This document shows positions 1 through 64,000 of a stretch of 64,000 bases of DNA, piece by piece. This DNA comes from Macrostomum lignano (Eukaryota): positions 558,001-622,000 of the forward strand of contig NIVC01000052.1 in the NCBI GenBank assembly GCA_002269645.1. Reading direction: 5' to 3'. The position numbers and the translations under genes were made by a program. Position 1 is the stretch's first letter. Each line of letters starts with the position of its first letter. The notes beneath the pieces were generated by a model. The model did not search any database and had not been told where the DNA came from. It was given only the letters and a program-made list of their open reading frames with translations.

Positions 1-148
1 TTTCGGCGCCAGAGCATTGGTTTTCCGCGACAGATTTGCAGCTGACAGGAAGTAGTCAGTCAGTCACGGCAGTTCAAGACAGGCATGCGTCCAAACCTGA
101 GGCAGTCGACAACGACAATATGCATGTATCCGTGCAATGATGCGGGGT

Positions 149-1258
149 CTAGGACTTTTGGCTGCCAGTGACTTTTGTCTGCCAGTGACTTTTGTCTGCC
201 AGTGACTTTCGACCGTCAGTGACTTTTGTCTGCCAGTGACTGTTGACCGCCAGTGACTTTTGACCGTCAGTGACTTTTGCCTGCCAGTGACTTTTGACCG
301 CCAGTGACTTTTGACCGTCAGTGACTTTCGACCGCCAGTGACTATCGACCGTCAGTGACTTTCGACTGTCAGTGACTTTTGTCTTCCAGTGACTGTTGAC
401 CGTCACCGCCAGTGACTTTTGACCGCCAGTGACTATCGACCGTCAGTGACTTTCGACCGCCAGTGACTATCGACCGTCAGGAGGGGGGGCCGTAGCCCAG
501 CGGTAGCGCAGCTGCTCTGGTGTCCCGCGACCCAGGCTCGATTCCAAGTGCAGCCACATTAATTTGGGGCTGAATTGGAATTTCGGCTTGGCTCGCTTGT
601 GCAATTAACGGCCTTGAGAGCCAACCCCCCAAGGCGCAGTGAAGTGTACATGCCTAACGATAATATAAAGTTAGGGCCGCTGTACACTCCTGTGTGAGTG
701 TGTGCCTGCGTACGTATCCGCGCGCTTGTGTGCCTGCTCAGGGGAGTCGGCGGAATGGGCAGTAATGCCTCTCGCCGGTTGTGTGCCTATGTCGCTTAAA
801 GTGCGCCAGGGTGCACACAACCCCCCTGCCTCTAATAAAAAAAATCGACCGTCAGTGACTTTCGACTGTCAGTGACTTTTGTCTTCCAGTGACTTTTGTC
901 TGCCAGTGACTTTTGTCTGCCAGTGACTTTCGACCGCCAGTGACTGTTGACCGCCAGTGACTTTCGACCGCCAGTGACTTTTGACCGCCAGTGACTTTTG
1001 ACCGCCAGTGACTTTTGTCTGCCAGTGACTTTCGACCGCCAGTGACTTTTGTCTGCCAGTGACTTTCGACCGTCAGTGACTTTTGTCTGCCAGTGACTGT
1101 TGACCGCCAGTGACTTTTGACCGTCAGTGACTTTCGACCGTCAGTGGCTTTTGGCTGCCAGTGACTTTTGTCTGCCAGTGACTGTTGACCGCCAGTGACT
1201 GTTGACCGCCAGGGACTTTTGCCTGCCAGTGACTTTCGACCGCCAGTGACTTTTGACC
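149..1258. repeat. Minisatellite, 16-17 bp unit (CAGTGACTTT(T/C)GACCGC and CAGTGACTTTTGTCTGC variants), interrupted by a SINE
   Basis: Tandem CAGTGACT-anchored units at 149-480 and 845-1258. The ORFs at 149..406 and 1141..1365 are translations of the repeat. Confidence 0.95.
481..843 (+). mobile_element. tRNA-derived SINE, family A, copy 1
   Basis: Head GGGGGGCCGTAGCCCAGCGGTAGCGC...GGCTCGATTCC has A/B-box-like motifs. Ends in AATAAAAAAAA. About 12-bp target-site duplication ATCGACCGTCAG at 469-480 and 844-855. A near-identical copy lies at 10059-10430. Confidence 0.88.
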
Positions 1259-1624
1259 AGTAGTATTATACCATACAAAATTGCCAGCAACAAACTAAAA
1301 TTAATGTTATTAAGGATAAATTCTACATTTTTCACTTCATTATCGCTCGTCTTCGCTCCACTCAACTCGCTCCGCTCATCCTCGCTTCATTTCGGTCAAA
1401 ATGTATAATTTATCCTTAATAACATTAATACTACCCTTTGTTTCTGAAATTTCGCTCTCGTCGTTCGCTTGTGGTTTGCTGGCAATTTTGTATGGTACAC
1501 CAACACATCCAACACTTCCAGCAGCAACCAACAGATACAAAACTTACTATTACTTTTAACCCTGGCCGCCCCGAAGGGGCTTGGGGCACAGAAAGCTTTT
1601 TTCTGTTACTAAAAATAGAGAAAA

Positions 1625-2036
1625 ATGACACACGTTAAACAATTATATAATTTGAATAAAATGCAAATAGGAGACCCAGTAGAATACAGAGGAGAGGGTC
1701 TTTTTGAAATAATAGGCACCCGCAGCAAATACAATAAAAGATAATATGCCACTAATAGCACAAGCAGGCTCAGCAGCAGGCTCTGTAACCAACGCAGTCA
1801 ATGGTGGAATAGAAGCAGCTAGGGCAGCAGAAGAGCTCAAGAAATTGAGAGATTTTAATGACACCATCTTGCAAATAAAAGCAATAAAAGACTTAAAGCT
1901 AGCACAAGAATCTGCTCAAGCCGCACAAGCTACTGAAACACCTACTAAAAGTAATCCATTGAGTAATAAAGACATCAAAGGTTTTAATAAAATGTTACGT
2001 ATGGTAAAAGGTGGAAAAGGATTAAAGAAGTTTTAG
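1625..2036 (+). pseudogene. Polinton-like small structural protein remnant with one frameshift (MTHVKQ...RGEGLFEIIG/AANTIKDNMPLIAQAGSAAGSVTNAVNGGIEAARAAEELKK...GGKGLKKF)
   Basis: The reading from ATG 1625 joins ORF 1746..2036 after one frameshift near 1720. It contains GEGLF and a terminal GKGL motif plus an Ala/Gly amphipathic segment. Confidence 0.55.
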
Positions 2037-2045
2037 TAATAAAAA

Positions 2046-3054
2046 ATGGACTCAGTTTTATCTTCAAACCATTGGAGAGAACATGATGAAAAGCGAATAT
2101 ATTTCCTAGCTGAAATAGTAGGCAGTTTAAATTTGGAAGATAATAATTCCAGCCACACCATCCTAAAAAGATTAGATAGATTGGGAAAGAAATTAGATTA
2201 TAATATTGAGACATTTAAACTTGCTGCAAAATATGCACAAGAAGGAAGATCAATTTCATTTAAACATAATAATAAAAATTATAGCTAGATTAACAGAATC
2301 AGATGTGAAATTTCTAATAGAGACTCACACCAAAAAAAGATGGTGGATTATTGTCCATTCTACCAATTCTTTTAGGACTTGGAGCGGCAGGAGCAACCGC
2401 ATTAGCAAGCAAAAGAATTCATGATAGTTAACAGTTACGAAAACAGCTTTAGCAGAATTAAAAGCAAAACAACAAGGGGGTATATTACCACTTGCAACAT
2501 TGCTACCAATAATTTTTGGAGGAATCGCGGCAGCTGGCGGAGTAGCGGGAGGAGCAGCAGGAATTGCTAAATCAGTAAATGACAAAAAAGCTGCAGATGA
2601 AAAAGCCAAACGAGATGCGGAATTCCAAAGACAGCAAATAACACAGTATGCACAATTTAAACAAAAACTTATAGATACCATAACATAGCTACACAGCAAC
2701 AGCAGCACAAAAAAGGAAATGCAGAAGCTAGATGAGCAGCTGGAAAAGGTTTAGGCCTACTGCTACAAGGAACAACTCACGGCGAAGGAATTGTAGCAGA
2801 CAAATTACATGAGTTCGGTCAAACTAGAAAAAACTGGTGAAAAGGCTAAAGGGTTTTTTGATAATATTGGGGCTAACTTTAGGCCTGGTGTTGAAAAGAT
2901 TTTTAATAAATTAGGAAAAGATTTTAACATTATTGAAAAACACGATGGAAGTGGATTATATCTCGAAATGAGACCAAAAGCAGGATCTGGCTTCTTTCTA
3001 AAAGGAACTGTTTCAGGAAATGGATTACTGTTACCAAAAGCGGAAATTGAATGA
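2046..3054 (+). pseudogene. Polinton/adintovirus core (pX-like) protein remnant with several frameshifts and stops
   Basis: Recoverable segments are DGGLLSILPILLGLGAAGATALASK, KQQGGILPLATLLPIIFGGIAAAGGVAGGAAGIAKSVNDKKAA, AAGKGLGLLL..HGEGI and FNIIEKHDGSGLYLEMRPKAGSGFFLKGTVSGNGLLL. The GG-[IF]-LP...AGGAAGIAK and GSGL[YF]L patterns match conserved Polinton ORFs as remembered; no search was run. Confidence 0.65.
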
Positions 3055-3088
3055 AAAATTAAAAAACAATAATTCAAACATTGTATAA

Positions 3089-3349
3089 ATTATATTCGAT
3101 AAAATAGAAGACATTCTAGCCCAAATCGATCCTAATCTAAGAGCTCAATTAGAAGCTCAAATAGAAGCTAGAATACAAGCAGAAAGAGAAAGAATAGAAG
3201 CTCAAATTAGAGCTGAAAATGATATACGTATACAAAGACAATTAGATGATATGGATCAACAACAAACAAAACAAAATGGGGTTGAAGTCATAAATATAGA
3301 TAATGAAATAAATACAGACTATAAAGAATGTGTCGCGTCGTTTAACTAA
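3089..3349 (+). pseudogene. Start-less 86-codon coiled-coil reading frame (IIFDKIEDILAQIDPNLRAQLEAQIEARIQAERERIEAQIRAEND...) inside the Polinton-like element
   Basis: Manual translation shows an open frame between two TAA codons with heptad-like E/Q/R/I/L periodicity. It is absent from the ORF track because it has no start codon. Confidence 0.4.
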
Positions 3350-4361
3350 GAGTTCAACTGAGTAGCACGATGATTTGGTAAAATAAACGATGTCTCAGTT
3401 TCGATGTATTATTCATCAACGATGCTAACACAAACGATGCTCAATATATAATTATTAACGCATTGGGGTGGTGGGGCACACGGGGCACGAAACCACTTAG
3501 TCACTTAGTCATAAGTACATCGGCAGAATCCAGCGCTGCCTCAGAATATTTTAGACAAATGAAACCAAGATTAATCAATATATTATTATCTCGTCTCGGT
3601 GGGAACTGCCGAAATTTATGCATTTTAACTTTGATTTATACACAGAAGAAAACAGTTAATAAATAAATTACATACATTTGGAATAGTTGATAATGGAAAT
3701 TACGAAACCGTTACAATTCCATTCAATATATGCTGTTTTATTATCTCTGCATTTTGAGCAACAGTTTCAAAAGTATCACTTACTGAAAATTTGTAAACTC
3801 GGCTCATTTTTAGTAACATAAAAAAGCTTTCTGTGCCCCAAGCCCCTACGGGGCGGCTAGGGGTCGTGTGTAATAGTAAGTTTTGTATCTGTTGGTTGCT
3901 GTCGGAAGTGTTAGATGTGTTAGTTGTGTTGGATGCTGTTAGTTAGGTAGTAGTATGTAAAAGTACGAATACAGATCAGAGAGTGTAATTAAAGAACACA
4001 TTTAGACGCCTAGTGGGGGGGGGGGGTCTGGAGGTTTTAGTTCTAATTGATTTTAGTAATTGGATTGAATAGATTGAATTATGGGGATTGATGTTTTTTA
4101 ATAGTGTTTTTTGTTCCCCTCCAGACCCCCCACTAGACGTCCAATTGTGTTGTTTAATTAGGGGTGCTGGGTCTGTACTCGTACTTTTACAAACAACTGA
4201 GTGGATTTGCACCCGAGGATGGCAGCTTGAATCCGGCTCTCTTCACAGATTTAATATACTCCCAGATGGGCCATTCCCAAACGAAGCGGGAAAACCGCGT
4301 TAAGGCCATAGACGGTAGCTTCTGCTGCCTTCTTCTGCTGATACAAACCCCCCTTCATTAA

Positions 4362-4642
4362 GGGGGTTGTAGCCCAAGGGTTGGAGCGTCGGACTCGCGA
4401 CTAAAAGGTCCCAACTCGGAACAATTTGTGTCCTTGAGCAAGGTACTTAACTCTGAGTTGCTTCGTTTCACCCAGCTATAAAATGGGTGCCAGCATTAGC
4501 TGGGGTAATTGAGGCTGTTTGTGACGACCCCCAGTCCTTGGACTGAACAGCCGTACGCAGCCTTCAGATGCGCCGCGCAATAGCTGCGGCTGAGCTGTCG
4601 GTCGCACATCTGGCCCAATTGGGGCAGGTGTAAACAATGTAT
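4362..4642 (+). mobile_element. tRNA-derived SINE, family B, copy 1 (degenerate head; 3' tail hit by a Tc1-like transposon)
   Basis: GGGGGTTGTAG head, central GTGTCCTTGAGCAAG.ACTTAACTCT domain and 3' CCAGTCCTTGGACTGAACAGCCGTACGCAGCC are all shared with 32381-32706. Confidence 0.8.
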
Positions 4643-4644
4643 TA

Positions 4645-5862
4645 CACCATTTTACCTCCTATTTTGAACAAAGTGTTGTTCAAAAGAAACAAGCAGAACT
4701 TCAATTCAAACACTTTAAGAAATAACAGCCCTTGCGGAAATTCAAATCAAACAAAGTCCTTTTCTATTGAAACAGAAGAACTTCAATTCAGACTGTCTGT
4801 GGCCAAAACTGTCCCCGAGTGACGCGCATGCGCAGATTTGAAATTCAAAAGAAACAAAGTCACATTCTATTTCGACAGAGATTTTTGCACATAGGTACAA
4901 GTTCATTTTAGTACATTAATCTAATTTTTTGTTTTTCCTGTACTGCATACTGTACAATCGTTGCGCAACAAGAAACGATATGAATGCTGAAGATCAGATT
5001 GAAGAAGACGATGAATTGCTGGAAGATGGAATCGATGAATTTGAAGCAGAATTCGATGAAGATATCATGGAACAGCAGCCTCGGCAGTGCACTAATGTTT
5101 AAGCAACAGTGATGAGACCGTATCATCAGGGCTGCTGATCGTGGGGATGACTTGTGGAACTGGCGCGCCAGCTTGGAGTCAAGAGGTCAACAGCGAATAC
5201 GATTGTGAGGTCAGGGAGAGCAGAAAAGCAGCCTACGAGATTCCGGACACCATTCAGGTTAAGCGGCTTCCACCATACAGTCCATTTTTGAGTCCTGTGG
5301 AGAACTCAATCTCCTGTTGGAAGAACACTCTGAAGAGAAAACTGGCAGCAGACCAGCAAAATTTCATCCCTCCGATAGCTGAGCAGCACGGGAATCAAGT
5401 CAATGGCGGCCTATCGGCGAGACATTCTGTACATGGTGGACAGAACCGTTTACTGCATCTCTGTGGACAAATGCATTGAGTGGTTCAACCATGTGTTTAC
5501 ATACGTCCCTCGCTGCGTTGGTGGACAGGTAATTGATGGTTAGGTGTCTCAAGTTGGCCAACTGACACTGTCTTGTTCCTGTTTTTCATTTTACTCTCTT
5601 GTTCGTCGATATGCTGCGTTTTATCCCTTTGTCGAAATAGAATGTGACTTTGTTTCTTTTGAATTTCAAATCTGCGCATGCGCGTCACTCGGGGACAATT
5701 TTGGCCACAGACAGTCTGAATTGAAGTTCTTCTGTTTCAATAGAAAAGGACTTTGTTTGATTTGAATTTCCGGAAGGGCTGTTATTTCTTAAAGTGTTCG
5801 AATTGAAGTTCTGCTTGTTTCTTTTGAACAAGACTTTGTTCAAAATAGGAGGTAAAATGGTG
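4645..5862 (+). mobile_element. Internally deleted Tc1/mariner-IS630 superfamily DNA transposon with about 233-bp TIRs
   Basis: TIRs at 4645-4877 and 5630-5862 (CACCATTTTACC...GGTAAAATGGTG), with TA duplication at 4643-44 and 5863-64. Transposase remnants include an HTH (ELARQLGVKRSTANTIVR, about 5157-5210) and LPPYSPFLSPVENSISCWK (last DDE motif, about 5265-5325). Confidence 0.9.
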
Positions 5863-5873
5863 TACTATTTTGG

Positions 5874-6282
5874 TTAGAAAGGCCGCGACTGCATTTAATA
5901 GTCTCGAGGCAAGCAAAGCGAGCCGAGGACCATTGAGTGTGGCCAGGGACATTTTACCATATGTAAGACTTCTCTTAGGTCTCCGGCTATGCTTCTCTCT
6001 TTCTTGGTCGTCTAGCAGTTTTGTTCTATTGCTTCCACTGTCCTGGAAGCCTAAGAGAGCTTACAAAGGAGATCGCTACTTGGCTGCTTATGACTCGTGC
6101 CTGTAGCACCAATAACAAATATGAGTCTTTCGATTAATTGGCGAAGTGCACAAGACTTCTAGTTCTGAAGCTCAAATCTTTCTTGTGTCCCCATTTCGGG
6201 GCCGAGGCCGTGTCTATTTTATAGAATTTTAGGTACACGTCATCCCCCGCCGCTGATTAGCGACGGCGGGGTGCCAAAAACA
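5874..6282 (+). mobile_element. Possible non-autonomous Helentron-type (HINE) element
   Basis: Imperfect subterminal inverted pair TAGAAAGGCCGCG (about 5874) and CGAGGCCGTGTCTA (about 6203). A GC-rich stem-loop CCCCGCCG...CGGCGGGG (about 6245-6271) is followed by an A-run. No second copy is present to confirm. Confidence 0.3.
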
Positions 6283-6959
6283 TACGCAGCAACATTAGAT
6301 TAGTGCGTTGCTACGGGGCAAGAGAGATAATTTGATATCTGTTCGTTGGTCGCATCAGGCGATGGTTAAAGGTCAGTTCGGGGTTCATTATTCGAGCCGA
6401 TTCGCACGTCAGACCACTCGTGCGTCTCTCGGTGAGTCGTGCCTTTGCTCCCTGGGCCGATCCACGTACGTCACCGCTGACCCTGGCCTGTTGACCATTG
6501 CTCTTTCTCGCCCGCCAGTCGGGGTATCATATCGATTCTCCTGGCACCGCGCCGACTGGCTCTGCCTCGGCCAACTGGATGTCATCTGGTTTGGTCTGAA
6601 CTCTTGGGGGGAAAGCAAAGGTTAAGTTATTATCTATGATTTCTTCCGCTTCTTGACGTTCTTTAATTTCTCTCACTTAGGAGTCCTATCTTTAAATTGA
6701 ACTTTCGCCCCCCTGCTTTTAGCTTCGATCTTATTTTGCCCTTTAGTGAACTTTTTTTTGTCCCGATTTTCTAATTTCTAATCCCTATACCATAGACTAT
6801 ATGATGAATTAAACGGCTTTTATCCTATATGAAATGAAATTCGATTAAAATTCTACAATGTTAAATATATGGTAAATCTATGGTAAAAAGTAGTTAACTT
6901 TTGAGGAGAATTAAATCGTTTAATTCTCCAGATATCATAGCCACTCTGAAGCTGCCGAA

Positions 6960-7200
6960 TGAGAGTGACCGATTAAGAGTGACCAATTGAGAGTGACCGC
7001 TTTAGAGTGACTGATTAAGAGTGACCGATCGAGAGTGACTGATTGAGAGTGACCGATTGAGAGTGAGAGTGACGAATAGAGAGTGACCGATTGTGAGTGA
7101 CCGGCTGAGAGTGATCGATTGAGAGTGACCGATTCAGAATGATCGATTGAGAGTGACCGCTTTAGAGTGACTGATTAAGAGTGACCGATCGAGAGTGATA
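6960..7200. repeat. Degenerate minisatellite, about 14-bp unit GAGAGTGACCGATT
   Basis: Tandem GAGTGAC units, including a duplicated roughly 165-bp block. Confidence 0.85.
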
Positions 7201-7993
7201 GGATAGGAGTGGCTGAGAATCAAAGAATGAGATGACGAAGTAAGAGTGACAAAATAAGAGTGACAGAATCGGAGTGACCAACAGGAGAATGGCTATTGTG
7301 CATTCACAATTAAACGAGAACTGCATGGCACACTGTGTGAATTGAGACAACAGTCACTGTCAGGCAGTTCATAGCGTAGAATTCTTTCATAGCACTCAGC
7401 TTTGCTTTTGTTCAAAGTTCGCCCAGCCTCCCCCCCCCGCCCGAGGTTAAGCCTGCAACCTGCGGTCTAGCGAATTCCAGCCAGCACCGGCTCACACCCT
7501 TGTGAATGGCGCGTTGAGCAAAGTAGCGGGTTGGACAGCCAGGCAGCTTGATCTCACTGCCTACTTTCTTTAAGCTCTGTGTGTCTCTGTTTCACCCCCC
7601 CCCCTACTCCTGCGTCTCCTGCGTCTCCCAGCCAGATCCCCCAACATGTGCACCCCATCGGTACCGTTCCTCCCGCGCCAGCATTCTCCTCAGCTTCTCC
7701 TCCTCATCTCTCCCCTCTCAATCCTGCACCAAGCATCTACTCTATCGTGAATGGGAGCAGTCTTTCTGGACGCAGAGCTGCGTACGGCCCCGGCTAGGCC
7801 AATCCTGCCCAAGACCAATCCAGCTGCTATTGTTCTCGAGGCAAGTACAGCTAAAACCTCTTCTCCTCATCTCTCTCTTTCTTTTTGCACGGTTATATGA
7901 GTAGCTGGTTTCCAGTTTTTTAGTAACTATGGGCGGCTGTCTGTATTAGCTTTGAGAGACCAAGCTACTACTGCGAGGTACAAAGAAGGCAAA

Positions 7994-8694
7994 ATGTCGG
8001 ACCGCTATGGAGACTGTGCAGCGCCTGCTTTTGATAAGTCCGGAAAACGTGGGGTAAGTGCAGGCTCTGAAGCGCGCTGTTTAGAAGCTTAACTGGCTGA
8101 GTTGAATGAGGTGGGTGATTGGAGCGAGGTGGGTGATTGGACCGAAGTGGGCGATTGGAGTGAGGCAGTGATTGGAGTGAGGTGGGTGACGGGAGTGAGG
8201 TGGGTGACGGGATTGAGGTGGGTGACGGGAGTGGGGAGTGACGGGAGTGAGGTGGGTGACGGGAGTGAGGTGGGTGACGGGAGTGAGGTGGGTGACGGGA
8301 GTGAGGTGGGTGACGGGAGTGAGGTTGGTGACGGGAGTGAGGTGGGTGATGGAAGTGAGGTGGCAGACTGTGACTATTACTCAACTTCCCACAACACAAA
8401 CCCGTTGCTCAGACCGGACTGTGGCTCGCGGCCAAGGCCAGGGTGCGCCAGATTTACTACCAGTACCTGCTGATAACGGCGGCCTCCGCTCTGGAGCCAA
8501 TAGAGGTTGCCGTGTTCAACTCGCTAATGCTGCTGCTTGCCGGCCTCTGCTGCTTCTACGGTTGCACCATGGCTGCGCACTGCTTTGCCTGGAGTGCATC
8601 CTTCCTGCCCGACAAGTGGCAGCAGTTGCTGCCCGATTGGCTTCAGTCAGGCGTCAGCACCCACGCGGCAAGGGTGGGCAGTGGTGAACTTTAG
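7994..8694 (+). CDS. SPTSSA: Serine palmitoyltransferase small subunit (ssSPT/SPTSS family), 2 exons (7994-8053, 8413-8694), 113 aa
   Basis: IYYQYLLITAASALEPIEVAVFNS aligns with the human SPTSSA motif FYYQYLLVTALYMLEPWERTVFNS. Exon 1 ends GGG|GTAAGT and exon 2 starts CAG|ACC, phase 0, in frame. The A versus B paralog assignment is not resolvable. Confidence 0.85.
8105..8362. repeat. 18-bp minisatellite GTGAGGTGGGTGACGGGA filling the SPTSS intron
   Basis: Tandem units. The same unit family recurs at about 41965-42160. Confidence 0.9.
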
Positions 8695-9489
8695 TGCTTA
8701 AGGCATGCAGTGTTCATGTACATATTGGCTCGCGTTGTGAGCTCTTTAAATGGGGCTCATTGAGATGAGATCGTTGGGATTTTTTTTCATTTTTCCAATT
8801 TTTAATTTGGCACCTTACTTTGCACAAGGCCTGGCGGAGGGGGTGTGGGTAATGTGAAGAACTGAGCCCATGTACATACTAGCTATAAATGGAGTCACCG
8901 ACCGGGTGGAGGGGTGGGCGATGTGAAGAACTGAGTCAATGTACATTGTAGCTAAAAATAGAGCCGCCGTAGGAGTAGTTGGGTGGATGATGTGGATGTA
9001 CATCAATATGATTGAATCGGTCATAATGAATGGTCAGTCGCAGAAAAATTTGCTGTGCCAATTTTTTCTTCATTTAAAAGCTCAAAATAAAAAAAATTGG
9101 TCCTTGGTCGACAGGCTTTTGGGACTAAAAAGTAATGTTTTTTTTTCTTTTGTTTACGAGTATAGTTGTTTATAAAAGCTCTAAATATTCCTTTTAGCAA
9201 ATTTTCCTCTTTTAAGTATCAAGAAATAGACCCCCCTCGTTGCATTGTGATCTCCAGTGGTAGAAGCAAATTCCGAATTGTAGAAGCCTCCAGTAAGACA
9301 GCTGACATCCATTTACTTGATTATTTACTTAGATTTTCTACTGTATGCTTTTTTTCTGCTGCGCACAAAATAAAATTTGCAGACTTTGAGCTGCACTCGA
9401 TTTCAATACATACTATTGTAGTTAGATACTGTTGTTTTGAAGACTAAACGAAGAAACGATGTTCAATTTTTTACAAACTCAGACAGTGA

Positions 9490-10016
9490 AAGAAGGAGAG
9501 AGTTGCAGTGAGAGAAGGAGAGAGTTGCAGTGAGAGAAGGAGAGAGTTGCAGTGAGAGAAGGAGAGAGTTGCAGTGAGAGGAGGAGAGAGTTGCAGTGAG
9601 AGGAGGAGAGAGTTGCAGTGAGAGGAGGAGAGAGTTGCAGTGAGAGGAGGAGAGAGTTGCAGTGAGATGATGAGAGTGTTGCAGTGAGAGGAGGAGAGAG
9701 TTGCAGTGAGAGAAGGAGAGAGTTGCAGTGAGAGAAGGAGAGAGTTGCAGTGAGAGAAGGAGAGAGTTGCAGTGAGAGAAGGAGAGAGTTGTAGTGAGAG
9801 AAGGAGAGAGTTGCAGTGAGAGAAGGAGAGAGTTGCAGTGAGAGAAGGAGAGAGTTGTAGTGAGATGATGAGAGTGTTGCAGTGAGAGGAGGAGAGAGTT
9901 GCAGTGAGAGAAGGAGAGAGTTGTAGTGAGATGATGAGAGTGTTGCAGTGAGAGGAGAGAGTTGCAGTGAGATGGGGAGAGAGTTGGTTGCAGTGGGATG
10001 GGAGAGTTGCAGTGAG
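9490..10016. repeat. About 22-bp purine-rich minisatellite GCAGTGAGAGAAGGAGAGAGTT
   Basis: Tandem units. ORF 9479..10123 is a repeat translation. Confidence 0.93.
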
Positions 10017-10058
10017 ACGGACTTAGTCAAAGAGATTAACAAATGAATTACCGAGCAA

Positions 10059-10430
10059 GGGGGGCCGTAGCCCAGCGGTAGCGCAGCTGCTCTGGTGTGC
10101 CAGCGACCCAGGTTCGATTCCAAGTGCAGTCACATTAATTTGGGGCTGAATTGGAATCTCGGCTTGGCTCGCTTGTGCAATTAACGGCCTTGAGAGCCAA
10201 CCCCCCAAGGCGCAGTGAAGTGTACATGCCCAACGATAATATAAAGTTAGGGCCGCTGTACACTCCTGTGTGAGTGTGTGCCTGCGTACGTATCCGCGCG
10301 CTTGTATGTCTGCTCAGGGGAGTCGGCGGAATGGGCAGTAATGCCTCTCGCCGGTTGTGTGCCAATGTCGCTTAAAGTGCGCCAGGGTGCACACAACCCC
10401 CCTGCCTCTAATAAAAAAAATAATAAAAAA
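10059..10430 (+). mobile_element. tRNA-derived SINE, family A, copy 2
   Basis: Colinear with 481-843 apart from scattered substitutions (here the B box reads GGTTCGATTCC). A-rich tail. Imperfect TSD AATTACCGAGC / AATTACCAAGC. Confidence 0.88.
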
Positions 10431-11719
10431 ATTACCAAGCCAATGAATACAAAGCATTGAAGGTGGGCGCCATAGCACAATGGATATATAACTGCCAGTC
10501 TGTGCAATACAGTTCTGTCTTAATATTTAATTGATTCTGTTAAAACTCGTTGATTCGAACGCGCATCTGGCGGCTTGATGGGTTCACTCCGGTCACAGCT
10601 GCCCTGCGACATTAAGTGCCACTATATCACAGATCGAATGCAAAAATGGTTAGTAAAATATAACTGCGGCTCAATACGCAGACAGACAATCTCACTGATA
10701 AAAAACCCGAATCAGCCAGCAGGCAGGTGGCAGATTCGCATCATAAATAGCAATTATATTCAATAAAATAATATGGAGAATAAAAATAGGTGACATTTTC
10801 CGACAGACACTACCGACAGTAGACAAAAAAGCGACGGCATGCAAAGGAATTAAAATAACATTTAATAAACTGACTAGACTAAAGCATTGAGATCAAATTG
10901 TGATTATTAATAATAAAATAATTACGATATTAATACTATTGATAGATAGAGTCATAAAGAAAGCAATAGTTGAGAAAAATGCTTAAAACTACTGACAAAC
11001 TTTAGTAGTGTGCAGCGCGTTGTGAGAGACAAAAAATCTGTGAATAATTATTTGGGCTCGAGATTCTTTTTAAAACAGAAATGACCATCGAGTCCAGGTG
11101 CTAATAGCAGTAGCCCATGCATAGCAGTCCTTGCTCTGGCTAGCCGTACGCAACCTGGACTCGATGGAAAATTGATAGATGAAGATTTTCCGGCAGGGTT
11201 CAAAATAAGCATAATATTTACACGCAAAAGCATAGAAATGAACAGGAGCAATAATTAGCATTAGAAGTAATAAATCATACATTATTATTATTATCATTAT
11301 TATTAGTTAGAGTTCAGATCGCGACAATGGAACGCATTAATATTTAATAGACAGCAGATCTGGCTGAGTGGCCACTCCCATGATTACTTTCAGACGCCTA
11401 CTTATAGTAGTCTGTATGCTTTCTGAAAGAGTTAATTAAGTGTACTGAAGAACTCTAAAACTGCATCCCTCAGCCAGGTCTGCTAAATTGCTGGTTTAGG
11501 ACAAAATCAGTAATTAACAAGCGCTAGTGCCGTGTGTTCTTTCGGCACAGTGTTGTGGCGAATTTGTTTAAAAAGCTGAATCTACGAACCTCCTAATGGC
11601 AGGTCAGCGAGTTCTGAAGCATTTGAACACAGCAACAAGATGACAGATGACTGACTCCATGGCCTCAACTCCCATTGCAATTATATTAGCTTACGGATGT
11701 AGCGAACACACAGCAGTTA

Positions 11720-12385
11720 ACCCCATAGCAACTAACGTCATAGCAACCAACATCATAGTAACCAACTGCATAGCAACCAGCTGCATAGCAATAAACCCAT
11801 AGAAATTAAAACCATAGCAACTAGCTTTATAGCAACCAACGCCATAGCAACCAACGCCAAAGCAACCAACTCAGCAGCAAACGCCATAGCAACCAACCCA
11901 TAGCAACTAAATTCATACCAACCAACTCCATAGCAACCAACTCCATAGCAAACAACTTCATAGCAACCAATGCCGTAGCAACCAACTCTATAGCAACCAA
12001 TGCCATAGCAACCAACGCCATAGCAACCAACGCCAAAGCAACCAACTCAGCAGCAAACGCCATAGCAACCAACCCATAGCAACTAAATTCATACCAACCA
12101 ACTCCATAGCAACCAACTCCATAGCAAACAACTTCATAGCAACCAATGCCGTAGCAACCAACTCTATAGCAACCAATGCCATAGCAACCAACGCCATAGT
12201 AACCAATGTCATAGCAACCAACTCCATAGCAACCAATGGCATAGCAACCAACTCAGCAGCAAACGCCATAGCAACCAAGCCATAGCAACAAAATTCATAC
12301 CAACCAACTACATAGCAACCAATGCCCTAGCAACCAACTCCATAGCAACCAACGCTATGCAACCAACGTTATAGCAACCAATCCC
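11720..12385. repeat. 15-bp minisatellite ATAGCAACCAACGCC with about 176-bp higher-order unit
   Basis: Tandem units just downstream of the PIP4K-like stop codon. The diagnostic variant TCAGCAGCAAACGCC recurs at 11871 and 12047. Confidence 0.92.
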
Positions 12386-12406
12386 AAAGCCTAGAAGAAG
12401 CAATCG

Positions 12407-15400
12407 CTACTGCATGCTGGCCTCTATGAACTCCAGAAAGCGGCGCGCGTAGACCTCGGGCCGGACTGTGCTCAGCTGATTCTCACTACTCGATCCGTGC
12501 TTCATTGATTTGTAGGTCTGGGCGGTCCGCTTACGCACGCCGTACTTGGTGAGTATGCTGATGATGCTGATAAAGTACACGCACTGGCCGCTAGCCGAGG
12601 TCACCGCGAAACTCTCTTCCGATGGGGCGACGAGTGCGGCCTCTTCTTCGTCGTCATCGTCGCCGGCTGACACCGTGGCGCCGGCGGCCGCGGCGGCGGC
12701 CTCTTCAGCTTCGCTATCAGCACCGTCAGCGTCGGCCTCGCCAGCTTCGTCCAGATCGCAGGGAGCCCCGTCGACTGCCTGACCAGATGAGGTTGGGGTG
12801 ACGAGAGGCGTTGAGAGAGTTGATGAGAGACAACAGACAACAGACACGCATACAAAAGACACGCATACAAAACACGCGCATACAAAAGACACGCATACAA
12901 AAGACGCGCATACAAAAGACGCGCATACAAAAGACACGCATACAAAAGACACGCATACAAAACACGCGCATACAAAAGACACGCATACAAAAGACGCGCA
13001 TACAAAAGACGCGCATACAAAAGACACGCATACAAAAGACACGCATACAAAACACGCGCATACAAAAGACACGCATACAAAACACGCGCATACAAAAGAC
13101 ACGCATACAAAACACGCGCATACAAAAGACACGCATACAAAAGACGCGCATACAAAAGACGCGCATACAAAAGACGCGCATACAAAAGACACGCATACAA
13201 AACACGCGCATACAAAAGACACGCATACAAAACACGCGCATACAAAAGACACGCATACAAAAGACGCGCATACAAAAGACGCGCATACAAAAGACGCGCA
13301 TACAAAAGACGCGCATACAAAAGACGCGCATACAAAAGACACGCATACAAAAGACACGCATACAAAACACGCGCATACAAAAGACGCGCATACAAAACAC
13401 GCGCATACAAAAGACACGCATACAAAAGACGCGCATACAAAAGACGCGCATACAAAAGACACGCATACAAAAGACACGCATACAAAACACGCGCATACAA
13501 AAGACGCGCATACAAAAGACGCGCATACAAAAGACGCGCATACAAAAGACGCGCATACAAAAGACGCGCATACAAAAGACGCGCATACAAAAGACGCGCA
13601 GGAAGCAGACGCGTTTAAAGCAGAGGCGCACAGACCTCGTCTTCCCCCAGCCGGGACCGATCGTGTACCCCAACCAGCAGCGAATAGTCCATGAGGTTCT
13701 CGCGTTGAAGGAAATCGACATCGGCCCGCAGCGTGGACATCAGACGGGCTTTCTCGGCCGGGCCAACCTCGATGCACTCGCGGGCGGTGACAAAGTCGAC
13801 ATCCTTGTAGGTTGGCAGCTCTTTGCTGCGCTCCTTTTCGCTGGCCTCGCGGTCGATGGTGCTGCCTTTCAGGTCGTACTTGCGGTGGATTTTGTAGCGC
13901 GGGTTGAACACACACCTGATAGACAGGGGGTCAAGTTTGAAAAGTTTGAAACTTGGGTGTCAGAAGGGGTGTCAGCAGACACTTGGGTGTCAGAAGAGGT
14001 GTCAAGACACTTAGGTGTCAGAAGAGGTGTCAGAAGACACTTGGATATCAGGATAGGTCTCAGAAGACACTTGGATGTAAGGAGAGGTGTCAGGAGAAGT
14101 GTCAGAAGACACTTGGGTATCAGGAAGGGTGTCAGAAGACATTTGGATGTCAGGAGAAGTGTCAGAAGACATTTGGATGTCAGGAGAAGTGTCAGAAGAC
14201 ATTTGAATGTCAGGAGAAGTGTTAGAAGACACTTGAATATCAGGAGAGGTGTCAGAAGACACTTGAATATCAGGAGAGGTGTCAGAAGACACTTGGGTAT
14301 CAGGAGAGGTGTCAGAAGACACTTGGGTGTCAGGAGAGGTGTCAGAAGACACTTGGGTATCAGGAGAGGTGTCAGAAGACACTTGGGTATCAGGAGAGGT
14401 GTCAGAAGACACTTGGGTATCAGGAGAGGTGTCAGAAGACACTTGGGTGTCAGGACAAGACAGGAGAGGGTGTCGCGTTCTTTGGTGCATGCATGCTAGT
14501 GGAGTGGTTAACTCTATTATCGATTTTTATTATTAGCCTATAACCACCCTCTCCGTCAGTCTTTTCCTATGTACGCACTTGTGAGGGCGGCTACGTACTT
14601 GTAGACTGCCCAGCTAGACAGCAAATATAAATCAGTCAGGAGGCCACTGGCCCGAGCACCTTGCTCATTCTTAATTGTTATTTTTACAATATGGCGCCCG
14701 AATGAAAAAATATTCTATTTTACCTTAGCGGCTTTCTAACAAGCGACTTCAGTTAAGGCTACGACTGCAAGAATCGCTTTACTCTAACGCTGCAAGCCAC
14801 GGCTGGTTCGCATTCTGGAGCAGTAGCATCTGCCTGTCCTGACGATGAGCAGCGGCCGCGGCTGGATATTACTAGATCAGCGTGCTTCCTTCACTCACTA
14901 TTGAGAATTTCGCTAAGTTCAATTAAAGTTAATTTCTGTTTGTTCTGTTATTACGGTTGCTTATTTTTCGGTTTCTCTGATTCCGTGTTGATTGCCTCTG
15001 TTTTTTCATGCTTCTTGCCTTTAATTAGTTGTAATATTTCGTGTTTCTTCTTTGTTTCTGGTTTGAGCTGGTCGACTCGCTCTGCTCATTGGCGCCGGGG
15101 TTTTCTTGCATTCTTTGCTCCTTCCGGTCGTCCGTCATGGTTCTCAGTGGAGATGAGCTGGCTGCAGCTGTTCGGAAACGGGCAGGAATCCGTTCGGCGA
15201 TTACAAAAGCTATAGCTAAGGCTGAGGAAACTCTGCTAGGTGGTCCAGGAAGAGTGTTCAACCGGATAGAAGCTGCTACGTATATCGACATCCTTAGTCC
15301 TAAGCTGGAAGCTTTGCATCAATTGGATGAGGTTATTGAGGAGTCTGTTGAGGAAGACCAGCTGGACAGGGAACAGGAAGAGAATCAGACTTACTCATTG

Positions 15401-18400
15401 AGATGCATTAGTTGCATCAAGAAGTTGACTGAAGCCGTTCAACGGCATGAAAACTTTGCCGCTGCGGCGAATTCGGCTACAGGTACACCTGGCCTTGTCT
15501 CTACGCAGGTAAAGCTTCCAAAGAGACAGCTCCCGATTTTCACGGGGGAGATTGCAACGTGGCAGTCTTTCTGGGATCAGTTTGAGTCATCGGTCCATAA
15601 GAGCTCCACGCTTGCAGATATCGACAAGTTCAATTATCTCCTAAGTGCTCTATCAGACTCTGTCAAATCATGCATTAGGGGGCTTTCTGTAACGTCTTTA
15701 AATTATGGTATAGCTGTTGAAATTCTAACAGAGCGTTATGGCAAGTCTGAAGTTATTGTCAGAGATTTAATGCACCGGATCTCTGAGCTGCGCTTGCAGG
15801 ACACCTCATTGAGGTGCCTGCAGCAGTTTCACGATGATATCTCGGCTAACATGCGGAGTCTAGAATCCCAGGGGGTCTATGCTAGCTCCTATCAATCTCT
15901 TCTAGTTCCAACATTACTGGGGAGATGCCCGGCGAGTTTTCGCCTCGATCTGCTTCGAGCGGCTCAGCTTCAGGGTGGAAGCATTTCCACGCTCGGTAGT
16001 TTTTTGCAGCTGCTGAAAAGCGAAATAGAAGTGCGTGAGAGTGCTGGAAATCATTGGGGTGCAAAATCAAGTTCTCAACACGGTTCGAACACTGACTCAA
16101 AGTCGACGCCAAAGACTCCAATGTCGATGGCATCCACCTTGGTGGTGGTGCCACCGAAGGCTGCCGAGTCCGATTCGAAACACTCTTGCCCCTATTGCAA
16201 AGAGTCGCACTCGCCAGAGAGCTGCAATCGGGTTTCGACAGTCAAGGAAAGACGTGAATGCTTAGCCAGCGAGCAGCGTTGTTTTCGATGCTTGCGGCAA
16301 GGGCATAGGGTCCCGAAGTGTCGCGATCCCATAAGGTGCCAAATCTGCTCAGGTAGGCATCACGTCAGTCTCTGCTTTCAGAGTAACTCGCACAGCCAGC
16401 CAACAGGCAAAGCTAACAAGGCCAAGGCAGAGCCTACACAGCCACGCCAGAAACAAGTCACGATTCCACGCAATCAATGTCTTACCGCAGCGGCTCCTGA
16501 TGTTCCGCAGCTTCAGGACGGCACGGAATCGAGGATCGCGGAGGCAAACTCACCGCAAGAGTTGGCCAGAATGGACAGTGACGGTTCGGTTGTCATGTCC
16601 ATGTTTATATCGGGAAATCCATCAGTGGCGCTGCCAGTGGCCAAGGCTATCCTTATCAGTTCAGATGGCCGCAAAGAAATGATGGTGCGCCTTCTCCTCG
16701 ACACTGCCAGTAACCGAAGCTACATCCGGCAGGATGTGTGTGAGGCTATGGGTCTCGGAGCTGCTTCCACAGAGACGTTATGCGTGTCCACTTTCGCGGG
16801 ATTGAACACAACAATACAGTCTGGGAGTGTTGGGTTCTCAATTCGGAAAGTTGATTCATTTGAGGTCATTGATCTGAAAGCCAATGTGGTGAAAACCATT
16901 TGCCAACCTCAGCGTTCAGTCAGGATGAATGAGTTTGAGCACCTGCGCTCTCTTGATCTTGCAGATCCGTTTGATACGCGCGATGGGAGCACTCCGATTT
17001 CAATCTTGATTGGCTCGGACTTTTACTATCAGATAGTTGGTGATGAGATTATTCGTGGACTTCACGGCCCGGTCGCTATCTCTTCGAAGCTAGGCTATCT
17101 TCTGTGTGGGCCGCTGACAGTAAATACTCGGAGTCGCGTCGATGGCTTGGATGAGGGTCAGTCGGTCAGCGAAGGAGCCTGCACCAGCACGCCGGTGGTG
17201 TGCTGCTTTGCCAGTGGCGGCTCGGATTTGGTGGTTGCCGACAGCCAGGATTTCACGGCACTGTGGAGGCTGGATTCGATAGGAATTCTTGACGATCCGC
17301 GACCTGCTGCGGCGGAAGATTTTCCATGCAATGCGCAGCTTCGCGAGGGTCGCTATTCGGTGCAGTTGCCGTGGGCCTATGCCAAAGAGGCGATTGAATT
17401 ACGGGATCACTTTGATCTGGCAGCACATCGGTTAAGGTCCAGTATGCGCCATTTAGAGCGCAATCCAGCTAAGTTGGCTCAGTGTGATGGAATCCTCGCC
17501 GAGCAGGAAAATCTGGGTATTATAGAGAAGGTCCCAACCACTGAAAGCGCCCAGCCAGCTGCAATCATTCATTACCTACCGCACAGTTGCGTCTCAAAGT
17601 CAGATAGCGAGCATACAAAGCTTCGCATGGTTTTCGATGGATCCGCAAAGGCAAACAGTACCGACTTCTCGATTAATGATTTTCTGCTGACGGGACCAGC
17701 AACATTTCCGCTGATTCCCCAGCTGCTTGTCCGGTTCCGCCTCAAGCCAATTGCTGTGCTGGCGGACATTGAGAAGGCATTTCTGCAAATCGGCATCGAT
17801 CCAATCGACCGCGACGCACTTCGATTTCTTTGGACTCAAGGTCGCATTGGGGAACCGCGGCAAGTCGTGCAATACAGATTCTGTAGAGTTCCGTTCGGTC
17901 TTTCATGCTCGCCTAGCATTCTGCAGGCCACGATTTCGCAGCATCTTGAGCTGCTTCAAAAACGTTTTCCGGAAGTTGTGGGAACTCTCAAGCACAGCTT
18001 GTACGTTGACAATTTAGTCACTTGCTGCGACTCGCCTAGTGAGGCGGTAGAGTTTTACACTCAGACGAAACAGATTTTCGCCATGGCTGGCATGAACATG
18101 CGGCAGTGGCAGTCCAACTCGAAAGAGTTTATGAAGGTTCTACCTGCTGCGGACGTAGGGAGCGCCCAGAAGGTTCTTGGCATTCCATGGGAGGCTGGAG
18201 GGGACATTTTTCGCCTAGAATTTTCGGAAATGCTAAACTCCGTCGGCGATGAAATTCCGTCGAAGAGACTCATGCTTGCGGTTTTAGCCAGGGTTTTTGA
18301 TCCCCTTGGGTTCATGACTCCCGCCATTGTAATGGTTAAGGCTTGGTTTCAGCAGCTCTGCAAGGAGAAAGTTCAGTGGGACGACCGCCTTCCCCTGGGT

Positions 18401-21400
18401 ATCGCTACACAGTGGGTGGGGTGGCTGAGCTCGCTGAGAGTCACTTGTCTGGAAATTCCACGGTGTGTCATTCCTCGGGAAGCGGACACGCACCTTTGTA
18501 AACTGCAGCTTCACGGGTTTTCCGATGCCAGTGAACGGGCATATGCAGCGGTTGTGTATCTGCGGGTTGTGGATACAAGGCACCACAGTGTTTCAACTCA
18601 CCTGCTGATCGCAAAATCTAGGGTAGCTCCGCTGGTACCCGTTAGTATCTCCAGACTCGAACTTCTTGGAGCCTTGATATTATCTCGGTTGATAAGCTTC
18701 GTATCTATACAGCTTCCCGGGGTTCAGCGGTTCCGGTGGACCGACAGTTCGAATACTTTGCAGTGGATAAAGTGCGAGTCAAAGCTGCGCCAAGTATTCG
18801 TTCAGAACCGGGTTACAGAAATACGGCGATTAACCGACGTCAGCGAGTGGCGGCACATTCCCGGAGCTGTCAATCCCGCGGATCTTCCATCGCGGGGGTG
18901 CTTGCCGAACAGGCTGATGGAGAACGCGTTGTGGCTGAACGGGCCAGAGTTTCTTCGTCAAGTGGGAAGCAGTTTCAGTGACACCTTCGATTTTCCAGGC
19001 AAGCCATCGTCCACGGCAGAGTCACAAAACGACTGTGAAATGCTGCAAGCCGATTATGAATCTCGGGTGGAGACTCAGAAGTCACGTGGGGAGGCTCTAG
19101 CTATGCCCTCAGTTGGCTCACAGGTGCGCGAGCGCGCAAGAGCAGGCACGCTGCTCAAGGTTTTTGATATCCAGCGTTTCTCTTCGTGGATCAGGATGAC
19201 GCGCGTGCTCGGTTGGGTTCATCGCTTTGTTCGCAATGCGCGCAGATCTGCGGCGGAACGAAGGTTAGATGATCCGTCTGATTTGTCAGCCATCGAAGTT
19301 CAGGAAGCGGAGAATTCCTTGTTGCGAGCAGTGCAAGCTTCCGCGTTAGATCCTGAAATTCAGCATCTTCAGGGTGCTGGGCATCGCACGGCCTTGATCC
19401 GTGACTTGAACTTGGTTCTCGGTGAGGACGGTCTTGTTCGATCGGGTGGTCGTCTTCAGGATGCGGTGCCATTCGAAACGAACAACCCAGTCTTAATCCC
19501 ACCGAAACATCCGATTGAGCAGCTGCTTATCCGCCACTGCCACAGCGCAGTTTTCCATGGTGGTGTTCCTGCGACGTTGTGCAAAATCAGAGAGCGGTTC
19601 TGGATTTTAAAGGCCAGACAGCGCGTCAGGCAGGTTTTAGCAGGTTGTGTGACATGTAAGATGCTTCAAGGATGTCCATTTTCGGTGCGGTCAGTTCCGC
19701 AACTTCCCCGGTTTCGGTTGTCCAGCATTCGGGCGTTTCAGACAGTTGGCCTTGATTATGCTGGTCCGATCATATATCGGACGGGGGAGGGTGCGGGAGA
19801 GAACAAGAAGTCCTATGTTCTTCTTTTCACATGCTCTGCAACTAGGGCAGTTCATTTAGAGGTCGTGAGAAGCATGGATTGTGATCAAATGCTACACGCC
19901 CTTAGGCGTTTTGTTGCTCGAAGAGGGATACCATCTGTAGTCAGTGACAACGCACGCACCTTTCGAGCCGGAGCTAAATTAATTGGTGCGCAAATTTCCG
20001 AAGACTTGCAGGCGTTTTGTTCATCCAGGAAGATCAGCTGGCATTTCATTCCTGAGCGAGCCCCGTGGTGGGGAGGTTTCTGGGAGAGGCTCATTGGATT
20101 AGTGAAGATGTCACTTAAGAAAGCAGCAAAACGTCAACTCCTAGACTTTGATCAGTTAGTGACTCTGGTGCTTGAGACCGAAGCAGTGGTGAACTGTCGG
20201 CCGCTGCTGTATGTGTCATCTGATGACAGCACCGAGGTTATCACACCGTCGCACTTTATTGCAGCCGGACGACTCACTCAAGAATCTGGCGGGGTTGAGA
20301 ATGATGGTGAGTCGTTGCTGCCACTTCCAAGAAGATTAAAGATGCTCAGAGCTGCACTAGATTGGTTTTGGCACCAGTGGAAAACAGCCTATCTTCAGGC
20401 GCTTCGTGAAAAAGCTTTGAAGGACCATCCTGAAGGTCGTGTGCCACGTGTCGGTGAAATGGTTCTGCTCGTTGGAGAAGTCCACCAGCCGAGGCTGAGG
20501 TGGAGGCTTGGTTTGGTTGAAGAGATTCGCGTTGGCCGTGACGGGGCAGTCCGTTCGGCGGTCGTCCGAGTGTCGGGTGCTGGGAATTCCCGGCGCTGGG
20601 AGCGGGTGAGGAGACCAGTTCAAGCTTTGGTGCCGCTAGAGATTCAGTCTTAAGTCATTTTTTGTTCGCTGTTCAGCTCGTTTTTCGCGTTTGGCTTCGC
20701 TACTGAATTTTCAACTTTCGTCGTTATATCGATAGTCTGTTTGGTTGATTTGGTTGATTATGTTAAATTGCGTTGTTTTTTTCTGCGTTGCGTTTGGCGT
20801 TTTTTGAGTTTTTGCAATTCTCGTCATTTTTTGCGGTAATTGGGTTTCATTTTCCATCCCGTTTCGAATTGACATATTATAGTAAAGTCCAAATTAGTTT
20901 ATCCGCTTTTTCCTTGAGAATCGTTCGTTTCGGTTATTGTTAAATTTAATTAATTTCACTCAAATATCTCATTTCAATTGATTTCACCATAGTTACACCA
21001 AATATACGAGTATTTTCAAAATTGGTGTTAATATTCGAAGGTTAATTTCTGAGAAAAATGCTTCCCATTTTTGGGGGAGTGTCGCGTTCTTTGGTGCATG
21101 CATGCTAGTGGAGTGGTTAACTCTATTATCGATTTTTATTATTAGCCTATAACCACCCTCTCCGTCAGTCTTTTCCTATGTACGCACTTGTGAGGGCGGC
21201 TACGTACTTGTAGACTGCCCAGCTAGACAGCAAATATAAATCAGTCAGGAGGCCACTGGCCCGAGCACCTTGCTCATTCTTAATTGTTATTTTTACAATA
21301 GAGGGCATTTTGGTGTCAGAGAAGTACATTTTGAGAGTGAAGCAAGAGCGAGGGAGAGCAGTTCATTGAGATTAGATAGTGAAGAAGTCTTCAAACGAAT

Positions 21401-24400
21401 CCAACATGTCTGTCTCCCAGGAAATCCATCGCGAAACACCTCTGCCGAGCACGCACAGCGGGACAGGGTTGCTAAGCCGGGAATCCACTGCCTCGCCATC
21501 CTAGTAAGCGGAGAAGTGCCAGCACGGATTATCCAAGTGGGGATCAGGATCAGATATGGGAATATCCGCATGACTGCCCACGGTAGAGAGAGACAGGGGG
21601 GAGAATTTTATTTTCAGCCTGGTAGCAGGGCCGATGCCGCGCGGCTTGAAGTCAGCTTCTTCAAGGAGGAAATGAAATATTGCAGCGGAAGGCCTGGAGG
21701 AGCGCGGGGAGTGGAATTGGGAAATGACAAAATGGAGCATCGGGAGAGGAGCGGAGGGGGGAGAGAGGATTGGGTCGATGCTCGCAGGGGGGGGGGCAGG
21801 CATCTCTGGTCTCCAGCTGAGACCGGGAACCTCAGCATCCGAAAGCAATCAACGGCGAGCTTAAAGCAGAAAAGAAGCAATTTGCAAAGCAAAATTTAGC
21901 AGAAAGGTGGGGACGCACAGGTGCAACTAATTCGCCTGAATGGGACAGCAGACAACAAATAGATTCTGAAGAGCATCTCCTCAAAAAATGGACTGCTTCT
22001 ATTAAATATTTTACATTGGCTGACAAATGACCGATCATGATAGACTTGAGCTGCCTCTGATCAGGGGGAGGCATGAAGGAGATCAGCGACCAGTTTGGAC
22101 ACAAATTAATGATGGATGAGTCCAACGTGGAGAGAAGCCGAGTGTAGGGGAGAAGGCCGGGAATGAGTGGCTCAGTCGGCTGACAGCTCGAGGGACGGAC
22201 TCGAAAATGAAGTCGATATAGCGGGGGAGAGAGAGTAGAGGCGGGAAAGAGAGAAGGGGTTGGGGCCGTCGGTTCAGTTGGCTTCGAGTGCACTTGGCAG
22301 ATGCGAGTGCTGCTCACTTCACTGCTCAATTCGGATTTTAATTGGCGAAAGAAATTCGATTTGTATTTGCACACCGATTGACATAGAGCTCAGGGCTGGG
22401 GTCATTGCACACGCGGCCCAGGCTCGATTCCAAGGAATCTCGGTTTGGCTCTGCTCATGCAATTAACGCCTTTGAGCGCCAGCCCACAAGGCAACATCGC
22501 AATGCCTTGTGGCGCAATACAAGCGCACCAATACTCACACACACGCTCACAAAGGGTGTAAAGCGGCCCCGACTTTCTAATCGTTAGGCATGTACCCACT
22601 TTGTGCCTTGGGGGTGTTGGACCTCATGGCTGCGAAAGACGCAACAACCCTACGGCCAAGCGAGTTTTACACACTTGCAGCTTCCATATTGTCCGGTGTT
22701 GAACTTTTCTATTGGGAAGCAGCTCACCGCATCATGAGCAGGTAGTAGTCGGTGTCCTCAACAGTAGCCCTGTACATAGCCAGGTACTGAGGCAGCAGGG
22801 TGGCGGCTGAGCATTCGACAATATATCCGTGATAGGCTTGCAGCACCTGGTGCACCTGTTCCACCTCCTCGCAGGTGATCAGGCGGAGCACGTATCGCCG
22901 ATTTTGGGTGCACAGGAAGCGAGCATCAGCCCGACCGAGCGAGCTGTCCCAGTGCGGCTGGCGCTTCGTCCAGCTGGACAGCAGGTCGGCGGAGTCCGCC
23001 ACGCCGAACTTGGCGCGCAGGTCGGCGAACACTAGCGGGCAGTACTCCTTGAACTGGAAGCGGCTGGGCATGTTGTCTCTGGGAGGTTGGAAAAATCGTT
23101 TGGATTCGTTTTCATTAAAATTCGTTAAAAATTAGAAAGTAGAAGAATCTATACCAATATTCAGTTGGATGATATTTGATCGATTGGAAACTGAAAAGTG
23201 CGCACTGATTGACGAAGTCTTTGTCCAGCCTCCTCCTCACTCATCCCCTTCCCTGTCTCCTCTCCTTTTCCCTCTCTTTTTCTCTGTCTTCTCTCTAGCT
23301 CCCTTTCCTTAATCCTTTCCTGTCTCCCCCTTTCTCACCTTCCCTGTCTCCCTCTCTCCCCTTCCCTGTCTCCCCCTCTCACCTTCCCTGTCTCCCTCTC
23401 TCCCCTTCCCTGTCTCCCCCACTTACCTTCCATGTCTCCCTCTCTCACCTTCCCTGTCTCCCCCTCTCTCACTTTCCCTGTCCCCTGTCTCCCCCTCTCT
23501 CACCTTCCGTCTCCCCCTCTCTCACCTTCCGTCTCCCCCTCTCTCACCTTCCGTCTCCCCCTCTCTCACCTTCCCTGTCCCCTGTCTCCCCCTCTCTCAC
23601 CTTCCGTCTCCCCCTCTCTCACCTTCCCTGTCCCCTGTCTCCCCCTCTCTCACCTTCCGTCTCCCCCTCTCTCACTTTCCCTGTCCCCTGTCTCCCCCTC
23701 TCTCACCTTCCCTGTCTCCCCCTCTCTCACTTTCCCTGTCCCCTGTCTCCCCCTCTCTCACTTTCCCTGTCTCCCCCTCTCTCACCTTCCGTCTCCCCCT
23801 CTCTCACCTTCCGTCTCCCCCTCTCTCACCTTCCGTCTCCCCCTCTCTCACCTTCCCTGTCCCCTGTCTCCCCCTCTCTCACCTTCCGTCTCCCCCTCTC
23901 TCACCTTCCCTGTCCCCTGTCTCCCCCTCTCTCACCTTCCCTGTCCCCTGTCTCCCCCTCTCTCACCTTCCGTCTCCCCCTCTCTCACCTTCCCTGTCCC
24001 CTGTCTCCCCCTCTCTCACCTTCCGTCTCCCCCTCTCTCACTTTCCCTGTCCCCTGTCTCCCCTCTCTCACCTTCTCTGTCTCCCCCTCTCTCACTTTCC
24101 CTGTCCCCTGTCTCCCCCTCTCTCACTTTCCCTGTCTCCCCCTCTCTCACCTTCCGTCTCCCCCTCTCTCACCTTCCGTCTCCCCCTCTCTCACCTTCCG
24201 TCTCCCCCTCTCTCACCTTCCCTGTCCCCTGTCTCCCCCTCTCTCACCTTCCCTGTCCCCTGTCTCCCCCTCTCTCACCTTCCGTCTCCCCCTCTCTCAC
24301 CTTCCCTGTCCCCTGTCTCCCCCTCTCTCACCTTCCGTCTCCCCCTCTCTCACTTTCCCTGTCCCCTGTCTCCCCCTCTCTCACCTTCTCTGTCTCCCCC

Positions 24401-25822
24401 TCTCTCACTTTCCCTGTCCCCTGTCTCCCCCTCTCTCACTTTCCCTGTCTCCCCCTCTCTCACTTTCCCTGTCCCCCGTGTCTCCCCCTCTCACCTTCCC
24501 TGTCTCCCCCTCTCTCACTTTCCCTGTCCCTCGTGTCTCCCCCCTCTCACCTTCCCTGTCTCCCCCTCTCTCACTTTCCCTGTCCCCCGTGTCTCCCCCC
24601 TCTCACCTTCTCTGTCTCCCCCTCTCTCCTGGCTCTCCTGCCCTGCCCTATCTTGTTGTCCCTCCCTCATCGTTATTAACTACTATAAATTCCCCCTTCG
24701 CTTTTCCTCTATTATCATCACATTTTCCTGCAGTGCAACTCTGTCTCATTCATTCCTACCCTAGCAACCAGCATAACCTGACAATTTAGCTACTGATAGA
24801 ATTGCGACGCAGAGCATTCAATGGCGGTAAAATTACTCACCTCCCACTATAGAAGGCAGACCTGCCGATTACTTTACCTGCCCCCTAGAGGAGTAAACAG
24901 CAGCTCCATGCTAAGCATTGCGTGCTGACACAGGCGGCTCATCTCAGATTAACAACAGCGTAAATCCGGCTCACCTGGCTGCATCTGCTACAGCTTAAAG
25001 TCTCTCAGCTGTTTCTCTGACTCTCTCTCTCTCTCTCTCTCTCTCGTCTCAAAGCTAATTAAACGACCGTTTCTCAGTTCATCTACACAGAGCCAACAGA
25101 TTAAATTGATAATTCATCAAGCTTACTGGAAGGAAGCTGCGTGATTGTAATTAACCTGAACTGAACAGGAAACCTGACTGATTGAATGCAAAACTTTTGC
25201 ATACAAAGAAATCGAAGTCGAAGGCCATTAAGCTTATAAAGGCACTCACTTGTTAAACAGATGGTTGTCGACCTTGACCTTCAGATAGCTCTTGAAATCG
25301 TCAGGCAGCAGCATTGTGCGCTTATTCACATGGTTCAGCTGCTCGAACTGGAAGTTGGTGCCAGGTTGTGGTATTGGTCACGTGATGCACTGTTTGGAAA
25401 TCTGGCTAGGGAATTATTAAAGACACATTCTCGCTTCTCTCGATCTCCAAACATTCTCCCGACCCGCTCCCTTCCTCTCCCTCTCCATTTCTCTCCTCTC
25501 ATTCGCTCCCTTCCTCTCCCCCCTCCGCTCCCTTCCTCTCTCCTCCCCCTCCCTTCCTCTCTCCTCCCCCGCTCCCTTCCTCTCCCTCTCCCCCGCTCCC
25601 TTCCCCTCTCTCTCTCTCACCGCTCCCTTCCTCTCCCTCTCTCCCCGCTTGCTTCCTCTCCATCTTCCTGTCCACTACCTTGATATAATTATTCTGGAAG
25701 GTACTTACAGAGTAGCTGATGCCCCACATTATAACTGACTTCAGCGGTTCATTTGCTCGAAATAATTTCAGCTTCTGGCGAACTCCCTTCACTTTGCGAC
25801 TCTTCTTCACGTGAATGTCCAT
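12407..25822 (-). CDS. PIP4K2: PIP4K2-family (phosphatidylinositol-5-phosphate 4-kinase-like) protein, 5 coding exons (25822-25709, 25347-25250, 23078-22728, 13915-13636, 12778-12407), about 404 aa; catalytic residues substituted
   Basis: Contains [76 protein letters not shown] and STVRPEVYARRFLEFI, colinear with PIP4K2A/B. All introns are GT-AG and phases 0/2/2/0 give one open frame. An upstream exon is possible. Confidence 0.93.
12845..13598. repeat. 15-bp minisatellite GCATACAAAA(G/C)AC(A/G)C filling PIP4K intron 4
   Basis: About 50 tandem units. The intron is 857 bp (not a multiple of 3), so the long ORFs over it are artefacts. Confidence 0.95.
13950..14460. repeat. 30-bp minisatellite GTCAGAAGACACTTGGGTATCAGGAGAGGT
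   Basis: Tandem units. The BEL/Pao element is inserted at its edge, with a related remnant after 21305. Confidence 0.92.
14471..14691 (+). repeat. 5' LTR (TGT...AATA)
   Basis: Direct repeat of 21080-21300, followed by the PBS. Confidence 0.95.
14692..14702 (+). promoter_or_regulatory. Primer-binding site TGGCGCCCGAA (tRNA-Lys-like)
   Basis: Immediately 3' of the 5' LTR. 11-nt match to the known Lys-tRNA PBS start TGGCGCCCGAAC. Confidence 0.75.
15137..20653 (+). CDS. BEL/Pao gag-pol polyprotein (about 1838 aa from the first ATG)
   Basis: Domains in order: DUF1759-like LPKRQLPIFTGEIATWQSFWDQF; three CCHC-type knuckles; protease LLDTASNRSY; RT LADIEKAFLQ...FGLSCSP...YVDN; RNase H LHGFSDASERAYAAVVY; integrase H-H-C-C, GLDYAGP, SDNARTF, WGGFWERL. 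The PR-RT-RH-IN order is as expected for BEL/Pao. Confidence 0.97.
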   Translation: MVLSGDELAAAVRKRAGIRSAITKAIAKAEETLLGGPGRVFNRIEAATYIDILSPKLEALHQLDEVIEESVEEDQLDREQEENQTYSLRCISCIKKLTEAVQRHENFAAAANSATGTPGLVSTQVKLPKRQLPIFTGEIATWQSFWDQFESSVHKSSTLADIDKFNYLLSALSDSVKSCIRGLSVTSLNYGIAVEILTERYGKSEVIVRDLMHRISELRLQDTSLRCLQQFHDDISANMRSLESQGVYASSYQSLLVPTLLGRCPASFRLDLLRAAQLQGGSISTLGSFLQLLKSEIEVRESAGNHWGAKSSSQHGSNTDSKSTPKTPMSMASTLVVVPPKAAESDSKHSCPYCKESHSPESCNRVSTVKERRECLASEQRCFRCLRQGHRVPKCRDPIRCQICSGRHHVSLCFQSNSHSQPTGKANKAKAEPTQPRQKQVTIPRNQCLTAAAPDVPQLQDGTESRIAEANSPQELARMDSDGSVVMSMFISGNPSVALPVAKAILISSDGRKEMMVRLLLDTASNRSYIRQDVCEAMGLGAASTETLCVSTFAGLNTTIQSGSVGFSIRKVDSFEVIDLKANVVKTICQPQRSVRMNEFEHLRSLDLADPFDTRDGSTPISILIGSDFYYQIVGDEIIRGLHGPVAISSKLGYLLCGPLTVNTRSRVDGLDEGQSVSEGACTSTPVVCCFASGGSDLVVADSQDFTALWRLDSIGILDDPRPAAAEDFPCNAQLREGRYSVQLPWAYAKEAIELRDHFDLAAHRLRSSMRHLERNPAKLAQCDGILAEQENLGIIEKVPTTESAQPAAIIHYLPHSCVSKSDSEHTKLRMVFDGSAKANSTDFSINDFLLTGPATFPLIPQLLVRFRLKPIAVLADIEKAFLQIGIDPIDRDALRFLWTQGRIGEPRQVVQYRFCRVPFGLSCSPSILQATISQHLELLQKRFPEVVGTLKHSLYVDNLVTCCDSPSEAVEFYTQTKQIFAMAGMNMRQWQSNSKEFMKVLPAADVGSAQKVLGIPWEAGGDIFRLEFSEMLNSVGDEIPSKRLMLAVLARVFDPLGFMTPAIVMVKAWFQQLCKEKVQWDDRLPLGIATQWVGWLSSLRVTCLEIPRCVIPREADTHLCKLQLHGFSDASERAYAAVVYLRVVDTRHHSVSTHLLIAKSRVAPLVPVSISRLELLGALILSRLISFVSIQLPGVQRFRWTDSSNTLQWIKCESKLRQVFVQNRVTEIRRLTDVSEWRHIPGAVNPADLPSRGCLPNRLMENALWLNGPEFLRQVGSSFSDTFDFPGKPSSTAESQNDCEMLQADYESRVETQKSRGEALAMPSVGSQVRERARAGTLLKVFDIQRFSSWIRMTRVLGWVHRFVRNARRSAAERRLDDPSDLSAIEVQEAENSLLRAVQASALDPEIQHLQGAGHRTALIRDLNLVLGEDGLVRSGGRLQDAVPFETNNPVLIPPKHPIEQLLIRHCHSAVFHGGVPATLCKIRERFWILKARQRVRQVLAGCVTCKMLQGCPFSVRSVPQLPRFRLSSIRAFQTVGLDYAGPIIYRTGEGAGENKKSYVLLFTCSATRAVHLEVVRSMDCDQMLHALRRFVARRGIPSVVSDNARTFRAGAKLIGAQISEDLQAFCSSRKISWHFIPERAPWWGGFWERLIGLVKMSLKKAAKRQLLDFDQLVTLVLETEAVVNCRPLLYVSSDDSTEVITPSHFIAAGRLTQESGGVENDGESLLPLPRRLKMLRAALDWFWHQWKTAYLQALREKALKDHPEGRVPRVGEMVLLVGEVHQPRLRWRLGLVEEIRVGRDGAVRSAVVRVSGAGNSRRWERVRRPVQALVPLEIQS
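21073..21079 (+). promoter_or_regulatory. Polypurine tract GGGGGAG
   Basis: Directly 5' of the 3' LTR. Confidence 0.7.
21080..21300 (+). repeat. 3' LTR
   Basis: Direct repeat of 14471-14691. Confidence 0.95.
22417..22657. mobile_element. Diverged, internally inverted relative of SINE family A
   Basis: About 22417-22483 matches the SINE-A B-box region on + (CCAGGCTCGATTCCAAG...TGCAATTAACGCCTTTGAG). About 22530-22615 matches the SINE-A body on - (CCCCAAGGC...GTACATGCCTAACGA...GGGCCGCT.TACAC). Confidence 0.6.
23280..24640. repeat. CT-rich minisatellite (CTCTCTCACCTTCCCTGTCCCC variants) in PIP4K intron 2
   Basis: Pyrimidine-rich + strand with 21-28 bp units. ORF 23432..24679 is an artefact. 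Confidence 0.93.
25440..25670. repeat. CT-rich low-complexity repeat in PIP4K intron 1
   Basis: CGCTCCCTTCCTCTC-like units. Confidence 0.8.
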
Positions 25823-28300
25823 TTCATGCGGCCCTGGCTGCAATGCTTAATTCACTACTGTCTGGAGAGGACAGGCTGCTTGTTAACTGGTTGCACAGAG
25901 TGGTAGCCTAGCCCAAGGCTTGCCAAGTTGGTTGCAGACCTAGAAATTTAGAAAAAATAAAAACAAGTAAGAAACAGTTAATACTGATGTTAGTCTTTTA
26001 ACTGAGAAATAGAAAATCTCTAGCTTTTACAAATTAAAGTTAGGTATTTGATAATAATATAAAATATGAGTTTTAAGGACTATCAAAATATTTAAAAGAA
26101 TGATAGATTCAAATTACTTCTATTTTATTAATACATATGGAAAATATAATTATTCAAATAGATTTAAAAACTTTTTTGAATACTATAATTTATTTTAACC
26201 AGATTTTTTAAATTGATCTGCTTTAAACCAAAAGTAGCATTGTACCTGAAATCGTTATATAAAATATATTTAAATTAAGGCTTTAATTCAGTAAATCGTC
26301 TAACAATTAATAAATATTTAACCATTGAAACTTGAAAACAAATGAAAATTCAAAACTACATATTTAGAGCTAACTATACTCCCTTAGTTAGCCCACACTC
26401 ATAAAAGCCTAGAAAAGAAAATAAAAGAGAAAAACTAAACTTGTGATAATTTGAGGACTATCATTTTTGGACCAGCGATAAGGAGCACAATTAAATTGCA
26501 AAAAGTAAATATATGCTAACACTAACAGAATGATATTATATTTTAAAAAGTTTGTTCTCGTATCATAGAAAGTCGACAATGACAATTTAGTAACTTGAAT
26601 ATATTGGCAGGACGAGTAAAAATTAACTTCGATGTCTAAATGAGAAAAAAATGCTTATGCCTCAAAACTAAAAAAATCGGAAACTCTGTTTAAGTGAATA
26701 TTGATCTTCTTTCAGCTCCTTTTTCGACTATGTCATATTAGAAAAACTAGGTGAAGTGAAGTGAAGTTCTTTCGTTGGCTTTGTTGATGTAAATTGCGAT
26801 CATTTGAGTATTTTCGTGGTTTCTATGAATTTTTTATTTCGCTTTATTGTACGTAAAAAAAATTATAGAAAACGAAAGCTTTTCATGATTTTAATAGAAT
26901 TTTATATTTTTGAAAGGGAAAAAATAAGACAATACAGTTTTCTGTTACCAGAAGTTGCTTGCTTTTGTTATAGCTAATGCCAACTTTGGCACTGCCACTC
27001 TAACGGACTGCCTCATCGCTGACTTGCAGGCGCTTGAGCTGACCCCTCAGGCTGCTGCAACCTGCCCCTCTCGCCTGCTCTGCGAGCGCGTGCGCGCAAG
27101 GGGCCTCCCGTCGGCTTTTAATGAATTTATGATTTTAATCGATAAATGATTTTCATCGCGTCGAGGTTTCGTTCGACAACGATTAAGGCTGTGTATGCTT
27201 TGGAAAGCTTTGAAACTTTGGAAACTTAATGAAAACTGGTTGTCCTAAAATATAATGGGTCAGTTGGTTTTAGCTAAATTTCGCATAATTGAACAATATC
27301 GAACAGTTAAACGCTTAGTTATTGAACGATAATTATACGAAGATGAGGCTGCACCATGCAGTCTCTATTTATTTAAAGTTTACCAAAGCATAAAATAAAT
27401 TTTCAATCGGTATTAGAATGTTAGAATTTTATTTATACTAAGATTTGTTTTGTTTTTCATTCTTATTTTTCATAAAAATTCAATATGTTTATGAAAAATG
27501 CATACACACACAGTACAACTCTGGCGTTAAAAGACCGCCCAATTAACGCATTCAAAAATACAAAAAAGTACGGAATTCGATTACGCTCTAAAATAAAATA
27601 CTATGAAGTTGTACATAATGCATAAAGTTTTGCATAGATCTTAAATTTAATCTGATCATACAGTCGAACTTCGTACACGTGCGGATGTAAGCCTAAATAT
27701 ACGAGCATATAAATGTTTCTGAATATTTGCTTCTCTTATATCTAACGAAAGCAATTGGATCTCAGCACAGCAAAAAAGTGTGCATGTCTCTGAGGTCTAC
27801 AATAGGGAGAAAATTCGTGAAGTGTCTTTACCAACCTTGAAATAATTTTTGTACGAAGTTCAGCATATTTCTCTGAAAATATATCGATGCAGTGCGCTTC
27901 TTTATTTGAATGAAAACTTCATTTCAAGGTTCATCGAGCGATGCCAAACTGGCCTAGCGAGGAAATCTTGGCTAAATGAACGGCTCCAACTCCCAAAGGT
28001 ACTCTGCAAAAGCAAAAACGAAAAAGTAATAACTGCTGAAGTCGAATATATTCGAGCTCACTGTTGCGGTGATATCGCTTCAGACTTTTCCAGAGCTCCT
28101 TTATCGCCTCTGAGCCACACACGCTCAATCGTTCTCCCACACTTTCTTAAAAAAATTTCGAACCTGGATCGGTGGGTGTGCACTCGATCACCCCATTGGA
28201 TTCCGAATCCAAGCTGGAGAAGAATATAAGGGTTGGGGAAAAATTAATGAAACGGAGCTCAATTCTGCTCGGTTCGTTCCCGCTATAGCTCGAAGAAAAA

Positions 28301-31300
28301 ATGGGCGCCATCGCTTTTGCCATTCGACTAGCGGCGTCAGTGAGGTGTCAACTGGAGAACTCGAAACCCTTCATCCTGGGCTTGGTGATTGCCGTCAACT
28401 TATTCGACCAGTGCCTAGTCACCGCCATCGGTGAGCCATTTTTTTGCTTAAGTTCTCGGGGTCTGACTGAACACTACTGCAAACTGCATGACTTCTAAGC
28501 AGATTCCAAGCAGTGCGGTCACTGTAGAGTGTCAAGTTCTGTCACTTCAGTGTGTAAGTATCAGAGCCCGTCATTGCATGTAGTGTCACTCCCTAGTCTC
28601 TCATTGTTGAGTCTCTAACTTTACAGAAGTAGAACCTTTTATAGTCACTGACATGTCTAACACTGCTATATGTGGCTGTACACTACAGTGCTTTAACGGT
28701 TGTAAATTTCGATAAATTTAAATGCCTTTCGCTGAATATTTAGTCCTCTAACAGCATATTTTAGCCCCGATGGTGCATGCGATACAAAACCACCCCGACT
28801 TGCAGCGCCAATTATTCCACACTACCTCTACGAGCGAGATCTCCATTCGGCTAGAGCAGCCAGCTTCAACCAGCAGTCCGCAAGAAATGCCAGCATCTTG
28901 GGCGCAGCTGCCAGCAGCCGGGTAGACAGCCAGGGCGCATCCGGCAGTCTTCCCGTGGTCGACGACATCCGCAAACTGTTGGACATCTCCGACGAAAACG
29001 ACAAAGTGGGCTGCTTACTGGCCTCGAGGTCGCTTGTGCAGATTGTCACCAACCCGTTTGTGGGACATTTTGTCAATAAGTGAGCAGGTTTTTTCGCACG
29101 CCAATCCGACCATAGAATCAACGAATTGACACCCCAATCCGACCATGGAATCACGAATTGACACCCCAATCCGACCATAGAATCAACGAATTGAGACCCC
29201 AATCCGACCATGGAATCACGAATTGACACCCCAATCTGACCATAGAATCAACGAATTGACACCCCAATCCGACCATAGAATCAACGAATTGACACCCCAA
29301 TCCGACCATGGAATCACGAATTGACACCCCAATCTGACCATAGAATCAACGAATTGACACCCCAATCCGACCATAGAATCAACGAATTGACACCCCAATC
29401 CGACCATAGAATCACGAATTGACACCCCAATCCGACCATAGAATCAACGAATTGACACCCCAATCCGACCATAGAATCAACGAATTGACACCCCAATCCG
29501 ACCATAGAATCAACGAATTGACACCCCAATCCGACCATAGAATCAACGAATTGAGACCCCAATCCGACCATAAAATCAACGAATTGACACCCCAATCTGA
29601 CCATAGAATCACGAATTGACACCCCAATCTGACCATAGAATCACGAATTGACACCCCAATCTGACCATAGAATCAACGAATTGACACCCCAATCCGACCA
29701 TAGAATCACAAATTGACACCCCAATCTGACCATAGAATCACGAATTGACACCCCAATCTGACCATAGAATCACGAATTGACACCCCAATCCGACCATAGA
29801 ATCACGAATTGACACCCCAATCTGACCATAGAATCAACGAATTGACACCCCAATCCGACCATAGAATCACGAATTGACACCCCAATCTGACCATAGAATC
29901 AACGAATTGACACCCCAATCCGACCATAGAATCAACGAATTGAGACCCCAATCCGACCATGGAATCACGAATTGACACCCCAATCTGACCATAGAATCAA
30001 CGAATTGACACCCTAATCCGACCATAGAATCAACGAATTGACACCCCAATCTGACCATAGAATCAACGAATTGACACCCCAATCCGACCATAGAATCAAC
30101 GAATTGACACCCCAATCTGACTATAGAATCAACGAATTGACACCCCAATCTGACCATAGAATCACGAATTGACACCCAATCTGACCATAGAATCAACGAA
30201 TTGACACCCCAATCTGACCATAGAATCAACGAATTGACACCCAATCTGACCATAGAATCAACGAATTGAGACCCCAATCTGACCATAGAATCACAAATTG
30301 ACACCCCAATCTGACCATAGAATCAACGAATTGACACCCCAATCTGATTATAGAATCACGAATTGACACCCCAATCTGACCATAGAATCAACGAATTGAC
30401 ACCCTAATCCGACCATAGAATCAACGAATTGACACCCCAATCTGACCATAGAATCAACGAATTGACACCCCAATCCGACCATAGAATCAACGAATTGACA
30501 CCCCAATCTGACTATAGAATCAACGAATTGACACCCCAATCTGACCATAGAATCACGAATTGACACCCCAATCTGACCATAGAATCACGAATTGACACCC
30601 CAATCTGACCATAGAATCAACGAATTGACACCCCAATCCGACCATAGAATCACGAATTGACACCCCAATCCGACCATAGAATCACAAATTGACACCCCAA
30701 TCTGACCATAGAATCAACGAATTGACACCCCAATCTGATTATAGAATCACGAATTGACACCCCAATCTGACCATAGAATCACGAATTGACACCCCAATCT
30801 GACCATAGAATCACGAATTGACACCCCAATCTGACTATAGAATCAACGAATTGACACCCCAATCCGACCATAGAATCACGAATTGACACCCCAATCTGAC
30901 CATAAAATCACGAATTGACACCCCAATCCGACCATAGAATCACAAATTGACACCCCAATCTGACCATAGAATCAACGAATTGACACCCCAATCTGACCAT
31001 AGAATCACGAATTGACACCCCAATCTGACCATAGAATCACGAATTGACACCCCAATCTGACCATAGAATCACGAATTGACACCCCAATCTGACCATAGAA
31101 TCACGAATTGACACCCCAATCTGACTATAGAATCAACGAATTGACACCCCAATCCGACCATAGAATCACGAATTGACACCCCAATCCGACCATAGAATCA
31201 CAAATTGACACCCCAATCTGACTATAGAATCAACGAATTGACACCCCAATCTGACTATAGAATCACGAATTGACACCCCAATCTGACCATAGAATCACGA

Positions 31301-34300
31301 ATTGACACCCCAATCCGACCATAGAATCACAAATTGACACCCCAATCTGACCATAGAATCAACGAATTGACACCCCAATCTGATTATAGAATCACGAATT
31401 GACACCCCAATCTGACCATAGAATCACGAATTGACACCCCAATCTGACCATAGAATCACGAATTGACACCCCAATCTGACCATAGAATCACGAATTGACA
31501 CCCCAATCTGACTATAGAATCAACGAATTGACACCCCAATCCGACCATAGAATCACGAATTGACACCCCAATCTGACCATAGAATCAACGAATCAAACCC
31601 GGGCTGCAAGGACAACGTAAGAGGTGGTCCCTGCCCGGGTAATACTGACAGGATCGGTTCCTGTTGCTATACGTTCGTAGACTTCTTCGGTTGACCTGCC
31701 CAAGCCACCCGTTAGCTTGGCTGAACAAAAACTTCAGAGTATCGGTATACTCTCGCCCCATGCAACCTTTCTGATCCAAACTCTATACTCTACTTATCAG
31801 TAGACAAACTCTGACTCTCAATTCAGCAAAAAATAAACTTTAAAAGAAATTCGATCGCTCGATTTCTGCTCCAGACACGGCTGTGTGGCGGTTCTCCTAG
31901 TTGGAGTGCTCACAATGTTTACATCAGCCATTGGTAATGGTTTGTATAGATTATAATCAAATCGATATGCAACTTTGCCAAGTGAACATTTGCCTCGTCA
32001 AACCCTGCTCCCGACCTTGCAGTGTACAGCCTGGCTGACAGTTTCTGGGCATTTCTAGCCGGTCGATCAATCCACGGACTTGGCTCCTCGTGCACCGCCA
32101 TCGCTGGTGAGAGCATTTCACTGAGTTGCCTGTCACCTGTCAGTATTTGCTGACACTTCTCAACTCCCCAATTTGCAGGCTTCGCCCTGTTGGCTTACAT
32201 TTTCCCCGACGAGCAGTCGCGTTCGAAAGCCATGGGACTGGCGCTGGGTGGACAGGCCATGGGAGTGCTGAGTAAGCTTTCACGCCTGTCTGTTTGGTGT
32301 CCATGGGCTGAGAAGCAAAGTGCTGAACGCAGAATGCCCAGTGCAGGTTTCTTCGAACTGATTGCTGTGTACTGTGTTGAGGGGGTTGTAGTTTAGTGGT
32401 CAGAGCGTTGGACTCACGACTGAAAGGTCGGGGGTTCGATTCTCGATCCCACTGGAACAATTTGTGTCCTTGAGCAAGAGACTTAACTCTGCATTGCTTC
32501 AGTTCACCCAGCTGTAAGATGGGTGCCAGCATTAGTTGGGGTATAGTTAAGGGTGTGTGTGGTGACACCCCGTCCCAACCCCAGTCCTTGGACTGAACAG
32601 CCGTACGCAGCCTGCAGATGCGCCGCGCAATAGCTGCGGCTTGAGCTGTCAGTTGCCCATCTGCCCAATAGTGCAGGTGTAATCAATTATTATTATTATT
32701 TATTATTGAGTGCTGAAATTAGTGCTAAGTGCTAGTGCTAAGAACATTGTCTTATTGGGTGCTGAGTGCTGCTGTTGAATGGCAAAAAAGGGAGAAGTTT
32801 AAGGCAGACTCAGTGATCAGAGAACTTGATTTTGGTTTATGAGCAGTCTGAGGTCAAATTCTCCGTATTCTCCATCAATTTTCAGTCGGATTTCCCTTCG
32901 GCTCCGTGCTGTATCAGTTCTGCGGCAGGCAAATGCCGTTCGCTCTGATTAGCGTTGGACTGTTTTTTGAGCTGGGTGAGCGAGCGTTGAGTTTCCTCCT
33001 GTTGCTGTGGCTTGAAGTCGATTTTTTTAATGAACTTGATGTGACATTTTACAGGGCTGATGACTTTCCTTCTGAGATCGAATCATCAGGGCAAGGTAGG
33101 CTGATGAAGATAGCAATTGTCTACTGGTATGGCTAAAATTCTACTTCCTTCTCCACCTTGATTCCCGACTCCACTTCTGCTTCTCTGACTCTGCTTCTCC
33201 ATTGTTGACTTCACCTCTCCTCTACTGACTCCAATTCACCTTCCTTCCTCCCATTCCTCAGGTGGAATGGGGCGAGCGGCAGTCTCTCGCCACTCTGCTG
33301 TGCGACCGCTACATCCTCATAGCAACTTTGGGCGTATTCCTCCAGGAGGCTGGAATCTCTCTGCTGGAGAGTACCATCCCCATCTGGATTGAGAAGACTA
33401 TGCGAGCCGAGAAGTGGCAGCTGGGTGAGCAGGCTGATGAGGCAGACAATAAAAAATTATCGATACCACAAAAAACAACAGACTGCCTTCGAATCCATTC
33501 AACTAGGCGCCGTGTTTCTCCCGGACAGCGTCGCCTTCCTGTTGTCATCGAATCTGGTCGGTGCTCACAGTTCCGTAGGCGAAGACTGGCTGAAGGCCCT
33601 GCTTAGCTTCACCCTGTCCGGTGTGTGCTTCGCAGTGGTGAGTTGTAATCGTTTTTTGCTTTGAGTGAAAGTTTTGTAAGCAGTTAATTACAGCCAATAG
33701 AAACTATGAAATTAGGAGTAAGTGGTGCTTCTGGGGGGGAGGGGCACTTTCGATGGGTAGGTACTAGTAGAAGGAGGAGCCAATGAAAGGGCAAATAGGA
33801 GAGGAGAATACTTTACTCTCACACCCGCCAGCCAATCACAGAAGGTCAGGAAGAGAGAAGAATTCTAGGCCAATGAACTCTCACTTTCTCATCTGCCAAT
33901 CAGTGTCGCTTTAAATGAAAGGTCAGAGGTGGCAGAGGAGCCTCTGTCCAAAGTGTACTAACTGATTTCTCAGTCTGACAATTGTACACCCTTGCGCTTT
34001 AAGATTCCGTCTGCCAGGACAGTCTACCACCTGCTGCTGCCGCACTTCGGAATTGGCCTGGCGCTGGGCACCGTAGACGCCTCGCTGTTTCCATTGCTTG
34101 GCAATCTGGTGGACACGCGGCATCCGGGATCCTATGGCAGCGTTTACTCGCTGTGCAACACCAGCGTGGCGGCTGCTTTCATTTTCAGTGAGCAGGCAGA
34201 CAGAACTGACTTACAGGAAACAATTGCTATTAAAACGTTCTATTTAATTGGGTTTGTGCTTCTAGAAGAGTGTAACCCACATTTTGAACGTCTAAAACGT

Positions 34301-35220
34301 CATTCACTTCAGTTCACCTCATATTCATTACAAATCTTCCTCAAATCCTACTCCAATCCAGGCCCCATCATCGGCGGCCTGCTAGTGAAGCACGCCAGCT
34401 TCACCTTCGCAGTGATTGGCATGGCCGCCCTGCACCTGCTGTTTGCCCCACTCAACCTGCTGCTGCGCCAAGCGCTGGGCGCGGCTGCCGGACAGGCGGC
34501 GGATTCTACCGGGCGCGATCTGCAGTCTGTGAGTTGCCGCCTTCCTTCTTCTTCCTGCACTGGGATTAAAACTGCCACCCCAATTTCGTGGAAACCCCAA
34601 AACGGGGCAGAGAAGAATATCTATTGGCTAGGGTATCGTGAACAGTTTGTGTGGAAAGCCAGTTAACCAGTCAGCCAATATGAATCAGCCAGTCTGTGCT
34701 GGCCACTGAAGTCTAGAAGGCGTGAGGTGGGGCAATAAAACGAGACAGAAAATAATATCGATTGGCTGAGGTGTCGTGAACAGACGAGTCTAGTTAGCTT
34801 GTGAGAAAAAGCAAATACCTAGTTAGCCAATAAGCGAGCCTATGCTGGCGAGGGCGTGAGGTGGGGCAATAAAACGAGACAGAAAATAATATCGATTGGC
34901 TGGTGGTGTGTCATGAACAGTTTGTGTGGAAAGACAGATAACCAGTCAGAAAATATTGTCTGTACCAGCACAGGGCCCGGACTGGACTGGGGTGGGTGTC
35001 CATAAAGGGGTAGAGAACTGAGGCAATGTGTATACCAGCGCGGAAGCCAATCAGAGACCAGCTGAGGAGCGTTTGGTCCTACGAGTATAATCTCATTTCA
35101 TTTACACCCCAGATTCGGCTAGTGAACTCGGACAGCGCGGCTTCCATTTATTCTGGGCGCGAAAAGCCGGCCCAAACGGACGCCGCAGCTGCCCCTTTGG
35201 TTGACCAGCTTCCTAAATGA
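28301..35220 (+). CDS. SLC18A: SLC18 (VMAT/VAChT-like) MFS vesicular amine transporter, 12 exons (28301-28430, 28806-29079, 31875-31933, 32023-32106, 32179-32271, 32886-32975, 33055-33095, 33262-33424, 33507-33637, 34004-34187, 34362-34528, 35113-35220)
   Basis: Contains [109 protein letters not shown] and TVDASLFPLLGNLVDTRHPGSYGSVY, colinear with VMAT2. All junctions are GT-AG and phase-consistent. Confidence 0.92.
29100..31590. repeat. 32/33-bp minisatellite GAATTGACACCCCAATCTGACCATAGAATCA(A)C, about 2.5 kb, in SLC18 intron 2
   Basis: About 75 tandem units with no unique spacers. Confidence 0.96.
32381..32706 (+). mobile_element. tRNA-derived SINE, family B, copy 2 (full length) in SLC18 intron 5
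   Basis: A box TAGTTTAGTGG, B box GGTTCGATTC, central GTGTCCTTGAGCAAG domain and (ATT)n tail. Homologous to 4362-4642. Confidence 0.88.
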
Positions 35221-35784
35221 AATTTAAATGGCGTTGAAGCGCAAGCCTGATTCGTAAAATCAAGGATTAACTATAATATTGATTTTTAAAAACCTTTGGC
35301 AAAACTTGCCACAAATTCGTTAGTACGATAAACTAAAAAAGATACACTCTGTCTCATTGAATTCATTAACACAAAAAACCTTTGCATGTACATCGGTAGG
35401 ATATATAAGCCCTTAGGGCCTGTGGTGTGGTTTAAATTGCGTCACTCTCACTAAAGAAAATACAAGATTAGAATTTAACCCATGCGTTTGAGCATCAATC
35501 ACTTTTCAATGTTGTTGGGTGTATTTAGTAGCTACTAATATGTAGGGTTACTGTACTAATAATATTCGTGCCACTCGGCCTATATATCATGTGCATAGCT
35601 TATCCTATTAGTGAGTAAAATAAATACTAAGATACACTCGATCAACAATCTTTGTGACCTAAAACTAAAAGGACTTTAAACATGCTTATGCGGATGCTCT
35701 TCCTAATTTTGCATGTGACTTCTATGCTCTAGACTTCCGGCCTCACACTGTGCTATCTTCCTTACTGCTTTCTATTCCAATTCC

Positions 35785-37090
35785 TCCCCGGTCCCCCATT
35801 CCCCATCCTCACCGGTTTCCCATTCCCCATCCTCACCGGTTCCTCATTCTGCATCCTCGCCGGTTCCCATTCTGCATCCTCGCCGGTTCCCATTCCGCAT
35901 CCTCACCGGTTTCCCATTCCGCGTCCTCACCGGTTCCCCATTCCCCATCCTCACCGGTTCTCCATTCCCCATCCTCACCGGTTCCCCATTCCTCATCCTC
36001 ACCGGTTTCCCATTTCGCATCCTCACCGGTTCTCCATTCCCCATCCTCACCGGTTTCCCATTCCCCATCCTCACCGGTTCCTCATTCTGCATCCTCGCCG
36101 GTTCCCATTCTGCATCCTCGCCGGTTCCCATTCCGCATCCTCACCGGTTTCCCATTCCGCGTCCTCACCGGTTCCCCATTCCCCATCCTCACCGGTTCTC
36201 CATTCCCCATCCTCACCGGTTCCCCATTCCTCATCCTCACCGGTTTCCCATTTCGCATCCTCGCCGGTTCCCATTCCGCATCCTCACCGGTTTCCCATTC
36301 CGCGTCCTCACCGGTTCCCCATTCCCCATCCTCACCGGTTCTCCATTCCCCATCCTCACCGGTTCCCCATTCCTCATCCTCACCGGTTTCCCATTTCGCA
36401 TCCTCACCGGTTCTCCATTCCCCATCCTCACCGGTTTCCCATTCCCCATCCTCACCGGTTCCCCTTTCCTCATCCTCACCGGTTTCCCATTTCGCATCCT
36501 CACCGGTTCTCCATTCCCCATCCTCACCGGTTCTCCATTCCGCATCCTCACCGGTTTCCCATTCCCCATCCTCACCGGTTCTCCATTCCCCATCCTCACC
36601 GGTTCTCCATTCCCCATCCTCACCGGTTCTCCATTCCGCATCCTCACCGGTTTCCCATTCCCCATCCTCACCGGTTCTCCATTCCCCATCCTCACCGGTT
36701 CTCCATTCCCCATCCTCACCGGTTCTCCATTCCGCATCCTCACCGGTTTCCCATTCCCCATCCTCACCGGTTCTCCATTCCCCATCCTCACCGGTTCTCC
36801 ATTCCCCATCCTCACCGGTTCCCCATTCCCCATCCTCACCGGTTCCCCATTCCCCATCCTCACCGGTTCTCCATTCCCCATCCTCACCGGTTCTCCATTC
36901 CCCATCCTCACTGGTTTCCCATTCCCCATCCTCACCGGTTCCCCATTTCGCATCCTCACCGGTTCTCCATTCCCCATCCTCACCGGTCCCCCGTTCCCCA
37001 TCCTCACCGGTCCCCCGTTTTCCATTCTCACCGGTTCTCCGTTCCCCATCCTCACCGGTTCCCCGTTTCCCATTCTAACCGGTTCCCCAT
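35785..37090. repeat. About 24-bp minisatellite CCCCATCCTCACCGGTTC(T/C)CCATT
   Basis: Tandem units, with a higher-order block of about 240 bp in the first half. Confidence 0.94.
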
Positions 37091-37616
37091 TCCAAAGCTA
37101 GGTTTCCCAGGTGATAATGCGGCAAAGCGTACATTGAATAAAAGTCAATTTTTTGTTTGCTATGGACAAAAAATCAATAAAATATCGAGGATTTGGACCT
37201 CATCGAACTGCAGCATTTCTTTGTGTATTTCTAAACCTTCGAGCTCAGACAACAAAGGAAACAAACACGACGCATAACTCGGCGATTGAGCCTAAAAACG
37301 GTAAATTTTCGTAATGAGAAGTGTGGGGAAAGCAGTCAAGGACTAAATAGACAACAAGCTAAGAGTGGGGTTTAAGTGACACATCGATCGAGTCACGTGA
37401 CAGTGTAGGTTAGTAATTAATGTAATTAGTCTTCTGTAGGATGAATGACACGGAATATAGCCATACTGTTGAAAAATATGATTAATGGATATTAAATTTT
37501 TCAATCATTGGGGTTTAAAAGTCCGAAATGAAATACTTGCAGCCTGACAAATACTATCAATAATTGCAAGGACCAACACGAGAACAATTTATTTTTCGAA
37601 GCAGCGTGCGAATAAC

Positions 37617-37983
<367 letters not shown>

Positions 37984-38312
37984 AAATATTTCATTGTGCA
38001 AAATTTACGACGTCAAAAGCTACCCAGCAATAGATTACCAACAAACCAACCAAGTCTACATTGAAAAGTACATAAAGTACCGAAAACCTATTCCATTACA
38101 TCCATTTCGGTAATCCGAACACGACACCTGCAGCCAGTATAAAAAATGATATTCATAAATTTTATAAAGCAGACAGGACAACAAATTAATGTTTGAAGTC
38201 GGAGCGACTTTGCACAGAAGTGAAACACAAGAGAGCAAAACTGGTTTGCGTTTTGACTTTCTGAGAATATAACAGACCAGGGTCATTGTCGCCATGCTGC
38301 TTAATCGGGTGC

Positions 38313-41300
38313 TCAAAATCCAAATCCTTTGTGAGTGGACTCCCAAGCGCGTACCGCCTCGAGCTGCTGCTTTACAGAGGTGGTCAGGAGCGGCAGAAGC
38401 TCCTGCAGCTGCTGCACCGACGAGACGCTGGTCACGAGGTCTCGGAATGCGCGCCTGTCAGGTTTATGGTTTGTTAAAGAAGAGCATTCTATTTCAAAAT
38501 GAGTCGCATGCCTCTCAAAAATTGATAATATCTCCAAGTTTTGCGATACTGTGAGCTGGACATCAAAACAAACACGTAGCCATTAGGTTGCCGTGTTAAG
38601 TTAAAAAAGTATCCTGTTAAATTCGCACCAAAAACCCGTGAAAAACTTTTAAAATCGCGCTAAAAACCCGGAAAACGCTATTCTAGTATTTTTCTGGCGA
38701 CTTTTAACAAATCTAAATTTAAATGTTCTGCTTCTCATATCCGTGATTCTTTGTTTTTTGGCGCCAATTCGAATTACCAAAGTGACCTTATTTTTAAAAC
38801 AAAGTAAGTAAAAACTCACGAGGTGAAGGCGCGACTCAGCACGGACAGGGTGCTGAGTGAGAAGGTCGAGTGCAGCACGTAGATTCTGCGCAGCGAGGAC
38901 TGGGTCTCCAGCCATGCGGTAGCCTGCTTCATCCAGGCCACCTTGGGGAACTGGCCGCGAGTGGCTGGCGAGTGCAGAAACACCAAGGCAAAACTGGGAG
39001 TGCGGATCTGCCTGATGGCGTGACTGAGCAGTCTGCCGAGGGGTGAGGAGGGGATTGCTAATCTAGCCAACACATCATGGATGAAGGAATAGAATGGATT
39101 GCTAATCTAGTCAACACATCATGTATGAAGGAATAGAATGGATTGCTAATCTAGCCAACACATCATGGATGTATAAATAGATGAATAACTAATCTTTAGC
39201 AATTGTTAAGAAACGCTATTCATACTACTCAGGTCTGAATTATCAGTAGATTAATAATATTTATCTCTTGGCATGCCCTGGGTTGATGCTTTCTGTTCTC
39301 TCATCTGTTTTAATTACATATCTTTATCTCCACCTGGCTCATTGCTCGAAAATATACCCCCTCGCGCGTGCCTCTCACTGGCAACTTGAGCTCGGGGCAT
39401 TGCATTGTAAGCCTCACAGATGCTCAGAGTCAAGAGAAGTCAGCATCTAATGAAATGGCAAAGGTGAAGTGCGGGAGCGCTGAGAGGCAGGCTCGGCAAT
39501 ATAGAGCTGGCTTGTGATGCTGCTCACGAAAAAATGAGCATCATTTTCTAACTCAGAGCTCCGCTCCGGACGAGACAGAGTTCCGATCCCACACTCAGAG
39601 CCCCCAGGTTTCTGTCACGGGCGCCCCTGTGTCCGCTCTCATATCCCACGGGGCCGTCCTCGCTCTTCCCATCCAGACTCTCCCCCGAGGCGAGTTTCCT
39701 TCCTTACGCCGGATAAAAGTGAAGTATAAGCGAGCGGAGAGGTTACGGTCGGTCTGCGGAGCCTTTTTCTTATCTCGACTGCTTCCTAAGTCCCCAGTGT
39801 GCACTCATAATGCGCCCGAAGTATATGGCAAATTGTATGGCTATTGCAGTACAGATTCGGCACGGCTTATCCAAAGACGTATATCTCGAGACTCCGGGGA
39901 AATCCGTCCCGGAGTCATCTAGAATCCGCCCCAGATTATAAAGGGAAAATCCGCCCCAGACTCAAAGGGGAAATCCGCCCAGATTCCGAAGGGGAAATCC
40001 GCCCCAGGTTCCAAAGAGGAAATCCCCCCTAGATTCAAAAGGGGAAATCCACCCCAGACTCAAAGGGGAAATCCGCCCCAGATTCCAAAGGGGAAATCCA
40101 CCCCAAACTCAAAGGGGAAATCCGCCCAGATTCCAAAAGGAAATCCGTCCAGATTCCAAAGGGGAAATCCGCCCCAGATTCCAAAAGGAAATCCGTCCAG
40201 ATTCCAAAGGGGAAATCCGCCCCAGATTCCAAAGGGGAAATCCACCCCAGATTCCAAAGGGGAAATCCACGCCAGATTCAAAGGGGAAATCCGCCAAGAT
40301 TCCAAAGGGGAAATCAGCCCCAAATTCCAAAGGGGAAATCCGCCCCAGATTCCAAAGGGGAACTCCGCCCCAGATTCCAAAGGGGAACTCCGCCCCAGAT
40401 TCCAATGGGGAAATCCGCCCCAGATTATAAAGGGGAAATCCGCCCCAGACTCAAAGGGGAAATCCATCCCAGATTTCCAAAGGGGAAACCTCCCCAGATT
40501 CCAAAGGGGAAATCCGCCCCAGATTCCAAAGGGGAAATCCACCCCAGATTCCAAAGGGGAAATCCACGCCAGATTCAAAGGGGAAATCCGCCAAGATTCC
40601 AAAGGGGAAATCCGCCCCCCCCCAGATTCCAAAGGGGAAATCAGCCCCAAATTCCAAAGGGGAAATCCGCCCCAGATTCCAAAGGGGAACTCCGCCCCAG
40701 ATTCCAATGGGGAAATCCGCCCCAGATTATAAAGGGGAAATCCGCCCCAGACTCAAAGGGGAAATCCATCCCAGATTTCCAAAGGGGAAACCTCCCCAGA
40801 TTCCAAAGGGGAAATCCGCCCCAGATTCCAAAGGGGAAATCCACCCCAGATTCCAAAGGGGAAATCGTCCCAGATTTCGAAAGGGGAAATCCGCCCCAGA
40901 TTCCAATGGGGAAATCCGCCCCAGATTCCAAAAGAAAATCCGCCCCAGACTCAAAAGGGAAATCCGCCCCAGATCATACATGTAAAGGGGAAATCCATAT
41001 TCACCCCAGATTAAAAAGGGGAAATCCGCCCCAGATTCCAAAAGGAAATCCGCCCCAGACTCAAAAAGGGAAATCCGCCCCAGATCATACATGTAAAGGG
41101 GAAATCCATATTCACCCCAGATTAAAAAGGGGAAATCCGCCCCAGATTCCAAAGGGGAAATCCGCCCCAGATTCCAAAGGGGAAATCCGCCCCAGATTCC
41201 AAAGGGGAAATCCGCCCCAGATTCCAAAGGGGAAATCCGCCCCAGATTCCAAAGGGGAAATCCGCCCCAGATTCCAAAGGGGAAATCCGCCCCAGACTCG

Positions 41301-42404
41301 AAGGGGAAATCCGCCCCAGACTCAAAGGGGAAATCCGCCCCAGACTCAAAGGGGAAATCCGCCCCAGACTCGAAGGGGAAATCCGCCCCAGACTCAAAGG
41401 GGAAATCCGCCCCAGATTCCAAAAGGAAATCCGCCCCAGACTCAAAGGGGAAATCCGCCCCAGACTCCAAAGGGGAAATCCGCCCCAGACTCAAAGGGGA
41501 AATCCGCCCCAGACTCAAAGGGGAAATCCGCCCCAGACTCAAAGGGGAAATCCGCCCCAGACTCAAAGGGGAAATCCGCCCCAGACTCAAAGGGGAAATC
41601 CGCCCCAGACTCAAAGGGGAAATCCGCCCCAGACTCAAAGGGGAAATCCGCCCCAGACTCAAAGGGGAAATCCGCCCCACACTCACGTGAGCAGCTGCAG
41701 CATGATTCCGTCGTATTCCCGTACGGAGTCGCAGTCTGGCAGCCGTGAGGCGTCGAACACCAGCAGGGTTGCAGCGGGTCCGCAGCCTTCGCTGAGCACC
41801 CCGGCATGACTCAGGCAGCGCAGGTAGGGGCCGAGCAGCGCCAGGTCCACCGCTGTTGACCGCTCGGATTTTGGTCTGGCCTCCGGCAGGCGGAACTCGC
41901 TGCGATGTCTGGTCAGCTGCTCCACTGCAGAGCTGAGCTGTGAGTCTGGGGTGGGGAAATGAGATGGGTTGGCTGGAGGCGTGAGGTGGGTGATGTGAGT
42001 GAGGCAGGTGAAGGGAGTGAGGTGGGTAATGGGAGTGGAGTGGGAGAAGGGAGTGATGTGGGTCTTGGGAGTGAGGTGGGGGAAGGGAGTGAGGTGGGTG
42101 ATGGGAGTGAGGTGGGTGAAGGGAGTGGCGTGGGTGTTGGGAGTGAGGTGGGTGATGGGGAGTAAAGCGTAATCTAAATATACTAAATCTCTAATATTTG
42201 TATGTTTGTCCATAACGCTCTAGAGATTGCAATTCTTCACCGATTTTGATCGCGTTTTCGCCAAAATAATCTTACTAAAAGTACACAATGACTTCTTTTC
42301 AAGCAAAGGCTCGCGGCGCATTTCACTCACCATTCAATCGCGAGTTGACCATACGAGAAGCAATTTCGGTCAGGAAGGACAGGTGCTGATCATTGTTAGA
42401 ATCC

Positions 42405-42439
<35 letters not shown>

Positions 42440-43956
42440 AGGCAGCTGCTGAGGCGGCTGCGGCCCAGTGGTATGCGAGTTCTTGCATTTTGTTGGCCCG
42501 TTCATGGAGGGCAGTTCTGCAGCAGCGAGTTCGTGTTAGACTATGCAAGCATTTTCTAGTATATTCTTTAAAAACACAAACCCAAGCTCTCATAGGTCAT
42601 ACCACTGCGAGCACACCATGAGCACACCATGATCACTTATGAGCACACCATTAGCACACTATGAGCACACTATTAGCAAACTATGAGCACACTATGAGCA
42701 CACCATTAGCACACTATGAGCACACTATGAGCACACCATTAGCACAGTATGAGCACACTATGAGCACACTATGAGCACACTATGAGCACACCATTAGCAC
42801 ACTATGAGCACACTATAAGCACACTATGAGCACACTATGAGTACACCATGAGCACATCATGATCACTTATGAGCACACCATTAGCACACTGTGAGCACAC
42901 TATGAGCACACCATTAGCACACTATGAGCACACCATTAGCACACTATGAGCACACTATGAGCACACCATTAGCACAGTATGAGCACACTATGAGCACACT
43001 ATGAGCACACTATGAGCACACCATTAGCACACTATGAGCACACTATAAGCACACTATGAGCACACTATGAGTACACCATGAGCACATCATGATCACTTAT
43101 GAGCACACCATTAGCACACTGTGAGCACACTATGAGCACACCATTAGCACACTATGAGCACACCATTAGCACACTATGAGCACACTATGAGCACACTATG
43201 AGTACACCATGAGCACACAATGAGCACATCATGAGCACAGCATGAGCACACCATGAGCACAGCATGAGCACACCATGAGCACAGCATGAGCACACCATGA
43301 GCACACCATGAGCACAACATGAGCACATCATGAGCACAGCATGAGCACACCATGAGCACACCATGAGCACACCATGAGCACAGCATGAGCACACCATGAG
43401 TACAACACCATGAGCACACAATGAGCACATCATGAGCACAGCATGAGCACACCATGAGCACACCATGAGCACACCATGAGCACAGCATGAGCACACCATG
43501 AGCACACCATGAGCACACCATGAGCACACCATGAGCACACCATGAGCACACCATGAGCACATCATCAGCAGTCAGCTGGTGCACACCCCAATCATCAGAA
43601 AGCCGACCCCTGTCAACCCACCGGGCACCAGCTCCTCCGCCAGCACATCGATGGCCGCCTCCAGCACGCCAGCAACCAGGCGCTCGGCCTCCGCCTGCAG
43701 CAGCTCGGCCTGGTCGCTCCTTGGCGGCGCCCTGACAGCCGCCGCGCGCAGCTGCTGCCGCAGCATCTCCTTGACAGACGCGCGCAGCACTTCACACACC
43801 AAGCGTCGAGCGGCCACGGTCTCCGGGTCGTCTGACGAATTCGGGCCGTTGGCGACTCGGCCGAACTCGAAGCCGACCGGCCGGCCAGCCGAGTCACCAC
43901 CGAGTCAATGTTGTGCAGCACTGAGTTGCTCGAGTTGTTGCCCATGGTTCCGATGG
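38313..43956 (-). CDS. BNIP2/caytaxin-type BCH (CRAL-TRIO_2) domain protein; exons about 43956-43622, 42516-42331, 41924-41687, 39023-38820, 38454-38313; 5' end unresolved
   Basis: VDLALLGPYLRCLSHAG...LLVFDASRLP...YDGIMLQLL-THAIRQI..FALVFLH....FPKVAWMKQ...LRRIYVLHSTF..LSRAFTS-RAFRDLVTSVSSVQQLQELLP aligns with the BNIP2 BCH domain (VDMKAIEPYKKVISHGG...MPSLGWLRK...LKSLIIVHPSWF..TRPFISSKF). The last four junctions are GT-AG and phase-consistent. The first exon needs one frameshift. Confidence 0.8.
39920..41680. repeat. 24-25 bp minisatellite CCCCAGA(TTC/CT)CAAAGGGGAAATCCG, about 1.75 kb, in a BCH-gene intron
   Basis: Tandem units with a 302-bp higher-order duplication (40405 versus 40707). Abuts the splice donor at 41686. 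Confidence 0.95.
41965..42160. repeat. 18-bp minisatellite GTGAGGTGGGTGATGGGA
   Basis: Degenerate tandem units of the same family as 8105-8362. Confidence 0.8.
42610..43560. repeat. 11-bp minisatellite ATGAGCACAC(C/T)
   Basis: Tandem units with about 230-bp higher-order blocks. Confidence 0.94.
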
Positions 43957-44149
43957 CTGAAGCGGATGGGACATTGGGGATTTCAAGAGTTGGCGCGGGA
44001 TTTCAGAGAGATGCGCAGGAACAGATCTGGACTGAATGGATGGCCATGGAGGTCTCAAGCTGTGAATCTGGATTGGAAACTAAGAAGTTTGGAAAAGTAG
44101 GATGGGAGATGGGAGACGGGAGGAGGAAAGAAAGAGGTATATAAGATGG

Positions 44150-44480
44150 AGAGGGAGAGGGAGAGGGAGAGGGAGAGGGAGAGGAAGAGGGAGAGGGAGA
44201 GGGAGAGGGAGAGGGAGAGGAAGAGGGAGAGGGAGAGGGAGAGGGAGAGGGAGAGGGAGAGGGAGGGAGAGGAGAGAGAGGGAGAGGAGAGAGAGGGAGA
44301 GAGGGAGAGAAGAGAGAGGGAAGAGAGAGGGAAGAGAGAGAGAGGGAGAGGAGAGAGAGGGAGAGGAGAGAGAGGGAGAGGAGAGAGAGGGAGAGGAGAG
44401 AGGGAGAGGAGAGAGAGGGAGAGGTGAGAGAGGGAGAGGTGAGAGAGGGAGAGGAGAGAGAGGGAGAGGAGAGAGATAAC
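44150..44480. repeat. (GA)-rich microsatellite (GGGAGA/GAGAG)
   Basis: Purine-only tract. Confidence 0.93.
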
Positions 44481-45279
44481 GGGGAAGAGAGGGCGACAAG
44501 AATAGAGAGGTGGAGAGGGAGAGAGTGTGGGCCCCACGCTACAAATCAAGTTAGGAAGCAAAGGCAGCTTCAAAAAGCAAGCATCATATCCCGATTTTGA
44601 AAGCAGAATCAGTGCAGAAAGGCCAGGCAATTCCCGACTCCGTGATAGCGCAAATTTAAACTGTCTGAACCCTGGGGGAACGGACAGCGGAGCTAGATCT
44701 CATTAATAATTCATGAGGTTGCGCATAAGAAAACAACCCAGAGATAGAGACTCCTCTCTGATGTAAAACTCTCTGTGTAGATAACAGAGAGCGAGAGAGA
44801 GAGATGCGCAGACAAAGTCAGTTTCAGATTTTGGGGTGAAGGTGCTGGGCAGCCACGATTGAAGGTGACTGAGAGAGTGAGTTGTCGCATCGCAAGTCTA
44901 GGCTAAGGGTTTGACTACCGCTTTGCGACCCTGCAGCTGACTAGCAAAGTGCGTATTGATTTTTAAATCTTAATGCTTCAAAAAACACAGAGTCATTCGT
45001 TAAAAACAGGGCAATCAAGTGAGATGGCCGACCCTGTATTTGAGCGGAAAATCCCGGATACAAATAGAATTTGAAGCCAAATCCCAGATGAAGCTGCCCC
45101 ATCCTAACCCGAGGGCGAGCTGCTGACAGGATCAATAGGGCAAACTGGCCTGCCCTTGCGCTTTGGGATTTAACTCTGAGAGAAACTTCTGGCTGTAGAT
45201 GGCTGAGAGATTTTCGAACTGGAAAAGTTGAAACTTTATTAGCTGTCTGATTTTCAATTTCATTTCTTAACCATGAGGG

Positions 45280-45570
45280 AGGGAGAGAAAGAGAAGGAGA
45301 GAGGGAAATGGAGAGGGAGAGAGGGAGAGGGGACGGATCAAGAGGGACATTGAGAGAGAGAGGGAGAAGGGGAGAGGAGAGAGAGAGGGAGAGAGAGGGA
45401 GAGAGGGAGAGGGGACGGATCAAGAGGGACATTGAGAGAGAGAGGGAGAAGAAAGAGAGAGAGGTAGAGGAAGAGAGGGAGAGGGGAGGGAAAAAGGGGG
45501 AGAGGGAGAGGGAGAGGGAGAGAGGGAGAGAGGTAGAGAAGGAGACGGATAGAGGGAGAGACAGTAGGAC
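45280..45570. repeat. (GA)-rich low-complexity tract with an internal duplication
   Basis: GGGGACGGATCAAGAGGGACATTGAGAGAG occurs twice. Confidence 0.85.
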
Positions 45571-47479
45571 AGTGGAGAGAAGGCAGCATGCTGTCTCTCC
45601 CTACCCTTAACTGCATCGCTCACTCACAATGTCTCCCACAATTTTCACAGAGCTACAAAAATTTGAGCGGGAGTCCGGAGCGTGCAAAGCCGAGTACACA
45701 GAAATGTCGCTAAGCCTACAGACAGACTTTCCTCTCCCGCCCTCTTCCCGTGTTGTTGACTCGCGACTAAAATTGCGCGCACAGCCACTCTAAATTGAAA
45801 TGTCCGAAATGGCATTTTAATAAAACGGGATGGATTCGAATTATGGGAAACGGGGTGGGGGAGGTGGGAAGCGGAGGCTTCGATGGGAAAAGGCAGCTCA
45901 AGGTCAGCTCAGCTTAGCTGATGATGGATGGGGATGGAACAGAATAAATATTAAGCTAGTTTAATTCGGGATTGATTAAGCAATATTTTAGATTGACAAG
46001 AGGAAGTTAGGCAGCGGCTCGGAGAGATTTGGTCGAGGTCTCAGATATCGCTAGCAGTCATGGGTTGCCCCACTCGTTGAAGCTGTTACTGAGGGAGTGA
46101 AGCAATTAAGTAGTCTTATTTAGATTTGTGCTAACCGCAGCTAACAATGCTTAACCTGCAGTTCTGTTGGTCGTGCTGTCATAACAGAGAGTCGAAAGCT
46201 CACCTTTGCAATGATTTCTTGATCGGCAGGTGCCGCAGGTCCGCTGGTTAGCAACAGGCTGCGGACTTATCGTCTCAATTTGAACTCGAATATTTAGGAG
46301 AAAGGAGAGACGCGGGATTCGATAGTAGACGAACTAGAAATTTCATAGGGGGGGGGGGCAAGTAGGGGGCAGCAGGCTGGCTCAGCACGGGTTGGATGAG
46401 GCGGCTCAGCCTCGCAGAAGCTGGGAGATGAAGCTGCAAGGGATGGGGCAGAGAGGAGATGCGGGACCCTCTCGCGCGCGTCTGGCAGCTGGGGGCCTCT
46501 CGCCTTTGTCCGGAGAAAAAACCTGGAGAGGCGGCATTGGAAGGGGCGGGGTGATGAATTTGGGGCAGTGAGGCAGGAGCGGAGCATGGGGGGGGGGAAA
46601 TTGTGAGCGCACGAGCGGGAGAAGAGGGGAAGAGGGAGGGTAAAGGGGAGATTTCTACTCCTCACAGCTCAATCCAATTCTTCCCCCTCTCGTATCCTGG
46701 GCAGATGCGGAATCCCCGCTGCCCAAATCCTTCGCACTTTCTGCCCCCGCTCCCCCGTCTCCCGCAGCCTTGCGCTCAGGAGAGGCGGAAGAGGAGCTGG
46801 GGAGCTCAGAAGAAGGAGCTGGGGACCTGGGCTCAGCTTCTTCTTCCATTGACCACGGCGGGATTTGGCCAGAAAAAAAGAAGGTAAAAAGAGGGAGAGA
46901 AAGCAAAATTAACCAGATTGATTGGTGCTGAAGTACTGAGGCACTGGGAAAGGGTGAAAAGCTACTAAAAGTAGTATGGGAGTAAATGATGATTAATCGA
47001 ATTTTAATATAGTTGAGCCTGTCTAGATCCAAAGCGAATTCATCTTGTGAGATTGCGCTGCCTTTTTTAGGCTGCATTTTTGACATCAAAGAGGATCTGA
47101 CGGCCTCCGGCATTGCTTTGAGCAAGAAAATGGTCAGGCTCCCCTAGGGACGGGCAATTATGGGGAGCGGAAATTGCAGGGCGCGAGGGGCTCAAAGCGG
47201 CTCAAAGCGTGCTCAGCGGCTCTGCAGAGCTCAGAGCAGAGTTCAGAGCCGCTGAAAAGACAGAGAGGGCAATCAGCAACTGCAGGAAAGAGTAAGTCTG
47301 CCTCACTCTGCTGACGGCTAATAATTGTTTTGAAAGTTAAATTGATAAAGTATCCTCTGACTGAGAGGTGCAGCGAGCGCTGGAGATTTCTTTTTTGGAG
47401 ACAGAAAGAGAAATGCGGCAGAGATATTGAAAAGTGAAACAACACCGTGTGCTGATGAATGAGACAATGAATAGCAGGT

Positions 47480-47980
47480 TCAGAGCGGAGTAGACAAGGT
47501 ATAAAGCGGAGTAGAGAAGGTATAAAACGGAGTAGAGTAGGTTCAGAGCGGAGTAGAGAAGGTACAGAGCGGAGTAGAGTAGGTTCAGAGCGGAGTAGAG
47601 TAGGTTCAGAGCGGAGTAGAGAAGGTACAGAGCGGAGTAGAGAAGGTTCACAGCGGGGGTAGAGTAGGTACAGAGCGGAGTAGAGAAGGTACAGAGCGGA
47701 GTAGAGAAGGTACAGAGCGGAGTAGAGAAGGTACAGAGCGGAGTAGAGAAGGTACAGAGCGGAGTAGAGAAGGTACAGAGCGGAGTAGAGAAGGTACAGA
47801 GCGGAGTAGAGAAGGTACAGAGCGGAGTAGAGAAGGTACAGAGCGGAGTAGAGAAGGTACAGAGCGGAGTAGAGAAGTTACAGAGCGGAGTAGAGAAGTT
47901 ACAGAGCGGAGTAGAGAAGGTACAGAGCGGAGTAGAGAAGTTACAGAGCGGAGTAGAGAAGGTACAGAGCGGAGTAGAGA
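47480..47980. repeat. 21-bp minisatellite GAGCGGAGTAGAGAAGGTACA
   Basis: About 23 tandem units. Confidence 0.94.
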
Positions 47981-48769
47981 ATCTCCACAGGACGGAGAAC
48001 CAGCTAGCCAGAGGAGATTCTGGGAGAGGAGATTCACGGCAACACAGCAGTAAACCTTACCTGGATTTGGCGGATATTGGCTTGCCGGGACCAACAGGAG
48101 GGTAAAAGAGGGTGAAATATTGGCGAGAGTAAAATTATATTTGCACCACTTGGGGTCGGGTTGCAGTGAACTGCACTGATACATGTACTGTATCTCTCTC
48201 TCTTCTCCGTTCGCAAACAGGCCGCAGAGACAGCAGCTTTAGTACGCTTGAGTAAGACTTGGAGTCTCTTATCTCTTCCTCACCCTGTCCAATTCTGCGC
48301 ATTCGTACAGTTATAGTCAAACGGCTAATAGCTACAGAGATCCAGTCCTTATGGGGGCCTGCCAAGCGAGCTGTCAAAGCATTTTTGTTAGAAATTTTGG
48401 CCTGAGACTTTTGACAGCTGCTCAACTTGCAGAGACCTAGGCCGACACCATATAAGAATTATGTGGAGTCCATTCGCAGGCCTGTGCAAACCTCTCAAGC
48501 TCAACCTCGGGGCAAGCCTCTGAGCACAATTAGTGCCAATAGAAGCATGCTCACATCGCTACATTTTATGCGGGCGATACGGGCTACAGAAGAGTTTGCA
48601 CACAAAGCAAAGCAAAGCAAACAAGCTAAGCTCGATTTTGCAAAGCATTTTACCTGCTGGACCGTCATGCTCGAATCAGTAGTATTGATTATACGAATAC
48701 TTATAGTGTTGGGAAATTTGGAATGAGAAATGTCATCAACTTATAAACTATTTTACGAGATGGAGGGCG

Positions 48770-49760
48770 ATTCTGCACGGGGTGGAGGGCGATTCTGCGC
48801 GGGGTGGAGGGCGATTCTGCGCGGGGTGGAGGGCGGTTCTGCACGGGGTGGAGGGCGATTCTGCACGGGGTGGAGGGCGATTCTGCGCGGGGTGGAGGGC
48901 GATTCTGCGCGGGGTGGAGGGCGGTTCTGCACGGGGTGGAGGGCGATTCTGCGCGGGGTGGAGGGCGATTCTGCGCGGGGTGGAGGGCGATTCTGCGCGG
49001 GGTGGAGGGCGATTCTGCACGGGGTGGAGGGCGATTCTGCGCGGGGTGGAGGGCGATTCTGCGCGGGGTGGAGGGCGATTCTGCACGGGTTGGAGGGCGA
49101 TTCTGCACGGGTTGGAGGCCGATTCTGCACGGGTTGGAGGGTGATTCTGCACAGGGTGATTTTGCACAGGGTAGAGGGCGATTCTGCGCGGGGTGGAGGG
49201 CGATTCTGCGCGGGGTGGAGGGCGATTCTGCACGGGTTGGAGGGCGATTCTGCATGAGGTGGAGGGTGATTCTTCACGGGGTGGAGGGCGATTCTGCGCG
49301 GGGTGGAGGGCGATTCTGCGCGGGGTGGAGGGCGATTCTGCACGGGTTGGAGGGCGATTCTGCACGGGTTGGAGGCCGATTCTGCACGGGTTGGAGGGTG
49401 ATTCTGCACAGGGTGATTTTGCACAGGGTAGAGGGCGATTCTGCGCGGGGTGGAGGGCGATTCTGCGCGGGGTGGAGGGCGATTCTGCGCGGGGTGGAGG
49501 GCGATTCTGCACGGGTTGGAGGGCGATTCTGCGCGGGGTGGAGGGCGATTCTGCATGAGGTGGAGGGCGATTCTGCATGAGGTGGAGGGCGATTCTGTAT
49601 GAGGTGGAGGGCGATTCTGCACGGGTTGGATGGCAATTCTGCACGGGGTGGAGGGCGATTCTGTATGAGGTGGAGGGCGATTCTGCACGGAATGGATGGC
49701 GATTCTGCACGGGGTGGAGGGCGATTCTGCGCAGGGTAGAGGGTGATTCTGCACGGTGGA
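48770..49760. repeat. 22-bp G-rich minisatellite GGGCGATTCTGC(A/G)CGGGGTGGA
   Basis: Tandem units. A sister array lies at 50775-51582. Confidence 0.94.
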
Positions 49761-50774
49761 GGATAGTCGTGAAAAAATGAAGCACTTTGCAAATGCATTT
49801 TCCAGCTGGCCGTTTCGCTATATGAAGCAGAATATTTAAAGTGTAGAAACTCCTAACTTAGCTCAATATAGCATTAATAATTAGTATATTTATGAGAATA
49901 TGAACATAACAGGTGTGCAAATTAGTACACAAGTGTGCTGATCAACAAAAACCGCTGCGATGAGGCGATTTGAGGGGGGTGGGGCAGACAAAGACTGACA
50001 GGGAAAGCAAAAAATAATAAATATTTATAAATAGAGACACAGTGAAAGCTGAAAAACTGCTGATGGGCCAAGTAAATAGACAGGTAGTTATAATGTATTT
50101 ATATAATAGTCTTAACTATGCAGATAACGGATGCTAAGCAGATAATGTGAAATATAATTGACATAGCAATAATGGCTTAGATATGAAGTAAAACGCAAAC
50201 TGCATCCCCTGTTCTCCGTGATCCGTTAAAGCCGCTATCATAACAAGACCCCCCAGTCTGAAGTCCCACCATGACCAGTGCCCGATTCTAGTCTACTAAT
50301 TAGCAAAAAACACACAGTGCCGAAAGACGGACAGAAAAAAGCGCTGCTCAGGAAAGACCTAAAAGTACTTAATTTTAAAAACAAAACAAACAAACAAAAA
50401 GCAATTATGATAAATTTGAAATAAAATTCCAAGCAAATATCGCTGCCCGTGTTGGTTAACTTTGTTATCCTTCTAACCTACCTATTAGTTTGACTCCAGT
50501 CCAGCAACGGAAAGCAACAGTCAGGGCAGAAGCAATTAGTTTAAAAAAAACACAAGAACAAGAAGAAAAGTGTTGATTGAAAGCATCGGGAAACCGTGAA
50601 AAATCAGAAACGCGCCTGCCGGTTTCAGCATCAGTTACAAAGCTTATGAGGAAAAGCAGCGGTTGCTAACTAAAAATTATATTTACAGCCACTGTTTGAG
50701 TCAAGCAGGACACAGTAAATACATGTGCAAATGTGCCACTCAGGCTGGTGCTCGCGACAGCGGAGCTGAGGCCC

Positions 50775-51582
50775 ATTCTGCACGGGTTTGAGGGCGATTC
50801 TGCACGGGTTGGAGGGCGATTCTGCACGGGTTGGAGGGCGATTCTGCACAGGGTAGAGAGCGATTCTGCACGGGTTGGAGGGCGATTCTGCACAGGGTAG
50901 AGAGCGATTCTGCACGGGTTGGAGGGCGATTCTGCACAGGGTAGAGAGCGATTCTGCACGGGTTTGAGGCCGATTCTGCACAGGGTAGAGAGCGATTCTG
51001 CACGGGTTGGAGGGCGATTCTGCACAGGGTAGAGAGCGATTCTGCACGGGTTGGAGGGCGATTCTGCACAGGGTAGAGAGCGATTCTGCACGGGTTGGAG
51101 GCCGGTTCTGCACGGGTTGGAGGGTGATTCTGCACGGGTTGGAGGGTGATTCTGCACGGGTTGGAGGCCGGTTCTGCACGGGTTGGAGGGTGATTCTGCA
51201 CGGGTTGGAGGGCGATTCTGCACGGGTTGGAGGGCGATTCTGCACAGGGTAGAGAGCGATTCTGCACGGGTTGGAGGACGATTCTGCACAGGGTAGAGAG
51301 CGATTCTGCACGGGTTGAGGGTGATTCTGCACAGGGTAGAGAGCGATTCTGCACGGGTTGAGGGTGATTCTGCACAGGGTAGAGAGCGATTCTGAACGGG
51401 TTGAGGGTGATTCTGCACAGGGTAGAGAGCGATTCTGCACGGGTTGAGGGTGATTCTGCACAGGGTAGAGAGCGATTCTGCACGGGTTGAGGGTGATTCT
51501 GCACAGGGTAGAGAACGATTCTGCACGGGTTGGAGGGCGATTCTGCACAGGGTAGAGAGCGATTCTGCACGGGTTGGAGGGC
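50775..51582. repeat. 22-bp minisatellite of the same family as 48770-49760 (GCGATTCTGCACGGGTTGGAGG / GCGATTCTGCACAGGGTAGAGA)
   Basis: Tandem alternating variants. Confidence 0.94.
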
Positions 51583-52710
51583 AGCTCAGCCCCGGTGACG
51601 CCAGCATAGACAGAGCCGGTCGCTATACACGAAAATCGCATTTAAACGCACAGCGAGCCAAAAAAAGAGAGAAAGATCCGATAAAGAGCCAACAAAATTG
51701 CTGCTTTAAAAAAAACTTGAAACAATTTGTAAAAGTAGACACAAAGGACAACACAATGCAACATCAAAAAAGAACTAGAAGGCAGTATTGGGGTTTGGAG
51801 ACAGGGGTATCATACACAAGAAGAGAGCCACAATTGGGAGAACTGCCAAAAGGGGAGTTATATTCATAAATGTACAGCAATATTCAGCAAAGCATTTTAA
51901 CAATTATCATTGATAAATGAAATAATTCATAGGAAATTTGAAAGGAGCAAATTTACTGAAAGCAATGTGGGACCAAAAAACACACAAAGAAAGAGAAACG
52001 GGCAATTTCAATGAACTTCAGCGGCTACTATAATTACTGCAAATAACCAGCCGAAGCTAAAACTCTCGAAAATAGCAGCCCGACTCGGACTGCCAATAAA
52101 AGTACATTAATGGTGCATAATAAATAGTATACGAACGATAATAAACACGCAGTAGAGAATTGAGTAAATAGTAGCGCTCTAATTTCTACAGAATATTTAC
52201 ACGCCTATGCTGCCTGCCCACTCGCAAAAGCAAATTATGTTGAAGAGAAAGAGAGAGAGAAAGTCCAAAGGTCGCCGCGGACACACTATTAATGAATGAA
52301 TAAATAAATAAATAAACAGAAAAGTAAATAGCAATGCCCGAAGCAATATTAATATTCGGTAGAAATTGCAAACAAGCAGCTTCTTTGCTGGGAAAGGGTC
52401 AGCCTCTATAATGTATGCGCATATACAGATATATAGATATACAATAAACAAGACAGCCGCGTATTACTACTAGAAACAAGAGCGATTAGCAGTAGTATAC
52501 AAATGATTATAATTAATTACACGCTGTTGTGTTTCTTCTATACAATCCTACATAGACAGTGCGTGTTGCTCTGTTTATATAAGGAGATGGGAAAGCGAGA
52601 GACTGGTGGCTGCAAGAAAATCTCCTTCAAGACTGGCGCGCGATGCAGGAAAGACCGGACTTACAGAAAGAGCGGCATGCGGGTGTGGGGCGGCGGTGCA
52701 GGGGCTGCAG

Positions 52711-54171
52711 TCAGTGAGGCTGGCTAGAGAATGCCACATCATCAATATCGATCGAGTTCGCCGAGTCCAGCACGGAGTTCAGCAGGCTCAAGTCTGGCGG
52801 ATCAGTTGAAGCTTCGAGTTCGCTGAGGGTGCCGACCGCGCCGCCAGCTGCGGCTGTTGCAGACGAGCCGGAGGCCGAGTCAACTGCCCGCAGCAGACAG
52901 CGCAGCAGGTCGGGGTCGTCGCCAATTTGATGATTATAATGATGATGCCGCTGCTGATTTGGATGCTGCTGAGAATAATTGGCTTGCAGCCTCTGGCGCT
53001 GACGCAGCTGACAGGCTGCCAGGTGAGCGTCCAGGTGAGCTTTGCGGCTGAACCGGTCGGGGCACAGGTGGCAGGCGTAGGGCCAGCACTGTTGCGGCTG
53101 GTGGGCCGCCAGCTCGTGCCGGCGAAGATCGTTGGCAGAGGTGAGGCCGATGCCGCAGTGCGGGCACTGGTAGGCCCGCTGGTGCACGCGGCGGTGCGCG
53201 TTGCAGCTGTTCTGATAGATGAAGGCCCGGCCGCACAGGCTGCATTGGAACGGCTTGTCAGCCGAGGCCAGCTCTTTGTCGCCGTGGCTGTAGTCCAGGT
53301 GCTTCTCCAGCTCCCATTTCTGGCGGAATGCCGACCGGCAGAAGTCGCAGCTGAACGGCGTCTCACCTGGAGATGGGGGAAATGGCCTATGGATTAGACA
53401 GGTGTTTATTGAGCTAGTCATCATTATATAGGCAGGTGTTTATTGGGCCACTCATATCATATAGACAGGTGTTTATTGGGCCACTCATATCATATAGACA
53501 GGTGTTTATTGGGCCACTCATATCATATAGACAGGTGTTTATTGGGCCACTCATATCATATAGACAGGTGTTTATTGGACAACTCATATCATATAGACAG
53601 GTGTTTATTGGGCCACTCATATCATATAGACAGGTGTTTATTGGGCCACTCATATCATACAGGCAGGTGTTTATTGGGCCACTCATATCATATAGACAGG
53701 TGTTTATTGGACAACTCATGTCATATAGACAGGTGTTTATTGGGCCACTCATATCATATAGACAGGTGTTTATTGGGAAATTCTACGAAGCATCTGTTTA
53801 TGAAGCTAGGGAGTTTTTTCTAGGGAGTTTAAGTCAAATGTAAACGGAATGACTCTTCTAAGAGACGGGGTAACAGGGCGATCTCTGTGAGGCATTGTAG
53901 ACAGAAGCCATAGGAGGCCAGCCACTCACCAGAATGCAGGCGCATGTGCTTCTTCAGAGAAGAATTTGAAGACAGGCATTTGCCGCAGTCGGGGCACACA
54001 ACGCTCTCGGCGCCCATGTGCTTGCGCCGGATGTGACTCTCAAGATTCTGCGACCGACCAAAGGAGGCGCCGCACAGCGGGCAGCGACACTGCTGCTCCT
54101 GGGAGGACGGCACGGCCGAGTTGTTTTCCTCCGTTGTGCGCGTCTGATGATGGCGCTGCTGCAGATAGAAT

Positions 54172-54212
<41 letters not shown>

Positions 54213-54883
54213 ATACTGCAGGTAGCTCTGCCGCTGCATTCGCTGCAATTCAGCCGCCATCTCTTCGTCGTTGGCTACGTCGGCAATAATTTGGCCGCTA
54301 GCTAAGGCGGTGGAGGATTGCCGGTTGCCGGCCGTCGACGCGGCGGATGCTGTCGGCGAGTCCACAGCGGCGCTGCAGACCTCGGTGAGGACGGCGGAGC
54401 AGTCGGAGGATAATGACCCGATTCCCTGCTGCCGATGGTCCTGAAAAGTGCGCGAGGGGAGTGACAAATGCAATCAATGCAGCCATAAACACAATTGACT
54501 TTCTATTAATCGTCAGGCCAAGCCCTTGGGGGTTGGGCCTAATGGGCTGTGAATCGCACAATCCCCCGGCAAGTATCACCAAAAAACAGTTTCCACACCT
54601 GCAGATGGGCCAGCCAAGCGCAAGAGGTGTCGAACGCCAGTCTGCACCGGCCGCAGGCCAGAGCGGCGGGCCCCGGAGCGCTAGGCGTTGACGTGGAGTC
54701 GGAGTCCGAGCAGCTGGACGAGTCGGACGAGCTGGACATGGCCAGCAGGGTCAAGCAGCCGGGCTTGGAGGCGGCCGAACAGTCGGAGCTGCCAAACGGA
54801 TACAGCAGAGGCGGCGGAGGCGGAGGCGGCGGCATCAGGCCTAGGCGTACAATAGGCGGCTCGCAGTCCTCGTCTGTGTCCAT
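52711..54883 (-). CDS. C2H2 zinc-finger transcription factor, 3 exons (54883-54599, 54440-53930, 53366-52711), about 483 aa, 7 fingers, polyP and polyQ tracts
   Basis: Fingers: CGRC..HLQ|DH, CPLC..HIRRKH, CPDC..HMRLH, SG|ETPF linker, CDFC..HLDYSH, CSLC..HRRVH, CPHC..HELAAH, CHLC..HLAAC. GT-AG junctions in phases 0 and 1 give one frame. Confidence 0.9.
53395..53775. repeat. 33-bp minisatellite TCATATCATATAGACAGGTGTTTATTGGGCCAC in zinc-finger intron 2
   Basis: About 11 tandem units without spacers. Confidence 0.94.
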
Positions 54884-56789
54884 TAATTTCTCCCTTTCTG
54901 CGCTTGGATGCCGAGTAAGCAAGACAACTAATCACTCTCCTAAGCGAGGATGAAAGACTTGACAAGACAAATCTGTGTTTCTGTGAAAGACAAATATTCA
55001 AGCTTTAGAATTAGGTTTCTATTCTTTACAGGCGGGGAGTAGGCTGATCAATTGGCTGGTCTCTGTCTTATTTAACCAGCTGCATTCCTGGCCAAGCGGC
55101 TGCTTCAGCTGCGCCATGCATTTTATTTTCAAAGTAGTTGAGCTTTATATACTACTTGCATAGTATAATAGGATAGTTACTACTATTATTACTAACTAGA
55201 CTGGTCTCTCGTGTACATATATGCTAAATAATTAAATCTAGGACAATAAGCACAACTTGAATCCAACACTGGATAGACATTGTTATGGCATTTAATACTA
55301 GAGGTTAGACAAGATATTATGCTTACAAATTTACAAAAACTAGGTCAATCTTTAAGCAAAGTAAAACGATTTGTTAATTCTAAAAAGCCAGGTTTTTTGA
55401 AGAAAAAATTGTTTGATTATACAGACAATAACAAAATCAGTACCATAATTTATCAGATCAATATGATATTGGCATGGCACTTAAAAAAAAGTGCATTTTT
55501 GGTATTTTATAATATTATTTTATTTATAGTATCATTAGGGCTGAAATAAGATTTTAAAAAATATTCTTTGACTATTTTTAATTCAATAATCTCAATTGTC
55601 TAAATAAAGACACCCTACTTGTTGTTGTTGTTAAACAGGGATGGGAAGCCAAATAAAGACACCCTACATAAAAAAGGTCAATTAAAAACATAAAAAGACT
55701 TGTGATTAATTTCAGAAAAATGGCTCAACTGATTTTTTTCAAACTTGCACCATTTGATAAAAAATGTCTATGATGGTACATACATTTTGGCTCAGAAATA
55801 GCTTGGTGCTAAAGGGATTAAATATTCAAAAAACATTGCCTATAACTATAAAAAACCATTAAACTTAAATGGTAAAAATCTTTAATAAATTTTCATACAT
55901 AGGTAGCTAGCTAAATTAATGTCTTGTAGAGCAAAATATTATTTTGGAAAAAAACAATTGGCTCATTCCATATAAGATGGACATATTTGGAAAATAGAAA
56001 AAAGTCAATATTTTTGCTTGCCATTGCCTAATTAGCCTATTTTTTTTACCAAATGTTTATATTGTGCAATATATACAATCTAAGAATAAAGGAATGGTAA
56101 AATGTTGGATTAGTATGTTATCAATTGGCAAAAAGTCATTTTTGTAAAAATTTGGACATTTTTTGAAGCAAAAGACATCATTAAGATTTTGTACCTTTTA
56201 AAAACAAATAGAAAGCTTTTGAAGGTTGAAACAAACTATAGATAAAAGTATAATACTTGCATCATCAGATAAAAGCATTGGTGACCAAATAATCTATTAT
56301 ATTTTTAATGTATTAGTACCTCAAAGTTACTGAATTGACAGAAAAAAATATGTTACGACCATAAGGCTGCCTTTTCTTTTGTATCTTTGTTGCCTTTTGA
56401 GTTTATATATTCTAATAAAAGAGTATGATTTCTAAAGATGTTCTTAGCCAAATTTTAAAAATGTATTGCAAAATATCAAAAAGGAAAAATGTTATAAGAC
56501 TTTTACCTTTTAGTTTCTATATGTCAAAAATCTTGTCGTTACGACCATAAGTGTCATTTAAGGTTTAATAGCATCTATACTAATGATGATATTTATATGA
56601 AACTCTATAAGTCTAAATTGTTTACTTTAGTTATTTAATTATTTAAGAACCTAACATTTAAGTAAAGCTTAAATTAAATCTACATTTTAAACATAAAAAT
56701 CATTTTACAACTTATTGCTTATATCAATTATTTTTTATTAAACTCCCATTAGAAAAAGTTACATTTGTACAGATAGCCATAGATCTAGT

Positions 56790-57030
56790 CTAGGTTTATT
56801 TTTTGTATGCAGTGTGCATATGCACCTTAAATTTTAAAATTGCACCTTGAAATTGAAAAATGGATGCAGTTTAGATGCAGTCTCATAACCTATTTTTTTC
56901 CATTGAAGCCTTATTTACACTACCTTTGAATAAAAAAAGAGAAATTGCACTTTGAGCCTTAAAATTGCACCCTGAAAGTGAGCATAGGGTGCAATTTTGC
57001 ACCTTGTCTCTGGCCAAAAAGAAAACCCTG
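56790..57030. mobile_element. hAT-type MITE, 241 bp (copy 1)
   Basis: 8-bp TSD GATCTAGT (56782-89 / 57031-38). Imperfect 16-bp TIR CTAGGTTTATTTTTTG versus CAGGGTTTTCTTTTTG. Repeated AAATTGCAC subterminal motifs. Confidence 0.65.
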
Positions 57031-59848
57031 GATCTAGTGTGCTTTAAAAAGTGTTGACATGGTTGGTATACTAGAAGGGCTAAATGGTGATGCACTAAAG
57101 GGATAACATACTAGAGAGAGAGAGAGAGCAAACACTCAAAGGGTGGCACATAAATAACATGAGAACTAACATGTTAAAGTTGAAAGATAGCATACTTATC
57201 TTGTTCATCTTGCTATGGCAAATTGCCAAAGGCTTTTATCACTTACACAGCATTGAGAAGCCTTAAATTAGTCATAGCAATTTTAGTTTTAATAATAATA
57301 GCTAGCTTGCAAGCTCTATAGTCAAGAAGGTGGCCTTGGCCAAGGTAAAATTCTGGCACTTACACAAGGGGTCCTTAGAGCACTTGGCATACAATCATGG
57401 TGCACATTGAGGTCCTTGGCGTATGCGGCACACAATCATGGTGCAAACTGAGGTCCCTAGTGCATGTAGCGCATAACTGTCGCGCATGCAGTGCATAAGT
57501 AAGGTCCCTGACATATGTGGTGCTATGTACAACTTTGGTTTATAAGGAATCAAAATAGAATCTTTATTAACATAAAACTGGCATAGCATATTGAGTCTAC
57601 ATGAATTATAAGAATTTTGTAAATGTCGTAAAATATATAATTTACATAAAATACATAACTTACATAAAATACATAAATTATCTAAATTATGTAAAATAAG
57701 GGCAGACATGGCGCACAGACGCCACACAGAAGGTGCACAAATGGCGCATAAACAGCGTACAGATTGCCCCAAAAAAATTATTTTGGCGCACACTATGCCA
57801 CCTTCCTTAGGCTACTATGGTGCAGGCTATAGAAAGTAAAGAAACATGCAAAGTTATATATTTTTTACAATTTTTAAGTAAAAAATAGTAAACTATTTGT
57901 TAGCTAAACAATAAATGCAATAGGCCTAGGCCTAATATAATATTACATTAAATTAAATATTAGGCTTTTATTTTAAATTTTAGAATTTGATTTGACAATC
58001 CCAAGTGTCAACTGTCAACACATGGTACAAGGAATAAAATTGCTTTGGCCCATGGCGCATGAAGAAAAAAAGGGGAAAATTTATTCTGGCACACGTGGTT
58101 CACGTTCCTGACAATGACCATTGGGGCCTAGCCTAATAACAATACTTTGATACAATACAATGGAATATCATTTTAAGGCAGGCTTAGTGCTACTTAAAAT
58201 CAATTGAACATATGGCATACAATATAACTAACAAATAAATGGCAGCTGTCAAATTATTTTGATCAAGGAAAATCACAAAATACATACGAAAATTTAACCA
58301 AAGGCACACCAAACAATAATATGGTCTGCATTTGCAGTTACAGTCAAAAGACTAATTAAACCAAATATTTATTTGACAGGCATAACTTTTGGACTTAATA
58401 TGTACAAAATAACCCAAAGAAGATAATAGAAACTCTAAATTCGCTTTTACCGCCGTTTTAAACAGTATTTTGATGAATTTATTGATGACACCAAAATATG
58501 ATTTTTATTCCGCTTGTTTTCTTTTTCTGAAAAATAACCGTATAGTTTAATTTGACCATAAATAGGTTTTCCGTTTAAAACAAAATTACTGTCATATTTT
58601 ATAGTTTAAACGATTACTTTAAGTTCAAGTTCATTTATATGAATGATAAAAATATTTTTTAAAAATTTTTACAATGCACATTAGTAATAAAGAAGTAGAG
58701 TTTTTATTTTAATTTTCTTTTGTATAGAATTTTTAACCGCCCTGCATTGCTAACCCGAACTATTAATTAAGTTAAACGACGCCGAAATTGTCACCATGCT
58801 ATTCGTGTTTTTTCGGTCTTAGTAAAATGAATCTTGTATAATTTAAAGAATCAGATCTTATGTTGCGAAGCATGCAGTATATTTTTGGCGAATCTTATAA
58901 CTAAACCTGCATGAATATGTTTCCAAAGCGTTATAATTTAATGTTTGCTTTTTAGCTTGTTTTTAAGTAGTATATTGGGATGTTATACTGCTTTTTGTAA
59001 ATTCAAATATGTTTTTTTCTATTTTGCTTGCCATTTGCCAAAAAGAAGGCAAAAATGGAAGGTTACGAAAATGTGGTGTAAAAAACGTTAAAAACTTTTA
59101 GTTTTATCAGATTACCACGCATGTAACTGTTCATCCTGCACTCTGTTCATCTGACGATCGCTTAAAGCGGTAGCTACTACCGAAAGCAATAGTCATTAGG
59201 ATGGGCTTTAAAAGCAGAAAAATTACGCGTGCAGCATCATTAAGATTTTGTACCTTTTAAAAACAAATAGAAAGCTTTTGAAGGTTGAAACAAACTATAG
59301 ATAAAAGTATAATACTTGCATCATCAGATAAAAGCATTGGTGACCAAATAATCTATTATATTTTTAATGTATTAGTACCTCAAAGTTACTGAATTGACAG
59401 AAAAAAATATGTTACGACCATAAGGCTGCCTTTTCTTTTGTATCTTTGTTGCCTTTTGAGTTTATATATTCTAATAAAAGAGTATGATTTCTAAAGATGT
59501 TCTTAGCCAAATTTTAAAAATGTATTGCAAAATATCAAAAAGGAAAAATGTTATAAGACTTTTACCTTTTAGTTTCTATATGTCAAAAATCTTGTCGTTA
59601 CGACCATAAGTGTCATTTAAGGTTTAATAGCATCTATACTAATGATGATATTTATATGAAACTCTATAAGTCTAAATTGTTTACTTTAGTTATTTAATTA
59701 TTTAAGAACCTAACATTTAAGTAAAGCTTAAATTAAATCTACATTTTAAACATAAAAATCATTTTACAACTTATTGCTTATATCAATTATTTTTTATTAA
59801 ACTCCCATTAGAAAAAGTTACATTTGTACAGATAGCCATAGATCTAGT

Positions 59849-60089
59849 CTAGGTTTATTTTTTGTATGCAGTGTGCATATGCACCTTAAATTTTAAAATT
59901 GCACCTTGAAATTGAAAAATGGATGCAGTTTAGATGCAGTCTCATAACCTATTTTTTTCCATTGAAGCCTTATTTACACTACCTTTGAATAAAAAAAGAG
60001 AAATTGCACTTTGAGCCTTAAAATTGCACCCTGAAAGTGAGCATAGGGTGCAATTTTGCACCTTGTCTCTGGCCAAAAAGAAAACCCTG
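59849..60089. mobile_element. hAT-type MITE (copy 2, carried by the tandem duplication)
   Basis: Same as 56790-57030, offset by 3059. Confidence 0.65.
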
Positions 60090-62771
60090 GATCTAGTGTG
60101 CTTTAAAAAGTGTTGACATGGTTGGTATACTAGAAGGGCTAAATGGTGATGCACTAAAGGGATAACATACTAGAGAGAGAGAGAGAGCAAACACTCAAAG
60201 GGTGGCACATAAATAACATGAGAACTAACATGTTAAAGTTGAAAGATAGCATACTTATCTTGTTCATCTTGCTATGGCAAATTGCCAAAGGCTTTTATCA
60301 CTTACACAGCATTGAGAAGCCTTAAATTAGTCATAGCAATTTTAGTTTTAATAATAATAGCTAGCTTGCAAGCTCTATAGTCAAGAAGGTGGCCTTGGCC
60401 AAGGTAAAATTCTGGCACTTACACAAGGGGTCCTTAGTGCACTTGGCATACAATCATGGTGCACATTGAGGTCCTTGGCGTATGCGGCACACAATCATGG
60501 TGCAAACTGAGGTCCCTAGTGCATGTAGCGCATAACTGTCGCGCATGCAGTGCATAAGTAAGGTCCCTGACATATGTGGTGCTATGTACAACTTTGGTTT
60601 ATAAGGAATCAAAATAGAATCTTTATTAACATAAAACTGGCATAGCATATTGAGTCTACATGAATTATAAGAATTTTGTAAATGTCGTAAAATATATAAT
60701 TTACATAAAATACATAACTTACATAAAATACATAAATTATCTAAATTATGTAAAATAAGGGCAGACATGGCGCACAGACGCCACACAGAAGGTGCACAAA
60801 TGGCGCATAAACAGCGTACAGATTGCCCCAAAAAAATTATTTTGGCGCACACTATGCCACCTTCCTTAGGCTACTATGGTGCAGGCTATAGAAAGTAAAG
60901 AAACATGCAAAGTTATATATTTTTTACAATTTTTAAGTAAAAAATAGTAAACTATTTGTTAGCTAAACAATAAATGCAATAGGCCTAGGCCTAATATAAT
61001 ATTACATTAAATTAAATATTAGGCTTTTATTTTAAATTTTAGAATTTGATTTGACAATCCCAAGTGTCAACTGTCAACACATGGTACAAGGAATAAAATT
61101 GCTTTGGCCCATGGCGCATGAAGAAAAAAAGGGGAAAATTTATTCTGGCACACGTGGTTCACGTTCCTGACAATGACCATTGGGGCCTAGCCTAATAACA
61201 ATACTTTGATACAATACAATGGAATATCATTTTAAGGCAGGCTTAGTGCTACTTAAAATCAATTGAACATATGGCATACAATATAACTAACAAATAAATG
61301 GCAGCTGTCAAATTATTTTGATCAAGGAAAATCACAAAATACATACGAAAATTTAACCAAAGGCACACCAAACAATAATATGGTCTGCATTTGCAGTTAC
61401 AGTCAAAAGACTAATTAAACCAAATATTTATTTGACAGGCATAACTTTTGGACTTAATATGTACAAAATAACCCAAAGAAGATAATAGAAACTCTAAATT
61501 CGCTTTTACCGCCGTTTTAAACAGTATTTTGATGAATTTATTGATGACACCAAAATATGATTTTTATTCCGCTTGTTTTCTTTTTCTGAAAAATAACCGT
61601 ATAGTTTAATTTGACCATAAATAGGTTTTCCGTTTAAAACAAAATTACTGTCATATTTTATAGTTTAAACGATTACTTTAAGTTCAAGTTCATTTATATG
61701 AATGATAAAAATATTTTTTAAAAATTTTTACAATGCACATTAGTAATAAAGAAGTAGAGTTTTTATTTTAATTTTCTTTTGTATAGAATTTTTAACCGCC
61801 CTGCATTGCTAACCCGAACTATTAATTAAGTTAAACGACGCCGAAATTGTCACCATGCTATTCGTGTTTTTTCGGTCTTAGTAAAATGAATCTTGTATAA
61901 TTTAAAGAATCAGATCTTATGTTGCGAAGCATGCAGTATATTTTTGGCGAATCTTATAACTAAACCTGCATGAATATGTTTCCAAAGCGTTATAATTTAA
62001 TGTTTGCTTTTTAGCTTGTTTTTAAGTAGTATATTGGGATGTTATACTGCTTTTTGTAAATTCAAATATGTTTTTTTCTATTTTGCTTGCCATTTGCCAA
62101 AAAGAAGGCAAAAATGGAAGGTTACGAAAATGTGGTGTAAAAAACGTTAAAAACTTTTAGTTTTATCAGATTACCACGCATGTAACTGTTCATCCTGCAC
62201 TCTGTTCATCTGACGATCGCTTAAAGCGGTAGCTACTACCGAAAGCAATAGTCATTAGGATGGGCTTTAAAAGCAGAAAAATTACGCGTGCAGTTGCGGA
62301 ATTGAGCGAGTAGTGCAGTTTCGAGAAGGCCTGGTGCGCCAGGTCTGTTAAGGTTCAGTGGGTGTCAAATGCTCCAAGGTTTGTGGGTCTTGGATGCGTG
62401 TCATGATTGATGACATAGGAGAATGGCTTGTAAATACAGCATGTTCTTAGCAAATGACAGTTTTACAGCACGAAGTAAGGACATGGGTTTATGACTTTAT
62501 TTGTACATGTAGGTCTCGGGTGATTTCTAAGAATGCGAGTGTGTTTCGGTGTGCTGTATGTGTATTTGCTGTCGCTGAGAAAAGATTCAGAGAGCACAGA
62601 TTGATTTCTGCTAGCCCGAGCATGGAGAGAAATAATTATTCTGGCGTCCCGGCTCCCGGATGTTGGGGCTCAATGCATCCATTAAATATGGACTCACTCC
62701 CTGTGCCCACTTTCTAGATTGCGCATGGGATCTCGGGTCATGACCTATAGAAGAGAGAGGTTAAGTTATCG

Positions 62772-63215
62772 ATGTCTGTAAGCGACATCTTACTGTAAGC
62801 GACATCTAACTGTAAGCGACATCTAACTGTAAGCGACATCTAACTGTAAGCGACATCTAACTGTAAGCGACATCTAACTGTAAGCGACATCTAACTGTAA
62901 GCGACATCTAACTGTAAGCGACATCTAACTGTAAGCGACATCTAACTGTAAGCGACATCTAACTGTAAGCGACATCTAACTGTAAGCGACATCTGACTGT
63001 AAGCGACATCTAACTGTAAGCGACATCTAACTGTAAGCGACATCTAACTGTAAGCGACATCTAACTGTAAGCGACATCTAACTGTAAGCGACATCTAACT
63101 GTAAGCGACATCTTACTGTAAGCGACATCTTACTGTAAGCGACATCTAACTGTAAGCGACATCTAACTGTAAGCGACATCTAACTGTAAGCGACATCTTA
63201 CTGGTAAGCGACATC
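62772..63215. repeat. 17-bp minisatellite TAAGCGACATCTAACTG
   Basis: About 26 near-identical tandem units. Confidence 0.95.
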
Positions 63216-64000
63216 TTTAAACATTCTCAAATACCATTTCAAACATGCTACATTTGACTGTAAACCAACCAAGAGTTCAGAGTCACTAGCCAATAAACTA
63301 TTGATCGGAATGTATGCAGCCGACAGAAAATTAATAAATTAATGCTGTTTTTGCCACCGGCTGCACTTCGCGTTTCATCTATTAATTTTGTGCTTGGCGT
63401 GTTTTGATAACGATAAAAATAGCCCACACAGGCTGCATAAATTAAGCATCGCCAAAAATAGACTTGAACGAAAAAATGGGAATGTAGGGTGCGGTGAGTC
63501 GGGAGGAGTGAGACGGCGGGAGTAAGGATGGCGAGTACTAAAACGCATGAACGAACGAGTAGCCTTGACAACAAGCCAGCCTTCCACCCACGCATCGAAG
63601 CTAGGGCTTGAGTTTGAGTAAGAGCTTGGATGGAACATGAGAAGAAGAGGAAAAGAAGAGAAGGCAAGTCCATGAATTTTTATACCGGGGCTATAAACGG
63701 GCTTTTGGAAGAAACTTTATGCTGCTAAAAATAGACTACAGAAAAGAAGTTGGCAAAGAAATTTCCTGCAATTTCAGAGACTGGCGCGGGCTGATGACGA
63801 TTCACTCTGAGAAGGCCATCGGGTTTTCTCCTCGTTTATGCTCGATTGAAGAGGCTTCGTCTCAACAGCCACCGCTGTAGAGGGGAGGATAGAGGAAGGC
63901 CAAGTGTCCAAAAATAGCCTAGCAACTCCAATATTGGCAGTCCGCCAGAAAAGCAGGCCGCCCAGCTTCCTCTGTGTCTGCCTTCCTACAGCGAGAAGCC

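Follow-up and report, generated by a model that had tools for sequence, protein, structure and literature searches.

How did a 2.9-kb element with two different hairpin ends come to lie at the edge of a satellite array in the genome of Macrostomum lignano? The window, that is, the whole 64-kb stretch analyzed here, lies on contig C52 of a 764-Mb assembly, and the element occupies its positions 1259-4198. An earlier note, made from the letters of this stretch, had described a mini-Polinton carrying only virion core-type genes and had proposed a replication-derived satellite or defective genome with self-priming, parvovirus- or densovirus-like ends. We favor a different origin: the element is one frameshifted relic of a Polinton family resident in this genome, composed of a type-A end, the stub of a class-2 polymerase and a type-B end, and was probably produced by recombination of two integrated copies and then probably shortened in the chromosome. 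The features of the element and its left flank are as follows.

847-1258, forward strand: 17-bp satellite array (host DNA), left flank, not resumed right of the element
1259-1497, no strand: type-A terminal fold-back of the Polinton TIR (from stems and family comparison)
1498-1616, no strand: inner part of the left TIR, a 119-nt repeat shared with the right copy
1625-2036, forward strand: ORF1, homologue of the 132-aa ORF of intact copies (tblastn), one frameshift
2043-3054, forward strand: pX-domain gene, homologue of a 324-aa ORF (tblastn), about six frameshifts
3089-3330, forward strand: 5' stub of a class-2 (endonuclease VII-containing) polymerase frame, first 82 residues at 3089-3328 (tblastn), lacking a start codon
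3331-3543, reverse strand: solo LTR of retroelement 1, bounded by TG..CA and flanked by a 5-bp target duplication that has one mismatch
3544-3589, forward strand: continuation of the class-2 polymerase stub past the solo LTR, 46 bases
3590-3715, reverse strand: deletion-joint remnant of retroelement 2, made up of internal bases from the primer-site side and a portion of one LTR
3716-3807, reverse strand: start of the 104-aa terminal ORF from the Polinton right end, its first ~32 codons (tblastn 3807-3712)
3806-3948, no strand: inner part of the right TIR, a repeat with the left copy, plus a low-complexity linker
3949-4198, no strand: type-B terminal fold-back, diverged variant (from stems and family comparison)

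Structure and gene content of the element

The element starts with AGTAGT at 1259 and ends with ACAACT at 4198, one mismatch away from (AGT)2//(ACT)2. The left fold-back has an outer stem of 22 nt at 100% (1269-1290/1476-1497) and an inner stem of 32 nt at 97% (1300-1331/1398-1429), and the right one has three stems (3949-3975/4172-4198, 3986-4020/4126-4160 and 4021-4034/4118-4131). Both are far above chance: folded as DNA they reach z = -9.9 (left) and z = -8.9 (right), values equaled by none of 200 shuffles in either case. The termini, the fold-backs and the shared inner repeat are all present where the earlier note had placed them, and the folding that it proposed as a check bore it out. 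The inner inverted repeat (1499-1616/3806-3924) spans 119 nt at 89% and is the only part of the TIRs that matches, the outer hairpins being two different family types. The two inner repeats differ at 12 of 118 positions (~10%), compared to 0-6 differences per 240-339 nt (0-2.5%) in five matched copies, and both contain a 29-nt tag found nowhere else in the assembly at up to two mismatches. As had been noted, the element ends a satellite, present on the left side only, and lacks a TSD, its left flank reading TTGACC and its right flank GAGTGG. The right flank had just three weak relatives (74%-75%), which revealed no empty site.

The element keeps ~2.1 kb of a Polinton left end and 0.5 kb of a right end. 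Its pieces were mapped by tblastn with the natural proteins of full-length copies, and these matches tie them to the family, confirming the Polinton origin that had been suspected. What had been seen as small ORFs are frameshifted pieces of ORF1 and the pX gene, with about seven frameshifts together, plus the stubs of the polymerase and of the terminal ORF; the GGILP..AGGAAGIAK and GSGLYL motifs reported in them are indeed there, in the frames 2428-2688 and 2797-3054. The idea of virion core-type genes only holds for the pX-domain gene and fails for the two stubs. No tblastn match to the integrase, ATPase, putative capsid or putative protease was obtained in the 64-kb window, and with the polymerase reduced to a stub and these genes undetected, the element is a derivative, not an intact member. 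The stretch 3089-3330 was also considered as the 5' end of a PolB of the type found in copy C3469, and rejected, since it belongs to an unrelated polymerase class.

The position of ORF1 would fit the Cupiennin-type accessory gene of adintoviruses. The 324-aa family ORF, in C3469, has a weak adenovirus pX-like domain (E 1.4e-4, below the cut-off), and the intact protein had four unnamed relatives among 8000 scored. All leads from the ORF1 atlas search stayed below 0.9, a scan of viral_contigs yielded no relative, and for an 86-aa window piece the 28 candidates of similar length included none at E 0.01. Pfam matches to SseC and others on window pieces fell below their cut-offs and were set aside.

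A resident Polinton family

A whole-element search of the assembly gave 456 candidates, of which the best 40 were scored. None besides the window covers the full length, so that the same-size sister copies that the earlier note had advised looking for did not turn up among these 40; most match the first 1.8-2.1 kb of the element at 75%-83%. The full-length partners that it had also suggested were found: extension of ten candidates yielded elements of 16.0-18.6 kb. Ends of the form AGTAGT..ACTACT with a 6-bp TSD were seen in five of six bounded copies, and 12 of 14 further pairs have a TSD, leaving two matched-end pairs without one. Copy C3469, with a 333-nt TIR and the TSD ATCATC, has matches to DNA_pol_B_2 (E 8e-20), the Pox_A32 ATPase (6.4e-7) and the rve integrase (7.5e-7, below the curated cut-off). 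Two more family ORFs, of 490 and 155 aa, have no Pfam name; by their size, their position and known motifs they are candidates for the double jelly-roll major capsid protein and the protease, respectively. The predicted pPolB, rve integrase and packaging ATPase, together with the TIRs and the 6-bp TSD, identify the family as Polintons/Mavericks.

Mavericks have been described with (AGT)2//(ACT)2 ends, a 6-bp TSD, a length of ~17 kb and TIRs of 46-1447 bp, 96% of the loci being degraded (Barreat and Katzourakis, PMC8097293). The parent family fits these ends, TSD and size, whereas the window copy differs by its unlike outer TIRs and absent TSD. Terminus patterns matched at least 31 type-A and at least 192 type-B ends in the assembly, both lower bounds, since the type-A pattern missed the spacing of the window's own end; overall, family termini pair across 3-57 kb.

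Hairpin type and polymerase class are coupled

Family TIRs start with a fold-back of 240-290 nt, and the fold-backs of both window ends are the normal TIR types, A and B, of full-length 16-18.6 kb copies. Of 44 termini we kept 38 distinct ones for comparison, 19 of type A and 19 of type B, including the two of the window; 21 other anchors had no terminus within range, and one non-family terminus was excluded. The type-B stem is paired to the last base, and type A leaves ~10 terminal bases unpaired. Within a copy, the two arms vary together. Comparison of 16 B ends gave two-sided changes at 15 of the 26 outer-stem pairs, with 96.9% of cells paired, a result reached by none of 500 shuffles; among 14 A ends, such changes affect four of 24 pairs, a count reached by 13 of 500 shuffles. 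These scores are inflated by the relatedness of the copies, and copying from arm to arm would produce the same pattern as selection on structure. Ranking of arm partners gave a weak signal, with the own arm as best partner in only 7/19 A and 10/19 B ends, owing to competition from near-identical copies and to alignments interrupted by bulges. In matched pairs, both ends carry the same terminal variant (in C56 they differ at two letters). Adenoviruses homogenize or repair their ends, and the matched variants would fit a similar homogenization here.

The family also has two polymerases. In copy C283, the long ORF after pX contains a Pfam Endonuclease_7 domain and what we take to be polymerase motifs, and defines class 2; it is nearly unalignable to the polymerase of C3469 (best local match E 0.015). 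The backbones of A copies with class 1 and B copies with class 2 are 83%-96% identical outside the polymerase and part at its start. Assignment of the classes to pPolB1 and pPolB2 reflects domain resemblance rather than a tree. Both traits could be assigned in 36 of 57 left ends, the other 21 missing one or both labels. Fourteen of the typed ends combine hairpin A with class 1 and 21 combine hairpin B with class 2; the single A end with class 2 is that of the element, and the remaining 35 hold no other mismatch.

On a tree of the ORF1 and pX block (35 rows, with C1197 excluded for its split alignment), the labels need five to six changes, of which at least two to three are forced by well-supported branches. 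Hairpin type and polymerase class have therefore switched together several times while the genes between them were shuffled, the number of events being rough, as the block may itself be recombinant. The block of the window is sister to the A/pol1 copy C578 (support 98/93), yet it is followed by a class-2 polymerase.

Across the family, we infer, the fold-back belongs to an origin that the cognate terminal protein and polymerase recognize. In protein priming, the AGT repeat at the ends serves as the slide-back motif (PMC8097293). We tentatively suggest a fuller scheme, which we regard as rather doubtful: the fold-back would be a polymerase-specific origin module, a class swap by one crossover would leave unlike ends, and the new polymerase would then rewrite the foreign hairpin from its own end, the element being such an intermediate fixed in the chromosome; the endonuclease VII domain, which only class 2 has, may act on the fully paired type-B hairpin.

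Exchange of polymerases within a backbone has precedents. Nematode Polintons exchange pPolB1 and pPolB2 in a near-identical backbone, one of these polymerases having a nuclease insert of HNH type (Jeong et al., 10.1101/2023.08.22.554363), and PolB exchange between Alpha and Beta adintoviruses has been reported (Starrett et al., PMC8502044). The family described here likewise has two distant polymerases in one backbone, with Endonuclease_7 in class 2. The TIRs of the nematode elements are described as highly conserved across the swap (Jeong et al., 10.1101/2023.08.22.554363), whereas in the present family the outer hairpin of the TIR switches along with the polymerase. For Polinton-like viruses, it has been proposed that TIRs are replaced together with replication genes, as a turnover of end modules, or replicons (PMC11296320), and replicase mosaicism has been reported (10.64898/2026.10.13.758929). 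The published cases of end-module turnover concern helicase or recombinase modules beside the repeat; in contrast, hairpin and polymerase are here 2 kb apart, with freely exchanged genes between them, in one host genome. The main texts of PMC8097293 and PMC8502044 never use the word "hairpin", whereas the TIRs here start with fold-backs of 240-290 nt. No report of polymerase-linked, class-specific Polinton hairpins was found in a search of literature listings and of passages from the papers cited here; TIR alignments in supplements may bear on this.

Most knowledge of Polinton replication comes from sequence inference, and swaps of the polymerase had been reported without a matching change in the ends. 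In this genome, with its dozens of recent copies, a structured end stays with its polymerase class even as the genes separating the two are exchanged. This coupling points to a cis signal that each polymerase needs, explains how a polymerase swap could be completed and offers a sequence-defined substrate for the study of Polinton origins.

Retroelements and the deletion joint

About 360 bp of the interior of the element are LTR-retroelement DNA. Elsewhere, the LTR of retroelement 1 occurs as direct pairs 4-6 kb apart with 5-bp TSDs. Two other contigs, C600 and C55, share the window flanks at ~98% and carry retroelement 1; C600 has the complete element, with both LTRs, at the same site, and the solo LTR of the window is a recombinant of these two LTRs. 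At the deletion joint, the order is polymerase DNA, the bases that adjoin the LTR on the primer-site side in intact retroelement 2, part of the LTR, and the Polinton right end. C600 retains ~190 bp more of retroelement 2, whose family has 4-bp TSDs elsewhere; at the window one side is lost. We rejected 3612-3715 as a solo LTR formed by LTR-LTR recombination, since the internal bases at the joint indicate a deletion into the element.

Scoring of all 17 candidates placed the joint at one locus, represented by the window and C600, and revealed no series of insertions with this joint and their own TSDs, such as would be expected of a satellite or non-autonomous element. C600 and C55 additionally lack window positions 1349-3289, and C600 has lost the right hairpin through another insertion. 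An AGTAGTA near the right end of C600, considered as a family terminus, belongs to a different inserted element, and its row was excluded from the terminus counts. These further losses and the insertion show that the decay of this locus is a continuing rearrangement of host style. The inner repeat, right hairpin and flank lie on one contig in 4/4 public runs (three studies), and the joint of pX, polymerase and LTR is spanned by a listed contig in 3/4, the fourth reaching only 3277; assembly error can therefore be dismissed for these joints. Over the right hairpin, contig depth resembles that of unique interior pieces. The evidence from the public runs consists of assembled contigs, which cannot show free ends.

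Origin of the element

We propose that the element formed in three steps, the data being compatible with either order of the first two. A crossover in the shared block of inner TIR, ORF1 and pX would have joined the left arm of an A/pol1 copy at the satellite to the rest of a B/pol2 copy, resulting in unlike hairpins, unlike flanks and no TSD. An LTR retroelement would then have inserted in the terminal ORF, followed by the loss of ~15 kb through a deletion that starts near codon 95 of the polymerase and stops shortly within this retroelement. Finally, the polymerase stub would have received another LTR element, which was then reduced to a solo LTR. Both fold-backs are inherited, not new; they likely act in a polymerase-specific, protein-primed origin, where fold-back copying on the displaced strand likely keeps their arms complementary.

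Chromosomal recombination of two insertions explains the absent TSD, the one-sided satellite and the 10% gap between the inner repeats, and the two of 14 matched-end pairs without TSD would fit recombination between copies. The private 29-nt tag that the two inner repeats share is easier to reconcile with one molecule than with two insertions, and the chromosomal account needs both parents to come from one rare subfamily. Genome searches, which score the best 40 candidates, found neither an intact parent nor a reciprocal product of the crossover. As a dead one-off hybrid, the remnant is ordinary debris and likely does nothing.

A viral origin of the hybrid is the alternative that survives best, and we consider it possible but unlikely. 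It holds that A/pol1 and B/pol2 genomes replicating together had begun to swap polymerases, and that one viral molecule from this unfinished exchange integrated before its ends were homogenized, the deletion and the LTR events coming later in the chromosome. The structure is an exact single-crossover product, of the kind that explains the joint movement of hairpin and polymerase across the ORF1/pX tree, A/pol1 and B/pol2 copies part exactly where the polymerase begins, and the tag is private to both window ends. However, both termini are precise and yet there is no TSD, the inner repeats are 10% apart, the arms of the right hairpin pair at 82% (87%-100% in the other 18 B ends), and other mismatched copies number 0/35 among the typed left ends. 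The hybrid is best described as a one-crossover product, more likely chromosomal than viral. Under both accounts, a later deletion gave rise to the 2.9-kb form, most likely within the chromosome. Polintons that stay mobile while carrying LTR elements have been reported (10.1101/2025.02.07.637071), so that an LTR at the joint is by itself no proof of a chromosomal deletion; the data analyzed show no sign that the element moved after it.

A replication-derived satellite or defective genome, self-priming from new hairpin ends and dependent on a helper Polinton, is very unlikely and already contradicted for the window copy. Its appeal lies in the strong fold-backs and in the inner arm of type B, which pairs to the last base, so that the 3' end could prime. 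A second deleted copy, C1040 (3.04 kb), keeps the same two genes open and has matched TIRs and a TSD, although its joint, too, was matched full-length only at C1040 (best 40 of 174 candidates). Against this reading, the hairpins are those of full-length copies, type A leaves its ~10 terminal bases unpaired, the window genes are frameshifted, a retroelement lies at the deletion joint, and the joint occurs at a single locus. The likeness to parvoviruses and densoviruses, whose termini are fold-backs of similar size, extends to the paired 3' end that type B would have, but the family differs in its AGT slide-back repeat ends and integrase-type TSDs, in the absence of a Pfam match to an HUH/Rep nickase in seven window frames and 12 ORFs of C3469, and in the absence of flip/flop: loops have one polarity in 38/38 ends (19/19 A and 19/19 B). 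Some parvovirus ends keep one orientation, and the absence of flip/flop lowers, rather than excludes, the case for hairpin priming.

An assembly chimera of different Polinton copies is equally improbable. The assembly is rich in repeats, with more than 200 family termini, and no public contig spans the whole stretch; nevertheless, C600 and C55 too join the satellite, the start of hairpin A and the class-2 stub, and public contigs cross both the pX-pol2-LTR joint and the joint of inner repeat, hairpin B and flank. The reading of the two hairpins as independent MITEs flanking a Polinton fragment, an alternative raised in the earlier note, is scarcely credible, since 18 of the 31 type-A matches form nine inward-facing pairs 3-32 kb apart, type-B matches pair likewise (first 100 of 192) and the TSDs of family copies sit outside the hairpins, even though each hairpin has its own inverted arms and one 335-bp TIR-only insertion with a 6-bp TSD is present in C12.

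A short deleted copy

The earlier note had named the 2.9-kb element of the window a "mini-Polinton". A separate deleted copy of the resident family in the same assembly (GCA_002269645.1), with type A ends and the first polymerase class (pol1), is nearer to that description than the window element:

Contig C1040, 22365-25404 (locus L017): deleted A/pol1 Polinton copy, 3.04 kb

Its TIRs, of 374 nt, are 99% identical to each other and it is flanked by a 6-bp TSD. The frames of ORF1 and pX, the two genes that follow the left TIR, are both open, and the polymerase-to-integrase joint is clean. The one full-length match to this joint among the best 40 of 174 candidates, which were scored, is C1040 itself.

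Left ends, unusual termini and an additional ORF

L015:3170-3770 and L020:905-1500: left ends with the TIR, a short right-end-like stretch, a second inner-TIR anchor and then ORF1
C87:100793-108214 (L039): inverted pair of left ends that lacks a TSD and has flanks mirroring each other
C12:947145-947479 (L118): insertion of 335 bp with a 6-bp TSD, built solely from two type-B termini
C1307:52497-52765 (L119): type-B hairpin with an inner arm that copies the outer almost perfectly
C1391:147960-148400 and C273:238400-238800: type-B hairpins joined to an inner repeat seen elsewhere with type A
L035:7108-9093: 661-aa ORF of full-length copies

Extra DNA between TIR and ORF1 is present in many copies with the second polymerase class (pol2). 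The inverted pair on C87 is either an inversion or an assembly artefact. Because the inner arm of the C1307 hairpin repeats the outer one even at bases that usually differ, this terminus suggests arm-to-arm copying. On C1391, a distant pol1-like piece (37%) lies 7 kb from the type-B hairpin and may not belong to that end. The 661-aa ORF has repeats of 19 aa as well as an F5/8 type C domain, and its putative product is possibly a fibre or receptor-binding protein.

The window locus and its other repeats

C600 (L089-L091, L099) and C55 (L092-L094, L098): two further versions of the window element's locus, as either alleles or duplicates
Window 481-842 and 4360-4620: short interspersed repeats whose heads look tRNA-like by eye
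Window 4737-5870: element of ~1.1 kb with inverted ends, beside the right flank
Window 55000-62000: AT-rich, with what looks like a direct duplication of ~3.06 kb

The flanks on C600 and C55 are ~98% alike to those in the window, and on C600 a 12-kb insertion with inverted arms of 2.95 kb adjoins the Polinton right end. The repeat at 481-842 splits the satellite array and is found again in C578, the A/pol1 sister copy of the window's ORF1-pX block, and that at 4360-4620 has extreme depth in public contigs. The ~1.1-kb element carries a frame that, from its motif, we take to be DDE-transposase-like. Within the apparent ~3.06-kb duplication, the same short repeats occur at 56821/59880, 57629/60688 and 57953/61012.

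What the first reader, a model, noticed from the sequence alone, without database searches (positions are those of the whole stretch)
12407..25822. PIP4K paralog that looks like a conserved pseudokinase
Seen: an intact, phase-consistent reading frame of about 404 aa with three active-site changes. The ATP-binding Lys (human RYIIKT) is Arg in RYVLRL (codon 22885-22883). The metal-binding Asp of the IID motif (DFG equivalent) is Ser in FISIISILTKY (codon 12559-12557). The G-loop RSGARF reads RADARF. DLKGS, MDYSLL and the N-terminal dimer-interface strand (SVIMWG) are retained. Known: this Lys and Asp are required for PIPK catalysis, and PIP4Ks also have catalysis-independent roles such as dimerisation and restraint of PIP5K. 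Inference: a lineage-specific catalytically dead PIP4K kept as a scaffold or regulator. The multi-nucleotide codon changes and absence of stops argue against sequencing error or neutral decay.
Basis: partly seen in the sequence, partly recalled or inferred. Interest (0 to 1): 0.8.

Follow-up and report, generated by a model that had tools for sequence, protein, structure and literature searches.

The report
Catalytically dead PIP4K paralog in flatworm
A flatworm (Macrostomum lignano) keeps an expressed copy of the lipid kinase PIP4K that has lost the residues needed to use ATP but is still protected by natural selection, so it most likely works as a non-enzymatic regulator or partner protein.

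Summary
On the minus strand, five GT-AG exons (25822-12407) encode a 404-aa type II PIP kinase. It is 100% identical to Macrostomum lignano BOX15_Mlig026968g1, a gene model built from RNA-seq transcripts. The IIK lysine is Arg (CGC, 22885-22883), the IID aspartate is Ser (AGC, 12559-12557), and the G-loop reads GRADARF.

- A second genomic copy (g2) carries the same lesions. The two copies differ by 11 synonymous and 2 non-synonymous changes (omega about 0.05, p = 4e-6).
- The genome also holds a canonical paralog A (K, D and G-loop intact) and a paralog B that lacks the G-loop. All three arose within the Macrostomum lineage, and this gene (C) is sister to A.
- C evolves about 1.5 times faster than A. 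Its unusual substitutions cluster around the nucleotide pocket, while DLKGS, MDYSLL, the activation loop, strand beta1 and the PIP5K-inhibitory TMLLPDD motif are kept.

Best reading: a true PIP4K pseudokinase maintained for a non-catalytic role, either dimer partner or PIP5K restraint. That role is inferred, not shown. No ortholog from another species was available. Similar lesions occur independently in Priapulus, acanthocephalan and choanoflagellate PIP4K-like proteins. I rate it a new variant of a known kind, of moderate interest.

The parts
25709..25822 (-). Exon 1. ATG at 25822-25820; encodes aa 1-38, including helix alpha1 with SVIMWG.
   Evidence: GT donor at 25708. Identical to the N-terminus of P0001.
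25823..25837 (-). Short 5'UTR segment just after an AG acceptor (25839-25838). Older transcript-derived models join an upstream exon (about 28823) at this point. It contains an out-of-frame upstream ATG at 25827-25825.
   Evidence: P0002 and P0125 read ...VEV|PGPHEMDIH, while the genomic reading is ...ALQPGPHE.
25250..25347 (-). Exon 2, aa 39-71. Contains TMLLPDD (25317-25297), the counterpart of the VML-phi-PDD motif that mediates PIP5K inhibition, and strand beta1 (YLKVKVD).
   Evidence: The role of the motif comes from PMC6619495.
22728..23078 (-). Exon 3, aa 71-188. Contains the G-loop GRADARF (22936-22916) and RYVLRL, where Arg replaces the IIK Lys (codon 22885-22883).
22883..22885 (-). 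Codon CGC = Arg136, at the position of the ATP-binding Lys (PIP4K2A K145, equivalent to PKA K72).
   Evidence: PMC4570271.
13636..13915 (-). Exon 4, aa 188-281. Contains DLKGS (13875-13861) and MDYSLL (13692-13675), both intact.
12407..12778 (-). Exon 5, aa 282-404 plus the stop codon (12409-12407). Encodes an acidic disordered insert that lacks the PPDSP motif, FISIISILTKY with Ser in place of the IID Asp, the activation loop RKRTAQTYKSMKHG, and the C-terminal helix.
12557..12559 (-). Codon AGC = Ser355, at the position of the metal-binding Asp of IID (PIP4K2A D359, equivalent to PKA D184).
   Evidence: PMC4570271.

Best explanation
This is gene Mlig026968 (copy g1) of the flatworm Macrostomum lignano. 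It is an expressed, selectively maintained paralog of phosphatidylinositol-5-phosphate 4-kinase that has become a true pseudokinase.

**Origin and lesions.** It arose by an old duplication within the Macrostomum lineage, from the ancestor it shares with the canonical paralog A. It then lost the IIK lysine (now Arg), the IID metal-binding aspartate (now Ser) and the G-loop Ser-Gly (now Ala-Asp). It therefore most likely cannot bind or position Mg-nucleotide, or transfer phosphate.

**What it keeps.**
- The PIPK fold.
- The lipid-headgroup elements: DLKGS, MDYSLL and a type II activation loop.
- Strand beta1, through which PIP4Ks dimerise.
- The TMLLPDD motif, through which PIP4Ks bind and inhibit PIP5K.

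**Inferred mechanism (not shown).** It homodimerises, or heterodimerises with active paralog A. At PI(4,5)P2- or PI5P-containing membranes it then acts without catalysis, either restraining PIP5K or modulating or targeting the active PIP4K.
For: **Shown here**
- Intact 5-exon ORF, identical to an RNA-derived GenBank gene model.
- PIP4K identity by Pfam and PDB sequence search.
- AlphaFold model with pLDDT 80 and pTM 0.79; TM-score 0.91-0.94 (normalised by target length) to PIP4K2A/B/C crystal structures.
- Lesions at columns that are K or D in 117 of 118 other PIP4Ks.
- The same lesions in the second copy g2; 11 synonymous against 2 non-synonymous differences, omega 0.05, p = 4e-6; both replacements fall in the disordered acidic insert.
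- dS to paralogs A and B is saturated (1.7-2.3) with dN of 0.21-0.27.
- C evolves only about 1.4-2.4 times faster than A.
- Clade A+B+C has 100% bootstrap support and A+C has 92%.
- C departs from the family at 17 of 124 columns that are at least 90% conserved, against 5 for A. Its unique changes cluster at residues 132-140, 186/192 and 352/355, around the nucleotide pocket.
- No alternative exon restores the motifs.

**From the literature**
- The IIK Lys, MDYSL Asp and IID Asp correspond to PKA K72, D166 and D184 (PMC4570271).
- The G-loop sets PI5P4K activity, dimerisation runs along the beta1 sheet, and isoforms form true heterodimers (PMC3749867).
- Kinase-dead PIP4Ks still inhibit PIP5K, through VML-phi-PDD (PMC6619495; PMC10482388).
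Against: - No enzymatic, nucleotide-binding or interaction data exist.
- Some kinases that lack canonical residues remain active (CASK and WNK, from general knowledge).
- MDYSLL and DLKGS are intact, so a residual or altered activity cannot be excluded.
- RNA evidence is indirect. It rests on how the annotation was built, and reads cannot be assigned between copies g1 and g2, which are 99% identical. Copy g1 carries a young retrotransposon in intron 3.
- No ortholog from another Macrostomum species was available, so how long the dead state has been conserved is inferred only from codon paths and the g1/g2 comparison.
- TMLLPDD differs from the vertebrate motif at its first residue. This difference is shared by all three paralogs.
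Confidence: 0.72

Rival explanations
1. The protein is still an active lipid kinase with a non-canonical active site. Arg would substitute for Lys and metal binding would be rearranged. The substrate, phosphate donor or metal requirement might have changed.
For: MDYSLL (catalytic Asp), DLKGS and the activation loop are intact. Strong purifying selection is equally compatible with an enzyme. Atypical kinases without canonical residues are known (general knowledge).
Against: Three separate nucleotide-site elements are hit together: G-loop G to D, IIK K to R, and IID D to S. No acidic or Lys replacement lies nearby. The Lys and Asp columns are essentially invariant across PIP4Ks. Extra C-specific changes cluster in strand beta3 and the hinge, which looks like relaxation of the pocket rather than preservation.
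Confidence: 0.1
2. This is a decaying or transcribed-but-useless duplicate (unitary pseudogene in progress) in a highly duplicated genome, with no function of its own.
For: M. lignano has massive recent duplication, with 180 Mb in blocks at least 95% identical (PMC5730564). This copy has repeat-expanded introns and a fresh LTR-retrotransposon insertion. An older-assembly model (P0263) reads through frameshifts.
Against: The ORF is intact in two loci. Differences between them are 11 synonymous to 2 non-synonymous, omega 0.05. Synonymous divergence from A and B is saturated, yet 86% of family-conserved columns are retained (107 of 124). The Arg codon CGC is three steps from AAA, so a long time has passed since the lesion without any ORF decay. 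The gene model is transcript-based.
Confidence: 0.06
3. It is a dead subunit whose main role is as a dominant-negative or targeting partner of active PIP4K paralog A through heterodimers, rather than a regulator of PIP5K. This is a sub-variant of the best explanation.
For: Strand beta1 is nearly identical between C and A: SYLKVKVDNHLF against SNLKVKVDNHLF. Mammalian isoforms heterodimerise along beta1, and mixing with kinase-dead alpha lowers activity (PMC3749867).
Against: Nothing here distinguishes this role from PIP5K restraint, and both could hold. No co-expression data were found.
Confidence: 0.35

Closest known systems
Mammalian PIP4K2C (PI5P4K-gamma)
   Same: Both are low- or no-activity type II PIPK paralogs that coexist with active isoforms. 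PIP4K2C heterodimerises with them and suppresses PIP5K independently of catalysis (PMC3749867, PMC6619495, PMC10482388). It has the same fold as this protein (TM-score about 0.9).
   Different: PIP4K2C keeps all catalytic residues and has near-normal intrinsic ATPase activity (PMC3749867). The flatworm protein has lost the Lys, the Asp and the G-loop Gly. The two arose by independent duplications: the flatworm A/B/C clade is monophyletic.
Engineered kinase-dead PIP4K2A/2B/2C and dPIP4K D271A
   Same: These are point-mutated dead enzymes that still lower PI(4,5)P2 and inhibit PIP5K. They are a functional model for what this protein could do.
   Different: They are laboratory constructs, usually mutated at the MDYSLL Asp, which is intact in this protein. 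The dead dPIP4K does not rescue growth phenotypes in flies (PMC6379509).
PIPKH / PIP5KL1
   Same: It is a natural PIPK-family protein regarded as a pseudokinase. It associates with active PIP5K-alpha and -beta (PMC6794296).
   Different: It is related to type I PIP5K and is found in vertebrates. It is not a PIP4K and lacks the VML-phi-PDD and type II features.
M. lignano paralogs A (Mlig022740) and B (Mlig027118/028634)
   Same: They come from the same lineage-specific expansion. The first three intron positions and a 2-residue insertion before LSTV are shared, and the proteins are 58-62% identical to C.
   Different: A is fully canonical. B keeps the Lys and Asp but has a 5-residue G-loop deletion inside a contiguous exon. 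Only C lacks the Lys and the Asp.
Other database PIP4K-like proteins with the same sites mutated
   Same: Several database proteins carry changes at the same sites:
- Priapulus caudatus XP_014666782: K to T and D to Q.
- Neoechinorhynchus agilis KAL7674365: K to R, D to K, and no G-loop.
- Pomphorhynchus laevis KAI0981163: K to R.
- The choanoflagellate Didymoeca costata: K to Q and D to K.
   Different: They belong to unrelated lineages, so the losses are independent. None is characterised, some may be imperfect gene models, and I found no paper describing them.

Membership tests
Type II PIP kinase (PIP4K / PI5P4K) | PIPK catalytic-domain fold and sequence (Pfam PF01504) | tested here: met
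   E = 4e-66, covering profile positions 11-286 of 288. The AlphaFold model matches PIP4K2A/B/C crystal structures with TM-score 0.91-0.94.
Type II PIP kinase (PIP4K / PI5P4K) | Closer to type II than to type I or type III PIPKs | tested here: met
   E-values are 1e-107 to 1e-95 for PIP4K2A/B/C, 2e-33 for PIP5K1A and 3e-8 for PIKfyve. In the tree it nests inside flatworm PIP4Ks.
Type II PIP kinase (PIP4K / PI5P4K) | DLKGS and MDYSLL motifs | tested here: met
   Present at aa 202-206 and 263-268. The Asp columns of both motifs are invariant across the family.
Type II PIP kinase (PIP4K / PI5P4K) | ATP-binding Lys of the IIK motif | tested here: not met
   The residue is Arg136 (CGC), in both genomic copies. 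The column is K in 117 of 118 other PIP4Ks.
Type II PIP kinase (PIP4K / PI5P4K) | Metal-binding Asp of the IID motif | tested here: not met
   The residue is Ser355 (AGC), in both copies. The column is D in 117 of 118.
Type II PIP kinase (PIP4K / PI5P4K) | PI5P 4-kinase activity | not testable with these tools
   This needs a recombinant enzyme assay.
Pseudokinase (pseudoenzyme) of the PIPK family | Kinase fold retained, but one or more essential catalytic residues lost | tested here: met
Pseudokinase (pseudoenzyme) of the PIPK family | Maintained by purifying selection after the loss | tested here: met
   g1 against g2: 11 synonymous and 2 non-synonymous differences, omega 0.05, p = 4e-6. The test covers two copies within one species only; it was not possible across species.
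Pseudokinase (pseudoenzyme) of the PIPK family | Expressed as mRNA or protein | tested here: inconclusive
   The gene model comes from an RNA-seq-only annotation pipeline (PMC5730564), and older transcript-derived UniProt models exist. I saw no read-level or protein data, and three supplement searches found nothing.
Catalysis-independent PIP5K-inhibiting PIP4K | N-terminal VML-phi-PDD motif | tested here: met
   TMLLPDD at aa 49-55. It matches the motif at 6 of 7 positions, and the V to T change is shared by all three M. lignano paralogs. Motif defined in PMC6619495.
Catalysis-independent PIP5K-inhibiting PIP4K | Physical binding and inhibition of PIP5K; dimerisation | not testable with these tools
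   This needs pull-down and in vitro PIP5K assays.

The most novel reading that the evidence does not exclude
Dead PIP4K paralogs have evolved repeatedly and independently across Holozoa: Macrostomum, Priapulus, acanthocephalans and choanoflagellates. The reason would be that the non-catalytic job of PIP4K is ancient, separable from catalysis and selectable on its own. That job would be sensing PI(4,5)P2 or PI5P and restraining PIP5K, or partnering an active subunit. Macrostomum lignano has RNAi and transgenesis, so it would be a natural system to study that function with no kinase activity in the background.
Probability: 0.3. Interest if true: 0.65.

Novelty: new variant of a known kind. Interest (0 to 1): 0.5.

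Why it matters
The PIP4K field is debating how much of the knockout phenotypes, and hence of the drug-target rationale, comes from catalysis and how much from scaffolding (PMC12276927, PMC6619495, PMC10482388). So far the non-catalytic role rests on engineered kinase-dead mutants and on PIP4K2C, which still has its catalytic residues.

A naturally occurring PIP4K under purifying selection that has lost its nucleotide site but kept the dimer strand, the lipid-binding elements and the PIP5K-inhibitory motif would be independent evolutionary evidence. It would show that the non-catalytic function alone is worth keeping. It would also show which surfaces that function needs.

The practical impact is modest. 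This is a lineage-specific paralog in a genome full of duplicates, and pseudokinases are common in other kinase families.

Tried and rejected
1. **Orthologs in other species.**
   - The full-length search found nothing closer than 47-50% identity outside M. lignano.
   - A 210-aa core-fragment search returned only shorter proteins at 60% identity or less, and did not even list the M. lignano proteins.
   - An exhaustive search of 1.84 billion representatives gave one hit at 81% identity, P0263. It is a frameshifted model of the same gene from an older assembly, not an ortholog.
   - Cross-species dN/dS was therefore impossible.
2. **Expression data.** Searching for Mlig026968 in full text and in the supplements of three M. 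lignano transcriptome papers found nothing.
3. **Alternative exon restoring IIK or IID.** tblastn of paralogs A and B and an outgroup against the whole window returned only the five known exons. Rejected.
4. **Sequencing error.** Rejected, because the second locus and older models agree and the codon changes are multi-nucleotide.
5. **dN/dS between paralogs.** dS is saturated (1.7-2.7), so these ratios are only rough upper-level indicators.
6. **G-loop change as evidence of inactivity by itself.** Weakened. The Gly is replaced in aphids (N) and in one otherwise canonical sequence (D).
7. **Rfam and tRNA scans of the window.** Nothing found.
8. **Clustering of C-specific substitutions near the nucleotide pocket.** The segments were chosen after seeing the data, so I offer this as description, not as a test.
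Full report
**What is in the sequence.**
On the minus strand between 25822 and 12407, five exons with canonical GT-AG introns join into a 1215-nt ORF of 404 aa. The exons are 25822-25709, 25347-25250, 23078-22728, 13915-13636 and 12778-12407. Arg136 in RYVLRL is codon CGC at 22885-22883. Ser355 in FISIISILTKY is codon AGC at 12559-12557. The G-loop reads GRADARF (22936-22916). DLKGS, MDYSLL and SVIMWG are present.

The protein is a clear type II PIP kinase. Pfam PIP5K gives E = 4e-66. Human PIP4K2A and PIP4K2B are the best solved relatives, at E = 1e-107 to 1e-105, against 2e-33 for type I PIP5K1A. An AlphaFold model (pLDDT 80, pTM 0.79) is disordered only at residues 1-7 and in the acidic insert 284-332. 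It superposes on PIP4K2A/B/C crystal structures with TM-score 0.91-0.94, normalised by target length.

**Whose gene it is.**
The translation is 100% identical to Macrostomum lignano BOX15_Mlig026968g1 (PAA92426.1). The window therefore comes from this free-living flatworm. The GenBank annotation of that assembly was produced only from RNA-seq and transcriptome assemblies (StringTie/TACO plus a de novo assembly, with low-expression novel transcripts discarded, then TransDecoder) (PMC5730564). The exon structure I derived from the DNA therefore coincides with a transcript-derived model. This is indirect but real evidence of transcription and splicing.

Older UniProt models (P0002, P0125, P0122) join upstream exons at 28.8-39 kb to an acceptor just before the ATG. 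Those exons belong to a CRAL_TRIO_2-domain gene. This fits the polycistronic precursor transcripts described for this species.

**How unusual the substitutions are.**
I aligned the protein with the other 118 top PIP4K hits, 116 of them from outside Macrostomum.
- The Lys column is K in 117. The one exception is R, in an unnamed lophotrochozoan-type sequence.
- The Asp column is D in 117. The one exception is a misaligned partial sequence.
- The G-loop Gly is less strict, at 108 of 118. Aphids have N, and one otherwise canonical protein has D.

The G-loop change alone would therefore prove little. According to the PIP5K1A structure paper, the IIK Lys, MDYSL Asp and IID Asp are the equivalents of PKA K72, D166 and D184 (PMC4570271). 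G-loop sequence largely sets PI5P4K activity (PMC3749867).

The codons differ from those of the paralogs by two or three nucleotides: AAA to CGC, GAC to AGC, GGC to GAT, ACN to CTG. No alternative exon encoding canonical motifs exists anywhere in the 64 kb.

**Paralogs and phylogeny.**
M. lignano has three PIP4K lineages.
- **A** (Mlig022740, P0003) is fully canonical: GRSGSKF, VIK and IID.
- **B** (Mlig027118/028634, P0004; three loci) keeps the Lys and Asp but lacks five G-loop residues. The deletion lies inside an uninterrupted exon.
- **C** is the gene studied here.

The first three intron positions are shared by all three, and later ones differ. In a neighbour-joining tree with 23 outgroup PIP4Ks, A+B+C are monophyletic within flatworms (100% bootstrap) and C is sister to A (92%). 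Terminal branch lengths are 0.12 for A, 0.18 for C and 0.22 for B. Synonymous divergence among the lineages is saturated (dS 1.7-2.7), while dN is 0.21-0.27. The duplications are therefore old and lineage-specific, and C descends from a canonical enzyme.

**Selection.**
A second genomic copy, g2 (L001, NIVC01000600), is collinear with this locus over more than 25 kb, at 93-96% identity in non-coding DNA. It has the same Arg, Ser and GRADARF. The two coding sequences differ at 13 sites: 11 synonymous and 2 non-synonymous. This gives dS 0.041, dN 0.0021 and omega 0.05. The binomial p against neutrality is 4e-6. Both replacements lie in the disordered acidic insert. Random sequencing errors would be mostly non-synonymous, so these are real differences filtered by selection acting after the catalytic residues had already been lost.

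Over the long term, C is only about 1.4-2.4 times faster than A in relative-rate tests, and about equal to B. C retains 107 of the 124 columns that are at least 90% conserved across PIP4Ks.

C and A have the same number of lineage-unique substitutions, 31 each. C's fall much more often on conserved positions, and they cluster in strand beta3 (H132R, I135L, K136R, T137L, S140C), the hinge (V186M, S192N) and the IID segment (G352S, D355S). This is the pattern expected if constraint was lifted on the nucleotide pocket only. I chose the segments after seeing the data, so I offer this as description rather than as a test.

**What is kept, and the likely mechanism.**
The retained elements are:
- DLKGS and MDYSLL.
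- The activation loop RKRTAQTYKSMKHG, with the small residue typical of type II enzymes.
- Strand beta1, which is almost identical to A: SYLKVKVDNHLF against SNLKVKVDNHLF.
- TMLLPDD.

PI5P4K isoforms dimerise along the beta1 sheet and form true heterodimers (PMC3749867). Kinase-dead PIP4Ks still bind and inhibit PIP5K through the VML-phi-PDD motif, and they lower plasma-membrane PI(4,5)P2 (PMC6619495; PMC10482388).

The best-supported reading is a nucleotide-dead subunit that dimerises, binds phosphoinositide membranes, and regulates PIP5K and/or the active paralog without catalysis. The dead state is a strong prediction from sequence. The scaffold role is an inference by analogy.

**Rivals.**
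- **Non-canonical active enzyme, about 0.1.** MDYSLL is intact, but three nucleotide-site elements are hit at once and there is no compensating residue.
- **Functionless decaying duplicate, about 0.06.** This is contradicted by the selection signal, the intact ORFs in two loci, and the time implied by the three-step Arg codon.

**Comparison with what is known, and novelty.**
PIP4K2C is the closest functional analogue, but it keeps its catalytic residues and its ATPase activity (PMC3749867). PIPKH/PIP5KL1 is a PIPK-family pseudokinase, but of the type I kind (PMC6794296). I found no paper describing a natural PIP4K pseudokinase.

Screening about 260 further PIP4K-like sequences from the fragment search and the exhaustive representative search showed that the same sites are also mutated in other proteins.
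- Priapulus caudatus XP_014666782: K to T and D to Q.
- The acanthocephalan Neoechinorhynchus agilis: K to R, D to K, and the G-loop lost.
- The acanthocephalan Pomphorhynchus laevis: K to R.
- The choanoflagellate Didymoeca costata: K to Q and D to K.

The Macrostomum case is therefore probably one instance of a recurrent, undescribed theme rather than a one-off. I rate it a new variant of a known kind, with interest about 0.5.

**Limits.**
- There are no read-level expression data.
- No ortholog from another species was found.
- There is no biochemistry.
- Copy g1 in this window carries a very young BEL/Pao retrotransposon in intron 3 and expanded intronic tandem repeats that g2 lacks. The expressed copy could therefore be mainly g2.

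Noticed in passing
window 14470-21300 (+), inside intron 3 of the PIP4K-like gene: A full-length BEL/Pao LTR retrotransposon, antisense to the gene. It has 222-bp LTRs that are 100% identical (14470-14691 and 21079-21300). Its 1870-aa Gag-Pol ORF (15041-20653) is uninterrupted and carries DUF1759, RVT_1, Peptidase_A17, Integrase_H2C2, rve and DUF5641. It is exactly absent from the second gene copy (L001), so the insertion is very recent.
   Followed up: yes
window 12837-13600 (intron 4): A 15-bp tandem repeat (ACAAAAGACGCGCAT) in about 51 copies fills nearly the whole of intron 4. In copy g2 the same intron is only 152 bp.
   Followed up: partly
window 23314-24628 (intron 2), 13951-14455 (intron 3), 11719-12390 (3' flank), 29097-31593 (upstream): Large minisatellite arrays surround and interrupt the gene: periods of 22-53 bp (CT-rich), 30/60 bp, 15/176 bp, and 32 bp in 77 copies. 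They create long spurious ORFs in several frames.
   Followed up: no
L003, L004, L005 (paralog B, Mlig027118/028634): A second divergent PIP4K paralog keeps the Lys and the Asp but lacks five G-loop residues (…DSSQ-----NMIWSC…). The deletion lies within a contiguous 333-nt exon and is identical in three loci, which differ by only 0 non-synonymous and 1-4 synonymous sites. It may be another low-activity subunit.
   Followed up: partly
window about 38316-42219 (-), upstream of the PIP4K-like gene: A gene with a divergent CRAL/TRIO (CRAL_TRIO_2) lipid-binding-type domain lies on the same strand. Older UniProt models (P0125, P0002) fuse its 3' part and intervening exons (28823-35227) to the PIP4K ORF. 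This suggests read-through or polycistronic transcription.
   Followed up: partly
window 8404-8490 (-), with a possible donor inside exon 5 near 12455: Two older models (P0122, P0125) replace the C-terminal helix VYARRFLEFIEASMQ with 29 aa encoded about 3.9 kb downstream (SGGR[R/S]YQQVLVVNLAHPGLGREPQSGLSN). This is either an alternative 3' isoform or a chimeric read-through.
   Followed up: partly
window 25827-25825 (-): An out-of-frame ATG lies 5 nt upstream of the start codon (ATGAAATGG) and opens a 6-codon uORF that overlaps the start. The main ATG has the better context (A at -3, G at +4).
   Followed up: no
proteins P0387, P0256, P0307, P0268, P0386, P0040 (not in the window): PIP4K-like proteins from Priapulus caudatus, two acanthocephalans, choanoflagellates and unnamed transcriptomes also lack the IIK Lys and/or the IID Asp. 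The bilaterian ones keep VML-phi-PDD.
   Followed up: partly
window 52711-53424 (-): An ORF with C2H2 zinc fingers (Pfam zf-C2H2, E = 2e-10); otherwise not examined.
   Followed up: no
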